The notes beneath the pieces are model-generated. The model was not told where the DNA came from. It made no database searches and saw only the letters and a program-made list of their open reading frames with translations. A stretch of 56,606 nucleotides of DNA from a bacterium. Lineage in GTDB: Bacteria > Tectomicrobia > Entotheonellia > J063 > CAVPRW01. Where the stretch lies: assembly GCA_046727435.1 (NCBI GenBank), contig JBKPCR010000333.1:1-56606 (forward strand). Direction: 5' to 3'. Positions 1 to 56,606 of this stretch are shown one piece after another (within the stretch, counting starts at the first letter, position 1; every line of letters starts with the position of its first letter). A program made the translations under genes and the position numbers.

Positions 1-67
1 ATAGTGGGAGTTTCATCATAAATCAAGGGCGTTTCCGCCTCTCTTCTCTACGAGGGCGTGGTTCGAT

Positions 68-1606
68 CTAGGGTTTTTTCAACTGGAGATCCTCATAAGG
101 CCCTGAGTAGGCGAACTGCGGGATTATGCCGAGTCCTGAGACCTCGACTCGCGCCCCTGAGGCGCAGATGAACGCCGGGTCGAAGAGCGGTGCGTACATG
201 ACCTTATCATACATCAGGCGTTGGATCTGATAGAGCAAGTCCGCCCGCTTCTGGCGATCGCGCTTGACTGACTGTTGGGCGAAGAGCGCATCGATGTCGG
301 CGTAACCGCCGTAGGCATAGCTCCCGCCGGTGACCGCAAACGTCTCGATGCGCGTCGCGGCATTACCGAAGGCGCCGCTGACCCCCAAAATGAGGTGGTT
401 CAACTTTTTCTCGCGCCAGGCAGTGAAGAAGGCCGCGCGTTCCATGGTGCGCATTTTCACTTTAATGCCGATGGCTGTCAGGAAATTCGCTATCCCCTCG
501 GCAAAGGGATAAAACGGCGGGTTCGGCGTAATCTCGCCAGCGTCGAAACCGTTTGGGTAGCCCGCCTCCTTGAGTAGTTGCTTGGCCCTGGCGGGATCGT
601 ATGGGTAAGGCTCACGGGGGAACACGAAATCGAAGTCGCGGGGGATGGTGGTACCGGTGACCTTCGAGAGCCCGAGCGTTTCGGCTTCGTTGATCGCCTG
701 CCGATCGATGGCGTAATTCGCCGCCAGTCGGACCCGGCGGTCATGCCAGGGAGACTTGGGATCCCACTGTTCGGTGAAATAGACGAACCACACGGCTGGG
801 GGATAGACGGGCTCTAGCGTCAGGCGGGGATTACGTCGCACCTCCTCGGCCAGCGCCCCGCCGAGGCCAAAGGTGATATCCACTTCCTGACGTTTGAGCA
901 TGGCGACGCGCGTCGTTTCCTCGGGGACACCTTTGAAGACCAGGCGTTTCACCGAGGGCATCTTACGCCAATAGTGTTCATTGGCCTCGAACACCACGCC
1001 GATCCCCGGCTCATGGCTGACGAACTTATAGGGGCCAGCGCCGATGGGATGCTGTTTGAAACCATCGTCGCCCACCTGCTCGACATATTTTTTCGGGACA
1101 ATCCAGCCGGCACCGGTGGCCGGTGTGCCAAAGAAAGTCATAAAATCGGGCCAGGGCTCCTTCAGGTGAAAACGCGCCCGGCGTGGATCGACAATTTCGA
1201 CCTCGCGCACCCGCTCCTTATATTCCCTGGCAGAAGTCCCTTTGTAGCGCAGGAAGCTGAATTTCACGTCCTCGGCGGTGACGGGTTCGCCATTATGGAA
1301 GGTCAGCCCTGGGCGTAGGATGAACTCATAGGTCAGGCCATCAGCGCTTTCCGACCATGACTCCGCCAGGCTGGGAGCCAGGCGGTTATCCGGCATGGGT
1401 TTGACGAGGGCATCGTGCAGGGCATACAGAAACATGAACGGGGTGATGATACCGGGGGTCTCGGCGGGATCGAACCAGGTTGGCGCCAGCGTCACGTGCA
1501 CTCCCCAGGTCACGGTGCCCTCGGGCTTACCCTGCGCTACCGTGCCGGATGCCCACAGCAAGATCAGCACAAGCCACAGCATTGCCGTCACCACCCACTT
1601 GCGCAT
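68..1606 (-). CDS. ABC transporter substrate-binding protein, family 5 (peptide/nickel type, DppA/OppA/NikA-like), copy 1
   Basis: ORF 68..1639. Family-5 SBP motifs are present (HNGEPVTAEDVKFSF, GAGPYKF, EHYWRK). Signal peptide MRKWVVTAMLWLVLILLWASG. Start moved to ATG 1606 because GGAGGA lies 7 nt upstream of it. Confidence 0.85.
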   Translation of the reverse strand: MRKWVVTAMLWLVLILLWASGTVAQGKPEGTVTWGVHVTLAPTWFDPAETPGIITPFMFLYALHDALVKPMPDNRLAPSLAESWSESADGLTYEFILRPGLTFHNGEPVTAEDVKFSFLRYKGTSAREYKERVREVEIVDPRRARFHLKEPWPDFMTFFGTPATGAGWIVPKKYVEQVGDDGFKQHPIGAGPYKFVSHEPGIGVVFEANEHYWRKMPSVKRLVFKGVPEETTRVAMLKRQEVDITFGLGGALAEEVRRNPRLTLEPVYPPAVWFVYFTEQWDPKSPWHDRRVRLAANYAIDRQAINEAETLGLSKVTGTTIPRDFDFVFPREPYPYDPARAKQLLKEAGYPNGFDAGEITPNPPFYPFAEGIANFLTAIGIKVKMRTMERAAFFTAWREKKLNHLILGVSGAFGNAATRIETFAVTGGSYAYGGYADIDALFAQQSVKRDRQKRADLLYQIQRLMYDKVMYAPLFDPAFICASGARVEVSGLGIIPQFAYSGPYEDLQLKKP

Positions 1607-1674
1607 GCGTCTATCCTCCACACGTATGGCTTGAATCAAACGTCCTCATGCGGTGCAGACCAGGTGTGACCACA

Positions 1675-3219
1675 TCATTTCCCCTTCAAGCGCATGTCCT
1701 CGAATGGACCGGTGTAGTAGAACAGGGGGATCTTCCCCAGGCTGGCCTCTTCCACCCGCGGCCCCACGCCCGTGTGCCATACCCAGGCGTATAGCGGCAC
1801 GAACAGGGCTCGGTCATATGCCAGGCGCTGGATGTCGAGGAGCATGGCCTCGCGTTTGGTGACATCGGTCTCGACATCCTGCTTGCGGAATAACTCGTCG
1901 ATGTCCGGATGGTTGACGTACGCATACGTTCCAGTGCTAATGAAATAGTTTTCGATACGCGTCACAGCGTTGCCGAAGCCGCCTGCCCCACAGAAGCCCA
2001 TGCCACGGATCTTCTTCTCCTTCCAGGCTGTGAGCCAGGCGGCACGCTCCATGGTGCGAATCCTGCCCCGAATCCCCACCGCGGCCAGATAGTTGATGGC
2101 CGCCTCCGTCGGGCTGGAATACTGCACGGTCGTGGTTATCTCCCCGGCGTCAAAGCCGTTGGGATAACCCGCTTCTTTGAGCAGCTGTTTGGCGCGCTCG
2201 GGATCATAGGCATACGGCTCCACGGGCAGGGCGAACTCGAACTCTTTCGGAATGATCGAGCCCATCACTGGCGCCGCCCCATAGCTCTCCACGTCGGCAA
2301 TGGTTTTCTTGTCGATGGCATAGTTGGCTGCCAGCCGAATCCTCACATCATGCCAAGGGGACTTCGGATCGGCCTGATCGTGCAAGCAGACCCACTGCAC
2401 CGATTGCCCCCCTGAGGGGATGAGCCGCAGGCGAGGATCGCGTTTGACCTCTTCGCCGATAGCGCCCACCATGAGGTAGGCGATATCCACTTCGCCATTT
2501 TTGAGCTGGGCCAAACGGGTGGATTCATCCGGCACCACCCGCATGACGATGCGCTTGATGTGCGGGACTTTGCGCCAGTACTCTTCAAAGGCCTCCAGGA
2601 CCAGTTCCAGGCCAGCCTTGTGACTCACGAATTTGTATGGGCCGGCGCCGATGGGGTGTTCTGTGAAGCCATCGTCACCCACCTGCTCAAGATAGTTCTT
2701 AGGCACAATCCAGGCCGCACCGGAGGCCGGCGTGGCATAGAACATTAAGAAATCGGGCCAGGGGGTGTACAGACGGAAACGAACATGCTGGGCATCCACT
2801 ACCTCTACCGCCTTGACTTTTTCCTTCAATAACTTGGCTGCAGCCCCTTTGTAGCGCTCGAAGGTAAACTTCACGTCCTCGGCGGTGACCGGTTCGCCGT
2901 TGTGAAACTTGATGCCGGGGCGAAGCGTGAACTCGTAGACCATTTTATCGGCACTCTCCGTATAGGATTCGGCCAGGCTAGGCGTCATGCGCCCCTCGGG
3001 CATGGGCTTAAAGAGCGCATCGTGCAGGCCGTACTGCACCATTTTCGGAGAGATGATGCCGGTATTCAGGCCGGGATCGAACCAGGCCGGGGCCAGCGTC
3101 ACATGCATCGCATAGGTGAGTTCCCCCTCGGGCTTGCTGGCGGCCCTGCCCTCGCCGATCAGACATGCCACGCCAAGCGCCAGGAGAAGCGCAACACTCT
3201 TGATCCATCGCCCAGCCAT
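1675..3219 (-). CDS. ABC transporter substrate-binding protein, family 5, copy 2 (tandem paralogue of 68..1606)
   Basis: ORF 1675..3255 is collinear with copy 1 over its whole length and shares long identical blocks (HNGEPVTAEDVKF, EQVGDDGF, HPIGAGPYKFVSH, AKQLLKEAGYPNGFDAGEIT). Start moved to ATG 3219, which has AGGAGG 7 nt upstream and gives signal peptide MAGRWIKSVALLLALGVACL. Confidence 0.85.
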   Translation of the reverse strand: MAGRWIKSVALLLALGVACLIGEGRAASKPEGELTYAMHVTLAPAWFDPGLNTGIISPKMVQYGLHDALFKPMPEGRMTPSLAESYTESADKMVYEFTLRPGIKFHNGEPVTAEDVKFTFERYKGAAAKLLKEKVKAVEVVDAQHVRFRLYTPWPDFLMFYATPASGAAWIVPKNYLEQVGDDGFTEHPIGAGPYKFVSHKAGLELVLEAFEEYWRKVPHIKRIVMRVVPDESTRLAQLKNGEVDIAYLMVGAIGEEVKRDPRLRLIPSGGQSVQWVCLHDQADPKSPWHDVRIRLAANYAIDKKTIADVESYGAAPVMGSIIPKEFEFALPVEPYAYDPERAKQLLKEAGYPNGFDAGEITTTVQYSSPTEAAINYLAAVGIRGRIRTMERAAWLTAWKEKKIRGMGFCGAGGFGNAVTRIENYFISTGTYAYVNHPDIDELFRKQDVETDVTKREAMLLDIQRLAYDRALFVPLYAWVWHTGVGPRVEEASLGKIPLFYYTGPFEDMRLKGK

Positions 3220-3502
3220 GAGTACGCCTCCTGTCTTCATAGGCCATTGCTCCACGCGTGGGGAGCAGCACTAAAGCATCCTGCCATCGGGGGTTGCATT
3301 GCAGAGGAGGTATCCCAACTGGAATGGGGACACCGAATGGTAAAACCGGCGTTGGGGACGTCTAGCAGAGATCTAACTTCTGGTCGTTCCAATGGGCCAC
3401 CGATCACTCCCTGCGCCACTCGGCAGGCCGTGTCTTGCCCCTTCCCAGCTCGGCGGCGGGAGGGGTGCCTCGTAACATGCCGTCAAACTTGAAAATGGGG
3501 GC

Positions 3503-3531
3503 ACTCTACCTAAATGTCCGATGGCTGTCAA
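3503..3531 (-). promoter_or_regulatory. Candidate sigma70 promoter for the SBP pair
   Basis: On the minus strand: TTGACA (3531..3526), 17-nt spacer, TAGAGT (3508..3503). It would give a leader of about 275 nt before ATG 3219. Confidence 0.4.
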
Positions 3532-3728
3532 GTGTAAATCCAGTCGGGTTGCATCGCGGAGGAATCCGGTGAGTGAGACCCGTGTGCCGCCACCGTCAGG
3601 GGGCCTTCAACCTTGACACTGCCCCAGGCCCGCTGATACCATGACAGACCCATTTCATGGAGGCGAAAGGGGTGCGACACTGCGACATGATCGACAGCCT
3701 GGCAGTCGAACGGAGGAGGACCGCTTCT

Positions 3729-4133
3729 ATGGTGCAGCCAACGTATGATGATGCTAATCTGCTGCTGCGCTTGTACGAAATTCGCCGCGAGGACAAGCTG
3801 CGGCAGGCCCGTCAGTGGTTTTTATTCGAGTTCACACCGGGGGACTGGAAGCAGATCCGGGAGACGTTTTTCACCGGTTCGGAGCAGGACAACTACCTAC
3901 GGATGGTGGTGAGCTACTGGGATATGGCCTGTGCCCTGGTGAAGCAGGGTGTGCTCAATAAAGACCTCTTCTATACCACGAACGGGGAATATCTGGCCGT
4001 GTGGAATAAGACCAAGCCCTGGGTGGCAGGGGTGCGTGAGGAATTCAAGAATCCTTTTATGCTCCGGAACCTGGAGGAAATCGCTGAAGATACCATGCAG
4101 TGGCGTACACGGCAAATCGACAAAACTCAATAG
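3729..4133 (+). CDS. Hypothetical cytoplasmic protein (134 aa), no family recognised
   Basis: ORF 3657..4133. ATG 3729 is preceded by GGAGGAGGA (3712-3720). Amino-acid composition is balanced and protein-like, unlike the Arg/Pro/Gly-rich spurious frames elsewhere in the window. Confidence 0.55.
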   Translation: MVQPTYDDANLLLRLYEIRREDKLRQARQWFLFEFTPGDWKQIRETFFTGSEQDNYLRMVVSYWDMACALVKQGVLNKDLFYTTNGEYLAVWNKTKPWVAGVREEFKNPFMLRNLEEIAEDTMQWRTRQIDKTQ

Positions 4134-4160
4134 CTTTGTAGGGTGGGGGACATCGGGGTC

Positions 4161-6746
4161 ATGGAAGAACGTTATCCCTTTCAAACCATTGAACCCAAGT
4201 GGCAAGAACACTGGGAGGCGGAGCACATTTTCGAGGTCCATGAGAAAACAGAGCAGCCAAAGTTTTATCTCCTCGAGATGCTCCCGTATCCATCTGGACG
4301 TATCCATATGGGACATGTGCGCAATTACTCCATCGGCGATGTCCTGGCGCGGTTCCTGCGGATGCGCGGCGACAATGTCCTCCACCCGATGGGCTGGGAT
4401 GCGTTCGGCCTACCCGCTGAAAATGCCGCCATCGAAAACCGCGTCCATCCCGCCCGATGGACCTATGCCAACATTGCGGAGATGAAGACCCAACTTAAAC
4501 GCATGGGCTTCAGCTATGATTGGACGCGGGAGATCGCCAGTTGCGACCCGGAGTATTACATCTGGAATCAATGGATGTTTCTGAAAATGTGGGAGCGCGG
4601 CCTGGCGTACCGCAAGCAGTCGCTGGTCAACTGGTGCGATTCGTGCTTGACGGTGCTCGCCAATGAACAAGTCGAAGAAGGCGTGTGCTGGCGTTGCGGC
4701 TCGCCAGTGACACAGAAAGAACTGGAGCAGTGGTTCCTGCGCATTACCGCCTATGCCGATGAGCTGCTTGAAGGCTGCGACCGCATTGCCGCGGGTTGGC
4801 CCGAGCGCGTACTGACCATGCAGCGCAACTGGATTGGCCGCAGTACCGGTGTCGAGGTGGATTTTCCGGTGGTGGACGGCGACGCACCGATCCGCATCTT
4901 CACGACCCGTCAAGATACATTATACGGTGCGACGTTCGTAGTGTTGGCTCCCGAGCACCCGCTGGTCCGCCCGCTCATCGTCGGCCTGCCCCAGGAGGGA
5001 GAGGTGCTGACCTTTGTGGAACAGACCGCCCGCATGGATCGGATCGCCCGCACCGCTGTCACCACGGAAAAGCTCGGCGTCTTCACCGGCCGCCACGCCA
5101 TCAACCCCCTAACCCAGGAGTCGATTCCCATCTGGGTCGCCAATTTCGTCCTGATGGACTATGGCACAGGCGCCATCATGGCGGTGCCGGCACACGATCA
5201 GCGCGACTTCGAGTTCGCCAAGAAATATGGTTTGCCGATCCGGGTGGTGATCCAGCCTTTCGACCGGACACTGGACGCCAACACGATGACCGAGGCATAT
5301 GTTGACGAGGGGCGAATGGTCGACTCCGGTGCTTTCACAGGGCTCGAAAGTCCTGAAGGACGTAATCGAGTCGACGATTATCTTGAAAATCAATCTCTTG
5401 GATGGAGAACCATCAATTTTCGCATTAAGGATTGGGGCATATCTAGGCAGCGCTATTGGGGAACTCCTATCCCCATGATTCATTGCCCCCGTTGCGGGAT
5501 CGTTCCCGTCCCCTATGAGGACCTGCCCGTCGTACTGCCGCTGGAGCTGCAATTCGAGTATGGGGCGCGCTCTCCGTTGGCTGAAGCACCGTCCTTCTAT
5601 GCCGTCCTTTGTCCTCGCTGTCAGCAACCTGCGCGGCGCGAGACCGACACCATGGATACGTTCGTTGATTCCTCATGGTACTTCGAGCGTTACACCTCGC
5701 CCCGTGCGCAGGATGGCCCATTTGATGTGCACGCCGTGGACTACTGGATGCCCGTAGACCTCTACATTGGCGGCATCGAGCATGCTGTGCTGCACCTCCT
5801 GTATGCGCGGTTCTGGACCAAGGTGCTGCGTGATCTGGGGCTAATGAAGTATGATGAACCCTTCACGCGGCTGCTAACGCAGGGCATGGTATGCATGGAA
5901 ACCTTGTGGTGCCCGCAACATGAGTGGCGTTTTCCCACCCAAGTGCGGAACGGCACGTGTGTCGAGTGCGGCCGGGTAGTGACCATCGGCCGCATGGAGA
6001 AGATGTCGAAATCCAAACACAATGTCGTCGACCCGGACGAGATGATTCACAAATATGGGGCCGATACGACGCGGTTGTTCATCCTCTTTGCCGCCCCTCC
6101 AGAGCGTGATCTCGATTGGAACGACCAGGGTGTGGAGGGCTGCTACCGCTTCCTGAATCGGGTGTGGCGTATGGTGCGGCGTATCGTCGTGCACACCACT
6201 AACCTGGCGCGCGATTCGACCTCACCGCGCCCGGCTTCAGGCGCAGCATTAGCCTTGCGCCGCAAGACACATCAGACGATTCGCAAGGTGACAGAGGATA
6301 TCCAGGATCGCCTGCACTTCAACACCGCGGTAGCAGCCATCATGGAATTGATCAATGTGCTTTACCAGTTTGCTGTGGAGGAGGAGCAGGATGTACCGAC
6401 CCAACATGCCTTACGGGAGGCCGCCGAGACCACGACCTTGCTCCTCTCGCCATTCACCCCCCACATCGCCGAAGAGCTGTGGCAGCAGCTTGGCCATCAC
6501 GACAGCATTTTGCGCCAGCCGTGGCCGTCCTATGATCCGATGTTGACGCAAGAGGAGGAGGTCACTGTCGTCATCCAGGTCAACGGCCGGGTGCGCAGCC
6601 GCCTCATGGCACCGGCGTCGATTGCCGAGGACGACCTGCGGGAAGCGGCGTTGCGTCATGAGCGAATTCAGGAGTGGATTGCCGGGAAGGCGATCCGTAA
6701 GGTCATTATCGTCCCACAGAAGCTCGTCAATATTGTTGTCGCCTGA
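4161..6746 (+). CDS. leuS: Leucine--tRNA ligase
   Basis: Class-I HIGH motif ([13 protein letters not shown]) and KMSKS motif (KMSKSKHN), a CP1 editing insert, and a length of about 860 aa. ATG 4161 gives the N-terminus MEERYPF typical of LeuRS. Confidence 0.97.
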
Positions 6747-6870
6747 ATGCCTCCCACGCCCCTTCCGCCTTGCCAGGGGGGGGCGGGGGTGACCGAGGAC
6801 ACGACTGGTACGACCATCGCATCAGTTATCGCTCAGGGCGCAGTCGCCTTGTCAGGGGCTGCTTGTTCTC

Positions 6871-7350
6871 TTGGTAGTTGTCCTGGCCGGCTGCGGTTAC
6901 CAACTCAGCGGGCGCGCCGGGACGATTCCGGGGAATCTGCAGAGCCTCTCCGTCCCGATGTTCACTAATGTTACCACCGTCCCCGGCCTCGAGCAATTGA
7001 TCACAAGGGCGGTGCGCACGCAATTACAACGGGATGGACGAGTGCGTTTAGGCACAGACGCCAGCTCGGCGGCGCAGCTCCGCGGCGAAGTCACGCACTA
7101 TGGATTATTGCTCCTGGCCACCGATCCTAGCGATTTCGCCCTGGAGTATCGCATTGAGGTGGAAGTACATGTCACGGTCGAAGACCTCCGACAGCGTCAG
7201 ACGCTTCTGGACCACAAACTGGCCGTCACCATCGACTATGTCGTGTCATCGCAGGTGGTGCCGAACGAAATCGCTCGTGAACGGGCCATGCTGGCAGCGG
7301 CGCGCGAGGCTGGCGATCGTGTCGTCAGCCTCCTGCTCGATCGGTTTTAA
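6871..7350 (+). CDS. lptE: LPS-assembly lipoprotein LptE (RlpB)
   Basis: Perfect lipobox L-A-G-C followed by GYQL (E. coli has AGCGWHL). The leuS-lptE-holA order is conserved. Coordinates use the first canonical start, TTG 6871, but that leaves only 7 residues before the lipid Cys. An in-frame CTG at 6805 with GAGGA 5 nt upstream is the more plausible start (see findings). Confidence 0.75.
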   Translation: MVVVLAGCGYQLSGRAGTIPGNLQSLSVPMFTNVTTVPGLEQLITRAVRTQLQRDGRVRLGTDASSAAQLRGEVTHYGLLLLATDPSDFALEYRIEVEVHVTVEDLRQRQTLLDHKLAVTIDYVVSSQVVPNEIARERAMLAAAREAGDRVVSLLLDRF

Positions 7351-7483
7351 TGAGAGGTGCCGGTCACAGACAGTAGAGGGCTCCTGTCGGGGTGAGGGCT
7401 GCTCCCGCGGCGTTTCACCCCGCGGCATGAGCGGCGAAGCGTGCGCATAAACCGGTCACCGGTCACGTCAAGGGGAGGCACGG

Positions 7484-8500
7484 ATGGAACCTCGGGAGCT
7501 CGAGCGCCGCTTGAAACGGAACGAATTGGCCCCCGTGGTCTTCCTCTGGGGCGAAGAGTCCTGGTTGGTCGACGAAACCATCGGCCAGATCGAGGCGGTT
7601 GCCCTCGACCCTGCGGCGCGAGAATTTAATCGCGAGGTGTTTTATGGCGATGAGGCCGAGGCGCAGGCGGTCGTCACCGCGGCGCAAACCCTGCCATGGC
7701 TGGGATTGCAGCGTCTAGTGCTGGTGAGAGGGGCCGACGCCATGCCCCGTTCTGCCGATCCACCTCTGATGGCATACTGCAAGCAGCCTTCGCCCAGCAC
7801 CTGCTTAATCTTCACGGCGCAACGCGCGGAGGCGAGCCGGCCGCTCTTTGCCTCCCTCTTAAAGCTGCCCTGGGCCGTGCGCTTCCGGCGACTTCTACCA
7901 CGTGAATTATCCACCTGGATTGAACAGCGCATCGTAGCCAGCGGCTGCCGCATTACTGCGGATGCGGTGGCCGCTCTGATAGAAACGGTGGGGAACGACC
8001 TACGACTATTGGCGAACGAGATCGACAAGCTTGTGACCTTTGTTGGGTCTGAGCCAGCCATTGAGGTCGAAAGTCTGACCGCCCTGACGGATGATATACG
8101 GGAGATGTCAGCCTTTGAATTGGCACGCCTCCTCAGCGCGGGGGACCTGGCTGAAGCCTTGCGGGCCTGGGGCAAGTTCGCCTCCAGTGGAGAGTATCCC
8201 GGGCTGGCGCTCGGTGCAATCCTCCACCACGTGCGTCAGCTCTGGCGCATCAAGTTGGCGAAGCCTGCCAGCGCCTCTCCAGAACGCCTGGCACGCGAGC
8301 TCAACCTCCCGGCCTTTACCGTCCGTCGGCTCAGCGCCCAGGCGGCTGCCATCGAGCCCGACCGGCTTCGTCAATGGCTGGAAGCACTCTTGGAAGCCGA
8401 CCAGACGCTCAAGCGCTCTGGTCTGCCACCGCAAGCGGTTTTTGAGAGGCTGATTCTACGTTTCTGTGTGAGGAAAGGTGGGGTTCATGCTCCCGCATGA
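7484..8500 (+). CDS. holA: DNA polymerase III subunit delta
   Basis: N-terminal motif PVVFLWGEESWLVDE...FNREVFYGDE, a length of 338 aa, and position after lptE. SD GGGGAGG lies before ATG 7484. Confidence 0.9.
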   Translation: MEPRELERRLKRNELAPVVFLWGEESWLVDETIGQIEAVALDPAAREFNREVFYGDEAEAQAVVTAAQTLPWLGLQRLVLVRGADAMPRSADPPLMAYCKQPSPSTCLIFTAQRAEASRPLFASLLKLPWAVRFRRLLPRELSTWIEQRIVASGCRITADAVAALIETVGNDLRLLANEIDKLVTFVGSEPAIEVESLTALTDDIREMSAFELARLLSAGDLAEALRAWGKFASSGEYPGLALGAILHHVRQLWRIKLAKPASASPERLARELNLPAFTVRRLSAQAAAIEPDRLRQWLEALLEADQTLKRSGLPPQAVFERLILRFCVRKGGVHAPA

Positions 8501-8760
8501 AGGGCATAGACTTTGCGGCTCAGCGCGGCTTTCTTGCGGGCGGCCTTGTTCGGATGAATCACCCCTTTCCCAGCAGCTTTATCGAGTGCAGACACGGCCT
8601 TGCGGAGCGTGGTCTCCGCATTCGTGGTGTCTTTGCGCTCCACCAGGGTTTCCACACGCTTCGCGTACGTTTTAAGGGCCGATTTCACCGACACATTGCG
8701 CAGATGTCGTCTTTCCTCCTGCCGCATCCGCTTCATCGCCGATTTGTGGCGTTTGGCCAT
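8485..8760 (-). CDS. rpsT: 30S ribosomal protein S20
   Basis: MAKRHKSAMKRMRQEERRHLRNVSVKSALKTYAKR... is a textbook S20 sequence. Its 3' end overlaps holA by 16 nt, convergently. Confidence 0.95.
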   Translation of the reverse strand: MAKRHKSAMKRMRQEERRHLRNVSVKSALKTYAKRVETLVERKDTTNAETTLRKAVSALDKAAGKGVIHPNKAARKKAALSRKVYALHAGA

Positions 8761-8870
8761 ACTCTCTCTCCTTCATCGCTTGCCAATCACGGGATGGTGC
8801 GTCTTAAACCGCTTTTCGGGCGCCTCGGAGTGCAGCCAGCTGGCCGCCACTCGGTGAGTCAAACGGGTGC

Positions 8871-8899
8871 AATATACTAAACCAGCATCGAGGCGTCAA
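8871..8899 (-). promoter_or_regulatory. Candidate sigma70 promoter of rpsT
   Basis: On the minus strand: TTGACG (8899..8894), 17-nt spacer, TATATT (8876..8871). Leader is about 100 nt. Confidence 0.45.
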
Positions 8900-9074
8900 G
8901 AGGCGGGCCCGAGGTGAGGCGGATGACATGCCTGGCCCCCAAAAGACATGAGCACGCGCATGGGAGGCGCTCATGCCGCTGGCAACTAAGGGCACGGGGG
9001 CTGCCCTGGTATGCTCTACCGTCAACCGGTGTGCCTATGCTGGATTGAAAGTTATAGTCGCCGTGTTTTAAGCG

Positions 9075-9103
9075 TTGCAGGACACAACGAGCCCTGTTAG
9101 AAT
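9075..9103 (+). promoter_or_regulatory. Candidate sigma70 promoter upstream of xerD
   Basis: TTGCAG (9075-9080), 17-nt spacer, TAGAAT (9098-9103). Confidence 0.4.
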
Positions 9104-9346
9104 TGGCGTCTGGGCAAGCGTGCTGAACGGCAGCTTCAACATGGCTGTGAGGCGACCGCTCCAGCATGGCGGTTTGGCCCTGGCCACATCACTAGCAGTA
9201 GCCTCCTAGCTTGGGTTGCAGGGGCATAGGGCTGGTTAGGGTGGCTTGCTACAGGGAGTTGGTGTTGATGTCGGATGGAGCAGAAGGGCAGTTTCTCGTG
9301 GTTGCCGTCCGACATCGACTGGCCTGCGGGCCGGGGGGGAGGGGAG

Positions 9347-10243
9347 ATGTCGCTTGAGCGTTGGGTAAGTGGATTTACCCACTATCTGGCGGTCGAGCGA
9401 CGCTTGTCCCTGCACACTCAACGCGTGTACGAACGCGACGTACGAGCTTGGTTGCAGGCATTGCCGCAGCGCAGCAATGCTGAGGTCGCCGCGCTGCTGA
9501 CGCGGGACAACGTGGTCAAGTTCTTGGCTCAGAGTCGTGCGGCTGGGTTGTCCCCCCGCTCTGTGGCACGGCGCATGGCTGGTCTACGGGCATTTTGCCG
9601 CTATCTCAAGCAAGAAGAGGTGCTGCCCGTTGATCCGCTCCTAGACCTACAGACCCCACGCGTGCCGGAGCGATTGCCGCATTTCCTCAGCCTCGATGAA
9701 GTAGACCACTTGCTCCGTCAACCCCGTTTGGAGACGCCACGAGGCCGGCGGGACGCGGCGATGCTGGAAGCGCTCTATGCCACGGGGCTGCGTGTGTCAG
9801 AATTGGTGTCATTGCCGATGAGCGCCCTGCACCTGGCTGAAGGCTGGATCAAGGTCCGGGGCAAGGGCGGCAAAGAGCGCCTGATCCCTCTTGGAGAACA
9901 GGCGGTGGCGTGCATACAGGCCTATCTGGTAGGCGCTCGCGAGGAGCTCATGCGTGGAGAGCGCACCACGCAGGTGTTCGTCAACGGCCGGGGCGAGGGC
10001 ATGACCCGGCAAGGCTTCTGGAAGCTCCTGCGCAGGTATGCCCGGCAGGCTGGCATTACCAAACGCATGTCACCGCATACGCTACGCCATTCCTTCGCTA
10101 CCCATCTTCTAGAGCAGGGGGCTGATCTCCGCTCAGTCCAGCAGATGCTAGGCCACAGCGATATTTCCACGACGCAAATCTACACCCATGTGCTTGAAGC
10201 TCGGCTGCGTTCAGCATATCAACGCTACCACCCGCGCGCGTAA
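9347..10243 (+). CDS. xerD: Site-specific tyrosine recombinase XerD
   Basis: Catalytic R..HxxR..Y set (ATGLRVSEL, HTLRHSFATHLL, GHSDISTTQIYTH). XerD-type signatures RQGFW and the C-terminal HPRA are present. ATG 9347 is preceded by GGGGGGAGGGGAG. Confidence 0.9.
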   Translation: MSLERWVSGFTHYLAVERRLSLHTQRVYERDVRAWLQALPQRSNAEVAALLTRDNVVKFLAQSRAAGLSPRSVARRMAGLRAFCRYLKQEEVLPVDPLLDLQTPRVPERLPHFLSLDEVDHLLRQPRLETPRGRRDAAMLEALYATGLRVSELVSLPMSALHLAEGWIKVRGKGGKERLIPLGEQAVACIQAYLVGAREELMRGERTTQVFVNGRGEGMTRQGFWKLLRRYARQAGITKRMSPHTLRHSFATHLLEQGADLRSVQQMLGHSDISTTQIYTHVLEARLRSAYQRYHPRA

Positions 10244-10258
10244 GGCTGGAGGTTAGGT

Positions 10259-12976
10259 GTGTCGCTTCTTCGACCCGTCAGTCCGCTCCCTGTTGAGTCC
10301 CGCATAGACCAAGCCGCGGAGATGTTACAGGATTTACAGTTCCCAGAGCAGCGTCTCGAGGCCATGGGTATCCTGCGTCAATATGTGCGGGATGCCACGC
10401 TGCGTGTGCGCGATGCCCATCTGATCGGGGCCAGTGGGGTTGAGACCGCTCGCCAACTGGCGGCGATGATCGATCAGGTCATCATCGAAAGTTATCGCTT
10501 TCTGGCGCGTAGTCCTCTGTTTTCAGTGCATCGGCGCCCCCTCCGGGTGGCGACTGTGGCGGTGGGAGGCTATGGGCGTGGTGACTTGAATCCCTTTTCG
10601 GACCTCGATATCGTCGTACTGCACCCCCCCCAAGAGGACGAACTCAGCACGCAATTCATGATCCAATTCACCCTTCTTCTCATGGACATGCGACTCGATG
10701 TCCGCTACAGCAATCGTTCCGTCGCCAACTGCGTGCAGATGGCACGGCGTGATCTCTCGACGAAGACGTCGTTCATCGAAGCCCGCCCGCTGGTTGGGGA
10801 TGCTCAACTCCTCGATCAGTTCCAGCGTACGGTGCAGCACGAACTGGTCGGGAAAGGGGTCAATCCGTTTATCCAGGCCAAGGCGGAGGAGCTCCAGCGG
10901 CGTCATGCCAAGTATTATGACTCGGTGAGCGTCCTAGAGCCCAATGTCAAGGAGAGCCCAGGGGGGCTGCGCGATTATCACACCGCCTTGTGGGTGGGGG
11001 CCACACGCGTTGGGGCACGGTCGTTCGATGACTTGGCGGCCGCGGGAATCATCGCGGCGGCGGAGCGACAGGCCGTGGCGCAGGCCTATGAGTTTCTGCT
11101 GCGGGTACGCACAGATTTACACTTCGCCCAGCAGCGGAAAACCGATGTATTGGCGATTGAGGTACAGGCAGACACGGCCGCACGCCTCGGCTATGATGGC
11201 AACGGCACCGGCCTGCCGGTTGAGCGCTTCATGCGGGAGTATTATCGTCAAGCCCGTGTGATCTACTATCTGTGTGCCAGCGTGCTCAATCGCTGTCGGC
11301 CACACGAACGAGGGATTGGAAAAGTGCTTGAATATATGTCACGTAAAGAGCTTGAGCATGGGTTAGTTATCGCACGGGGCGAGATCACGGTCAAGGAACG
11401 CGGGAAAGATCCTTTCCAGACACGGCCCACCTTGCTGTTGGAGGTCTTCGGGCTGGCCCAGCAGATGGGTGTTGGCCTCAGCGAGGACCTGAAGGTCCTC
11501 ATCCGGGCTCATCTCGGGGCGATCGACGAGGCCTTTCGGGCCGATCGCCAGCACAGTCGGCCGTTCATGACCATCCTCAAGCATCCCCAGGCCGCCCGTG
11601 CCCTCCGTGCCATGCATGAGGTAGGGGTGCTGAGCGCATACCTACCTGAATTTGAACCGATCACTGGGCTGGTGCACCATGATCTCTACCATAAATACAC
11701 AGTCGACGAGCACACCTTGCGGGCGGTGGATTTCCTCGATGAGTTGCCCGAAACCCCCGAAAAAGAGCTACGCGAGTTCGCCAAGCTGTTCCAGAGCCTG
11801 CCCAATCCCGAGGTGTTGCGGCTCGCCTTGGTCTATCACGATGTGGGCAAAACCAAAGGCGTCGAGCATGTCGAGGAGAGTGCCGAATTGTTCCACGCTG
11901 CCGCCCCTCGCCTGGGGCTCAGCGAAAAAAGCGCCGACCAGGTAGAGTTACTGGTGAAAAACCATCTGTTAATGAATCATCTGGCCCAGCGCCGTGACAT
12001 CACCGACCCCAAGATCGTGGCGGATTTCGCGGAGACCGTCCGCAACGTAGAGAACCTCAAGCTCCTGTGTATCCTTACCTATGCCGACACGCGGGCGGTG
12101 GGTCCGGATATTTGGACGGTGTGGAAGGGGGCGCTGCTGTGGGAACTCTATATGCGCACCTATAAGCACTTCACCCAGGAGGATGAGGTCGTGGTCACGG
12201 GCGAGGCCCTCATCGAACAGGTGAAGGGCGAAGTGATGTCAGGATTATCCGGGCGCATCCCGGAGACCACCGTCGCTGCGTTCTTCAAGGCCATGCCATA
12301 TAAATATATTGTGTCGACACCAGCCGAGACCATCGTGCAACATATCCAATTGGTGGAAAGTTTGCAGGGCGGTGCGCTAGCCACGAAGCATACCCATCAT
12401 CTGGACCTCGGGTTTTCCGAATTGATGGTCTGTACGCCCAGCAAGGCTGGGAATTTTGCTAAGATCGCCGGGACGCTGGCGGCCAATCAGCTCAACATTT
12501 TGGGCGCGCAAATTTACACCCACAATGATGGGCTGGCCCTCGATACGTTGCAGATCGAAAGCCTCGAAAAGAAGCCCATCTTGGACGAACGCCTGTGGCA
12601 GCGCCTGAATGAAGAACTCCTGGCGGTCTTAGCCGAAGGGCGAGAGGTCACCTATCGCCCGGGACGGACGATTTTCGCCAGGAAGGAGCGGGCGGTGCCG
12701 GTCACCACCGTAATCGAGGTCAACAATCGCATCTCCGACATGTATACGGTCATCGATGTGACAACCCAGGACCGCTTGGGCTTGCTGTATCTGATTACGA
12801 CGACGCTGTTTGAGATCGGGATTAATATTCACCTGGCCAAGGTCTCCACCGAGGCGACGCGGGCTATCGACGTATTCTACGTGACTGATCTGATGGGTGA
12901 AAAGATCGTCGACGAACGCGCCATCGAGGATATCCGCAGCCAACTCCAGACCGCACTTGACGCTGATGAGCGGTGA
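10259..12976 (+). CDS. glnD: [Protein-PII] uridylyltransferase / uridylyl-removing enzyme
   Basis: Nucleotidyltransferase motif GGYGRGDLNPFSDLD, an HD domain (HDLYHKYTVDEH; VYHDVGK) and two C-terminal ACT-like domains, in 905 aa. GTG 10259 has GGAGG 6 nt upstream. Confidence 0.93.
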   Translation: MSLLRPVSPLPVESRIDQAAEMLQDLQFPEQRLEAMGILRQYVRDATLRVRDAHLIGASGVETARQLAAMIDQVIIESYRFLARSPLFSVHRRPLRVATVAVGGYGRGDLNPFSDLDIVVLHPPQEDELSTQFMIQFTLLLMDMRLDVRYSNRSVANCVQMARRDLSTKTSFIEARPLVGDAQLLDQFQRTVQHELVGKGVNPFIQAKAEELQRRHAKYYDSVSVLEPNVKESPGGLRDYHTALWVGATRVGARSFDDLAAAGIIAAAERQAVAQAYEFLLRVRTDLHFAQQRKTDVLAIEVQADTAARLGYDGNGTGLPVERFMREYYRQARVIYYLCASVLNRCRPHERGIGKVLEYMSRKELEHGLVIARGEITVKERGKDPFQTRPTLLLEVFGLAQQMGVGLSEDLKVLIRAHLGAIDEAFRADRQHSRPFMTILKHPQAARALRAMHEVGVLSAYLPEFEPITGLVHHDLYHKYTVDEHTLRAVDFLDELPETPEKELREFAKLFQSLPNPEVLRLALVYHDVGKTKGVEHVEESAELFHAAAPRLGLSEKSADQVELLVKNHLLMNHLAQRRDITDPKIVADFAETVRNVENLKLLCILTYADTRAVGPDIWTVWKGALLWELYMRTYKHFTQEDEVVVTGEALIEQVKGEVMSGLSGRIPETTVAAFFKAMPYKYIVSTPAETIVQHIQLVESLQGGALATKHTHHLDLGFSELMVCTPSKAGNFAKIAGTLAANQLNILGAQIYTHNDGLALDTLQIESLEKKPILDERLWQRLNEELLAVLAEGREVTYRPGRTIFARKERAVPVTTVIEVNNRISDMYTVIDVTTQDRLGLLYLITTTLFEIGINIHLAKVSTEATRAIDVFYVTDLMGEKIVDERAIEDIRSQLQTALDADER

Positions 12977-13072
12977 GCGGTGGGTCGGACGCGAGTCCCC
13001 GAGGGAACCGGGGCTGACGCGCAACGAGGCGGTGTTGCGGGCGATGTGATCGCTGACCGTAGATCTCGAGCA

Positions 13073-13102
13073 TTGCATGCCAGATTTATTCTGTGGTATG
13101 TT
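13073..13102 (+). promoter_or_regulatory. Candidate extended -10 sigma70 promoter of the ybeZ-pgpH-ybeY operon
   Basis: TTGCAT (13073-13078), 18-nt spacer ending in TGg, TATGTT (13097-13102). Confidence 0.4.
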
Positions 13103-13254
13103 TGGGCGTCGACTTATGAGAGATTTGCACCCGGATTGCATGCCAATGGAGAAGGCGGACCGTCACTTGCGTCAGTTGACCTGTCGAGGAGTCGCGGATC
13201 ACCACGGGGATATTTACGCCTGGAGCCGGACTTCATGGAGGTGTGTAAAGTAGC

Positions 13255-14274
13255 TTGGCTGAGATACTGAGCAAAGAGATCCAGCTGGAAGATACCACGC
13301 AACTCCCACAAATCTTCGGCATTAACGACGCGCATCTGAGACTCATCGGCAAAGGGCTGCACGTCCGCCTCCAGGCTCGCGAGCGTGGGCTCAGCATTCA
13401 GGGCGCCCCCGATGCCGTGGGCAAGGCCGAGCAACTGTTGCAGGAGTTATGTGAGCTCATGGCCACCGGCTATGTCATTGACTCCCATGACTTGCGTTTG
13501 ATGCTCCGCCTCTATGAAAGCTCGCCGCATCCCGACATTCGTCATATCTTTTCCGATCGCATCCCCGTCCCGTCCCGTCGGCGTTATGTGTCACCCAAGA
13601 CCGAAGGGCAGAAATTCTATGTGGATGCGATCCGCCACCATGATATCGTCTTTGCGATTGGCCCGGCAGGCACTGGCAAAACGTACCTGGCGATGGCCAT
13701 GGCGGTCTCGAGTCTGTTTCATAAGGAGATCGAGCGCATCATTCTGGTGCGTCCTGCTGTCGAAGCGGGTGAGAAGCTCGGGTTTCTACCGGGCGACCTG
13801 CAAGAGAAGGTCAACCCCTATTTGCGGCCGCTGTATGACGCGCTGTATGATACGATGGAGTTTGAACGGGCGCAAAAGTTGATGGAGCGGGGCACCATCG
13901 AAATCGCCCCACTGGCCTATATGCGCGGTCGAACCCTGAACGATTCGTTCATCATTCTGGATGAGGCGCAGAACACGACCTCGGAGCAGATGAAGATGTT
14001 CCTCACGCGTCTGGGATATAATTCCAAAGCGGTGATTACGGGTGATGTCACCCAGGTGGATCTCGCCCCGGGCAAGGTCTCGGGATTGGTCGAGGTGCAA
14101 GACGTCCTGCGCGGTATCGAGGGTATTCGCTTCGTATACTTTACCGAGCGGGATGTCGTCCGCCACGAACTGGTCCAGCAGATCATTCGCGCCTATGAGA
14201 CCTTTCAGCCAAGAGCTGAACGTCGTGGTGAGGGCCACGGAGGGGGAATGCCGTCCGATGGAACGGGAACGTAA
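13255..14274 (+). CDS. ybeZ: PhoH-like ATPase (YbeZ)
   Basis: Walker A AIGPAGTGKTYLAMA, Walker B IILDEAQN, and a position upstream of ybeY. TTG 13255 is the only start-like codon after the in-frame TAA at 13246. Confidence 0.9.
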   Translation: MAEILSKEIQLEDTTQLPQIFGINDAHLRLIGKGLHVRLQARERGLSIQGAPDAVGKAEQLLQELCELMATGYVIDSHDLRLMLRLYESSPHPDIRHIFSDRIPVPSRRRYVSPKTEGQKFYVDAIRHHDIVFAIGPAGTGKTYLAMAMAVSSLFHKEIERIILVRPAVEAGEKLGFLPGDLQEKVNPYLRPLYDALYDTMEFERAQKLMERGTIEIAPLAYMRGRTLNDSFIILDEAQNTTSEQMKMFLTRLGYNSKAVITGDVTQVDLAPGKVSGLVEVQDVLRGIEGIRFVYFTERDVVRHELVQQIIRAYETFQPRAERRGEGHGGGMPSDGTGT

Positions 14275-16783
14275 GGGACGAGCACGGCCAGAACGGGGTG
14301 TGCGGCCGCTGTTGACGAAGCTTGGTGTGGTTACCGTGTCGAAGTCGGGTGGGATGAAGATCGCCTGGCGCGAGATTGGGATCACCGCCTTGCTGGTGGC
14401 GACATTGACCATCTTGTTGTTGCCGCGTATGCAGTTGCAGACGCGGACCTTAGCGATTGGTGACATTGCCCCCGCCGACATTAAAGCCCATACCGATTTC
14501 CTGCTCGAAGATGAGGTATCGGCCCAGAAGAAGCGCAAAGAGGCTGAAGATCGTGTGTTGCCACTCTACGATTTCGACCAACAAGCCATCGAGGTCATTG
14601 ACCAGCGTTTGAAATGGGCGATGCAGACCATCGATGCTGCCTATCAGGTTCGTCCCCCAGAGCTCTCAGGAACCCTTCACGATGTGCGCTCGGTTCCTTC
14701 CTCACCCGAAGAGGTGGCGCGCGTCCAGGGCTTGTCTGGCGTCGAGACGGCGATGAGTCGGGAGTTGATCACGACGAGTCTCTTCTTCGCTGATCGCGAG
14801 CAAGAGTTCCGCCGGATTCTTGGCGTTGAGTTGGGCGCGGAAACGCTCGCGGCGCTCCGTCAACTGCAGTATACGCCTCGACTGCGCCAGGGCATTATCG
14901 ATGCGTTGGCCGCGGTGATGCAGCGGGGCGTTGTCAGCGATCACGATCTTTTTGTGGGGCATCGGGAGCGGGGGATTGTGTTCCGTGATGTCCGCACAGA
15001 GCAGGAACTCGTCATCCCGGATACCAGCATGGTCTTGGAGATGGGCGAAGCCGCAGCGGCCTTGACCGCCACCGTGTTAGCCGCGAATTCCCCCTATCCC
15101 CTTGAGCTACAACCGGTCATCGCCAACATCGCCCGGAGGCTGCTGCAGCCGAACCTGACGTTCAACAAGAAAGAGACTGAGGAGCGCAAAAAAAAGGCGG
15201 TAGAGGCGATCAAACCGGTGTTCTTCCAGGTCAAGCGTGGCGAAATGATTATCCGTGAAGGGGAGCGGGTCCGGGAAGAGCATATTCCCAGACTCCGCGC
15301 CCTGGCCTCGGGGAAACGGAGCGGCGACCCGGTTTCAGCGGTGGCAGGCACGACGATCTTCGTCGCTGTCGTGGTCATGTTTGGGTTGCTCTACTTGCGT
15401 CAAATGCGGTCGCGCGTGTCGTGGGATTCGCGATCGCTGCTGCTGTTGGCGGTCTTGCTGGTGGGCAATATCCTGGGTGTGCGGGCGTTCATGGTGGTCG
15501 CCCAAGCCCTGGTGGAAAGTTTCCCGGTCATGGAGAGCGGGGTCCTCTTGTATGCACTGCCCGTGACGGTGGGCGGCATTCTCGTGGCGATCTTCTTTGA
15601 CTTCTCGGTGGGGGTGTTGTTCGCCCTGATGACCAGTTTGCTGATCGGCATTCTGGTGCGCGACAACCTGGCGATGGCGGTGCTGGCGCTGGTGGGCAAT
15701 CTGGTCGCCACCTTCCGCGTGCAGCAGTATCGACAGCGCTCATGCATTCTGGTGACCGGGTTGTTCATCGGTCTGGCGAATATTCTGACGCTCATGGCCT
15801 TCGGCTTGATGAGCGCCAACCTCTTCGTCTGGCCGCGGGCCCATGAGGCGTTGTGTGGTCTGCTGGGAGGGCTGTTGGCGGCGGTGGTCGTCTCGGCGGT
15901 GCTGCCGCTATTAGAGTCGATCTTCAAATGCACCACAGACATTAAGCTCCTGGAGTTAGCCAGCCTGAATCATCCGCTGTTACGGCAACTGATCATGCAG
16001 GCGCCGGGCACCTATCATCACAGCATGCTGGTGGGGACCTTGGCCGAGGCCGCGGCTGAGGCCATTGGCGCCAACGCCCTGCTAGCACGCGTCGGCAGCT
16101 ATTACCACGACATCGGCAAGATGCTGACGCCCGAGTACTTCGTGGAGAACCAGGCGGGTCGTGGCAATAAACACGATCGACTGTCCCCGAGTATGAGTGC
16201 CCTAATCATTACGGCCCATGTCAAGGACGGTATCAAACTCGCTAAGGAATACAAGCTGCCGCAGCGCATCATCGACATGATACCCCAGCACCATGGCACC
16301 AACCTCATTTCCTATTTTTACAATAAGGCGAAAGAGCACGAAGATCCTGCCGTGCAGCAGGTCCACGAAGAGGATTATCGTTATCCCGGTCCCAAGCCGC
16401 AAACGCGTGAGGCGGCGATCGTGATGCTAGCGGACAAAGTCGAAGCGGCATCACGCGTGCTGGCCGAACCGACGTCACATCGCATCACCGGGCTGGTGCA
16501 ACGCATTACGAGCAGTATCTTCATGGATGGCCAACTCGATGAATGCGACCTGACGCTGCGCGATTTACAAAAGATCAGCGATGCTTTCGGGCGCACCCTG
16601 ATCGCCATCTATCACCACCGTGTCGAATACCCATCGGTCGAATCGGAAGAAGTCAAGCGTCGTACGCGAAGCACGAATGGCCATCAGTTGTCGGAACCAA
16701 CAAAAGATCATCCCGACCGACACCCGGATGCTCCGAAAGACGCTGCTGAGGCTGCTCGCGGCCCTCGAATGTCAGAGCTGTGA
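14258..16783 (+). CDS. pgpH: 7TM-receptor HD-GYP-like phosphohydrolase (PgpH/YqfF family, cyclic-di-AMP phosphodiesterase type)
   Basis: Large N-terminal extracytoplasmic region, a 7-TM block, and a C-terminal HD domain (HHSMLVG...SYYHDIGK...PQHHGT). The track ORF starts at 14042 inside ybeZ. ATG 14258 (AGGGGGA upstream) overlaps ybeZ by 17 nt and is preferred. Confidence 0.85.
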   Translation: MERERKGRARPERGVRPLLTKLGVVTVSKSGGMKIAWREIGITALLVATLTILLLPRMQLQTRTLAIGDIAPADIKAHTDFLLEDEVSAQKKRKEAEDRVLPLYDFDQQAIEVIDQRLKWAMQTIDAAYQVRPPELSGTLHDVRSVPSSPEEVARVQGLSGVETAMSRELITTSLFFADREQEFRRILGVELGAETLAALRQLQYTPRLRQGIIDALAAVMQRGVVSDHDLFVGHRERGIVFRDVRTEQELVIPDTSMVLEMGEAAAALTATVLAANSPYPLELQPVIANIARRLLQPNLTFNKKETEERKKKAVEAIKPVFFQVKRGEMIIREGERVREEHIPRLRALASGKRSGDPVSAVAGTTIFVAVVVMFGLLYLRQMRSRVSWDSRSLLLLAVLLVGNILGVRAFMVVAQALVESFPVMESGVLLYALPVTVGGILVAIFFDFSVGVLFALMTSLLIGILVRDNLAMAVLALVGNLVATFRVQQYRQRSCILVTGLFIGLANILTLMAFGLMSANLFVWPRAHEALCGLLGGLLAAVVVSAVLPLLESIFKCTTDIKLLELASLNHPLLRQLIMQAPGTYHHSMLVGTLAEAAAEAIGANALLARVGSYYHDIGKMLTPEYFVENQAGRGNKHDRLSPSMSALIITAHVKDGIKLAKEYKLPQRIIDMIPQHHGTNLISYFYNKAKEHEDPAVQQVHEEDYRYPGPKPQTREAAIVMLADKVEAASRVLAEPTSHRITGLVQRITSSIFMDGQLDECDLTLRDLQKISDAFGRTLIAIYHHRVEYPSVESEEVKRRTRSTNGHQLSEPTKDHPDRHPDAPKDAAEAARGPRMSEL

Positions 16784-17168
16784 TCTGGGTGTACTCATCA
16801 TCGATGATGCCAGGATGCGCCGGCTGAACGCCCGCTATCGAGGTATCGATCGTCCCACCGATGTACTGGCTTTTGCCATGCGTGACGGGCCCTTTGCTGA
16901 CCTTCACCCGCAGGTGCTGGGGGATGTAGTGCTCTCCGCGGAGACTGCTCTTCGCCAGGCGCGTGCCCGTCGCCACTCACTCACCGCAGAGTTGACGCGC
17001 CTGCTCATCCATGGTACGCTGCACCTACTCGGTTTCGACCATGAAGTCTCCCCCGCTGATGCTAGGCTGATGCGCGCCAAAGAACGTGAACTGTGGAGGC
17101 TGGTCAAGCCTTTGGTGAACGTTCCTCTCAAACGCCAGCCTTCAGGCTCCGATCGTAGATGCCCTTGA
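16677..17168 (+). CDS. ybeY: Endoribonuclease YbeY (16S rRNA 3'-end maturation)
   Basis: Zinc motif HGTLHLLGFDH and PTDVLAF. ATG 16677 restores the usual N-terminal strand (ISCRNQQKI). It overlaps the low-complexity tail of pgpH by 107 nt. Confidence 0.88.
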   Translation: MAISCRNQQKIIPTDTRMLRKTLLRLLAALECQSCDLGVLIIDDARMRRLNARYRGIDRPTDVLAFAMRDGPFADLHPQVLGDVVLSAETALRQARARRHSLTAELTRLLIHGTLHLLGFDHEVSPADARLMRAKERELWRLVKPLVNVPLKRQPSGSDRRCP

Positions 17169-17338
17169 ACCGTGCGGAGCTCCGACCATCATTGACGCCC
17201 TCGCACTGATGTCGGCTCAGTCAGTGAGGGTGGACGCAGATGCCCAGAGCTGTATGGCTTGCTGGCCCTGCCGTGTTTGCTGCGAACGGCCGTGCCTGAG
17301 CGTGCCGTTTTTCCCGCCGACGAGAGGCTGGAGGACCT

Positions 17339-17701
17339 ATGGCGCTCATCGTCTTCGTGCTCGGGGCAATCGTCGGCATGGCGGTGTTGATCTTTGCGTT
17401 TGAGAACCAGGAACCGGTGGCGCTGCGTTATCTGTATTCCTGGCAAACGCCGCCGACCCCTCTGTTTGCGATCATCCTGGTCTCCGTGGGAGCTGGGTTC
17501 GTGATCGCCAGTTTGTTTGGTCTGGCGGCATACCTGCGTGAGCGTAAGATTATCCGCCAGCAGCGCCGCACGATCGCCGACTTACAAGCGGAGTTGCGCA
17601 CCCTACGCACCCTTCCCCTTGACGTTCCCTCAGAAACCGGGGGTGGCCTGCACAGTTCCGACAAACCTGCGCCAGCCACTGGTGAGCTGCCACGGCGATG
17701 A
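17339..17701 (+). CDS. lapA: LapA (YciS)-domain inner-membrane protein
   Basis: Two TM helices around FENQEPVALRYLYSW, followed by a coiled-coil tail. ATGA overlap with lapB. SD GGAGGA. Confidence 0.75.
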   Translation: MALIVFVLGAIVGMAVLIFAFENQEPVALRYLYSWQTPPTPLFAIILVSVGAGFVIASLFGLAAYLRERKIIRQQRRTIADLQAELRTLRTLPLDVPSETGGGLHSSDKPAPATGELPRR

Positions 17702-18999
17702 ATGCCTGGGGCAGCCTGTCGCAGGAACTCGCCTCGCCGTTGGTTCTCATCCTGGCCGGGGTTTTGGTGGGCTTGGCAATCCTCCTGGTGGCGCGGCGCC
17801 ATCGCGTTCCTGAGGCGTTGACCTCGCAGCCGTTCGAGCGTGGCTTTGATCTGCTGCTCGAGGCGCGCTGGCAGGACGCAGCTGAGGTATTGAAAGCAGC
17901 GGTCAAAACCGATCCGAACCGAACCTTGGAATATTTTGAGCTCGGCAAACTGTTTCGGCGACAGGGGCAACCAGGGCGGGCAGCGCGGTTGTTCGAGCAG
18001 CTCAGAGCCCGTCCCGGCCTCGACCGCAGCATGAGCATCATGGTCCAGTACGAATTAGCCCTGTCCTACCGCGCTCTGGGGTGGTATGAACCAGCTGTCG
18101 AGCTGCTTGAACACGTGCTCGTGGCCGATCCAGCCCGCGCCGAAGCCCGGCAAGAACTCCGCCGCATGCATGAGGACAGGGGACGCTGGCAGCAGGCAGC
18201 GGCGCTCGAGATCCTACGCTTGAAGTGGGGTGAAACCCAGGACCATCGGACGCTGGCGGCGTTGCTGACGCAGCAGGGAAAAGTCGCCTGGGCAGCTGAT
18301 CAGCTGCATGAGAGCGCCGCGCATTTGCGTTCCGCGCTGGCGCTTGACCGTGACTGCACTGAAGCGGCGATCTACCTCGGCCGCGTTCTGCTGCGGCAAG
18401 GGAAATTGTCCCAAGCCTTCCGCATCTGGGATGAGCTGGCGAAGGCCAGGCCGGAAATGCTGTTTCTGGCCTTCCGGGATATGCAGCTGGCCTTTCGGCA
18501 GCTGAACAACGATGCGGGATGGGAGAGCTTCCTGCGCACCTTTACGGAGCGTCATCCCGGTGATCCCATAGGCCATCTCGCCCTGGCCGAGTGGTATGCT
18601 TCGCGTGGCCAAACCCAGGAGGCCATCCACTGCCTGCGTCAGGTCATGGATCTCGACCCCGTCTGTCGGGAGGCACATTTGGGCCTGCTGTCTCTCTGTC
18701 GTGAGCAAGGCGTCACCAGTGAGGTGCTTGATGGCTATGAGCAACTTGCCCAACATACCACCTGGCCCTCTGGTGGCCGCTTCCGTTGCCGAAGCTGCGG
18801 TCACGTGGCCTATGAGCCTTGCTGGCGCTGTCCGGCATGTCACGTGTGGGCCACTCCTGAGCGTCTCATCCCACAGCCGGGCGTGATGCCGGTGACGGCA
18901 GGGGAAATCATCTCGCCACTCAGTCATGCGACCATCGCCGCCCCTGCCCCGGTTAGGGTGACGCGTGATGCGCCCGTTCAGCCCCCATCCGAGCGATGA
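17698..18999 (+). CDS. lapB: LPS assembly protein LapB (YciM): TM + TPR + rubredoxin-like zinc finger
   Basis: N-terminal TM helix, multiple TPR repeats, and a C-terminal CRSCGHVAYEPCWRCPAC metal site. Confidence 0.85.
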   Translation: MNAWGSLSQELASPLVLILAGVLVGLAILLVARRHRVPEALTSQPFERGFDLLLEARWQDAAEVLKAAVKTDPNRTLEYFELGKLFRRQGQPGRAARLFEQLRARPGLDRSMSIMVQYELALSYRALGWYEPAVELLEHVLVADPARAEARQELRRMHEDRGRWQQAAALEILRLKWGETQDHRTLAALLTQQGKVAWAADQLHESAAHLRSALALDRDCTEAAIYLGRVLLRQGKLSQAFRIWDELAKARPEMLFLAFRDMQLAFRQLNNDAGWESFLRTFTERHPGDPIGHLALAEWYASRGQTQEAIHCLRQVMDLDPVCREAHLGLLSLCREQGVTSEVLDGYEQLAQHTTWPSGGRFRCRSCGHVAYEPCWRCPACHVWATPERLIPQPGVMPVTAGEIISPLSHATIAAPAPVRVTRDAPVQPPSER

Positions 19000-19014
19000 A
19001 TTGGAGCCTCCTAG

Positions 19015-21636
19015 ATGGCCGCTGATACCCCGGTGATGCAACAGTATCGGCAACTGAAACAGCAATACCCCGATGCCATTCTCCTATTTCGGATGGGCGA
19101 TTTCTATGAGATGTTCTTCGAGGATGCCTGCTTAGCGGCGCCAATCCTCGAAATCGCATTGACGGCACGCGATAAGTCACACCCTCACCCTGTCCCTATG
19201 TGCGGCGTGCCCTACCATGCGGTCGACAGCTATATCGACCGTCTGCTCAAACACGGCCTGAAAGTAGCGATCTGCGAGCAATTGGAGGACCCTAAGGCCG
19301 CCACGGGGCTGGTCAAACGCGACGTCGTACGGGTGGTGACACCGGGTGCCATCATGCAGTCGACGGCGTTGATCGGCAACGAGAACAATTTCCTCGCCGG
19401 GTTATGCGGAGCGCACGAGGGGCTAGGGTTGGCCTTGGTCGATGTGTCGACCGGCGAGTTCAAGCTCACTGAGTTCATCGGCGAACAGGCCAACCGCAGA
19501 GCGGCTGACGAACTGCAGCGGCTGCTGCCACGGGAACTGCTCATACCGACCTCTTGGGGCGCCCAGGCGACGGCCTTGCCTGGCATTGAGGTCCCACCAT
19601 GGCAGGTCACACCACGTGACGATTGGCGATTTGATGCCGAACTTGCTTACCAGCGCCTGACACAACACTTTGGCACGCATTCGCTGGAGGGCTTTGGGTG
19701 CGAGGCAGCGACCTTAGCGGTGACGGCGGCAGGCGTGGTCCTTGAGTATCTGCAGGAGACGCAGCGCGCTGCCTTGACCCATATCCAGGGATTGTCCCGC
19801 TACTATGTTGATGATTTTATGGCCCTGGATGCCACTACCCAGCGCCACCTTGAGTTAGTGCGCAGCGCGGTAGACGCAACGCGGGATGGCACGGTACTTG
19901 ACCTCCTGGATCAGACGGTGACCGCGATGGGGGGGCGTCTGCTCCGAGGCTGGCTCCTTGAGCCATTGCTGCAGGTGGATGCCATTCGGCAACGACAGGC
20001 CGCAGTGGCGGAGCTAGTGGTAGGCTGGATGGTGCGTGAGGAGGCGCGTGAACTTCTGAAAGAGATTGCCGATATCGAGCGCATCGTCGGGCGGGTGAAC
20101 CTGGGGTTAGCTTCCCCGCGCGACCTGTGGGCCCTCCGGCAGTCGCTGCAGTCCCTCCCCCGTTTGGTCGACGTGATCACGGCGCTGAACGCCGATGCTT
20201 TGCAGCCGTATGTGAACGACTGGGAGACGCTGACGGATATCTACGATGATCTGGCCTGTGCCTTGAGCGACGACGCGGCGCATGCCACGCAGGTGGGTGA
20301 TGTCTTTCAGCCTGGCTACCATGCCGAACTGGACGAACTGCGGCAACTGCGTACCGATAGTCGAGGATTTTTAGCCGCCCTCGAGGCGAAAGAACGCGAA
20401 CGGACGGGCATCCCAGGGTTACGACTGCACTATAATCGGGTCTTCGGCTACTATATCGAAATCTCCAAGCGGGCCCTGCACCTGGTCCCCCCCGAGTATG
20501 AACGCCGTCAGACCTTAGTCAACGCCGAACGTTTTATCACGGCCGAGCTGAAAGTGCACGAGGAGCGCATCCTCGGAGCCGAGGAACGCATCGCAGCGTT
20601 GGCGCAGGAGCTGTTTCAGGCATTACAAGCCAGCGTAGCGCGGCAAACACGACGCCTGCAGGCGATGGCCCGGACGATCGCCGCTCTGGATGTCGTGATG
20701 AGCTTCGCCGCCGTGGCGCAGCGCCACGGCTATACGCGTCCAGAGATGGATGCAGGCGAGGTAATCGATATTAAGGCCGGGCGCCATCCGATCCTGGAAC
20801 GGAGCGGCGAGGGGAGGGGATTTATCCCCAACGATACCTACCTCGATCGATCCGAGCAGCGAGTCCTGATCCTCACGGGGCCGAACATGGCCGGCAAATC
20901 GACCTACCTGCGTCAGGTGGCGCTGATCGTGTTGTTGGCGCAGATCGGCAGCTTTGTGCCAGCCGAGCGGGCGCGCATCGGGGTGGTGGATCGCATCTTC
21001 ACGCGCATTGGGGCGCAAGATCACCTGCAGCGGGGCCATAGCACCTTCATGGTCGAGATGCACGAAACTGCCAATATCCTGCATAATGCTACGTCGCACA
21101 GCCTGTTGATCCTGGATGAAATCGGGCGCGGTACCAGTACCTACGATGGGCTAAGCATCGCCTGGGCGGTTATCGAACATATCACCCGCGCCGTGCGCGC
21201 CCGCACCCTGTGTGCCACGCACTACCACGAACTGGCCGAATTGGAGGTGCTGCATAGCGGCGTGAAGAACTACCACGTGGCGGTGCGCGAAACCCCTGAC
21301 GGCATCGCGTTTCTGCGGGTGCTTTTGCCCGGGAGCGTGAACCGTAGCTATGGCATTCAGGTGGCGCGTCTGGCGGGGCTGCCCACCGCCGTCGTCGAGC
21401 GTGCGATGCAGGTGCTCGATCAGTTAACGAAGCAGGGCACGACCCCTACACATGGGAAGCGTCGCAACAGCATGCAGGCTTTGCCCGATCCTAGCGCGCA
21501 GTTGTCGCTGTTTGAAATGCCGGGGCATCCGATCCTCGACCAACTGAGGAGTCTCGATATCACACGATTGACTCCCATCGAGGCTCTGACCACCATGCAT
21601 CGATGGCAGGAGATGATCAACAGTCCTGAGTCCTGA
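19015..21636 (+). CDS. mutS: DNA mismatch repair protein MutS
   Basis: N-terminal TPVMQQYRQLKQQYPDAILLFRMGDFYEMF, Walker A GPNMAGKSTYLRQ, and LILDEIGRGTSTYDG. Confidence 0.97.
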   Translation: MAADTPVMQQYRQLKQQYPDAILLFRMGDFYEMFFEDACLAAPILEIALTARDKSHPHPVPMCGVPYHAVDSYIDRLLKHGLKVAICEQLEDPKAATGLVKRDVVRVVTPGAIMQSTALIGNENNFLAGLCGAHEGLGLALVDVSTGEFKLTEFIGEQANRRAADELQRLLPRELLIPTSWGAQATALPGIEVPPWQVTPRDDWRFDAELAYQRLTQHFGTHSLEGFGCEAATLAVTAAGVVLEYLQETQRAALTHIQGLSRYYVDDFMALDATTQRHLELVRSAVDATRDGTVLDLLDQTVTAMGGRLLRGWLLEPLLQVDAIRQRQAAVAELVVGWMVREEARELLKEIADIERIVGRVNLGLASPRDLWALRQSLQSLPRLVDVITALNADALQPYVNDWETLTDIYDDLACALSDDAAHATQVGDVFQPGYHAELDELRQLRTDSRGFLAALEAKERERTGIPGLRLHYNRVFGYYIEISKRALHLVPPEYERRQTLVNAERFITAELKVHEERILGAEERIAALAQELFQALQASVARQTRRLQAMARTIAALDVVMSFAAVAQRHGYTRPEMDAGEVIDIKAGRHPILERSGEGRGFIPNDTYLDRSEQRVLILTGPNMAGKSTYLRQVALIVLLAQIGSFVPAERARIGVVDRIFTRIGAQDHLQRGHSTFMVEMHETANILHNATSHSLLILDEIGRGTSTYDGLSIAWAVIEHITRAVRARTLCATHYHELAELEVLHSGVKNYHVAVRETPDGIAFLRVLLPGSVNRSYGIQVARLAGLPTAVVERAMQVLDQLTKQGTTPTHGKRRNSMQALPDPSAQLSLFEMPGHPILDQLRSLDITRLTPIEALTTMHRWQEMINSPES

Positions 21637-21710
21637 GTCGCGAGCAAGTGAGATATCCTGTCTTTTCCTTAGCACTCCGCACTCAGGAGCACTCCGCACT
21701 CAGGACTCAG
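21624..21710. repeat. Heptamer/17-mer repeat array spanning the mutS stop and the epimerase 5' region
   Basis: TCCTGAG x2 (21624-21637). A perfect 17-bp tandem repeat GCACTCCGCACTCAGGA x2 (21672-21705). A 13-bp inverted repeat CTGAGTCCTGAGT (21626-21638) / ACTCAGGACTCAG (21698-21710). Confidence 0.9.
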
Positions 21711-21729
21711 CGGTTGAAAGGAGAGATGT

Positions 21730-22668
21730 ATGAAAGTTCTTGTGACCGGTGGTGCGGGATTCATCGGCTCGCACGTGACCGATCGGCTCATCGACTCCGG
21801 GGTAGAAGTCGTAGTGCTGGACAACCTTGCCTCGGGAAGGCGTGAGTCAATACACCCACGGGCACGCCTGTGTGAAGCGGACATCTGCGGGGAAAGCATC
21901 CGCACACTCATGGAACAGGAGCGCTTCGATTGCGTCGATCATCATGCGGCGCAGATGAATGTCCGGCGCTCGGTCGATGATCCGGTCTTCGACGCCCGCG
22001 TGAACATTCTCGGCTCGTTGAATCTCCTGCAGGCGGCGGTGGCGACTGGCGTCAAGAAATTCGTCTTCGCCTCGACGGGCGGCGCGATCTACGGCGAGCA
22101 ACTCACCTTCCCAGCCGATGAATCGCACCAGACCTGCCCAATGAGTCCCTATGGCGTCGCCAAGTTAGCGGTGGAGAAATATCTCGCCTTCTACGAAGCG
22201 GTCTACGGCCTGCCCTATACCGTGTTGCGCTATGCCAATGTCTATGGCCCCCGGCAGGATCCCCATGGAGAAGCCGGTGTGGTGGCAATTTTCAGCCAGC
22301 GCCTGCTGGCGCATGAACCGGCGATGATCAATGGCGATGGGGAACAAACACGCGACTTTGTCTATGTGGAAGATGTGGTACAGGCTAACGTGCTGGCCGT
22401 GACTACCGATCTCCGCGGCACATACAATGTCGGCACCGGGATCGAGACCTCGGTGAACGTCCTGTACGCCTATGTAGCCAAGCATGCCTGCTCCACGCAG
22501 GTTCCCCATCATGGACCACCAAAGGCTGGGGAGCAGCATCGTAGTGTCCTGGACAGTCGCAAGCTCCAGGGCGCCACGAACTGGACGCCAACCGTCTTAT
22601 TGGACGAGGGGTTACAGCGTACGGTAGCCTTCTTCGCCGAGTCAGGGTTGCGACGAAAAACCACTTGA
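21730..22668 (+). CDS. NAD-dependent nucleotide-sugar epimerase/dehydratase (extended SDR, GalE-like)
   Basis: GGAGFIGSH Rossmann motif and catalytic SPYGVAKLAVEKY (YxxxK), in 312 aa. SD AAAGGAGAG. Confidence 0.85.
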   Translation: MKVLVTGGAGFIGSHVTDRLIDSGVEVVVLDNLASGRRESIHPRARLCEADICGESIRTLMEQERFDCVDHHAAQMNVRRSVDDPVFDARVNILGSLNLLQAAVATGVKKFVFASTGGAIYGEQLTFPADESHQTCPMSPYGVAKLAVEKYLAFYEAVYGLPYTVLRYANVYGPRQDPHGEAGVVAIFSQRLLAHEPAMINGDGEQTRDFVYVEDVVQANVLAVTTDLRGTYNVGTGIETSVNVLYAYVAKHACSTQVPHHGPPKAGEQHRSVLDSRKLQGATNWTPTVLLDEGLQRTVAFFAESGLRRKTT

Positions 22669-22669
22669 T

Positions 22670-22698
22670 TTGACATCAGGCATTAGGTATGTTACACG
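22670..22698 (+). promoter_or_regulatory. Possible promoter of the DUF4390-ntrY operon (perfect -35, weak -10)
   Basis: TTGACA (22670-22675), 17-nt spacer, TACACG (22693-22698). It begins 1 nt after the epimerase TGA (22666-22668). Confidence 0.25.
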
Positions 22699-22897
22699 CC
22701 AGAAAAATCTCGCTAGTAGCGCCTCCCGTGCCATTCCTGGCGTGGGGGAGGGAAGAGCAAGGGATGGTGTGAGCCCCAGCTCACAGTGTAGGCCAGCTTC
22801 GCCAAGAGGTGAAACGCGGCTAAACAAGGGAAAGCAGACGCGTGGTAGTATCTGACCCAGACCACCGTAGACCGCGGTTTGGGAGAGCGGAGTCACG

Positions 22898-23497
22898 ATG
22901 ATCCGAATCCTCCTCCGCTGTTTCAGCGTCCTCCTTCCCAGCTGGGCGATGCTTGCAGCACCCGTTTGGGGGCAGCCGCAGCGGCCGCTTTTGCATGAGT
23001 TGGTGCTGACGCACACAGATCATGAGGTGCTCCTGCACATCGACTTACAGGGGGGATTTCAGCACGAGATCCTGGAGGCCATCGCAACTGGTATCCCGAT
23101 CACGGTCACCTATCACATGAGGTTGTATCGCAAACGGGGTTTGTGGTTCGATGAAGAGGTCCTCTCGAAGACCATTAAACATATTGTCAAATACGACGCC
23201 TTGAAAAAGCAGTACCATGTCAGTGAGATTAATGGGCTGTTTTCCAGCATAAAGGTGACCAAACACGAGCCCACCATGGTACGCTGGATGAGCGCCATTG
23301 AGGGGCAGCCGCTGATCCCTTTTCATCTCCTGCAACCGGGTGAAGAGTATTATGTAAAGGCGATGGCTGATTTGAGGGCGGTGAAGTCACCCTTTCCTCT
23401 CAGTCATATGCCGTTTGTCGCCAGTCTTTGGGATACGGGAACTCCCTGGACCGCGTCGAGTCCTTTCAGCATTAGCTCCCCCCCTTCACAACGCTAG
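22898..23497 (+). CDS. DUF4390-like exported protein (usual partner of NtrY/NtrX)
   Basis: Signal peptide MIRILLRCFSVLLPSWAMLAAPVWG. The core ITVTYHMRLYRKRGLWFDEEV...KYDALKKQYHV matches my memory of the DUF4390 pattern. It sits directly upstream of an NtrY-type kinase. Confidence 0.65.
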   Translation: MIRILLRCFSVLLPSWAMLAAPVWGQPQRPLLHELVLTHTDHEVLLHIDLQGGFQHEILEAIATGIPITVTYHMRLYRKRGLWFDEEVLSKTIKHIVKYDALKKQYHVSEINGLFSSIKVTKHEPTMVRWMSAIEGQPLIPFHLLQPGEEYYVKAMADLRAVKSPFPLSHMPFVASLWDTGTPWTASSPFSISSPPSQR

Positions 23498-23602
23498 GGA
23501 TCTATGGCCTGAGAGCAGCCTCCACGCCTCAGGAGGTGCGGTGTGTTGAGACGTGTATCGTGCGTCTGCTGCAAGTACCAGGCATACCTGTAGGAACCTC
23601 GC

Positions 23603-25843
23603 ATGCGCTATGCCAGTGATCAACCACGCATTGATGGGACAGCGCCAACCCCTGAGGAGCAGCGTCGCCACCGCCTGCGAAATTTTTGGACCTTCCTGGG
23701 CGTGACGTGTCTGCTCATCGCGCTGACGGGGGCGGAATTATATGTCCAGGGCCTCCACCGCGTCCTGCCCCTGGCCAACAATATTGTGATATTCGCCATC
23801 GTCAATCTGAACATAATCCTATTGCTGGCGTTAGTGCTCTTGGTCCTGCGCAACCTGGTCAAGCTGTACTATGAGCGGCGCGGCAAGATCATCGGGTCGC
23901 GGTTCCGGACGAAACTGGTCATCGCGTTTTTCGGTCTGTCCCTGACCCCATGCGTGCTCTTGGTGCTAGTGGCGAGCGGCCTGATCACCAAAAGCATCAA
24001 CAACTGGTTTAATGTGAGTATCGAGCGTTCGCTGGAAGATTCGCTGGAAGTGTCTCGCAATTATTACCGCCTGCTTGAGCAGGATGCTCTGCACTTCGGC
24101 GAGCAACTCCGCACAGTTCTTCTGGGGAAGGATCTGTTACGGAACGACCGAGCGCCGGCGCTGACAAAGTTGCTAGAGGAGAAGCGCCGGGAGTATCAAT
24201 TGAGCGCGCTCCAGGTCTTCGGCGCCAACCTTCAGGAATTGGCCGGTGCCGGGGGGCAAGTCGCGGGTGAACGGTTGACCACCGCCCAGGCCGACCTGCT
24301 CCGCCGACGTTCGACCGATGCGAGTACGGAAATCCAATCCGCTGGCAGGGGGGAGGTGATTCGCGGCATTGTGCCCATCGTGGCGCAGGGAGGTGTGGCG
24401 CCCCTGGCCTGGATTGTGCTGACGTACCATGTGCCGGAGAGCCTGGTGGCCAAGATGGGGGACATCGCCGAGGCGTTTGAGCAATACAAACAGTTGAAAA
24501 TCCTCAAGGCACCGATCAAGACCAGCTATCTCATCACGCTCCTGATGGTGGCGTTGCTGGTGATCTTTTGCGCCATTTGGTTTGGCCTCTATCTGGCGAA
24601 AGGGATTACGGTGCCCATTCAACATCTGGTTGAAGGGACACGTGCGGTGGCAGATGGCAACCTGGATTTCCGCGTCACCGCCACCAGCGACGATGAAATA
24701 GGTTGGCTCGTCCATTCCTTTAACCAGATGACCGACGATTTGCGCACCAGCAAGATGGCGCTTGAAGAGGCCAATGCGGAGCTCAAGGAGAGTAATCAGG
24801 AACTGGAGGCGCGCCGCAACTACATGGCAACAGTCCTCGAAAATGTGGCGGCGGGAGTGCTGTCACTCGACAAGCACGGCCGGGTGTCGACGATGAATCG
24901 CTCGGCCCAGGTGATGCTCGGCATCGACGCCCAAGCGGCCCTCGGGCGGGTGTATCGCCATGTGTTCAGCGCCGCCCATCTGGATTCCATGCGCGGGCTC
25001 ATGAAACGCATGGCGAGCAGCCGCCGTGAGAGCATCGCCGACCAAATTCAGTTGCTCGTGGGGGGCCGCGTGTTGATCCTTCTGGTGAACATCTCCTTGC
25101 TCCGAGACAGCGATAGCCACTACCTCGGGATGGTATTGGTGTTCGATGATTTGACCGAATTGATACGAGTGCAGAAACTCGCGGCCTGGCGTGATGTAGC
25201 CCAGGGCATCGCGCATGAAATCAAGAACCCCTTGACCCCTATCCAGCTCTCGGCGCAGCGGTTACGGCGGAAGTATCGCGAGCACTCAGGCGATTTCGAT
25301 GAGGTCTTCGACGAATGTACCCATACGATTATCACCCAGGTGGAAGGCCTCAAGGGGTTGCTCGACGAGTTTTCGGCGTTTGCGCGCATGCCAGAGTCGA
25401 ATCCGACCCCGACGGAGTTGCAGCCACTCATGGAGGAAGTGCTACAATTATATCGCGGAGCTCACCGTGACATCGAGCTGACGTTGTCCTGTGATCCTGC
25501 AGTCGCCAAGGTCAACGTGGATGGGGAGCAGATGAAGCGGGCGCTGATCAACTTGGTGGAAAACGCGATTGAGGCCATGAATGGCCGGGGGCGAGTGGAC
25601 ATCGTCACCAGTTTCGATGGGCGTCAGCAGTGCGTGTGCCTTGAAGTGCGTGACACCGGTGCGGGTATTCCGCCGCAGGTGCGTGACAAGCTGTTTTTAC
25701 CCTATTTCACGACCAAAAAGGGGGGATCAGGCTTGGGGCTCGCGCTTGTCAATCGCATTGTCGCCGACCACGGCGGGCGCATCTCCGTCCGGGATAACAC
25801 CCCGCGAGGCAGCATCTTCGCGATCGAGCTACCGGTAGTGTGA
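23603..25843 (+). CDS. ntrY: NtrY-type sensor histidine kinase (multi-TM, HAMP, PAS, HisKA, HATPase)
   Basis: H-box IAHEIKNPLTPIQLSAQRL, N-box NLVENAIEA, G-boxes DTGAGI and GGSGLGLALV, a HAMP segment and a PAS segment. Confidence 0.85.
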   Translation: MRYASDQPRIDGTAPTPEEQRRHRLRNFWTFLGVTCLLIALTGAELYVQGLHRVLPLANNIVIFAIVNLNIILLLALVLLVLRNLVKLYYERRGKIIGSRFRTKLVIAFFGLSLTPCVLLVLVASGLITKSINNWFNVSIERSLEDSLEVSRNYYRLLEQDALHFGEQLRTVLLGKDLLRNDRAPALTKLLEEKRREYQLSALQVFGANLQELAGAGGQVAGERLTTAQADLLRRRSTDASTEIQSAGRGEVIRGIVPIVAQGGVAPLAWIVLTYHVPESLVAKMGDIAEAFEQYKQLKILKAPIKTSYLITLLMVALLVIFCAIWFGLYLAKGITVPIQHLVEGTRAVADGNLDFRVTATSDDEIGWLVHSFNQMTDDLRTSKMALEEANAELKESNQELEARRNYMATVLENVAAGVLSLDKHGRVSTMNRSAQVMLGIDAQAALGRVYRHVFSAAHLDSMRGLMKRMASSRRESIADQIQLLVGGRVLILLVNISLLRDSDSHYLGMVLVFDDLTELIRVQKLAAWRDVAQGIAHEIKNPLTPIQLSAQRLRRKYREHSGDFDEVFDECTHTIITQVEGLKGLLDEFSAFARMPESNPTPTELQPLMEEVLQLYRGAHRDIELTLSCDPAVAKVNVDGEQMKRALINLVENAIEAMNGRGRVDIVTSFDGRQQCVCLEVRDTGAGIPPQVRDKLFLPYFTTKKGGSGLGLALVNRIVADHGGRISVRDNTPRGSIFAIELPVV

Positions 25844-25866
25844 GGGACGTCGAGGAAAGGACGAGC

Positions 25867-28074
25867 ATGGCCAAGGGGCGTATTCTGATCGTCGATGACG
25901 AGACCAGTATCGTGCGCTCACTGGAAGGGATTCTGGCTGACGAAGGGTTTGACGTGGTCCAGGCCCGCGATGGTGAAGCCGCGCTCGCGCTCCTCCAAGC
26001 GCAGTCCTGCGATCTCGTGCTGCTCGACCTGTGGATGCCGGGGATCGATGGTATTCAGACGTTGCAGCGCCTGAAGGCCATGCAGACCAATGTGTGCATC
26101 ATCGTCATGTCGGGACATGGTAATATCGAAACCGCCGTCAAAGCCACCAGGCTGGGGGCCTTCGATTATCTGGAAAAACCGTTGTCGCTGGATAATGTGC
26201 TGAGTTCAGTTAATGCCGCTTTTGATCATCTCTGGAAGACCCGCGATCATCACTGGGTGGAAGTGGTGCGGGCTGCCGTGGGGCCTCTCATTGGGGTCAG
26301 CGGCGCACTGCAAGAGCTGCGCACCCAGGTCGACGCGGCGACGCAGCACGAAACACCGCTGTTGATCGTTGGTGAGCCGGGGAGCGGCAAAGAATTTCTG
26401 GCTCGGCTGCTGCACCAGCGGCAGTATCCCCGAGGCCCGTTCGTGCGGCTCTACTGCGCTGCAGTATCCGACCAAGAGTTAAAGCAGGTATTCGGTGGTA
26501 GGGATAGCCTGCCCAGGCTCCTGCGGGACATGGAGGACACTGATCTCGACCACGACTTCGAGGCGGGAACGCTGTATCTGGATGGACTGGAAAGGCTTTC
26601 GACGCCAGTGCTGCATGCCTTTACCAGGCTCATGAGCGCCTCTGGGCCCCAGGCTTGGCGCGGCGGGGCACCGCTGCGGATGCGCGTCATGGCGGCGACG
26701 CTCCCAAGCGCCTGGCCGCATTCCGGGATCGAGGTTCTGCCGGCAGAGCTGCAACGGGTGTTTGCTTCCTCGACCCTGATGACGATCCCTTTGCGCCACC
26801 GTGTTGAGGATATTCCACTGCTGGCGGAGTATTACTTGCGCTGCTCGGCGCGTAAATATGGCTCGATTCCCAAGGAATTGCATCCTGAGGCGCTACAGGC
26901 GCTGATGGGGTACGATTGGCCCGGCAATGTGAACGAGCTGAAGGCGATGCTGGAGCGCGTTGTGCTGACGACGCCGAGGGGGATCATCGGAGTGGAACAT
27001 CTCCCGCATCACGTGATCGAACCGGCTGGGACCTCAGGCAACGTGACTTCTGGGGCACCCTATGCGTCGTTGAAAGAGGCTCGGAGGGCTTGGGAGCGCC
27101 AGTATCTGGTCGAGCAACTTCGCAAGCATCACTGGGATGCTGCGCACACGGCGCAAGCGCTGCGGCTGAACGAACGCAGCCTGCAACGCCGACTACAGGT
27201 GTTGGGTATCAGGGGGAACGAGCTTCCTAGCCGTTCGACGCTGCCGCAACGGACGTTGCAGCGGAGCGTCGTGATCCATGGCCAGGGCCTCCAATCTGGC
27301 GTCAAGACTGGCATGATTCTCTCGCCACTGCCGACGAATAGTGGCATCCTGTTCGGCGACATCGCGACTGGGGCAACCGTCCCGGCCGCGGCGGCGCATG
27401 TGGAGTCGACGGGCTATGCGACGACCCTGCGCCGTGGCTTGGTCACGGCACGAACCGTCGAGCACATCATGGCGGCGCTGCATATGTACCGCCTGACCAA
27501 CGTTCTGGTGAAGATCGGTGGTGAGGTACCGTTTATGGACGGCTCGGCGCGAGATTTCTGCCAACTGATCGAAGCGGCGGGGGTAGAGGAGCAAGCGGCC
27601 GAAGCTCCCCTGCTGAAGATTTGTGAGCGGCACGTGTGGGGACAGGAGGAGCCGGACCAGAAACATTTCGTCATCGAGCCCGCCTCACACCTCACCATCA
27701 CGTACCATCTGCAATACCCACCGCCGATCGGACGCCAGCAGTATACCTTTGTCGCGGATAGTCCAGAGCACTTCAAAGCCACAATCGCACCCGCACGCAC
27801 CTTCGGTTTCGTCAAAGAGATCGAACACTTGCATGCGCTTGGTATGGCCAATGGCGGGCGCCTGACGAACGTCATCTTGGTGGACGAGTCGCGGATCATC
27901 AACACCGAGTTGCGCTTTCCTGATGAGTTCGTGCGACATAAGGTCCTCGACCTCCTGGGCGATCTGTATTTAACTGGTAAGTTCGTGCAGGGCAAGATCA
28001 CCGCGTATCTGACCGGGCATACGGAGAATCTGGCGCTCGTCAAATTCCTCCTGGGATTGTCAGGTGAGGCCTAG
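25867..28074 (+). CDS. lpxC: Fusion protein: NtrX/NtrC-type response regulator (REC + degenerate AAA+ + Fis HTH) joined in frame to UDP-3-O-acyl-N-acetylglucosamine deacetylase LpxC
   Basis: One open frame with no stop from 25840 to 28074. REC is about 25882-26193 (ILIVDDE, LVLLDLWMPG, VMSGHG, LEKP). AAA+ is about 26287-26967 (GEPGSGKE, LYLDGL, WPGNVNEL). HTH is about 27070-27210. LpxC is 27247-28071 (QRTLQRS..GQGLQSG, TVEHIMAAL, ARTFGF, FVRHKVLDLLGDLY, LTGH). ATG 25867 is preferred over GTG 25840. Confidence 0.9.
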   Translation: MAKGRILIVDDETSIVRSLEGILADEGFDVVQARDGEAALALLQAQSCDLVLLDLWMPGIDGIQTLQRLKAMQTNVCIIVMSGHGNIETAVKATRLGAFDYLEKPLSLDNVLSSVNAAFDHLWKTRDHHWVEVVRAAVGPLIGVSGALQELRTQVDAATQHETPLLIVGEPGSGKEFLARLLHQRQYPRGPFVRLYCAAVSDQELKQVFGGRDSLPRLLRDMEDTDLDHDFEAGTLYLDGLERLSTPVLHAFTRLMSASGPQAWRGGAPLRMRVMAATLPSAWPHSGIEVLPAELQRVFASSTLMTIPLRHRVEDIPLLAEYYLRCSARKYGSIPKELHPEALQALMGYDWPGNVNELKAMLERVVLTTPRGIIGVEHLPHHVIEPAGTSGNVTSGAPYASLKEARRAWERQYLVEQLRKHHWDAAHTAQALRLNERSLQRRLQVLGIRGNELPSRSTLPQRTLQRSVVIHGQGLQSGVKTGMILSPLPTNSGILFGDIATGATVPAAAAHVESTGYATTLRRGLVTARTVEHIMAALHMYRLTNVLVKIGGEVPFMDGSARDFCQLIEAAGVEEQAAEAPLLKICERHVWGQEEPDQKHFVIEPASHLTITYHLQYPPPIGRQQYTFVADSPEHFKATIAPARTFGFVKEIEHLHALGMANGGRLTNVILVDESRIINTELRFPDEFVRHKVLDLLGDLYLTGKFVQGKITAYLTGHTENLALVKFLLGLSGEA
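27247..28071 (+). other. lpxC: LpxC catalytic domain segment of the fusion ORF
   Basis: Aligns end to end with E. coli and Aquifex LpxC as I remember them. Equivalents of Glu78/His79 (codons 27460-27465), Thr191/Phe192, His238/Lys239/Asp242/Asp246 and His265 are all present. Confidence 0.88.
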
Positions 28075-28075
28075 C

Positions 28076-28795
28076 ATGGGGTGCCAGGGATCCGGCTATC
28101 AACGGCTCGGACTGGTGGGCGTGTGGATGCTCTGGCTGCTGCATCTTGGGCTGTGCACCACTTCCGGGGGTGAAGCAGGCCAGGCCTTAGGGCCCGACGC
28201 GGTGGTGGGGCGTGTCCAAAGCCGGTATGAGCGCACGACGCGTTTGCAGGCACGCTTCCGGCAGGAAACCCGCGTGCCTGGCTTCGATCAGGTCCAGACC
28301 GGGGAAGGGCAGGTGTGGATTCTGAAACCGGGGATGATGCGCTGGGATTACACCAAGCCAGAGCGCCAAACCATCATCGCCAACGGCGAGACGCTGTGGA
28401 TCTATCTTCCCGAGGATCGGCAGGTGATTCGCGACCACATCAACCACTCTCTGGGAACGCGTACGCCTGCCCTCTTCCTGGCGGGGCAGGCCCGGCTTAC
28501 CGATCTGTTTATGGTGGCGAGGACGTCGCCCCAAGGCCCTAGCGAAGGAGGCTTGCTTCAGCTAGAATTAACGCCAAAAGGTGAAGCTTTACCCTATACT
28601 CAGGTCTATCTCGGGATCGATCCCAGCTCCTATCTGGTGAAGCTGGTACGGGTGATCGATGCCATAGGAAACATGACCGCCATGTGGTTCACCGACATCG
28701 ATACGGAGGCGGCTGTTGCGCCCTCGTTATTTCAATTTCACGTTCCACCGGGGGTAGAGGTCATGGCTCCACCCGTGTTCCCCGGGCCACGATAA
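28076..28795 (+). CDS. lolA: Outer-membrane lipoprotein carrier protein LolA (or LolA-like)
   Basis: Signal peptide, then VQSRYERTTRLQARFRQE...GEGQVWILKPGMMRWDY...GETLWIYLPEDRQV, the typical LolA N-terminal pattern. ATG 28076 lies 1 nt after the upstream TAG. Confidence 0.8.
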   Translation: MGCQGSGYQRLGLVGVWMLWLLHLGLCTTSGGEAGQALGPDAVVGRVQSRYERTTRLQARFRQETRVPGFDQVQTGEGQVWILKPGMMRWDYTKPERQTIIANGETLWIYLPEDRQVIRDHINHSLGTRTPALFLAGQARLTDLFMVARTSPQGPSEGGLLQLELTPKGEALPYTQVYLGIDPSSYLVKLVRVIDAIGNMTAMWFTDIDTEAAVAPSLFQFHVPPGVEVMAPPVFPGPR

Positions 28796-28812
28796 TCAAG
28801 TGGGAGGCGAGT

Positions 28813-29895
28813 GTGGAAAATTTGCATATGGTGGAAATCATCCTCAAAGTCGCGATGGCCTTCTGTCTGCTCATTGTCATCCATGAGCTTGGGCATTTTC
28901 TGGTCGCGAAATATCTCGGTATCGGGGTCGAACGTTTTTCGATCGGTTTCGGGCCGAAGCTTGCCAGCTTCCGCTGGCGGGAGACCGAGTACATGTTGTC
29001 AGTGATTCCCCTGGGTGGTTACGTCAAGCTCATCGGTGATGACCCTCGCGGCGCCGATGGCGATCATCCTCGAGCCTTCCTCAATAAGCCCATCAGTCAC
29101 CGGATTGCGGTGGTGGCGGCAGGCCCGCTGGCGAACTTTGCGTTGGCGGTGGTGATTTTAGCGAGTGTGCACTGGGTGGGCGTTCCGACGCCGCAGATCT
29201 CTGAGCTGCCGGAGGTTGGGGAGGTCGTGGCCGATTCTCCGGCGCAGCAGGCCGGTTTACAACCAGGAGATCGCATTCTGATGGTGAATGGCGCACCAGT
29301 CAGCAAGTGGGAGGACCTGGTGCAGACCATCCACCGGCATGTGAATACCCCGCTTCAGCTCAGGGTGCAGCGCGGCACACAAACCTTCGACGTGACGGTG
29401 ACCCCGAAGGCAGGCAAGATCATCAAAGATTTAGAAGAGGTGGAAGTGGGGCTGATCGGCGTGGCGCCCCACATGGATTTCACGGTGATGCGTTACTCTC
29501 CGCCCGTCGCCCTGTGGAAAGGTGTGGAGAAAACCTGGGAGCTCAGCGCCCTGACCGTCGTGTCGCTGGTGAAGATGGTGCAGGGGAAGATCTCGCCCAA
29601 ACATCTCGCCGGCCCCGTAGGGATTTTTCAGATGGCTGGGCAGCAGGCGAAAGTCGGGCTGCTGCCGCTGGTCTCGTTGATGGCCGTGCTCAGCATCAGT
29701 TTGGGAATCCTCAACCTCTTTCCCATCCCGGTGCTGGATGGCGGACATATCCTGTTCTTCGCCTTAGAGGGCTTGTGGGGACAGCCTATCAGCCCACGCA
29801 AGCAGGAGATCGCCACGCAGGTCGGCTTGTTTCTGCTGGTAGCGCTCATGCTGACCGCCTTCTATAATGATCTGCTACGCATCTTTGCCAACTAG
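28813..29895 (+). CDS. rseP: Site-2 (RIP) zinc metalloprotease RseP
   Basis: HELGHFLVAK zinc site, a PDZ domain (GLQPGDRILMVNG), and the C-terminal NLFPIPVLDGGH motif. GTG 28813 has GGGAGG 5 nt upstream. ATG 28828 is the alternative start. Confidence 0.9.
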   Translation: MENLHMVEIILKVAMAFCLLIVIHELGHFLVAKYLGIGVERFSIGFGPKLASFRWRETEYMLSVIPLGGYVKLIGDDPRGADGDHPRAFLNKPISHRIAVVAAGPLANFALAVVILASVHWVGVPTPQISELPEVGEVVADSPAQQAGLQPGDRILMVNGAPVSKWEDLVQTIHRHVNTPLQLRVQRGTQTFDVTVTPKAGKIIKDLEEVEVGLIGVAPHMDFTVMRYSPPVALWKGVEKTWELSALTVVSLVKMVQGKISPKHLAGPVGIFQMAGQQAKVGLLPLVSLMAVLSISLGILNLFPIPVLDGGHILFFALEGLWGQPISPRKQEIATQVGLFLLVALMLTAFYNDLLRIFAN

Positions 29896-29914
29896 TCTCG
29901 CCTGAGGGCCGCCG

Positions 29915-31651
29915 ATGAAACGATCCCAGCTCTTTCTGCCCACGATGAGAGACGTGCCAGCGGAAGCCGAGGTCATCAGCCATCAACTGATGCTCCGGGC
30001 TGGACTCATCCGCCGGGTTGCCGCCGGTGTCTACGCATATCTGCCGTTAGGACACCGGGTGATGCAGAAGGTAGGGCAGATCATTCGCGAAGAGATGAAC
30101 CGCGCCGGGGCGCAAGAGCTGCTGCTGCCGGCGGTGCAGCCAGCGGAATTGTGGCAGGAGAGCGGGCGTTGGGAACTCATGGGTAAGGAGATGATGCGGC
30201 TGAAAGATCGCCACGAGCGCGATTTTTGCTTGGGACCCACGCATGAGGAAGTGATCACCGACCTGGTGCGACGGGAAATCCGTTCCTATCGCCAACTGCC
30301 GCTCATGCTCTACCAGATCCAAACGAAATTTCGCGATGAGGTCCGACCCCGGTTTGGGTTGATGCGTGGGCGCGAGTTCGTCATGAAAGATGCCTATAGC
30401 TTCGACCGCGATGGCGCTGGTGCCGATGTCAGCTATCGTAAAATGTATGACGCCTACGGCGCCATCTTTTCGCGCTGTGGCCTGCAATATTCGGCGGTTG
30501 AGGCCGAGTCGGGCGCCATCGGTGGCAGTTATTCGCAGGAATTTATGGTGCTCGCCGACACCGGTGAGGATGCCATCGCCGTCTGCGATGGTTGTCGCTA
30601 TGCGGCCAACGTCGAGCGCGCCGAAATCGCCGCCGCTCCGACACCGCCGCCCGGCGAGCCGCTGCAGCCGCTCGCACCGGTGCAAACGCCTGGCCAGACG
30701 ACCGTTGAGGCCGTGGCCGCATACCTCGGCGTGCCACGCCAGGCGATCGTCAAGACGCTCCTCTACGAAGCCGATGGCCGCGTCGTCGGGGTGCTGGTGC
30801 GCGGCGATCGACAGGTGAACGAGGCCAAGCTTGCCAAACACTTGCAGGTGGGAGGAGTACGTTTCGCCGACCGTGCCACCATCGAGCGCGTCACTGGGGG
30901 ACCAGAGGGGTTGTCGGGACCGGTTGGTCTCACCGGGGTGCCCATTCTGGCGGATCACGAGGTGCGCGGCATGCGCAATATCGTCGTCGGGGCGAATGCT
31001 CCGGACGTGCACTACGTCAATGCCAATGACGGGCGCGATTTCGGTGTCGATCGCTACATCGACGTGCGGCTGGTGAATGAGGCTGATCCTTGCGCCCGGT
31101 GCGGAAAACCGTTGCGAATCGTACGCGGCATTGAGGTCGGGCACGTGTTTAAACTGGGCACGAAGTATAGCGCGTCCATGGACGCCACCTATCTCGACGT
31201 CGATGGCACAGCGCATCCCCTCGTGATGGGCTGCTATGGCATTGGCGTCGGCCGTACCGCAGCGGCTGCCGTCGAGCAGCATCATGACGCCGATGGCATC
31301 GTTTGGCCCATACCCATTGCCCCGCTGCAGGTTATGGTCGTGCCGGTCAATGTCACCGACAGTCATAGTTGGGAGACAGCCCAAGCGCTCCATAACGCGC
31401 TCGAGGCGGCCGGTGTCGAAGTGTTACTCGACGATCGCGATGAACGCCCTGGGGTCAAATTTAAGGATGCGGATCTCATCGGTTTGCCCTTGAGGGTGAC
31501 GATCGGCAAAGCCTTGGCGCAGGGACAGGTGGAACTCATGGCTCGACGAGCCCGGCGTACCACCATGGTCCGAGTGGAGGAGGCGGTACCCCGCCTGCGC
31601 CAGATCGTAGAGGGTGGGGAACACGCCTTTCCGGAACTGTTTGCGACTTGA
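29915..31651 (+). CDS. proS: Proline--tRNA ligase (bacterial type with INS editing domain)
   Basis: Class-II motifs (FRDEVRPRFGLMRGREFVMKDAYSF; GCYGIGVGR), in 578 aa. Confidence 0.97.
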   Translation: MKRSQLFLPTMRDVPAEAEVISHQLMLRAGLIRRVAAGVYAYLPLGHRVMQKVGQIIREEMNRAGAQELLLPAVQPAELWQESGRWELMGKEMMRLKDRHERDFCLGPTHEEVITDLVRREIRSYRQLPLMLYQIQTKFRDEVRPRFGLMRGREFVMKDAYSFDRDGAGADVSYRKMYDAYGAIFSRCGLQYSAVEAESGAIGGSYSQEFMVLADTGEDAIAVCDGCRYAANVERAEIAAAPTPPPGEPLQPLAPVQTPGQTTVEAVAAYLGVPRQAIVKTLLYEADGRVVGVLVRGDRQVNEAKLAKHLQVGGVRFADRATIERVTGGPEGLSGPVGLTGVPILADHEVRGMRNIVVGANAPDVHYVNANDGRDFGVDRYIDVRLVNEADPCARCGKPLRIVRGIEVGHVFKLGTKYSASMDATYLDVDGTAHPLVMGCYGIGVGRTAAAAVEQHHDADGIVWPIPIAPLQVMVVPVNVTDSHSWETAQALHNALEAAGVEVLLDDRDERPGVKFKDADLIGLPLRVTIGKALAQGQVELMARRARRTTMVRVEEAVPRLRQIVEGGEHAFPELFAT

Positions 31652-31676
31652 CGTGTTGCAACGAGTGTGCTAAGGT
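31648..31676 (+). promoter_or_regulatory. Possible promoter overlapping the proS stop
   Basis: TTGACG (31648-31653), 17-nt spacer, TAAGGT (31671-31676). It would start a transcript of about 115 nt that ends at the terminator 31773-31799. Confidence 0.3.
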
Positions 31677-31772
31677 TTAGCCGTGCAGAATAGGACTATA
31701 GTGGCTTGACCACAGGTTCAGTGTGCCTCCCGGTTGAGCGTACTGGCCACTGCACAGGCGATGGGGAGGCAG

Positions 31773-31799
31773 AAATGGGCGATGCGCCCATTTTTTTTT
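31773..31799 (+). terminator. Rho-independent terminator (proS terminator and/or rimP-nusA leader attenuator)
   Basis: AAATGGGCG-atg-CGCCCATTT stem followed by a run of nine T (31791-31799). This is the only classical stem + U-tract terminator I see in the window. Confidence 0.75.
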
Positions 31800-31850
31800 C
31801 GGTGTGATGGTCCATAGCCGCATGCGGGATCGCTGGGGAGAACACCACCG

Positions 31851-32315
31851 GTGGAGTGCGATGCCACGATCGCAAGCCTACGACAGGCCGTTGAGCCCTT
31901 GCTGGCAGCTGAGGGGATGGGCCTCGTCGACTTGCAATGGAGTCGCCGTGGGCAACGCTGGGTCCTTACCCTCTTTATCGAGCACGAGGGGGGGGTAACG
32001 CTCGACGATTGTGCCCAGATCAGTAGACAGGTCGGGGAGCGCATTGAAGTCGACAACCTGATCGACCATGCCTACACCCTGGAAGTCTCCTCGCCGGGCC
32101 TTGACCGACCCTTGCGGACGTTGGCCGATTTTGAACGTTTTCATGAGCATCTGGTGCGGATCGTGACGACGATTCCGATTCAGGGTCGCTCGACGATTGT
32201 CGGCCGACTCAAAGGCGTCGAGGGAGAGCGCGTGTTTGTGGAAGCCAAGCGCCTTGGCACGGTGCCAATTCCCGTAACGCAGATCAAACACGCCAGACTT
32301 GAGATCGAGTTCTGA
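31851..32315 (+). CDS. rimP: Ribosome maturation factor RimP
   Basis: LEVSSPGLDRPLR motif and a position upstream of nusA. GTG start with GGGGAG upstream. Confidence 0.9.
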   Translation: MECDATIASLRQAVEPLLAAEGMGLVDLQWSRRGQRWVLTLFIEHEGGVTLDDCAQISRQVGERIEVDNLIDHAYTLEVSSPGLDRPLRTLADFERFHEHLVRIVTTIPIQGRSTIVGRLKGVEGERVFVEAKRLGTVPIPVTQIKHARLEIEF

Positions 32316-32330
32316 TCACCTGGAGAGACG

Positions 32331-33581
32331 GTGGTGAATCAAGAGATTCTTCGCATTATTGAGCAAATCTCCCGGGAGAAAGGGATCGAGAAGGAAGTCC
32401 TGCTCGCTGGTGTAGAAGCGGCGGTGCTGTCGGCCGCCAAACGCCGGTACGGCCCGGCCGAAAGCCTGCAGGCGCATTTTAATCCCCAAACCGGCACGCT
32501 CGAACTGACGATCGCGAAGACCGTCGCGGCGCTGCTTAAAGACCCCAAAGGCGAGATCGCTCTTGAGCAAGCCAGAGCCTACGACCTGGAGGCGAAGGTC
32601 GGGGACGTGATGCACATCCCACTCGAGGTGGAGGGATTTGGGCGCATTGCGGCACAAACGGCGAAACAGGTGATCATCCAGAAGGTGCGCGAGGCCGAGC
32701 GAGACATCATCTACAACGAGTATAAGGGGCGCGAGGGCGAACTCGTCAACGGCGTGATCCAGCGCTTTGAGAAAGGGGATATCATTCTCGACCTTGGCAA
32801 GACCGAGGCGCTCCTGCCGCGCAAGGAGCAGTCGACGCGCGAAACCTTCCAGCGCGGCGAACGGGTGCGAGCCTATATTCTCGAGGTGCGCAAGGGCACC
32901 AGCGGCCCGCAGATCATCGCCTCTCGCACGCATCCGGGGCTGGTCGAGCGCCTTTTCGAGATGGAGGTGCCGGAGATCTACGAGGGCATTATTGAGATCA
33001 AGGGCGCGGTGCGCGAGCCCAATGGCCGCGCGAAGATCGCCGTCTATTCTCGTGATCGTGCCGTCGACCCCATTGGCGCCTGCGTAGGTATGCGCGGCGT
33101 GCGGGTGCAATCAGTGGTCCAGGAACTGCGGGGCGAGAAGATCGACATCGTGCAGTGGTCGGACGACCCCGCCACCTTCGTCGGCAATGCCCTCAGCCCG
33201 GCGAAGATCTATAAGATCAACGTGAACTCGGATGGTCGCGCCATGGAAGTGATCGTCGAGGATGATCAACTCTCGCTTGCCATCGGCAAGAAGGGCCAAA
33301 ACGTCCGGCTCGCCGCCAAGCTGACCAAATGGCGTTTGGACATCAAGAGTCGCTCAGAATACGAACAGGGGCTGCGGACGACCGCAGAGGGCGCGCTCGC
33401 TGGCCTGACGGCCGCGTCAGGGGTGGTAGGAGAACTGGTGGGGGCGATGGACGACGTCGCCACACTGACGCCGGCTGACCTGGGCGCCTTGTCGGTGGAG
33501 AGTGATCCCGGACCAACGGCGGCTCCCGATCGCATGGTCGATGCCACGATGGATGGCGGCACGCATGAGCTTGAGCGGTAG
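32331..33581 (+). CDS. nusA: Transcription termination/antitermination factor NusA
   Basis: N-terminal domain, S1 domain and KH1/KH2 domains (GACVGMRGVRVQSVVQELRGEKIDIV; LAIGKKGQNVRLA). Confidence 0.96.
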   Translation: MVNQEILRIIEQISREKGIEKEVLLAGVEAAVLSAAKRRYGPAESLQAHFNPQTGTLELTIAKTVAALLKDPKGEIALEQARAYDLEAKVGDVMHIPLEVEGFGRIAAQTAKQVIIQKVREAERDIIYNEYKGREGELVNGVIQRFEKGDIILDLGKTEALLPRKEQSTRETFQRGERVRAYILEVRKGTSGPQIIASRTHPGLVERLFEMEVPEIYEGIIEIKGAVREPNGRAKIAVYSRDRAVDPIGACVGMRGVRVQSVVQELRGEKIDIVQWSDDPATFVGNALSPAKIYKINVNSDGRAMEVIVEDDQLSLAIGKKGQNVRLAAKLTKWRLDIKSRSEYEQGLRTTAEGALAGLTAASGVVGELVGAMDDVATLTPADLGALSVESDPGPTAAPDRMVDATMDGGTHELER

Positions 33582-34200
33582 AACTCGAACAGGGCGGCAT
33601 CGTCGGTCCGCCATAGCGTCCACACGAGTGGCCGAGCGCACCTGCGTGGGGTGTCAGCAGGTACGGCCGAAAGATCAGTTGATGCGGCTGGTGTGCGGTC
33701 CGAGTGGCCAGGTGCTGCTGGATATCCACGGGAAGCTACCCGGGCGTGGCGCCTACCTCTGCGCTCAGCGTCCCTGCGCTGAGCAAGTCTTGAAGAGAAC
33801 GCGATTACAGGAGGCCTTTCGGCGTGAGGTGGCCCTCGTTTCTCTCGATGAGCTGGTGCGTGCGATGGTTAGCGTCATGGCCGAACGGGCACTGGGCTGC
33901 ATACGCATTGCCCGCAAAGCTGGGCGCGTTGTCTCGGGATACACACAGGTGAGTCGTGCCTTGATGTATGAGCCGGTGGCCTGCCTCCTCGTGGCCGAAG
34001 ATACCGCACGAGAGCGACTACGTGAGTATCAGGGTTGGTGTGCGAAGCGTCAGATACCCTGCCGCTCGTTCCTCACGAAGGCGCGGTTGGGCGAACTCGC
34101 TGGGCGGGACGAAAGTAGTGCGATGGGGATTTTGGATCCACGCTTGGGCGAACGTCTGATCGGGTATATCGAGGGGATGAGCCGGTTGACGGAACGGTAA
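33565..34200 (+). CDS. YlxR (DUF448/RnpM)-like RNA-binding domain fused to an L7Ae/YlxQ-like domain
   Basis: RTCVGCQQVRPKDQLMRLV...LPGRGAYLC is the YlxR signature. The C-terminal IARKAGRVVSGYTQV...LLVAEDTA resembles L7Ae/YlxQ. ATG 33565 overlaps nusA by 17 nt. GTG 33628 is the alternative start. Confidence 0.8.
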   Translation: MSLSGRTRTGRHRRSAIASTRVAERTCVGCQQVRPKDQLMRLVCGPSGQVLLDIHGKLPGRGAYLCAQRPCAEQVLKRTRLQEAFRREVALVSLDELVRAMVSVMAERALGCIRIARKAGRVVSGYTQVSRALMYEPVACLLVAEDTARERLREYQGWCAKRQIPCRSFLTKARLGELAGRDESSAMGILDPRLGERLIGYIEGMSRLTER

Positions 34201-34212
34201 GGAGGTGGCCAG

Positions 34213-36357
34213 ATGGGGGTGAGGGTCTATGAGCTGGCACGGACGTTAGGGCGCTCTAGTAAAGACCTCATGCACGAACTGAAAAAACAAGGCATCGAAT
34301 TGAAAAGTCACATGAGTAGTATCGATGAAGAGACCGCCGAGCTTGTGGCTGACTTGCTGAAGACATCGCTGGCACCCTCGGTCAAGGATACGCCAGTGGT
34401 ACCACCAGTGGTTGAGGAAGAAGAGGAAAGCGTTGAAAATACCCTCAGCACATCCCCGACGGCTGTGACCGTGGAGACGACGGTACCAGCGCCCGTGACC
34501 CCAACGCCGGTGGTGATTCAGGAGCCGCCGTCTGTCGTGGTCGAACCCCCGAGGGCAGCCGCCGTTGAGGCACCGGCGGTCGTCAAAGCTCCACCGGAAA
34601 AGCACCTGCGACTGGGTGAGGCTGTGACGGTGAAAGAGCTCGCGGAGAAGATGAATGCACGCCCGGCCGAGGTCATTCGGCTCCTAATGAAGCTGGGCGT
34701 CATGGCCACGATCAATGCGGTGATCGACCTTGAGAAAGCTACAGCGCTGGCCCAGAGCTTCGGCTATAGTGTCGAGGCCGCAGCGGGCGATAGCGGAGAC
34801 GCCTTCATCGACGAGGAAGATAGCGCGGAAAATCTGTGGCCACGGGCGCCTGTGGTGACCGTGATGGGCCATGTCGATCACGGCAAAACCTCATTGTTAG
34901 ATGCTATCCGTGCCACCAATGTGACGCAGAGCGAGGCCGGTGGCATCACGCAGCATATCGGCGCCTATGCGGTAAACACCACGCGGGGCAACGTCGTCTT
35001 CCTCGATACCCCTGGCCACGAAGCCTTCACCGCCATGCGTGCCCGCGGTGCACAAGCAACAGATATCGTCGTCCTGGTTGTGGCGGCGGACGATGGAGTC
35101 ATGCCGCAAACCGTCGAGGCCATTACGCATGCGCGGGCAGCAAATGTGCCAATTGTGGTGGCGATCAATAAGATCGATCTCCCAAATGCCAACCCCGATC
35201 GCATCAAGCAACAGCTCAGTGACCATGGTCTGGTCCCCGAGCAGTGGGGCGGTGAGACGATTTTCGTCGAGGTCTCAGCTAAGCGCAAGCAGAATATCGA
35301 TGAGCTGCTCGAGATGCTGTTGTTGCAGGCGGAAATTCTCGAGCTGCGCGCCAATCCGTCACGACGTGGCCAAGGGGTGGTCATCGAGGCGGAGCTGGAT
35401 AAGACTCGCGGGCCAGTGGCGACCCTGTTGGTGCAGAAAGGCACCGTGCGTATCGGCGATGCCTTCGTCGTCGGCATGCACTATGGGCGTATTCGTGCCC
35501 TCCTCAACGATCGCGGAGAGAAGATCCCCGAGGCCGGACCAGCCACCCCGGTCGAGGTCATCGGTATGTCAGGCGTTCCGCTGGCGGGCGATCTCTTCCA
35601 AGTCGTGACCGACGAGAAAAAGGCGCGGCAAATCGCCACCCTGCGCCAGCAACGTCGGCGTGAAGAGCACATCCAGCGTACGTCGCGGGTGACCCTGGAA
35701 GATCTCTATCGCCAAATTAAAGAGGGCGAGGTCAAAGAGCTCAATGTGCTCATTAAGGCCGATGTGCAGGGATCGGCCCAGGCGGTGCGCGATACCCTGG
35801 AGAAGCAGAGCACCAGTGAGGTGCGGTTACGCGTCATTCAGGGGGCGGTGGGCGGCATCACTGAGAGCGATGTCATGCTGGCGTCGGCCTCGAATGCGAT
35901 CATCATCGGTTTCAACGTCCGACCGACCCCCAAGGCGAGCGAATTGGCTGAGCGTGAGGGCGTCGATGTCCGCATGTATACCATTATTTACGATTTGATC
36001 GGCGACGTCAGAGCCGCGCTGGAGGGTCTGCTGGAGCCGGAGGTGGCCGAACACATCATGGGCCGTGCCGAGGTGCGCGAGACTTACCATATCCCACGCA
36101 TTGGTGTCGTGGCCGGCTGCTATGTCACCGAGGGCACCGTCACCCGCAACGCCGAGTGCCGGCTGCTGCGCGACGACGTCGTGGTCTATCAAGGCCGCAT
36201 CGCCTCGCTCCGCCGCTTCAAGGAGGATGTCCACGAAGTGAGTAGCGGCTATGAATGCGGGATTGGGCTCGAACGCTTCGCCGACATCAAGCGCGGGGAC
36301 ATCATCGAGCCATTTGTGCGCGAGCAGGTCGCCAAGAAGCTAGCCGCGCAAAGCTAG
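34213..36357 (+). CDS. infB: Translation initiation factor IF-2
   Basis: GTPase motifs [20 protein letters not shown] and NKID, with an acidic/Pro-rich N-terminal region. SD AAGGAGG. Confidence 0.97.
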
Positions 36358-36361
36358 GCCT

Positions 36362-36643
36362 ATGGTCGTTGGCATATGCAGTATCGATCTCCGCATTCCG
36401 GGTAACGACAGCCTTAAAGGCAAACGGAGCGTGGTCCGCAGAATTAAGGAGCGCGTCAAGAATACCTTTAATGTCTCGGTCGCCGAGGTTGAGGACCTTG
36501 ACCAGCTGCAGCGCGTCGGCTTAGGTATCGCCTTCGTCAGTAACGAAGCAAGCCACGTCCACAGCACGCTCAGCAAGGTGGTCAATTTCATCGATCACTT
36601 GTATGTCGCGGAGATCATCGATTATCACATCGAAGTCTGGTAG
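36362..36643 (+). CDS. DUF503 (YlxP-like) protein
   Basis: 93 aa. Sequence MVVGICSIDLRIPGNDSLKGKRSVV..ERVKNTFNVSVAEV, and the standard position between infB and rbfA. Confidence 0.85.
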   Translation: MVVGICSIDLRIPGNDSLKGKRSVVRRIKERVKNTFNVSVAEVEDLDQLQRVGLGIAFVSNEASHVHSTLSKVVNFIDHLYVAEIIDYHIEVW

Positions 36644-36648
36644 GCTCG

Positions 36649-36996
36649 ATGCACCCCTACAAACGCTCTGAACGTCTTGGAGAGCTCATCCTGGCGGAAA
36701 TTGCCGAGCTGATCACGCGCGAGATCAAAGACCCACGCATCGGGTTTGTCACCTTCACGCGGGTTGAGATGTCGGACGATTTGCGGCATGCCAAGGTCTT
36801 CGTCAGCAGCTTTGGCGCGGAGCCAGAGAAGACGCGCACGCTTCAGGGTCTCTCCAGCGCTACGGGATATATGCGCCGCCATCTGGGACGGGCCTTACAC
36901 CTGCGCTATACTCCGGAGCTCTCCTTCCTCCTTGATGATTCGTTGGAGCATGGAGCAAAAATTGCGCAGATCCTCCGCCAACTCCATGCCGGATAA
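36649..36996 (+). CDS. rbfA: Ribosome-binding factor A
   Basis: KDPRIGFVTFTRVEMSDDLRHAKVFVS is the RbfA family pattern. Confidence 0.93.
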   Translation: MHPYKRSERLGELILAEIAELITREIKDPRIGFVTFTRVEMSDDLRHAKVFVSSFGAEPEKTRTLQGLSSATGYMRRHLGRALHLRYTPELSFLLDDSLEHGAKIAQILRQLHAG

Positions 36997-37939
36997 AGGT
37001 CCCAGTCACGTTGAAGGCTTGTTGAACATCGACAAGCCCAGCGATTACACCTCACACGACGTTGTCGCCCACATTCGCCGCTGGACGCGTGTTGCCCGCG
37101 TCGGACACGCCGGCACCCTCGACCCGCAAGCCACTGGCGTGTTACTCATCGGCTTGGGCCCAGGGACGAAGCTCACGCAATTCCTGCATGAATGCCCCAA
37201 GACCTACCGCGCCACCCTGCAGCTCGGGGTGCGCACGGACACCTGTGATGCTGCGGGGAAGGTGGTTGGGGTTGCCCCCGTGAGGGAGATGAGCCAAGGC
37301 GAGGTGGAGGCCGTGCTCGTTGGCTTCCGAGGGGCGATCGAGCAAATCCCGCCCATGTTTTCCGCCCTCAAACAGCGAGGACGGCGCCTCTACACGCTTG
37401 CCCGCCAGGGGATTGATGTCGAGCGGCAACCCCGGCGCGTGCAGATCTTCCGACTCACCTTGCTGGAGTTCAGCGCGGCGACCCTCAGCCTCGAGGTGGA
37501 GTGTTCAAGCGGCACATATATTCGGGTACTGGCGGACGACATCGGCACCCGACTGGGCTGTGGGGCTCACCTAAGGGCGCTCGTCCGCACGGCGACTGGC
37601 CCATTCACCCTGGCACAAGCGCTCACGCTGCCGGCATTGGAGGAGGCGGTGCGCCAAGATGACTGGCGACGCCACGTGATGACGCTGTCGGCAGCGGTGG
37701 CCGCCTTCCCGGCTCTTATCCTCACTGCTGCTGCCGCCCAGGGGCTTGCGCACGGCGTGGCGCCGACGCCACGAGGGATTGCACGCCACGTGGGGACATT
37801 TGCGGCCGCGGATACCGTGGCGCTTCTCGGACCAGATGAAGGCGTGCTCGCCATGGGATCAGTGACCTGTGGCGCAGCTGAACTGGAGGACACGCCTCAG
37901 AGCATGCCGGTCGTCAGGCTGCGCCGCGTGTTGAGTTGA
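36986..37939 (+). CDS. truB: tRNA pseudouridine(55) synthase
   Basis: GLLNIDKPSDYTSHDVV and the catalytic GHAGTLDPQATGVLL. The track ORF starts inside rbfA. ATG 36986 overlaps rbfA by 11 nt. Confidence 0.93.
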   Translation: MPDKGPSHVEGLLNIDKPSDYTSHDVVAHIRRWTRVARVGHAGTLDPQATGVLLIGLGPGTKLTQFLHECPKTYRATLQLGVRTDTCDAAGKVVGVAPVREMSQGEVEAVLVGFRGAIEQIPPMFSALKQRGRRLYTLARQGIDVERQPRRVQIFRLTLLEFSAATLSLEVECSSGTYIRVLADDIGTRLGCGAHLRALVRTATGPFTLAQALTLPALEEAVRQDDWRRHVMTLSAAVAAFPALILTAAAAQGLAHGVAPTPRGIARHVGTFAAADTVALLGPDEGVLAMGSVTCGAAELEDTPQSMPVVRLRRVLS

Positions 37940-38056
37940 GGGAATTGGCCGCCCGTCCACGCCGCCGCCCCGAGTGCTCTTGTGGGCCTGCACCCTATCC
38001 ATTGTGCCTGCTCAAGCCTGCCGGGAAGGATTCGCAACATGCAGATCGTCAGCCCC

Positions 38057-38085
38057 TTTACAAGCCGAGGGTGTTCTGGTACAGT
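38057..38085 (+). promoter_or_regulatory. Candidate sigma70 promoter of rpsO-pnp
   Basis: TTTACA (38057-38062), 17-nt spacer, TACAGT (38080-38085). Leader to ATG 38168 is about 80 nt. Confidence 0.5.
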
Positions 38086-38167
38086 GAGCCATTAAGCTGA
38101 AGTTTAATGCGATTTCCAGCAAGAGCAATGGATGTGCGACAAACGCGCCTGAAAGGAGTAGGGGAGC

Positions 38168-38437
38168 ATGCCATTGACGTCGGAGCGGAAAGGAGAGATC
38201 ATTCAATCGTTTCGCCGCCATGAGCAGGATAGTGGGTCCCCCGAGGTGCAGGTGGCGATTCTGAGCGAGCGGATCGGCTATTTGACCGAGCATCTGAAAA
38301 CCCATCGGAAGGATCACCATACGCGGCGAGGGTTGTTGAAGCTCGTCGGGCAACGCCGGCGGCTGCTGGGGTATCTGCGATCGACCGCGTTCGGCCGTTA
38401 TGCCATGCTCATCGAGCGACTTGGACTGCGGCGCTAG
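38168..38437 (+). CDS. rpsO: 30S ribosomal protein S15
   Basis: [48 protein letters not shown] is canonical S15. Confidence 0.97.
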
Positions 38438-38526
38438 ACGATCCCCCTGTCGCCTATGGTCAGGGGCGCGACAGACGTATGAGGCGATGGACGCGCCTGG
38501 CCGGCAGAAACTAGCAAGGAGGGTAG

Positions 38527-40656
38527 ATGTCCATGCTGCAACGCGTGGAAAAGGAGCTCGCCGGCAGGAAATTGGTCCTCGAAGTCGGGGAGGTTGCCAA
38601 ACAGGCTAACGGTGCCACGCTGGTCTCATACGGTGAGACCGTGGTGTTGGTCACGGCGGTCGTCGCCCCGGAGGTGCGAGAGGGGATAGATTTCGTGCCT
38701 CTGACGGTGGATTACCGCGAGAAAGCCTATGCCGCTGGCAAAATCCCTGGGGGGTTTTTCAAGCGCGAGGGCCGACCCAGCGAGCGCGAGGTGCTCACGA
38801 GTCGCCTCATCGATCGTCCGATCCGGCCGCTTTTTCCCAAAGGCTTTGGTCAGGAAACCCAGGTCATCGCCATCGTCCTGTCCGCGGACACGGAGAACAA
38901 TCCGGATGTCCTGGCGATGATCGGCGCGTCCACAGCGCTGACGGTCTCCGACATCCCTTTTCAGGGGCCGATTGGGGCCGTGCGCGTAGGCCGGATCGAG
39001 GGTGAATTCGTCATCAATCCCACCCGTCAGCAGCAGTCCCTCAGCGACCTCGATTTGGTCATTGCTGGCGTTGACGAGGGGATCGTGATGGTGGAAGGCA
39101 GTGGACGAGAGGTATCCGAGGAGGTGCTGATTGAGGGGCTGGAGGTGGGACACCAGGCCATTCGTGAGATCATCGCCCTGCAACGCGACCTCCGAGAGAC
39201 GGCCGGCAAATCAAAACTACCCTCAGCGATGGAAGCGCGTGACTCAGCGTTGGTCCAACGGGTACGAGAGCTGGCGACGCCATGGGTGCGTGACGCCATC
39301 CGCATCCCTGAGAAGCAGGTCCGCGAGCGTCGCATGTCAGAGGTGCTGGCCGAAGTGCTGACGGCCATGGCCGACCTGCTACCAGAACAGGCTCTTCTGG
39401 TTCCCAAGCTGATCGAAAGCATCGAGCGTGAGCAAATGCGCACGATGATTCTGGAGGAAGGGATCCGGGCCGACGGCCGTCGCACCGACGAGATTCGGCC
39501 GATCAGCATCCGTGTCGGCGTCCTCCCCCGCACGCATGGCTCGTCCCTGTTTACGCGCGGGGAGACGCAGGCCCTCGTAGTCAGCACCCTAGGGACCTCG
39601 ACCGACGAGCAGATCGTCGATGAACTCGAGGGGAAGAGCTCAAAGGCCTTCATGCTGCATTACAATTTCCCCCCATTCAGCGTCGGTGAGGTGAGCCCTA
39701 TGCGTGGCCCGGGCCGTCGCGAAATCGGCCACGGGGCCTTAGCCGAGCGCTCCGTCGCGCCGATCTTGCCCAGCAGCGACACATTCCCCTATACCATCCG
39801 GGTGGTGTCTGACATCCTGGAATCGAATGGTTCTTCTTCCATGGCGACGATTTGTGGGGCTACCCTCTCCCTCATGGATGCCGGTGTGCCGATTCTCGCT
39901 CCGGTGGCGGGGATCGCCATGGGACTGATCAGCGAGCCGGGTCGCGGCATTGCAGTGCTCTCGGATATCCTAGGTTTGGAGGATCATCTGGGGGACATGG
40001 ACTTTAAGGTAGCTGGGACGCCGACCGGCGTCACCGGCTTTCAGTTGGATGTGAAAATCGGCGGGGTGGACACGACGATCCTGCGAGGTGCCATCGAACA
40101 GGCGCGCCAGGGACGGCTCTGGATCCTGGAGAAAATGGCCTCAGTGATCGCTATGCCCCGCGCACAATTATCTACACACGCGCCGCGCATTATCACCATC
40201 CGCATCAACCCGGATAAGATTCGCGAGGTTATCGGCCCGGGGGGGAAAGTCATCCGCAGCATCATTGAGAAGACCGGCGCAAACATCGACATCGAAGACG
40301 ATGGTCGCATCAACATCGCATCAGCCGATGAGCAGGCGGCGCGGGCGGCCATCGAGCTCATTCGCGGCATTACGGCGGAGGCCGAGATCGGCAAAATCTA
40401 TCGCGGCAAAGTGAAGAAGATCACCGATTTCGGCGCGTTTGTCGAGATCATGCCGGGCACGGACGGCCTGGTGCATATCTCCCAGATCGCTGAGCAGCGC
40501 ATCAAAAGTGTGTCGGATGTGCTGAAGGAAGGCGAGGAGGTCATGGTCAAAGTGCTGGAAATCGATAAACAGGGTCGCGTTAAACTCAGCCGTCGCGAAG
40601 CCCTCCGCGAGGCTAAAGCGCGCGACGAACCTGCACCGGCGGATGCCTCCACCTAA
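38527..40656 (+). CDS. pnp: Polyribonucleotide nucleotidyltransferase (PNPase)
   Basis: Two RNase-PH domains (ESNGSSSMA), a KH domain and an S1 domain ([15 protein letters not shown]), in 709 aa. Confidence 0.97.
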
Positions 40657-40730
40657 GGCAGATGGTCCCGCCCGAGGCCTAGAATCCCCTTCTATGGGTG
40701 TTAGTGTGCCCGCGTGTGCGGCCGCCGAGT

Positions 40731-40770
40731 TGACCTGCTGGTAGAAAGCGCATTGACGCCCAGCAGGTCA
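40731..40770. repeat. 11-bp perfect inverted repeat downstream of pnp
   Basis: TGACCTGCTGG (40731-40741) / CCAGCAGGTCA (40760-40770), with an 18-nt loop and no U-tract. Confidence 0.8.
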
Positions 40771-40950
40771 GTGGCGGTGCTCCTCTCGACGGGCATGCCC
40801 GCTAGTACATCCCCACGACTGCCGGCAGCGGTATACCATGGTCGGTTCTTCCCAACAGAAAACCCTCCGAGCGCTTCGGCGTGCTTGCAGAGCGTGCGGT
40901 ATGGTACCCGTCCCTAGGCAGGATGTCCCCATAACCGGTAGTCAGTAGCA

Positions 40951-41066
40951 GTTCATCAACTTGTGGATTATTTCATCGATAAAACAATAACATAGGACAA
41001 TATCCTTAAAGTAATCTATAAAATTTTGCAACTTAAATAATGATTAAAATGTGTATATTATGTTCG
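40951..41066. other. Sharp AT-rich island in a GC-rich background
   Basis: By hand count, 28 G/C in 116 nt (about 24%). It contains TAATCCACA (minus strand, 40962-40970), which matches the DnaA-box consensus TTATCCACA at 8 of 9 positions. Confidence 0.85.
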
Positions 41067-41152
41067 TCATGCGCATGAATCCCTCCAAGGCTTGACCGAT
41101 GAGCGGGTAATTGGTGCAGGGCGACGGGCCTCTGGGCAATCATGGCCGGTGC

Positions 41153-41181
41153 TTGCCAAGTGGAGGGAAATGTACTAAGAT
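41153..41181 (+). promoter_or_regulatory. Candidate promoter of the thioredoxin-like gene
   Basis: TTGCCA (41153-41158), 17-nt spacer, TAAGAT (41176-41181). Confidence 0.35.
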
Positions 41182-41287
41182 GGCGACCGTTGACTAGCCG
41201 TAAACACGTGCAGGGGAGAGTAAAGTGCCGGTTGTGTGGATGGAGCGGGCGTGAGCGCTGATCGCCCCGGTATCGGAGGAGGTATCG

Positions 41288-41803
41288 ATGATCACACGTG
41301 AACGGTTTGAGCAGGGCCTGACATGGGATGAGTACATGGGAGGGATTCAAAAAAACCAAGATCTCTTTAAGGTGAAATACGAGGAAGTCGAGATTTCGCC
41401 TGAAGACCGAGCCTTCTTCCAGGGCATCAAGAAACCCATTTATGTCCTAGCCATTGCGGAAGATTGGTGCCCCGATGTCTACAACAACCTGCCGGTCATG
41501 GCGCGTATCGCAGCGCTGAACCCGAGCATCCAGTTGCGCATTTTCCCACGTGACCAACATCACGACCTGATGCATCGCTACCTCTTCCGAGGGCAAAGTC
41601 AGTCGATTCCTGCCTTCGGGTTCTTCGATGCGAACTTCCAGGAATTCGCCAAGCACACTGGCGGCCGTCCCAAATTGCTGTGGGATTGGATCGATCAGCT
41701 CGGCAAAGACGAATCCCGCCCAAAATTGCGGGAGCACTATGCCGCGAACCGTGGGCGTGAGATGCTGCGTGAGTTGCGGGAAATTCTGCAGAAAGGAGTC
41801 TGA
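41288..41803 (+). CDS. Thioredoxin-fold protein (Thioredoxin_9-like) with a single-Cys WCPDV site
   Basis: VLAIAEDWCPDVYNNLP sits at the position where this family has WCxDC/CxxC. SD GGAGGAGG before ATG 41288. Confidence 0.7.
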   Translation: MITRERFEQGLTWDEYMGGIQKNQDLFKVKYEEVEISPEDRAFFQGIKKPIYVLAIAEDWCPDVYNNLPVMARIAALNPSIQLRIFPRDQHHDLMHRYLFRGQSQSIPAFGFFDANFQEFAKHTGGRPKLLWDWIDQLGKDESRPKLREHYAANRGREMLRELREILQKGV

Positions 41804-41811
41804 GCAAGGAT

Positions 41812-41840
41812 GGGAGGGGCCCGGTTCGGGGACCCCTCCC
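41812..41840 (+). terminator. GC-rich hairpin after the thioredoxin-like gene (possible terminator, no U-tract)
   Basis: GGGAGGGG (41812-41819) pairs with CCCCTCCC (41833-41840), plus an inner CCC/GGG pairing. Confidence 0.3.
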
Positions 41841-42055
41841 CGCCGCACCAGCGCTGAGATGCGGGGACACGTCTGGATGCCTCCGGCGCCAAGAGGAGGC
41901 TCATGGATGTTCCCAGCCGCTGGCGCGCCGCCAGCAGCTCGGAAGCAGCGGAGATAATGGCCGTTAGGAAAGTTAACAGAATATCCCTTATGGGAAGTCC
42001 CCGACGCACGTGGTCAGCGGCGCCAGTGCTTGCCCCTTGTCTCCCGCGTCCCTGC

Positions 42056-42421
42056 CTAGAGGGCGTCGTCGACATCGCCCGCCGCGGTGACGTCGCCGCC
42101 AGGCCCTCGTTGTTCTGCCTCCATCATTTCGTCGACCGCCGCCCCAAAATCCTCACCGGCTTCCTCCCCTAGGGCACTGCCCATCTGCTTGGCCCACTTC
42201 GCCAAGCTGCGTGGATCCTCAACGTCGCCGATCTTCGTCGGGTCGGCAAGGTCTTCCAGCATGGCATCCTCAGAGCGGACCCGCGCGACGCGTGAGATCA
42301 AGCGCGCCAGATCCTTCCCCTGACACGTGGGGCAGGCCGGATCGCGCGAATCGCGCGACACCCCGTAGAGAAAGGCAAATGTGCGTCCACAGGTCTTACA
42401 GCGATACTCATAAATCGGCAT
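42056..42421 (-). CDS. FmdB-family (CxxC_CxxC_SSSS) zinc-ribbon protein
   Basis: MPIYEYRCKTCGRTFAF...DPACPTCQGKDLARLIS is the family signature. The track ORF extends to 42595, but the family always starts at MPxYEY (ATG 42421). Confidence 0.8.
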   Translation of the reverse strand: MPIYEYRCKTCGRTFAFLYGVSRDSRDPACPTCQGKDLARLISRVARVRSEDAMLEDLADPTKIGDVEDPRSLAKWAKQMGSALGEEAGEDFGAAVDEMMEAEQRGPGGDVTAAGDVDDAL

Positions 42422-42618
42422 AGACGTCCCCTCACACCGCTGCGGTCCACAAGCGTCTCTCACCAGCCCGCTGCCGACACCGCGCGCCCGCGGTCGATGC
42501 GGCAGTCCTGCACACGCCGCGGTCTCGGCAACGGCCAGGCGAGCGCCAGCGCCCCTGCCCATCGATACCCGCGTGCTGGCGGCCCCCAGGCACAAGACAA
42601 CGGGCCGCGGTGCCGTGG

Positions 42619-44787
42619 CTACGCACGCCAGGAGGCGGCGGGGATTTCCTTGAGATAGACGTCGCGCGGCCGGCTGCCGTCGGCTGGACCCACCACGCCT
42701 TCCCGCTCCATGATGTCGATCAAGCGTGCCGCCCGGTTATAGCCGATGCGCAAGTGGCGCTGCATGAGCGACGCCGAGGCTTGTCCCAGTCTGGCTACCA
42801 AGGCCACGGCCTCATCATACTTGGCGTCGACCACCTCGGGTTCGGTGTGGTCGTCGGGTTGGGGGGTGAACCTTGAGCCATCGTAGACCGGGCTTTGCTG
42901 CGTGCGCAAATAATCCACCACGCGTTTGATCTCGGCTTCCGACACGTAGGCGCCATGGATACGCACCAGTTGCGACGTCCCCGGCGGCAAGAAGAGCATA
43001 TCCCCCTTGCCGAGCAAACGTTCGGCGCCGATGGCATCCAAAATGGTGCGGGAATCGGTGCGCGAGGAGACCTGGAAGGAGATGCGCGCCGGGAAGTTGG
43101 CCTTAATGATGCCGGTCAACACATCCACCGACGGCCTTTGGGTCGCGACCAGCAGATGGATCCCCGATGCCCGCGCCATCTGGGCCAAACGCGTGAGCGC
43201 GTCCTCGACGTCGCGGCGGGCCACCAGCATCAGGTCAGCCAGCTCATCGATGACCACCACCAGATAGGGCAGGCGTGCGTCGGGACGCGCCTGATTATAG
43301 CCGTCAAGGCCGCGCACCCCGTGCTGGGCCAGCAGGCGATAGCGGCGCTCCATCTCTTCGACCGCCCAGTGCAGCGCCGCCGCCGCCTGTTTCGGATGGG
43401 TGACCACTGGGGCGATGAGATGCGGGATGCCGTCGTACACCGACAACTCCAGCATCTTGGGATCGATCATGATGAATTTGACTTCCTCTGGGGTGGCGTT
43501 GAGCAACAGGCTGCAAATCATGCTATTCAAGCCGACGCTCTTGCCTGAGCCCGTGGCCCCGGCGATGAGCAGATGGGGGATCTGCGCCAGGTCGGTGACC
43601 GTCGGGGTCCCCAAGATGTCTTTGCCCAAGGCCAGCACCAGCTTCGATGGGGCCTGCCGGAAGGCCGGCGACGCCACGATGTCACGCAGATAGACCGGCT
43701 GGCGATGCGGATTGGGGACCTCGATGCCTACCACCGATTTGCCCGGCACCGGAGCCACAATCCGTACCGACAGGGCCTTCATCCCCAGGGCGAGGTCATC
43801 CGCCAGGTTGACGATGCGACTCACCTTCACGCCGGACGCCGGTTCGAATTCATACATCGTCACCACCGGTCCGGGCAATACCTGCACGACGCCTCCATCC
43901 ACCCCGAAGTCATGGAGCTTGCCAGCCAAGATGGTCGCCTGCTTCGCCAGACCTCCCCCGTGGCCATGAGGCTTATCGGAGGTGGGGAGATTGAACAGCG
44001 TCAGCGCTGGCTTGTTGTAGGAGGTGACGAGAGGTTCCTCGGTGGTCGATCGCCGCAGCGGTTCGGGATGCAACGGCGGGCTGAGTGGCAAGGCTGTGCT
44101 CAGCGGCGCATCGGTGACGGTCAGGGGGTCGGCCGCGGCGCGCGTGGGTGCCACCACCACGGCGGGCGATGGCCATAACGATCGGCGGCGGCGACGCGTG
44201 GATGCACGCCGGTGCCCGCGTCGTCCCCAGAGGGGGGAGAGCAACACGGTGCCGAGCCATCGCAGCCACAAGACGCCACGGCGGCCCACGGGCAACCACG
44301 GGCGCACGACGATCAGGCCACCGAGTGCGGCCACGATAGCGCTGATCAACAGGGTGCCCCCGACGTTGCAATACGGTAGGAGCAGGGCCTCCAGCCAGCG
44401 GCCGACCATACCCCCGGCGTCGCCCATGAACGCGAGCGCCTGTGCCAGGACGATTTGCAGCAGCGGTGCGGCGCCCAGGAGGAGGAGCATGCCCCCAAGC
44501 CCCATGGCCAGCCGCTGCTGGCGCCGAGCATGGGTGTACCAGAGATGAGCCGCGTGCGCCAGCAGACCGACCACGAGAAAGGCGCCACCGCCCAGGGCAT
44601 GGATCAGCGTGCTCGCCAGCCGATGACCGACGAGTCCGCCCCAATTCGCGGCTGGCGACACATCCCCCCAAGTCGAGGCGGCGTGACTCCAGGACAGCAG
44701 ACTCAGCAGGATGAAGAGGCTCAGCCCTCCGATCACCAGGCCAAACGCCTCATCGTGAAGCAGCACTGGGCGTCGTGCAGAAGCCAC
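42619..44787 (-). CDS. ftsK: DNA translocase FtsK
   Basis: N-terminal TM helices, an Arg/Pro-rich linker, a motor domain with GATGSGKS and VVVIDELADL, and a C-terminal gamma winged helix (ASASLMQRHLRIGYNRAARLIDIME). Confidence 0.95.
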   Translation of the reverse strand: MASARRPVLLHDEAFGLVIGGLSLFILLSLLSWSHAASTWGDVSPAANWGGLVGHRLASTLIHALGGGAFLVVGLLAHAAHLWYTHARRQQRLAMGLGGMLLLLGAAPLLQIVLAQALAFMGDAGGMVGRWLEALLLPYCNVGGTLLISAIVAALGGLIVVRPWLPVGRRGVLWLRWLGTVLLSPLWGRRGHRRASTRRRRRSLWPSPAVVVAPTRAAADPLTVTDAPLSTALPLSPPLHPEPLRRSTTEEPLVTSYNKPALTLFNLPTSDKPHGHGGGLAKQATILAGKLHDFGVDGGVVQVLPGPVVTMYEFEPASGVKVSRIVNLADDLALGMKALSVRIVAPVPGKSVVGIEVPNPHRQPVYLRDIVASPAFRQAPSKLVLALGKDILGTPTVTDLAQIPHLLIAGATGSGKSVGLNSMICSLLLNATPEEVKFIMIDPKMLELSVYDGIPHLIAPVVTHPKQAAAALHWAVEEMERRYRLLAQHGVRGLDGYNQARPDARLPYLVVVIDELADLMLVARRDVEDALTRLAQMARASGIHLLVATQRPSVDVLTGIIKANFPARISFQVSSRTDSRTILDAIGAERLLGKGDMLFLPPGTSQLVRIHGAYVSEAEIKRVVDYLRTQQSPVYDGSRFTPQPDDHTEPEVVDAKYDEAVALVARLGQASASLMQRHLRIGYNRAARLIDIMEREGVVGPADGSRPRDVYLKEIPAASWRA

Positions 44788-45004
44788 CGTGACCCCTTGA
44801 GATGCGAGGTAATGCCCTCGGCAGTCGCGGCAGCGCGTAGAACCATCATCCAGTTCGAAGCCGCGTCTTCAGCGAGGGCGACCCTGACGTGTGCACCCGA
44901 TGCCCGTTGGGTCTGCCGCCGGACTGCCAGATTGCCCCGAGCGAGTGCGGCAGTCAGTGCACAGCCTCGTCGACTCACAACCGCTGCGAGCCTCACCGAG
45001 CTGC

Positions 45005-45033
45005 ATTGTGCCATAGGCGAGAAGCCTTGTCAA
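45005..45033 (-). promoter_or_regulatory. Candidate sigma70 promoter of ftsK
   Basis: On the minus strand: TTGACA (45033..45028), 17-nt spacer, CACAAT (45010..45005). Confidence 0.4.
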
Positions 45034-45071
45034 TCGCCTGTTGCGGGCAGCACTCAGGTGACGAGCCGGTT

Positions 45072-45100
45072 TTGACAGCGCCAGCCTGGCATGCTAATAT
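45072..45100 (+). promoter_or_regulatory. Candidate sigma70 promoter of the DUF151-PDZ gene
   Basis: TTGACA (45072-45077), 17-nt spacer, TAATAT (45095-45100). This is the best consensus match in the window. Confidence 0.55.
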
Positions 45101-45190
45101 CGCTGCCAATGTTGCCCATGTGTGCCCCGCCGCTAGGCGAGCGTCGGCGTTGGCTTCGAAGGGTTGTGGCGGCAAATGAGGAGAGATGTC

Positions 45191-45991
45191 ATGACAAGGC
45201 GGGGCTGGATCACCTGCGCTTTGGCCATCATCGGGGCTGGCTGGACCTTCTTCCTGGCAGCGCAGCCGGTTACGGGGACCCTGCTGGAGGTGCGCGTCCG
45301 CGGGGTCACGGTCGATCCGCAAGCCGGCTCCCCCGTCGTGCTGCTCGAGGAACTCCAGGGTGATCGCGTGCTGCCCATCTGGGTCGGTGTCTTTGAGGCG
45401 CGTGCCATCGCCATGGAAATGGACCAAGTGGCGCCGCCGCGACCGATGACCCACGACCTCATCAAGAATATCATCGAGGGGGTGAAAGCCCAGGTCACCA
45501 ACGTGGTGATCATCGACCTCAAAGACAATACCTTCTATGCGCAGATCGCCCTGCACACCGGGGCGGCAAGCCTGCAGATCGATGCCCGCCCCAGCGATGC
45601 GATCGCGCTCGCCTTGCGGGTCAAGGCCCCCATCTACGTGGCGAAAACGGTGCTCGACCGCGCCCCGGCGATCGAACGGCACGGCGACGAACCGACAGCG
45701 ATGACGGTGCTGAAACGCCATGGGTTGACGCTGCAAAATCTCACGGCCGCGCTGGCGACGCATTTTCAGCTGCCGACGCCCGACGGGGTGTTGGTCTCCG
45801 ATGTCGAAGCCGGCAGCGCGGCGGAGCGCGATGGCGTGCGTCGGGGAGACGTCATCGTGGCGGCCAACCAGGGGAAAATCGTCAACCTGCAAGCCCTCGA
45901 GTCCACCTTGAGTCGAGGGAGCGACGTGTCGCTACAGATCGTCCGGGGCGATAAGCACCTCACCGTCGTGCTCCACCGTCCAACGCCGTAG
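45191..45991 (+). CDS. Bifunctional-nuclease (DUF151/BFN) domain protein with N-terminal signal/anchor and C-terminal PDZ domain
   Basis: DUF151 core: PVVLLEE...RVLPIWVGVFEARAI...PRPMTHDL...DARPSDAIALALR. PDZ: GVLVSDVEAGSAAERDGVRRGDVIVAANQ. N-terminus: MTRRGWITCALAIIGAGWTFFLAAQ. GAGGAG lies 7 nt before ATG 45191. Confidence 0.8.
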   Translation: MTRRGWITCALAIIGAGWTFFLAAQPVTGTLLEVRVRGVTVDPQAGSPVVLLEELQGDRVLPIWVGVFEARAIAMEMDQVAPPRPMTHDLIKNIIEGVKAQVTNVVIIDLKDNTFYAQIALHTGAASLQIDARPSDAIALALRVKAPIYVAKTVLDRAPAIERHGDEPTAMTVLKRHGLTLQNLTAALATHFQLPTPDGVLVSDVEAGSAAERDGVRRGDVIVAANQGKIVNLQALESTLSRGSDVSLQIVRGDKHLTVVLHRPTP

Positions 45992-46065
45992 GCCACCGCC
46001 GTCCGGACCGTACACCTCAGCGGCGGACGCTGCGGCGCACGTGTCGTCTGGAAGGGGAGGGCGCT

Positions 46066-46593
46066 TTACATGTATTGCCGCAACAGATATTGATAGAAGG
46101 GATCCTGCAACACGGCTTTTTCGCGGTTCAGCGCCGTGACGCAGTACTCAAATTGATCTGAGAGCTTGCGGAAGAGCGTCTCTGTGGGTTTGGTACGGTC
46201 CATTTCGGCGACGATCAGATACGCCTCCTTGCCCTGGGCAATGTAATATTCTGGGCTGACCGCACGTCGTCGCCGCGTCAGGCTCTCGGGATAGAGCCCA
46301 ACGATGAACAGCGTGTAATCACCGATGTGCTTGCGGGCTTCGCGCTCATCGGCCGGCGCTTGGTCGTGCACGTCGAGCAACATGTCCACGAGGTGCTCGA
46401 GGCGTCGGCCCTGCTGATCTCGCAGCCGAAACAGGTTGTCAACATGGATGAATTCGACCAGGAGGTCGGCGACATAGCGGATGAGATCCCGGTCGCGCAG
46501 GTCAATCTGCTCAAAGCTCATCTCGGTGAGCGCGCCGAACATCTTGCGGATGGGGTGATCTGTGGGCACTTGTCGCCGTCTCTCAAGGCTCAC
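46066..46593 (-). CDS. Hypothetical protein (175 aa), no family recognised
   Basis: Protein-like composition. GTG 46593 has GAGGGGG 7 nt upstream, and a good promoter lies just upstream. Confidence 0.6.
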   Translation of the reverse strand: MSLERRRQVPTDHPIRKMFGALTEMSFEQIDLRDRDLIRYVADLLVEFIHVDNLFRLRDQQGRRLEHLVDMLLDVHDQAPADEREARKHIGDYTLFIVGLYPESLTRRRRAVSPEYYIAQGKEAYLIVAEMDRTKPTETLFRKLSDQFEYCVTALNREKAVLQDPFYQYLLRQYM

Positions 46594-46653
46594 CCTCTGG
46601 CCCCCTCACTGCGTGCCTGGGCGTTACGACGTGTGACGACCTCAGTGCCTTGC

Positions 46654-46683
46654 ATTGTACGGAGGAGCCCCGGCGCTTGTCAA
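46654..46683 (-). promoter_or_regulatory. Candidate sigma70 promoter of the 46066-46593 gene
   Basis: On the minus strand: TTGACA (46683..46678), 18-nt spacer, TACAAT (46659..46654). Confidence 0.5.
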
Positions 46684-46779
46684 CCGCAAAGTCGCGCCTG
46701 GATGGGTGGCAGCGGCGTGATGGGGAGAAGACAGCAGCGCAGGGTGGCCAGCGCGGTGGGCGGACATGTGACGGCGCGA

Positions 46780-46808
46780 TTGACAAACGCTTCCCGAGTG
46801 GCCAATAT
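46780..46808 (+). promoter_or_regulatory. Possible promoter of the aminotransferase gene
   Basis: TTGACA (46780-46785), 17-nt spacer, CAATAT (46803-46808). Confidence 0.35.
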
Positions 46809-46917
46809 GACGCCAGGCGTGCCACACGGCGCGGGGTGCGCCGGTGCCAAACGGGGGCACGACCGCGCCGAGGTGTGGTGGTCAGGACACAGGCAGGCCA
46901 GTGAGGAGGTGAGCGGC

Positions 46918-48090
46918 ATGATGACCTATGCCCAACGGATGGACCGGCTCGGGACGGAAACCGCCTTCGAGGTACTCGCCCGGGCGAAAGCCTTGGAGGC
47001 CGAGGGACGAGCGATCCTCCATTTCGAGATCGGCGAGCCGGATTTTGACACTCCAGTCCATATTAAGGAGGCCGCCATCCAGGCCCTCCATGAGGGCTAT
47101 ACCCACTATGGCCCCACCCCTGGGCTGCCCGTGCTGCGCCAGGCGATTGCCGAGGTGGTGTCGACATCGCGCGGCATCCCGGTGTCTCCGCAAGAGGTCA
47201 TCGTCACCCCCGGCGCCAAGCCGATCATGTTTTTCACGCTCTTGGCCTATGCCCAGGCCGGGGACGAGGTGATCTATCCCAACCCCAGCTTCCCGATTTA
47301 TGAGTCGATGATCAACTTCGTCGGGGCGACGCCAGTGCCCATCCCGCTTCTCGAAGGGAACGGCTTTAGCTTCGATATGGAGCGCTTTGAGGCCAGCCTG
47401 TCGCCGCGCACCAAGCTGATCATCCTCAATTCCCCGGGCAATCCGACTGGTGGGATCATCCCCGCGCCGGACTTGCACCGGATTGCGGCCGTGGCGCGGC
47501 AGCGCAACATTCGCGTGTTGTCCGATGAAATCTATGGCGGGATGCAATATGAGGGGACGGCCGCGAGTATTGCCTCGCTGCCCGGCATGCAGGACTTGAC
47601 CATCATTCTCGACGGCTTCAGTAAGTTGTACGCCATGACGGGATGGCGCTTGGGCTATGCCGTAGCCCATCGCACCGTGATCGAGCATTTCACCAAGCTG
47701 ATGGCCAACTCGGCGTCGTGCACGGCCTCTTTCGTCCAGATCGCTGGCGTCGCCGCCCTGCGCGGACCGCAGGAGCCATCACAACGCATGGTGGCGGAAT
47801 TTCGGCGTCGCCGTGAGATCATCGTCACAGGGATGAACGACATTCATGGGTTGCACTGCGCCACGCCGCCAGGCGCGTTCTATGTCTTTCCCAATATCCA
47901 GGCGCTGCAGCGGTCCAGCGCCGCAGTGGCAGCGCGCCTCCTCGACGAGGCGGGAATCGCCTGTCTGGCTGGAACAGCTTTTGGTTCATACGGCGAAGGT
48001 TATCTACGATTTTCGTATGCAAGTTCTGAAGAAAATATTCGTAATATGCTTGAAAAACTCAATAAATTTGTCGTCAATATGCTTCCATAG
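46918..48090 (+). CDS. Pyridoxal-phosphate-dependent aminotransferase, class I (aspartate/aromatic type)
   Basis: GEPDFDTP, NPSFP..Y, NSPGNPTG and the PLP-lysine motif FSKLYAMTGWRLGY. The track ORF (from 46327) runs antisense through the neighbouring gene. ATG 46918 has GAGGAGG upstream. Confidence 0.93.
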   Translation: MMTYAQRMDRLGTETAFEVLARAKALEAEGRAILHFEIGEPDFDTPVHIKEAAIQALHEGYTHYGPTPGLPVLRQAIAEVVSTSRGIPVSPQEVIVTPGAKPIMFFTLLAYAQAGDEVIYPNPSFPIYESMINFVGATPVPIPLLEGNGFSFDMERFEASLSPRTKLIILNSPGNPTGGIIPAPDLHRIAAVARQRNIRVLSDEIYGGMQYEGTAASIASLPGMQDLTIILDGFSKLYAMTGWRLGYAVAHRTVIEHFTKLMANSASCTASFVQIAGVAALRGPQEPSQRMVAEFRRRREIIVTGMNDIHGLHCATPPGAFYVFPNIQALQRSSAAVAARLLDEAGIACLAGTAFGSYGEGYLRFSYASSEENIRNMLEKLNKFVVNMLP

Positions 48091-48285
48091 ATGGGAGATC
48101 TGAGGGCGATGGGCATTCTCCTCTTGATCTGTATCGCGGTTTTCCTCCTGCTCTTTGCGGTCAATAACGAGGCCGAGGTCGTGCTGTCCAGCCCCATGGC
48201 CCTCGGCATGGTCGCCGTGATTACTGTGGCGGCGCTCTATCTGTTGCGGTCGCTGACGCGTGATTGGACACGCAAGCGCAAGTAA
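48091..48285 (+). CDS. Possible small two-TM membrane protein (64 aa)
   Basis: The ATG immediately follows the aminotransferase TAG. There are two hydrophobic helices and a basic tail (RSLTRDWTRKRK). No SD is seen, so support is weak. Confidence 0.35.
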   Translation: MGDLRAMGILLLICIAVFLLLFAVNNEAEVVLSSPMALGMVAVITVAALYLLRSLTRDWTRKRK

Positions 48286-48380
48286 GCCCGCTGACCTGGG
48301 AGACGCGAGCATACCCTGCACCGCGGCGGCATCGTCTCCAGGACCAGCGCCTTGGTGTCTCCGCCTATCCCCAGGCGTAC

Positions 48381-48409
48381 TTGACGCCCGGCGTTTGGGT
48401 TGCTATGGT
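48381..48409 (+). promoter_or_regulatory. Candidate sigma70 promoter of the REC-GGDEF gene
   Basis: TTGACG (48381-48386), 17-nt spacer, TATGGT (48404-48409). It lies inside the track ORF 48264.., which argues for the downstream start at 48540. Confidence 0.45.
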
Positions 48410-48539
48410 AGCCACAGCTCGCGCTGGTGTTGTGTCAGCTCGGCATATCCTGTCCGGGCCGGCAAAGCTGAGCCTGGGCCGCGGATGCGTATTGGCGGCC
48501 GGAGCATCACCTCGCCGTCCTGCCGTGAGAAAGAGCCAC

Positions 48540-49544
48540 ATGGCCCATGCGATCGGTCCGAGTCCGGATGCGGGCGTCTCGCCGCCGTCGTCGCTGCATG
48601 CCTTCGATCAGGCGTCCCCCGCCTCTGCCAGACTCCTCGTCGTGGATGACGAGGAAGCGGTGCGCCAGGGCATCGTCGACACCCTCCGCCACGACGGGTA
48701 TACGGTCTGTGACGCGAGCAATGGGGTAGCAGCGCTGGAGTGTTTGGAGCGCGAGTCATTTGCGCTGGTGATCACCGACATCGTCATGCCTGAGATGGAT
48801 GGCCTCAGCTTCATCAAAACCGCCGGACAGCGCGGCTACCGAACCGCCTACATCGTGATGACGGGCTATACCGCCTGGGATGTGGTCGTTGAGGCGATGA
48901 AATTGGGCGCAGCCGACTATCTCCCCAAGCCGTTTCCGGTTGAGCTGCTCCGGCTGGTGGTTGGTCGCACCCTGCACGCCCAACGGCTGGCCGAGCGCGC
49001 CCAACAGGCCGATCTCTATGAGAAGCTGGCCCACACTGATGGCCTGACAGAGCTTTATAACTATCGGTTTTTCCAGCAACTATTGGGCGTCGAGTTGAAT
49101 CGGGCACGCCGCTTCAATCGGGCCTTGTCGTTAATTATGGCCGACCTCGACCACTTCAAGGTTTACAATGATATCTACGGACACCAGGCCGGGGATCAGG
49201 CACTCCGGCAGCTCGGCGCCTTGCTGCGGCGGTCGAGCCGCAGCTATGACTTGGTAGCACGTTATGGCGGCGATGAATTCGCCCTCATCTTGCCCGAGAC
49301 CACGCAAAAGCGGGCTGGTGAGGTAGCCGAGCGCGTGCGCTTGGGGGTTGAGACCGCCACCGTTGCGGGCGACCCTCAAGGGCCCGGCGGCCATTTCACG
49401 GTCAGTCTCGGGATCGCCACCTTTCCGGAGGATGCGACGGAGCAGGGCGAGCTGATCCGCAAAGCCGATCTCGCGCTGTACCAGGCGAAGAGCTGCGGAC
49501 GCAATCGCAGCGTGCGGTATGACGAAGTGCCCCCGCACGGGTGA
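48540..49544 (+). CDS. Response-regulator diguanylate cyclase (REC + GGDEF)
   Basis: REC domain (LLVVDDEE, LVITDIVMPEMDG, LPKP). Active-site RYGGDEF with an I-site RSYD five residues upstream. The start is uncertain (48540 is preferred; 48264 and 48405 are possible). Confidence 0.88.
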   Translation: MAHAIGPSPDAGVSPPSSLHAFDQASPASARLLVVDDEEAVRQGIVDTLRHDGYTVCDASNGVAALECLERESFALVITDIVMPEMDGLSFIKTAGQRGYRTAYIVMTGYTAWDVVVEAMKLGAADYLPKPFPVELLRLVVGRTLHAQRLAERAQQADLYEKLAHTDGLTELYNYRFFQQLLGVELNRARRFNRALSLIMADLDHFKVYNDIYGHQAGDQALRQLGALLRRSSRSYDLVARYGGDEFALILPETTQKRAGEVAERVRLGVETATVAGDPQGPGGHFTVSLGIATFPEDATEQGELIRKADLALYQAKSCGRNRSVRYDEVPPHG

Positions 49545-49702
49545 CAACGCTGGCCTCAGGCCCTGAGCCGGGGCTTGGCCGGGCAGACAGCCGTGTGGCG
49601 TCCAAGCCCTGGGGACGCATGCCGACCACGACGGAGGAGACCGCATGTGCCGGAGACACCTGACGCGTCTGACCTGAGGCAGGGAGCCAGGGAAATTTCT
49701 GC

Positions 49703-49731
49703 TTGACCCTTCGAGGCTCGCTTGCTAGAAT
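49703..49731 (+). promoter_or_regulatory. Candidate sigma70 promoter of the LysM-M23 gene
   Basis: TTGACC (49703-49708), 17-nt spacer, TAGAAT (49726-49731). Confidence 0.55.
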
Positions 49732-49829
49732 CAAATTCCCCTCAATACAGCAGTGCCAGAGCCGTGTAGTCCTCACGACAACCTTCGTCTATCGCTGAAA
49801 CTGCAGAGACCAGCCGAGAGGAGGCAACG

Positions 49830-50744
49830 ATGCGGCATTGGGAACACCACCGCACCCGGTCGAAAGTGGCGTTGCTTCTACTGATCAATCTCGTGGCACT
49901 CCTGGGTGGGAAATATATGGCGCTGATCACCATCGTGAAGATCGAGTTGTTTGGCGAAGCCATGGCGTTCGCCAAAGCGCCGAAGAAGAAACTCCCAAAG
50001 CCCCACCTCAGCCGCGCGCAGCGCGGCCATTCCCCACCGCCTGGCATCACCTGGACGTTCCCCATGCGCGCCGGAGAACAGCAACGCCCACGCGAGCGCT
50101 TGCATGTGATTCGCTCCGGCGAGACGCTGTCAGAGATCGCCGCCGCCTATGGGCTCAGCGTCGACGCCCTGCGGCGAGGGAATCGCCTGCCTCCCACGGG
50201 TCATCTCATCGTCGGAGAGACGCTGCGCATTCCCGCCCCCGCGGGCACTCAAGCCATCGCCGAGTCACACCAGCCCTCCGCCTCGAGCGCCGCCGCCCTG
50301 TTGCTGGCGCTGCAGCGCCACGCTGAGCGCCCCCCCCAGGCAGCGCTCAAGACCCGCCACGGTTTCATCTGGCCCGTGGAGGGCCCGCTCACCTCGCCCT
50401 TTGGCGAGCGCGGGCCTGCGATGGGAGGAGGAGGGGCGCAATTTCATGCGGGAATCGACGTCAGTGTCCCGCCGGGGACTCCGGTGCAGGCGGCACAAGA
50501 AGGCATTGTGGCGTTTGCGGGGTACAAGGGAGCCTACGGTAAGGTGGTGAAGCTCGACCATCCACATGGCTTCTCAACCCTGTATGCCCATAACTCGCGA
50601 CTCCTCGTCTATGTCGGCCAGAGCATCGCAGCGGGTCAGGTCATCTGCCTCAGTGGCAGCAGCGGTCGCTCAACTGGCCCGCATCTGCACTTTGAGGTGC
50701 ATAAAGATGGCTGGCCGGTGGACCCTTTACCGTACCTCGAGTGA
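49830..50744 (+). CDS. LysM-domain M23 family metallopeptidase (murein DD-endopeptidase type)
   Basis: LysM: HVIRSGETLSEIAAAYGLSVDALRRGN. M23: HAGIDV...LDHPHGFSTLYAHNS...GRSTGPHLHFEV. There is an N-terminal anchor. SD GAGAGGAGG. Confidence 0.88.
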   Translation: MRHWEHHRTRSKVALLLLINLVALLGGKYMALITIVKIELFGEAMAFAKAPKKKLPKPHLSRAQRGHSPPPGITWTFPMRAGEQQRPRERLHVIRSGETLSEIAAAYGLSVDALRRGNRLPPTGHLIVGETLRIPAPAGTQAIAESHQPSASSAAALLLALQRHAERPPQAALKTRHGFIWPVEGPLTSPFGERGPAMGGGGAQFHAGIDVSVPPGTPVQAAQEGIVAFAGYKGAYGKVVKLDHPHGFSTLYAHNSRLLVYVGQSIAAGQVICLSGSSGRSTGPHLHFEVHKDGWPVDPLPYLE

Positions 50745-50804
50745 GGCCGATCCTGTATTCAAGCCTTTTGCCGACTCTCTTGGACCCCTGAACCGCACTT
50801 TCTC

Positions 50805-50833
50805 TTGACATCGCGCCAATAATTGTGTAGAAA
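50805..50833 (+). promoter_or_regulatory. Candidate sigma70 promoter of hup
   Basis: TTGACA (50805-50810), 17-nt spacer, TAGAAA (50828-50833). Confidence 0.5.
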
Positions 50834-50897
50834 GGAGCGTGAACACTGTGGTTCGGGGGCAATGCCTTCGCCAAACCCTAGGCATAAGGAGGAATCC

Positions 50898-51191
50898 ATG
50901 AACAAGGCTGAGCTGGTTTCCGCGATGGCCAAGGATGCGGGCATCACTAAAGGACAGGCGGAAAGGGCGTTGAACTGCATGCAATCCTCGGTCGTCGACG
51001 CCATCCGCAAGGGCGAGAAGGTCACCCTGGTGGGTTTTGGCACTTTCTCCTCCGTGCAACGCAAGGCGAGAACTGGGCGCAATCCGCAGACTGGCTCGGA
51101 AATTAAGATTCCGGCTAAGCGGGTGCCCAAATTTGCGCCGGGGGTTTCACTACGCGACGCGGCCTCGAAAGGGCGGGCTCGGAAGAAGTGA
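50898..51191 (+). CDS. hup: Nucleoid-associated DNA-binding protein HU
   Basis: MNKAELVSAMAKDAGITKGQAE...VTLVGFGTFSSVQRKARTGRNPQTGSEIKIPAKRVPKF. SD AAGGAGG before ATG 50898. The track ORF from 50823 is over-extended. Confidence 0.95.
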   Translation: MNKAELVSAMAKDAGITKGQAERALNCMQSSVVDAIRKGEKVTLVGFGTFSSVQRKARTGRNPQTGSEIKIPAKRVPKFAPGVSLRDAASKGRARKK

Positions 51192-51222
51192 CGAGTGACT
51201 CCTGTCGATGCAGGTGACGCAG

Positions 51223-51269
51223 GGGCAGGGCTGGGTCGCGCCTAATGCAGGTGCGACCCAGCCCTGCCC
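51223..51269 (+). terminator. 17-bp GC-rich hairpin downstream of hup (possible terminator, no U-tract)
   Basis: GGGCAGGGCTGGGTCGC (51223-51239) / GCGACCCAGCCCTGCCC (51253-51269), with a 13-nt loop. Confidence 0.35.
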
Positions 51270-51643
51270 GCGCCCGGCCGCTGGCCATCCCAGCACGTGC
51301 GCTGCAGCAGCACACGCATACCGCGTGTGCGCGTCCTTATAGGCTCCCGTGTTGGTGTCTTTGTCCCGCTTCTTCCCGGTTCGATGGACCGGCGTCACGC
51401 CACCTGGAGGTGGCGGGGATGGTCGTTGAGCAGGCCAAGCGCCTGGTCGAGTCCCGTTACGATGGGGTAATGCTCTGGAGAGCATCACCCAGTGGGCGCG
51501 CGCCTCGAGTGCCGTGGTCCCCTCTCGTGGCAAGGTTTTGTCAGGCGGCGCAGAACGCTTGCTCTCCGCACCGACTGCACGTTCGAGAAACACTGACCCG
51601 CACATCGACCTATCGTGCCGTGCACGGTCTCAGCTCCCCATGG

Positions 51644-52744
51644 TTAGCGGGATGCCCGTCTTGACCTGACCTCGGGACTATTGGAGGAGGCAGAGGTAGG
51701 AGGCCTTCCCTGCAGCCGCTTCAGCTCACCTCGCAGCTGAGCCAGTGCCTCGAGGAGTTCTGTCGAGGCTAATGGCACGCGCTGGGAGGTTCGCGGCACG
51801 AGGCGGATACGCTCGGCATCCTGTGCCTGAGCGGCGTGGCGCATGTGGCTCGGGACCCAGACGCGAAACCGCCGCCGCCTCTTCTGCGACACGCGTACAC
51901 GTCGACTGATGGTGACAGGCGCCAATGCCTCATTCCCAGCTCCTGACAGCGGAGCTGGCGGCAGCGCAGGCAGGATGGGCACCCTGGCGGCGAGCTGGTC
52001 CCGCATTCGCCGTATCGACAGGGTGAGTGCTCGTCGCCGCCGTCGCTCCCGATCGCTCGCACGACGTTGCATCAGGTAACCCATGATAAGCGACGTGACA
52101 CCGACGCTGAAGAATCCCCCCAGCATCAGCGTCAACACGGCTGTGATGGCGCTTTCACCTCTCTCTCCGAGGGCCGGTGAGAGCTCCTCCCATGGCGTCA
52201 CGCCTTCGACCAGACGCTGGATTTCCTGACGAATCCCCGCAAACTCGCGTTCGAATAAGGGGCGATCGGAGACACCCTCCGGCGCCTGGGCCACCGAGCT
52301 AGCCTCTCGGAACGGACGATCTCGGCCTTTCGCCCTGGCTGGCGGGGATGGGTTCGACGCAGGCGCTATTTCCAACCGCCTACGGGCTGCCTGTAGTTCG
52401 CTCTTCAGCAGTAAACGGTTCAGGGTTTGCTCCCCGTAGCTGACCTCCAGTTCGACATCGGTCAGCGAGCGAAGACGGAGTTCGACGACATGCTGCTTGA
52501 CGAATGAGAGGGCATCAGGTGGTTGCCGCACCGTCACCGCGCCGATAGTTGAAGGGCCATGCAGCGGAGTGATGAGAGGAAGACGAAAGATATAAGGAGG
52601 AGAGTGGCTCGGTACTGCTTGCAGTTCACCCAATTCGATGGCCAGCACCTGGGCGGCCCCCCCACAGATGCTTGCCACCACGACCACCGCCAGCGCGATG
52701 GGTGCCATCCCCATCACCACTGCGCTCCTCAGCTCCCAGGTCAT
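51644..52744 (-). CDS. Hypothetical bitopic membrane protein with a highly basic C-terminal half
   Basis: Signal/anchor (APIALAVVVVASICGGAAQVLA), a central TM helix (ITAVLTLMLGGFFSVGVTSLIMGYL), then Arg-rich tracts (RERRRRRA, QKRRRRFR). ATG 52744 has GGGAG 7 nt upstream (the track start is GTG 52750). Confidence 0.6.
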   Translation of the reverse strand: MTWELRSAVVMGMAPIALAVVVVASICGGAAQVLAIELGELQAVPSHSPPYIFRLPLITPLHGPSTIGAVTVRQPPDALSFVKQHVVELRLRSLTDVELEVSYGEQTLNRLLLKSELQAARRRLEIAPASNPSPPARAKGRDRPFREASSVAQAPEGVSDRPLFEREFAGIRQEIQRLVEGVTPWEELSPALGERGESAITAVLTLMLGGFFSVGVTSLIMGYLMQRRASDRERRRRRALTLSIRRMRDQLAARVPILPALPPAPLSGAGNEALAPVTISRRVRVSQKRRRRFRVWVPSHMRHAAQAQDAERIRLVPRTSQRVPLASTELLEALAQLRGELKRLQGRPPTSASSNSPEVRSRRASR

Positions 52745-52773
52745 AGACACGCTCCCAGATGGATCGCATCCGC

Positions 52774-52802
52774 TTGCAAACCGACCTGTACGGTGCTATG
52801 AC
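52774..52802 (+). promoter_or_regulatory. Candidate sigma70 promoter of murD
   Basis: TTGCAA (52774-52779), 17-nt spacer, TATGAC (52797-52802). Confidence 0.4.
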
Positions 52803-52930
52803 TAATGGCCATGCACTGAAGACTATGAGGCGACCGACCAATGGGGAAAACCACCGCTACCCTATCATAGGCCGCTGCTTCTGTCAACCGTCATCATTCC
52901 TCCAGATGGCCGATGGGAGAGCTGCACCAC

Positions 52931-54325
52931 ATGGACGCGACGACGTTCGCCGACAAGCGCATTACGATCATGGGGCTGGGATTTTTCGGGGGCACGATCG
53001 GTTTGGCGAGGTATCTGGTGGCGCAGGGGGCGCAGGTGACGGTCACCGATCTCAAACCAGCCGCCGAGCTGCAGGACTCTGTAGCGGCCCTGCACGGGCT
53101 CCCGGTGCGGTTTGTATTGGGAAGGCACGAGCTCGCGGACTTTACGGACGTCGACCTGGTGTTTGCGAGCCCTGCCGTGCGCGAGGACTCCTCCTATCTC
53201 ATCGCCGCCCACGCACGCGGTGTGCCGATCGATACCGAGATGAACCTGTTCATGCGGCTCTGTCGTGGCTCCGTCATTGGGGTGACCGGGAGCAATGGCA
53301 AAACGACCACGACCAGTCTGCTTGGCGCGATTCTGTGGATGGTGAACCCACGGACGCAGGTGGGGGGGAATATCGGTCGATCCCTCCTTCCTGAGGTGGC
53401 GGCCATCGAGCCGGGTGATCCGGTGGTCTTGGAGCTTTCCAGCTTTCAGCTCGCGGCTCTCGCCGCGGTTGGACGGAGCCCACATATCAGCCTCTTCCTC
53501 AACCTCTCTCCCAATCATCTCGATCGTCACGGCAATATGGAGTCCTATCTGGCGGCGAAGATGCAGATCTTTGCCTATCAACGACCTGATGATGTCGCCA
53601 TCCTCAACGCCGATGATCCGCGCTTGCACCCCCTCGTCGGCCGGCTGCGCAGTCAGGTGCGCGTGTTCAGTGGCGCGCATGTGGTCGAGGATGGGGCCTA
53701 TGTCGACGGCGATCGTCTCGTCGTCGCCCACTCAGGAATGGCGGTGGAGGTTTGTCGTCTGGGGGACATCCCGCTGCTCGGGCGGCATAATGTCGCCAAT
53801 GTTCTGGCCGCGGTGGCGGCAGCCGATGCCTGGGGAGTTTCAGCAGCGGTGATGCGAGCCGCAATCCGCGCCTTCCCCGGCGTGGAACATCGGCTTGAAC
53901 ACGTGCGTGCGCTCCATGGCGTCAGTTTTTACAACGACTCAATCGCCACCACGCCCACTGGCACCCTGGCCGCCCTGACGGCGATTCAACAGCCCATCTG
54001 GCTCATCGCCGGGGGGTACGATAAGGGCCTTCCCTTGCAAGCCCTGGGGGAGACCATCGTGCAACGCGTCAAAGGGGTGTTTTTGATCGGGACGACCGCG
54101 CCGCAGATCGCCCAGGCCATCGCCCAGGCCCGTCCGCCGGGGAGGGACGTGCCGGCCATACGCATGTGCGGTGATTTACGCGAGGCGGTGCAGGCAGCAT
54201 TCGGCGCCGCATGCCCCGGAGAGGCGGTGCTGTTGTCGCCAGCCTGCGCCAGCTACGATCAGTTTCGCAACTTCGTCGAGCGTGGTCGCCTGTTCAAGCA
54301 GCTCGTGTACGCGTTAGAGACCTGA
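52931..54325 (+). CDS. murD: UDP-N-acetylmuramoyl-L-alanine--D-glutamate ligase (MurD family)
   Basis: N-terminal Rossmann IMGLGFFGG, P-loop GVTGSNGKTTT, SSFQL, NHLDRHG, GVEHRLE, and the C-terminal LLSPACASYDQFRNFVERG. ATG 52931 has GGGAGAG 9 nt upstream. ATG 52913 is the alternative start. Confidence 0.88.
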   Translation: MDATTFADKRITIMGLGFFGGTIGLARYLVAQGAQVTVTDLKPAAELQDSVAALHGLPVRFVLGRHELADFTDVDLVFASPAVREDSSYLIAAHARGVPIDTEMNLFMRLCRGSVIGVTGSNGKTTTTSLLGAILWMVNPRTQVGGNIGRSLLPEVAAIEPGDPVVLELSSFQLAALAAVGRSPHISLFLNLSPNHLDRHGNMESYLAAKMQIFAYQRPDDVAILNADDPRLHPLVGRLRSQVRVFSGAHVVEDGAYVDGDRLVVAHSGMAVEVCRLGDIPLLGRHNVANVLAAVAAADAWGVSAAVMRAAIRAFPGVEHRLEHVRALHGVSFYNDSIATTPTGTLAALTAIQQPIWLIAGGYDKGLPLQALGETIVQRVKGVFLIGTTAPQIAQAIAQARPPGRDVPAIRMCGDLREAVQAAFGAACPGEAVLLSPACASYDQFRNFVERGRLFKQLVYALET

Positions 54326-54394
54326 CGCCTCCCGTCACCCGGTGGCTGCGGCCGTGGCTCCGTGCACACCGCCGATGACCGCGCCGAAAGTGGC

Positions 54395-54423
54395 TTGCAA
54401 TCGCCGCGGGGGTTGCGTATAGT
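54395..54423 (+). promoter_or_regulatory. Candidate sigma70 promoter of the lipoprotein gene
   Basis: TTGCAA (54395-54400), 17-nt spacer, TATAGT (54418-54423). Confidence 0.5.
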
Positions 54424-54482
54424 AGGGCACCTGAGGGTGGCACGACCCCTTCACATCGCAACCTGCTCAGGGCCAGAAATCT

Positions 54483-54935
54483 ATGCAACTGCGTAAGAGT
54501 GGCTTCCCACAAGGGGTTCGGCAGGGGATCGTCGCGGCGTTGCTGGTGCTGGCGGTGGGTGGGTGTTCCTACAAGCCGGGCTATCTCAAGGGTGTGAGCA
54601 CCGAAGTCCCCCAGCGCTGGAAGGTCGAGAAGATGGCGCCAGCACGGCTCTCGACGGACCAACGGACCACCCTGGAGGATCGTGGACCGCCAACGTATGT
54701 GCGGTTCTTTCGCGAGGTCGAGACCCGCCATCCGGTCTATGCCTGGATCTACACCGACACAGGGGAGGCTGTCGATGTAGTCTGGTTCGTCGACGGCAAA
54801 CGTGTGGAGAACATCGCCGTCGATAGCGATCCCTCAGCCTTCAGTTCGACCACCCGTCGCCGCACCCGCATCGCCTTGCTGGTCGGCACGGGCGCGGCCA
54901 TCCTTCCTGTTGTGCTGCTGCTCGCCAATCGTTGA
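54483..54935 (+). CDS. Hypothetical lipoprotein with a C-terminal TM helix
   Basis: Lipobox LAVGGC after a basic N-region. C-terminal hydrophobic segment IALLVGTGAAILPVVLLLA. Confidence 0.65.
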   Translation: MQLRKSGFPQGVRQGIVAALLVLAVGGCSYKPGYLKGVSTEVPQRWKVEKMAPARLSTDQRTTLEDRGPPTYVRFFREVETRHPVYAWIYTDTGEAVDVVWFVDGKRVENIAVDSDPSAFSSTTRRRTRIALLVGTGAAILPVVLLLANR

Positions 54936-54983
54936 GCCCTCGTAGCGGTCGGGACCACTGGCTGAGCGTGCTGGCGCCGGCTC

Positions 54984-56342
54984 TCAGCCTACAAGCTCGC
55001 GCAGCTTCTCCACCAGCCTCTCGATACTGACGCGCTCTTGGGCCATCGAATCGCGTTCGCGCAGCGTCACGGTGTTATCGACGAGGGTGTCCGAATCGAC
55101 CGTGACGCCGTACGGTGTGCCGATCTCATCCTGCCGTCGGTAGCGCCGGCCGATCGCCCCGGATTCATCATAGAAGACCTTGAAATGCGGCCGTAGCATG
55201 GCCGTCACGCGTTGGGCGATCTCCGGCATGCGATCGCGTTTGACCAAGGGGAAAATGGCGACTTTGATCGGGGCCAGCCTGGGGGAGAGGTGCAAGACCA
55301 CGCGCTCTGGTTCCTCGCCGTAGGCATCGACCAGGCAGGTCAATAAGGTGCGGTCGACCCCGGCAGAGGTCTCGATGATATATGGGACGAAACGCTCCCG
55401 CGTCGCTTCATCGAAGTATGACAAGTCCTTGCCACTGCATTGCTGATGCTGGGTGAGGTCGAAGTCGCCACGATGGTGAATGCCCTCCAGTTCACGCCAG
55501 CCAAATGGATACCGGTACTCCAGATCGAAGGCGGCGCGCGCATAGTGCGCCAGCTCTTGCGGGCTGTGCTGATGAAACCGCAGATGCTGCGGTCTGATGC
55601 CCAGGCTGAGATACCAATTGAAGCGTGCTTCCCGCCAATGCTCGAACCACTCCATGGCGGTGTCGGGTTTGACGAAGAACTGCATCTCCATCTGCTCGAA
55701 CTCACGGGAGCGAAAGATGAAGTTGCCGGGGGAGATTTCATTGCGGAAGGCTTTGCCGACCTGGGCGATGCCGAAGGGGATCTTCTGGCGCGATGGCTGC
55801 AGCACATTACGAAAATTGACGTAGATCCCCTGCGCGGTTTCAGGCCGCAGGTAGATGCGTGCCCCCTCTTCCTCCACGGGGCCCATGTAGGTTTGAAACA
55901 TTAGATTGAACAGCCGCGGTTCGGTCAGCTCTCCTGGACATCCCGCCGTGCCAGGGGCGACGCTCGGCTTGCGCGGACAGCTCGCCTCTCCCACCTGATC
56001 GGTGCGAAACCGCTGCTTACAGAGTTTGCAATCCACCATCGGATCGCTGAACCCGGCGACGTGGCCAGAAGCCTCCCACACCCGTGGGTGCATCAGAATG
56101 GCGGCGTCGAGCCCCTCGATGTCATCGCGGTGCCAGGTCATGCTCCGCCACCAGCACGCCTTGATATTGTTCTTCAACTCGACGCCGAGCGGCCCATAGT
56201 CCCAGCAACTGTTAATGCCCCCGTAGATCTCGCTGGATGGGAAAATGAAGCCACGACGCTTGCAGAGCGCCACAAGCTTGTCCATCACGTCGCTACGCTC
56301 GAATGCGTTGGCTGGCTGCGCCTCGTGTTCCTCGGAATGCAC
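54984..56342 (-). CDS. glyQS: Glycine--tRNA ligase (homodimeric GlyQS type)
   Basis: RRGFIFPSSEIYGG, FRNEISPGNFIFRSREFEQMEMQFF (class-II motif 2), and a C-terminal anticodon-binding domain. GTG 56342 has GGAGAGGG upstream. Confidence 0.96.
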   Translation of the reverse strand: MHSEEHEAQPANAFERSDVMDKLVALCKRRGFIFPSSEIYGGINSCWDYGPLGVELKNNIKACWWRSMTWHRDDIEGLDAAILMHPRVWEASGHVAGFSDPMVDCKLCKQRFRTDQVGEASCPRKPSVAPGTAGCPGELTEPRLFNLMFQTYMGPVEEEGARIYLRPETAQGIYVNFRNVLQPSRQKIPFGIAQVGKAFRNEISPGNFIFRSREFEQMEMQFFVKPDTAMEWFEHWREARFNWYLSLGIRPQHLRFHQHSPQELAHYARAAFDLEYRYPFGWRELEGIHHRGDFDLTQHQQCSGKDLSYFDEATRERFVPYIIETSAGVDRTLLTCLVDAYGEEPERVVLHLSPRLAPIKVAIFPLVKRDRMPEIAQRVTAMLRPHFKVFYDESGAIGRRYRRQDEIGTPYGVTVDSDTLVDNTVTLRERDSMAQERVSIERLVEKLRELVG

Positions 56343-56430
56343 GCCCTCTCCTTTATGCTGTTCGCCCGGGCAGGTCCCTGACCTGTCGGCCGTTGATGAC
56401 CGCGTCCTGCCGCAGCGGTTCCTGGCATCA

Positions 56431-56459
56431 AATGTAAGCCTTCAGCTGGGCATAATCAA
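56431..56459 (-). promoter_or_regulatory. Possible promoter of glyQS
   Basis: On the minus strand: TTGATT (56459..56454), 17-nt spacer, TACATT (56436..56431). Confidence 0.3.
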
Positions 56460-56468
56460 TAGCTTGGG

Positions 56469-56606
56469 TTAGAGCGTTTGTGGCTTCACGCTCTGCTGCT
56501 GTACCGACTGGGCCATCAGGCCGAAGCCCAACGCTGACACCACCACGGCCATGCCGGGAAATAAGACGATCGCCGGGTTCACATGCAGATACGGCAGATT
56601 GGCCTT
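56469..56606 (-). CDS. 3' end of a probable ABC-transporter permease (partial; the gene continues beyond the window)
   Basis: My own translation of the minus strand gives KANLPYLHVNPAIVLFPGMAVVVSALGFGLMAQSVQQQSVKPQTL*. This resembles the last TM helix and tail of DppC/OppC-type permeases. It is too short to appear in the ORF track. Confidence 0.4.
   Translation of the reverse strand, partial: KANLPYLHVNPAIVLFPGMAVVVSALGFGLMAQSVQQQSVKPQTL

Follow-up and report, generated by a model that had tools for sequence, protein, structure and literature searches.

LpxC is the committing enzyme for outer-membrane lipid A, and outer-membrane biology counts its control among its central questions. The control known so far consists of proteolysis (by FtsH/LapB/YejM in enterobacteria and by other proteases elsewhere) and of indirect transcriptional effects. 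In the window analysed here (the whole stretch of DNA, 56,606 nucleotides in length), a single gene encodes both a response regulator and LpxC, which raises the question of whether such a protein is real and, if so, what the regulator half does to the enzyme. Proteins of this kind are currently annotated either as 'LpxC' or as 'NtrX', each name masking the other half, and a literature search found no paper describing a receiver-LpxC fusion or its direct control by phosphorylation.

Frame and domain layout of the fusion gene

The gene and the parts of its product are the following:

25867..28074, + strand: fusion gene, 735 aa plus stop, from ATG 25867 to TAG 28074 (alternative start GTG 25840)
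25879..26241, + strand: receiver domain, aa 5-125 (PF00072, E 7.6e-31), with D10/D11, phospho-acceptor D54, S82 and K104
26284..27021, + strand: degenerate AAA+ module, aa 140-385 (partial PF00158 match; alignment with unfused orthologues)
27064..27204, + strand: Fis-type HTH, aa 400-446 (HTH_8, 20.9 bits; aligns with the HTH of Brucella NtrX)
27205..27243, + strand: variable linker, aa 447-459 (IRGNELPSRSTLP), without a stop codon
27244..28071, + strand: full-length LpxC domain, aa 460-735 (PF03331, TIGR00325; PDB LpxC, E 5e-51)

The sequence-only reading had reported one uninterrupted frame of 744 codons from GTG 25840, or 735 from ATG 25867, and the ORF 25840..28074 (+) was indeed found to be without interruption. 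ATG 25867 is the likely start, since it is preceded by a Shine-Dalgarno-like GAGGAAAGGA and since the homologues are mostly 735 aa long with the N-terminus MAKGRILIVDDE; motif residues are numbered from this ATG. Pfam profiles identified a receiver, an AAA+ module, a Fis-type HTH and a full-length LpxC on this single chain. Specifically, Response_reg matched residues 15-124 (E 7.6e-31), Sigma54_activat (PF00158) residues 150-259 (profile positions 1-111 of 168 only, 42.7 bits), AAA_lid_14 residues 319-397, HTH_8 residues 416-453, and LpxC (PF03331) residues 470-737 (262.2 bits against a cut-off of 27, E 7e-78, profile positions 1-266 of 268). Of the families expected on the chain, the receiver, Sigma54_activat and LpxC profiles were matched; HTH_8 scored 20.9 bits, slightly below its 22-bit cut-off. 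All motifs quoted in the earlier reading were recovered in the translation, and in an alignment with P. aeruginosa LpxC those of the LpxC part fall on its catalytic motifs.

That the residues following the junction constitute a full-length LpxC, as had been proposed, is supported both by the 262-bit PF03331 match and by the TIGR00325 lpxC equivalog (231.6, with a cut-off of 187.25). Foldseek aligned this part with crystal and NMR structures of LpxC at TM 0.82-0.92 and rmsd 2.1-2.6 A, structure-based alignments yielded 33-37% identity to stand-alone LpxC, and in the AF2 model it forms a block with pLDDT mostly of 80-95. The motifs TVEH (530-533), ARTFGF (643-648), FVRHKVLDLLGD (688-699) and LTGH (715-718) provide E532/H533, T645/F646, H691/K692/D695/D699 and H718, respectively (in E. 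coli numbering, the zinc ligands are His79, His238 and Asp242, and the catalytic residues Glu78, His265, Thr191, Lys239 and Asp246). The claim that every zinc ligand and the acid/base pair are retained proved to hold across the family, as the zinc and catalytic residues were invariant in 24 diverse long-form fusions and kept in 40/40 fusions of a short form, with T191 being Thr in 35 of the latter and Ser in 5. LpxC is also the most conserved domain of the fusions. We propose that the LpxC half is catalytically competent, its deacetylase activity being inferred from these residues. The chain continues for only 6 residues beyond the end of the P. aeruginosa LpxC alignment, and an E. coli-type C-terminal tail is absent.

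At the other end, the receiver carries the motifs IVDDE (8-12), LLDLW with D54, MSGHG (81-85) and LEKP (102-105), so that the phospho-site quintet D10, D11, D54, S82 and K104 is complete. D10, D54, G83-H84-G85 and K104-P105 were invariant in the 24 long forms, in which D11 was nearly invariant and position 82 was Ser or Thr; all five residues of the quintet were present in 40/40 short forms. The acidic pocket and phospho-acceptor Asp that had been read from the sequence are thus kept as a set, in a gene placed directly after the DUF4390 and NtrY-like kinase genes.

As had been stated, no stop codon separates HTH and LpxC. In the AF2 model the linker has low confidence (pLDDT below 50 at 450-455), and its identity amounts to 47% in close and 15% in distant relatives. 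In-frame starts around the junction are GTG 27199, TTG 27202, TTG 27256, GTG 27271 and ATG 27313. Among these, only GTG 27271 is preceded by a weak GGAG, 4 nt upstream; initiation there would cut off the conserved first strand of LpxC. It is plausible from the sequence, although experimental data are lacking, that LpxC cannot be produced on its own from this gene.

Spread of the fusion and decay of its regulator half

The fusion architecture was found in more than 100 full-length protein clusters from independent samples, ranging from 96% down to 40% identity; at least 59 of them lie at 68-96% and dozens at 40-48%, with samples deriving from JGI, ENA, NCBI and Logan. By this spread, the fusion is both real and ancient. 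The best 150 matches of a search against 1.84 billion representatives comprised about 15 long-form and at least 25 short-form clusters (50% identity). GTDB species representatives of several phyla contain the same continuous frame, and across the long forms the linker varies in sequence and never contains a stop. A sister genome at 89% identity, in which a stop or frameshift would have contradicted the fusion, carries the gene intact and with identical synteny, as do relatives at 41% identity with regard to synteny.

The short form joins a receiver to LpxC in ca. 430 aa (416-447 aa) and was found in Acidobacteriota, Binatia, Thermodesulfovibrionia and deltaproteobacterial genomes. One divergent, Desulfopila-like group of short forms (T191S, 'ARSFNTF') resembles a specialised paralogue. 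In a distance-based (NJ) tree of limited sample, the LpxC domains of the fusions group together in a single clade (98/100 bootstraps), with long and short forms interleaved; a single origin of these domains is inferred from this comparison.

One part of the sequence-only reading could not be upheld, namely that the first 450 or so residues form a complete NtrX/NtrC-type regulator. The Walker A motif GEPGSGKE (169-176) is kept, with G169, E170, G172 and K175 invariant in the 24 long forms, and the AAA+ lid domain is retained. However, Walker B reads LYLDGLE (Glu to Gly) instead of the GTLFLDEI of activators, sensor I reads MAATL instead of A(S/T)N, the Arg-finger segment reads LPAELQRVF instead of FREDL(Y/F)(Y/F)RL, and neither the window protein nor any of the 24 aligned long forms has a GAFTGA loop. 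With its AAA+ module degenerate in this way, the regulator half falls short of a complete sigma-54 activator. Across the long forms the Walker B Glu position is variable (G, E, A, N, D and others), and of all domains in the fusions the AAA+ core evolves fastest (conservation of 0.64 in close and 0.24 in distant relatives). In the close orthologues P0062 and P0069 this core has been cleanly deleted, with differing junctions, and AAA+-deleted orthologues sit at the same locus in three independent samples. Judged from these alignments, the core is dispensable and would be under relaxed constraint in the fusions, and we infer the module to be a vestige of a sigma-54 activator.

The HTH, for which AF2 predicts three helices (402-420, 425-432 and 436-445), is 84% conserved in close and 34% in distant relatives. 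In the clade of the window it persists even where the AAA+ core has gone, but other long forms (P0087, P0090, P0091, P0101, P0108 and P0110) have a degenerate HTH or have lost it, and it is missing from 40/40 short forms. A phosphorylatable receiver and a catalytic LpxC are the only parts kept in 64/64 fusions checked residue by residue.

Unfused orthologues of the regulator were found in five genomes, which carry the labels NC10, Acidobacteriota and Deltaproteobacteria; there the activator gene directly follows a stand-alone lpxC, a DUF4390 gene and a kinase gene. All five proteins contain GAFTGA and FREDL(Y/F)(Y/F)RL as well as a Walker B that keeps Asp-Glu, reading GTLFLDE[IV] in four of them and GTIFMDEV in L055, and their AAA+ core is the most conserved part (0.67 versus 0.55 for the receiver). 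The one that was scanned (L042) matched Sigma54_activat over its full length with 232.7 bits. These motifs mark the unfused orthologues as intact activators of the sigma-54 type. The region upstream of lpxC, in those unfused loci that were examined, revealed no sigma-54 promoter. The evolutionary path may have started from such an lpxC-DUF4390-kinase-activator cluster, after which lpxC would have been fused onto the 3′ end of the regulator gene and the AAA+ and HTH modules would have decayed and been lost repeatedly. The family thereby displays stepwise regulatory evolution, from unfused activators via fusions with a decaying AAA+ module and clean AAA+ deletions to a minimal receiver-LpxC.

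The sensor module and its possible action on LpxC

The genes that surround the fusion are the following:

17339-17701, + strand: lapA-like ORF (L085 and L001-L004 have LapA_dom annotated in the same place)
17698-18999, + strand: lapB/yciM-like (TPR repeats and Zn_ribbon_LapB; NF008757, 182.8 bits, below the cut-off of 363)
22898..23497, + strand: DUF4390 protein, 199 aa (PF14334, 101 bits), with signal-peptide-like N-terminus MIRILLRCFSVLLPSWAMLAAPVWGQ
23603..25843, + strand: NtrY-like membrane histidine kinase, 746 aa (Pfam HAMP, PAS, HisKA and HATPase_c; weak NtrY_N)
28076..28795, + strand: lolA, outer-membrane lipoprotein chaperone (PF03548; TIGR00547, 139.9 with a cut-off of 112)
28828..29895, + strand: rseP-like site-2 metalloprotease (PF02163 (M50) plus PDZ; start inferred from homologue lengths of 355-360 aa)

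The order DUF4390, NtrY-like kinase, fusion, LolA, RseP is conserved, and the co-occurrence of DUF4390 and NtrY with the fusion, on which the earlier reading had left a question, was confirmed as a neighbourhood shared across fusion clusters from independent samples. The DUF4390 gene is the first of the sensor module; distant relatives, too, have it upstream of the kinase (L001-L004, L022, L042, L065, L085, L086 and L088), and a promoter-like block upstream of it, together with its SD/ATG, is conserved in L085 and L088. The kinase, which matched no NCBIfam equivalog, ends at TGA 25841-25843, 23 nt ahead of the fusion ATG 25867. Its orthologues (33-46% identity) immediately precede long, short and unfused forms alike, and it is presumed to be the cognate kinase of the fusion, phosphotransfer to Asp54 being inferred. 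Downstream, the lolA ATG 28076 lies one nucleotide past the fusion stop TAG 28072-28074, and lolA is also conserved downstream of the fusion in L001-L004, L014, L016, L085 and L086. The rseP-like gene probably belongs to the same transcription unit: no terminator-like site was found ahead of the one at 31771 except for a weak match inside the rseP-like gene, and the sole strong terminator is located downstream of proS. The lapA-like/lapB-like pair (17339..18999) lies 4 kb upstream and has not been shown to act on the fusion; since a LapB homologue is nearby, proteolytic control may also operate. In distant relatives, FtsH is found near the locus.

The reading we prefer, at a probability of roughly 0.6, is that phosphorylation of receiver Asp54 by the kinase controls the fused LpxC post-translationally, in the manner of CheB. 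The receiver would be permanently coupled to LpxC as the output of a dedicated two-component system, consisting of the periplasmic DUF4390 protein and the NtrY-like membrane kinase; upon phosphorylation of Asp54, a conformational switch of the receiver would alter LpxC output after translation. The likeliest route would be that autoinhibition of the LpxC active site is relieved or imposed, as in CheB, while an altered oligomeric state or stability of the fusion protein could serve as alternative routes. The AAA+ vestige may still bind nucleotide and could act as a scaffold, and the Fis-type HTH may add DNA binding or dimerisation, which would not be the conserved function of the family. Phosphotransfer, the effect on LpxC activity and its direction, and the signal sensed are inferred and not shown. 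Moreover, the structure tools yielded no inter-domain contacts, with a pTM of 0.51 for the full-length protein and 0.70 for an AAA-deleted orthologue, and a docked receiver-LpxC interface is therefore not demonstrated.

Two control logics had been put forward for the fusion, namely that phosphorylation gates lipid A flux, or that substrate occupancy of LpxC feeds back on DNA binding. We favour the former over the latter because the HTH degenerates or disappears in several long-form clades and no short form has one, while receiver and LpxC persist throughout. The fusion of a two-component protein to LpxC, here and in many uncultured bacteria, suggests direct control of lipid A synthesis by a membrane sensor through phosphorylation. 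We hold a wider proposal more tentatively, at slightly less than even odds: that the fusion is the sole LpxC of the cell, placing LPS flux under CheB-like two-component control that replaces or supplements FtsH/LapB proteolysis in several uncultured Gram-negative phyla, and that it evolved from an lpxC-adjacent sigma-54 activator whose AAA+ motor became a scaffold. A receiver-fused LpxC with a dedicated kinase and a periplasmic partner would constitute direct, signal-dependent control of the enzyme, and hence a different solution from those known; it would also point towards an envelope-sensing function for DUF4390/NtrY-like systems.

Among the alternatives, it is unlikely, though it cannot be set aside, that the protein is a transcription factor and an enzyme without allosteric coupling, in which the regulator half binds DNA via its HTH as NtrX does and LpxC is attached only for co-expression, stoichiometry or co-localisation. 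NtrX, which in the alignment likewise lacks GAFTGA, is a functional regulator, and the N-terminal half of the fusion aligns end to end with Brucella NtrX, HTH included. Because the HTH is 84% conserved in the clade of the window and is retained in AAA-deleted orthologues, a transcriptional role may persist and could even be the main one here. However, HTH_8 remains under its Pfam cut-off, and several long-form lineages and 40/40 short forms have a degenerate HTH or none (the short forms none), while the phospho-site is kept in all; a receiver with no output besides LpxC is hard to explain without coupling.

Rather less probable is regulated proteolysis, in which the receiver and pseudo-AAA+ would serve as a degron or adaptor that depends on phosphorylation and determines the half-life of LpxC, replacing the function of the enterobacterial C-terminal FtsH degron. 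The end of LpxC 6 residues past its catalytic core without an E. coli-type tail, the LapA/LapB homologues 4 kb upstream and the FtsH genes of distant relatives would fit this proposal, and LpxC of enterobacteria is under proteolytic control (PMC6339880). Direct evidence is nevertheless lacking and short forms have no AAA+ part at all; such proteolysis would in any case be a variant of post-translational control and compatible with the preferred coupling of receiver and enzyme.

We consider it improbable to a still greater degree that the LpxC domain merely senses UDP-3-O-acyl-GlcNAc or its product and informs the regulator half, with a separate housekeeping lpxC performing catalysis. The Desulfopila-like T191S group, in its resemblance to a specialised paralogue, would be in line with such a sensor, and a second lpxC elsewhere in the genome is not excluded. 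Yet none was found in the 56.6-kb window, or within 10 kb on either side in the relatives examined save for a decayed fragment in L034. The zinc ligands and acid/base residues are invariant across phylum-level divergence, LpxC passes the TIGR00325 equivalog cut-off and is the best conserved domain, and the parts that decay (AAA+ and HTH) are precisely the outputs that such a sensor would feed.

Finally, although a few assemblies show a split gene (e.g. members of 340 + 412 aa on one contig) and an indel could not be excluded from the data of a single window alone, a lost stop or indel joining separate ntrX and lpxC genes was rejected as refuted by comparative data, because more than 100 clusters from independent samples and four data sources share architecture, neighbourhood and continuous frame down to 40% identity, likewise in GTDB species representatives of several phyla, with a linker that varies but never acquires a stop.

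Comparison with known systems

The best solved-structure match to residues 1-448 is Brucella abortus NtrX (PDB 5M7N/5M7O/5M7P; E 5e-53, HTH included). The fusion shares with NtrX the order receiver-AAA+-Fis HTH, the absence of GAFTGA and the pairing with an NtrY-like HAMP-PAS kinase. In contrast, NtrX keeps the Walker B Asp-Glu (LYLDEV) where the fusion has Asp-Gly, and it has no enzymatic domain; the fusion scored 244.1 bits with the NCBIfam NtrX equivalog NF051870, below its cut-off of 600, and its closest unfused orthologues are true GAFTGA activators rather than NtrX. NtrYX itself has been tied to cell-envelope and LPS homeostasis, and its loss in R. sphaeroides raised lpxC mRNA 8.8-fold and increased LPS (PMC7240162).

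With stand-alone LpxC (E. coli, P. aeruginosa, A. aeolicus) the fusion has the zinc and catalytic residues and the fold in common, but it adds ca. 460 N-terminal residues of signalling domains, and its LpxC domain falls into a separate clade of fused proteins only. It also lacks the C-terminal tail of E. coli LpxC, which is the FtsH degron, a role referred to in PMC3333781. The only other widely annotated LpxC fusion is the bifunctional LpxC-FabZ (NCBIfam NF009667, PRK13188), in which LpxC is followed not by a signalling module but by a dehydratase from its own pathway neighbourhood. PRK13188 matched the fusion in its LpxC part only (profile positions 4-298 of 464; 182 bits versus 465), and no FabZ domain was found C-terminal to LpxC, the chain ending 6 residues past the LpxC core.

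A two-component regulator dedicated to LpxC is also known from D. vulgaris, where lpxC is the only mapped target of the NtrC-family protein DVU2934, and in S. fumaroxidans lpxC adjoins the operon of the orthologous regulator (PMC3333781). The S. fumaroxidans layout resembles the unfused clusters described here, although orthology of DVU2934 to the system of the fusion is not established; unlike the fusion, DVU2934 exerts transcriptional control and is a protein separate from LpxC.

Response regulators with enzymatic outputs include CheB, PleD and RpfG. CheB consists of an N-terminal receiver, a flexible linker and a C-terminal hydrolase, which is the exact layout of the short form; the long form agrees with it at both ends and has the relic AAA+ and HTH between receiver and enzyme. 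In CheB, phosphorylation lifts an inhibition that the receiver exerts on the active site; receiver-mediated autoinhibition of the fused LpxC is inferred by analogy. The output of the fusion differs from that of CheB in being a biosynthetic zinc deacetylase and not a signalling enzyme.

Reading frame and domains of the fusion protein

The fusion gene lies within an uninterrupted forward-strand frame of 744 codons (25840 to 28074), and the region joining the HTH to LpxC (27180-27260) contains no stop codon. The gene likely starts at ATG 25867, giving a protein of 735 aa; this codon is preceded by GAGGAAAGGA, the stop codon of the kinase gene lies 23 nt before it, and most homologues are also 735 aa long, with the N-terminus MAKGRILIVDDE. 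Pfam domains from receiver to LpxC fall on this single chain (see the list below), and the one open frame proposed in the sequence-only reading is confirmed. The four Pfam families it anticipated were not equally recovered, in that the receiver and a full LpxC were found as expected, while Sigma54_activat was partial and HTH_8 remained below its cut-off. The NCBIfam lpxC equivalog TIGR00325 scored above its cut-off (231.6 versus 187) and the NtrX equivalog below (244 versus 600), with no NCBIfam model covering the whole fusion.

Pfam matches on the fusion protein (window 25867-28074, forward strand)
Residues 15-124: Response_reg
Residues 150-259: Sigma54_activat, partial (profile positions 1-111 of 168)
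Residues 319-397: AAA_lid_14
Residues 416-453: HTH_8, sub-threshold (20.9 bits versus 22)
Residues 470-737: LpxC, full (262 bits)

The best solved-structure matches of the C-terminal half were the LpxC enzymes of P. aeruginosa, E. coli and A. aeolicus (E-values down to 5e-51), and this half of the AlphaFold model could be superposed on these structures with TM scores of 0.82-0.92. By alignment, E532/H533, T645/F646, H691/K692/D695/D699 and H718 correspond to E78/H79, T191/F192, H238/K239/D242/D246 and H265 of E. coli LpxC, so that the earlier description of a full-length LpxC with all catalytic residues still stands. The LpxC domain ends 6 residues past the aligned core, indicating that there is no long C-terminal tail. 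No second lpxC was found in the 56.6-kb window (60.6% G+C).

The N-terminal half best matched full-length Brucella NtrX (5M7N; E-value 5e-53), in an alignment running through the HTH. The receiver contains D10/D11, D54, S82 and K104, and the Walker A motif of the AAA+ module is intact (GEPGSGKE). In this module, the GAFTGA loop is absent, Walker B reads LYLDGLE, sensor I reads MAATL, and the arginine-finger segment reads LPAELQRVF where FREDLYYRL was expected. AF2 confidence reached its minimum in these altered segments and in both linkers. These altered motifs imply that the regulator half is not a functional sigma-54 activator; on sequence grounds it is a decayed one, and not the complete NtrX/NtrC-type regulator that had been inferred. 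It is also more degenerate than Brucella NtrX, which has kept the Walker B Asp-Glu.

Occurrence and genomic setting of the fusion

A search of 5.8 billion clustered proteins yielded, among the matches listed, 120 relatives of 96% to 40% identity, nearly all of 700-750 aa with the same domains. They stem from assemblies of JGI, ENA, NCBI and Logan, some of them on contigs of 2-4 Mb, and are annotated at source as 'UDP-3-O-acyl N-acetylglucosamine deacetylase' or 'NtrX'; NCBI labels of relatives read Candidatus Tectomicrobia at 80% identity and Nitrospinae at ca. 40%. In a sister genome (89% identity) the fusion gene was intact, without the stop or frameshift at the junction that would have refuted it, and synteny was identical (LapA, LapB, MutS, epimerase, DUF4390, kinase, fusion, LolA, RseP, ProS, RimP, NusA). 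Even in relatives at 41% identity the order DUF4390, kinase, fusion and then LolA, RseP, ProS was preserved. Across 24 diverse aligned long forms (receiver-AAA+-HTH-LpxC), the HTH-LpxC linker varied in sequence and length and never contained a stop. An assembly or sequencing artefact was therefore rejected, given this stop-free linker and the frame and synteny shared by relatives from independent assemblies.

In some long-read assemblies proS was split into 390 + 193 aa and the fusion gene into 340 + 412 aa (locus L085, 14051-15788; cluster members P0122 and P0124). These split ORFs probably reflect local frameshift errors, so single assemblies can mislead on fusion status. A representative search (1.84 billion proteins at 50% identity) returned ca. 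15 long-form and at least 25 short-form (receiver-linker-LpxC) clusters among its best 150 matches. The fusion family is thus real and of modest size.

The N-terminus of the window's DUF4390 protein resembles a signal peptide, and the kinase is of HAMP-PAS-HisKA-HATPase architecture with a weak NtrY_N match. lolA starts one nucleotide past the fusion stop codon and is followed by an RseP-like protease gene and proS, after which lies the sole strong terminator hairpin (31771-31795). Promoter and terminator counts in a scan of the window did not exceed those in shuffled sequence, and only this hairpin was relied upon. The neighbourhood is rich in genes for LPS and outer-membrane biogenesis (LptE, LapA/B, LpxC, LolA, RseP), and Rfam and tRNA scans of the window gave no hits.

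Other features observed in the window
4143-6746 and 6871-7350: conserved leuS-lptE-holA arrangement; lptE at 6871-7350 (LptE, 49.9 bits)
17339-18999, 4 kb upstream of the fusion: lapA-like ORF (120 aa, two predicted membrane helices) overlapping the 5' end of a gene resembling LapB/YciM (TPR repeats and LapB zinc ribbon; NF008757 182.8 bits, below cut-off)
22664-22700, 5' of the DUF4390 gene: promoter-like block CTTGATTTGACA ... TATGTTACA, conserved in the related loci L085 and L088; may serve as operon promoter or be bound by a regulator; not detected by a consensus promoter scan
44993-45892 (reverse strand, 298 aa) and 51644-52750 (reverse strand, 367 aa): neither matches Pfam at E<=1e-5; could be genuine proteins lacking annotation, or ORFs open by chance in G+C-rich DNA
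46327-48090: class I/II aminotransferase domain (residues 230-578) preceded by ca. 230 residues without Pfam match at E<=1e-5; may reflect a wrong long-ORF start or an extra N-terminal domain
48264-49544: second response regulator with enzymatic output, with a receiver (residues 125-230) and a GGDEF diguanylate cyclase, after ca. 120 N-terminal residues without Pfam family

Decay of the AAA+ module and states of the system

Among the 24 aligned long forms (39-85% identity), D10, D54, G83-H84-G85 and K104-P105 of the receiver, the Walker A residues and all LpxC catalytic residues were invariant in every sequence. D11 was nearly so, and position 82 was either Ser or Thr. The Walker B Glu position varied freely, and GAFTGA was found in none of the 24. 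In one subclade (P0087, P0090, P0091, P0101, P0108, P0110), the HTH had degenerated or lost part of its sequence. Mean identity to the window protein was lowest for the AAA+ core, among both close and distant relatives.

Mean identity to the window protein per domain (close relatives, n=58; distant relatives, n=49)
LpxC: close 0.89, distant 0.53
HTH: close 0.84, distant 0.34
Receiver: close 0.83, distant 0.54
AAA+ lid: close 0.78, distant 0.36
AAA+ core: close 0.64, distant 0.24

Seven clusters (P0061, P0062, P0064, P0065, P0069, P0070, P0086) consist of receiver, HTH and LpxC only, the AAA+ core having been deleted at clean but differing junctions with the HTH kept, while their LpxC half is 77-93% identical to that of the window protein. 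Two of the seven could be placed on contigs, and these occupied the same locus in three independent samples (L087, 1980-3416; L088, 5913-7388), in the order epimerase or DUF4390, kinase, gene, LolA, RseP, ProS. Such orthologues at the same locus indicate that even very close relatives can do without the AAA+ core.

A scan of GTDB species genomes (matches listed) combined with a tblastn synteny survey distinguished three arrangements, which, as far as sequence can tell, appear to be states of one orthologous system. Across these states, kinases were 33-46% and receivers 43-61% identical to those of the window, compared with 22-35% for kinases and receivers of these loci that are unrelated.

States of the system and the labels of their genomes (A and B: among the matches listed)
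A, long fusion: Nitrospinota, Nitrospina, Thermodesulfobacteriota, Syntrophaceae, Desulfomonile
B, short fusion (416-447 aa, receiver-linker-LpxC), often directly 3' of the same kinase: Deltaproteobacteria, Thermodesulfovibrionia, Binatia, Holophagales, Thermoanaerobaculia, Acidobacteriota, Syntrophobacter; also the isolate Desulfopila sp. IMCC35006
C, unfused (lpxC, DUF4390 [detected in L042 and L065], kinase, regulator): five genomes labelled NC10, Acidobacteriota, Deltaproteobacteria (L042, 6068-11392; L055, L059, L063, L065)

In all 40 short forms examined, the LpxC catalytic set was kept, as were all five receiver residues. A divergent short-form subgroup (L058, L060, L061, L062, L064, L068) shows T191 changed to Ser, 'ARSFNTF' for 'ARTFGF', 'TSHG' for 'TGH' and extra residues inserted in the first LpxC subdomain. 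This subgroup may represent a specialised paralogue; one member comes from a cultured isolate (L062, Desulfopila sp. IMCC35006, 9977-11326). A second LpxC seemingly adjoining the fusion in L034, a Thermoanaerobaculia MAG, was rejected. The tblastn match (ca. 4380-4670) lies 1 kb 3' of the receiver-LpxC gene and is an incomplete, decayed copy of the C-terminal LpxC region, interrupted by a stop codon and with its catalytic residues mutated (FVRCRNLD for FVRHKILD).

In contrast to the fusions, the AAA+ core of the unfused regulators was the best conserved part (0.67 versus 0.55 for the receiver). All five are complete activators, with GAFTGA, FREDL(Y/F)(Y/F)RL and a Walker B Asp-Glu (GTLFLDE[IV] in four, GTIFMDEV in L055); the L042 regulator, the only one scanned, scored 232.7 bits for Sigma54_activat and 39.9 bits for HTH_8. 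The five unfused loci showed no convincing TGGCAC-N5-TTGC-like site 5' of lpxC, nor did window 21600-25900, leaving it unsupported that these activators drive lpxC from an adjacent sigma-54 promoter in these loci.

In a neighbour-joining tree built from 90 LpxC domains, those from fusions, whether long or short, all grouped in one clade (98 of 100 bootstraps), distinct from stand-alone LpxC, including copies neighbouring the unfused system. Long and short forms were interleaved within this clade. Subject to the simple method and limited sampling, this fits a single old fusion event, with the AAA+/HTH segment lost repeatedly thereafter.

Possible control of LpxC and relation to known systems

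The only elements common to every fusion examined in detail were a phosphorylatable receiver and an LpxC with its catalytic residues intact, usually beside the same kinase. This supports the core of the sequence-only reading, a receiver wired to LpxC, although an effect of phosphorylation has not been shown. In the simplest reading, which lacks experimental proof, the kinase would phosphorylate Asp54 and thereby alter LpxC output post-translationally. CheB serves as a model for control of an active site by a receiver, and by analogy receiver-mediated autoinhibition or activation of the LpxC active site would be favoured; alternatively, phosphorylation might govern oligomerisation or turnover. 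AF2 yielded only pLDDT and pTM (pTM 0.51 for the full-length protein and 0.70 for an AAA-deleted orthologue), so a receiver-LpxC interface cannot be claimed. The AAA+ module is a relic that may still bind nucleotide, and the HTH, well conserved in the clade of the window, may still bind DNA or mediate dimerisation; neither role has been shown by experiment.

In a full-text literature search, none of the papers found described a receiver-LpxC or NtrX-LpxC protein, and the sequence-only reading likewise named no characterised protein of this architecture. In E. coli, LapB is an adaptor for the degradation of LpxC by FtsH; in the window, a LapB-like gene lies near a fused LpxC that has no C-terminal tail. 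Two-component control of LpxC is known at the transcriptional level. In R. sphaeroides, loss of NtrYX indirectly raises lpxC mRNA 8.8-fold and also increases LPS (PMC7240162), and lpxC is the sole mapped target of the D. vulgaris NtrC-family regulator DVU2934, with lpxC lying beside the orthologous operon in S. fumaroxidans (PMC3333781; also noted in bioRxiv 10.1101/2021.11.05.467447). The fusion would shift such control from transcription onto the protein itself. It is best classed as a variant within the known response regulators whose output is enzymatic; in this case the enzyme is the one that commits the cell to lipid A synthesis.
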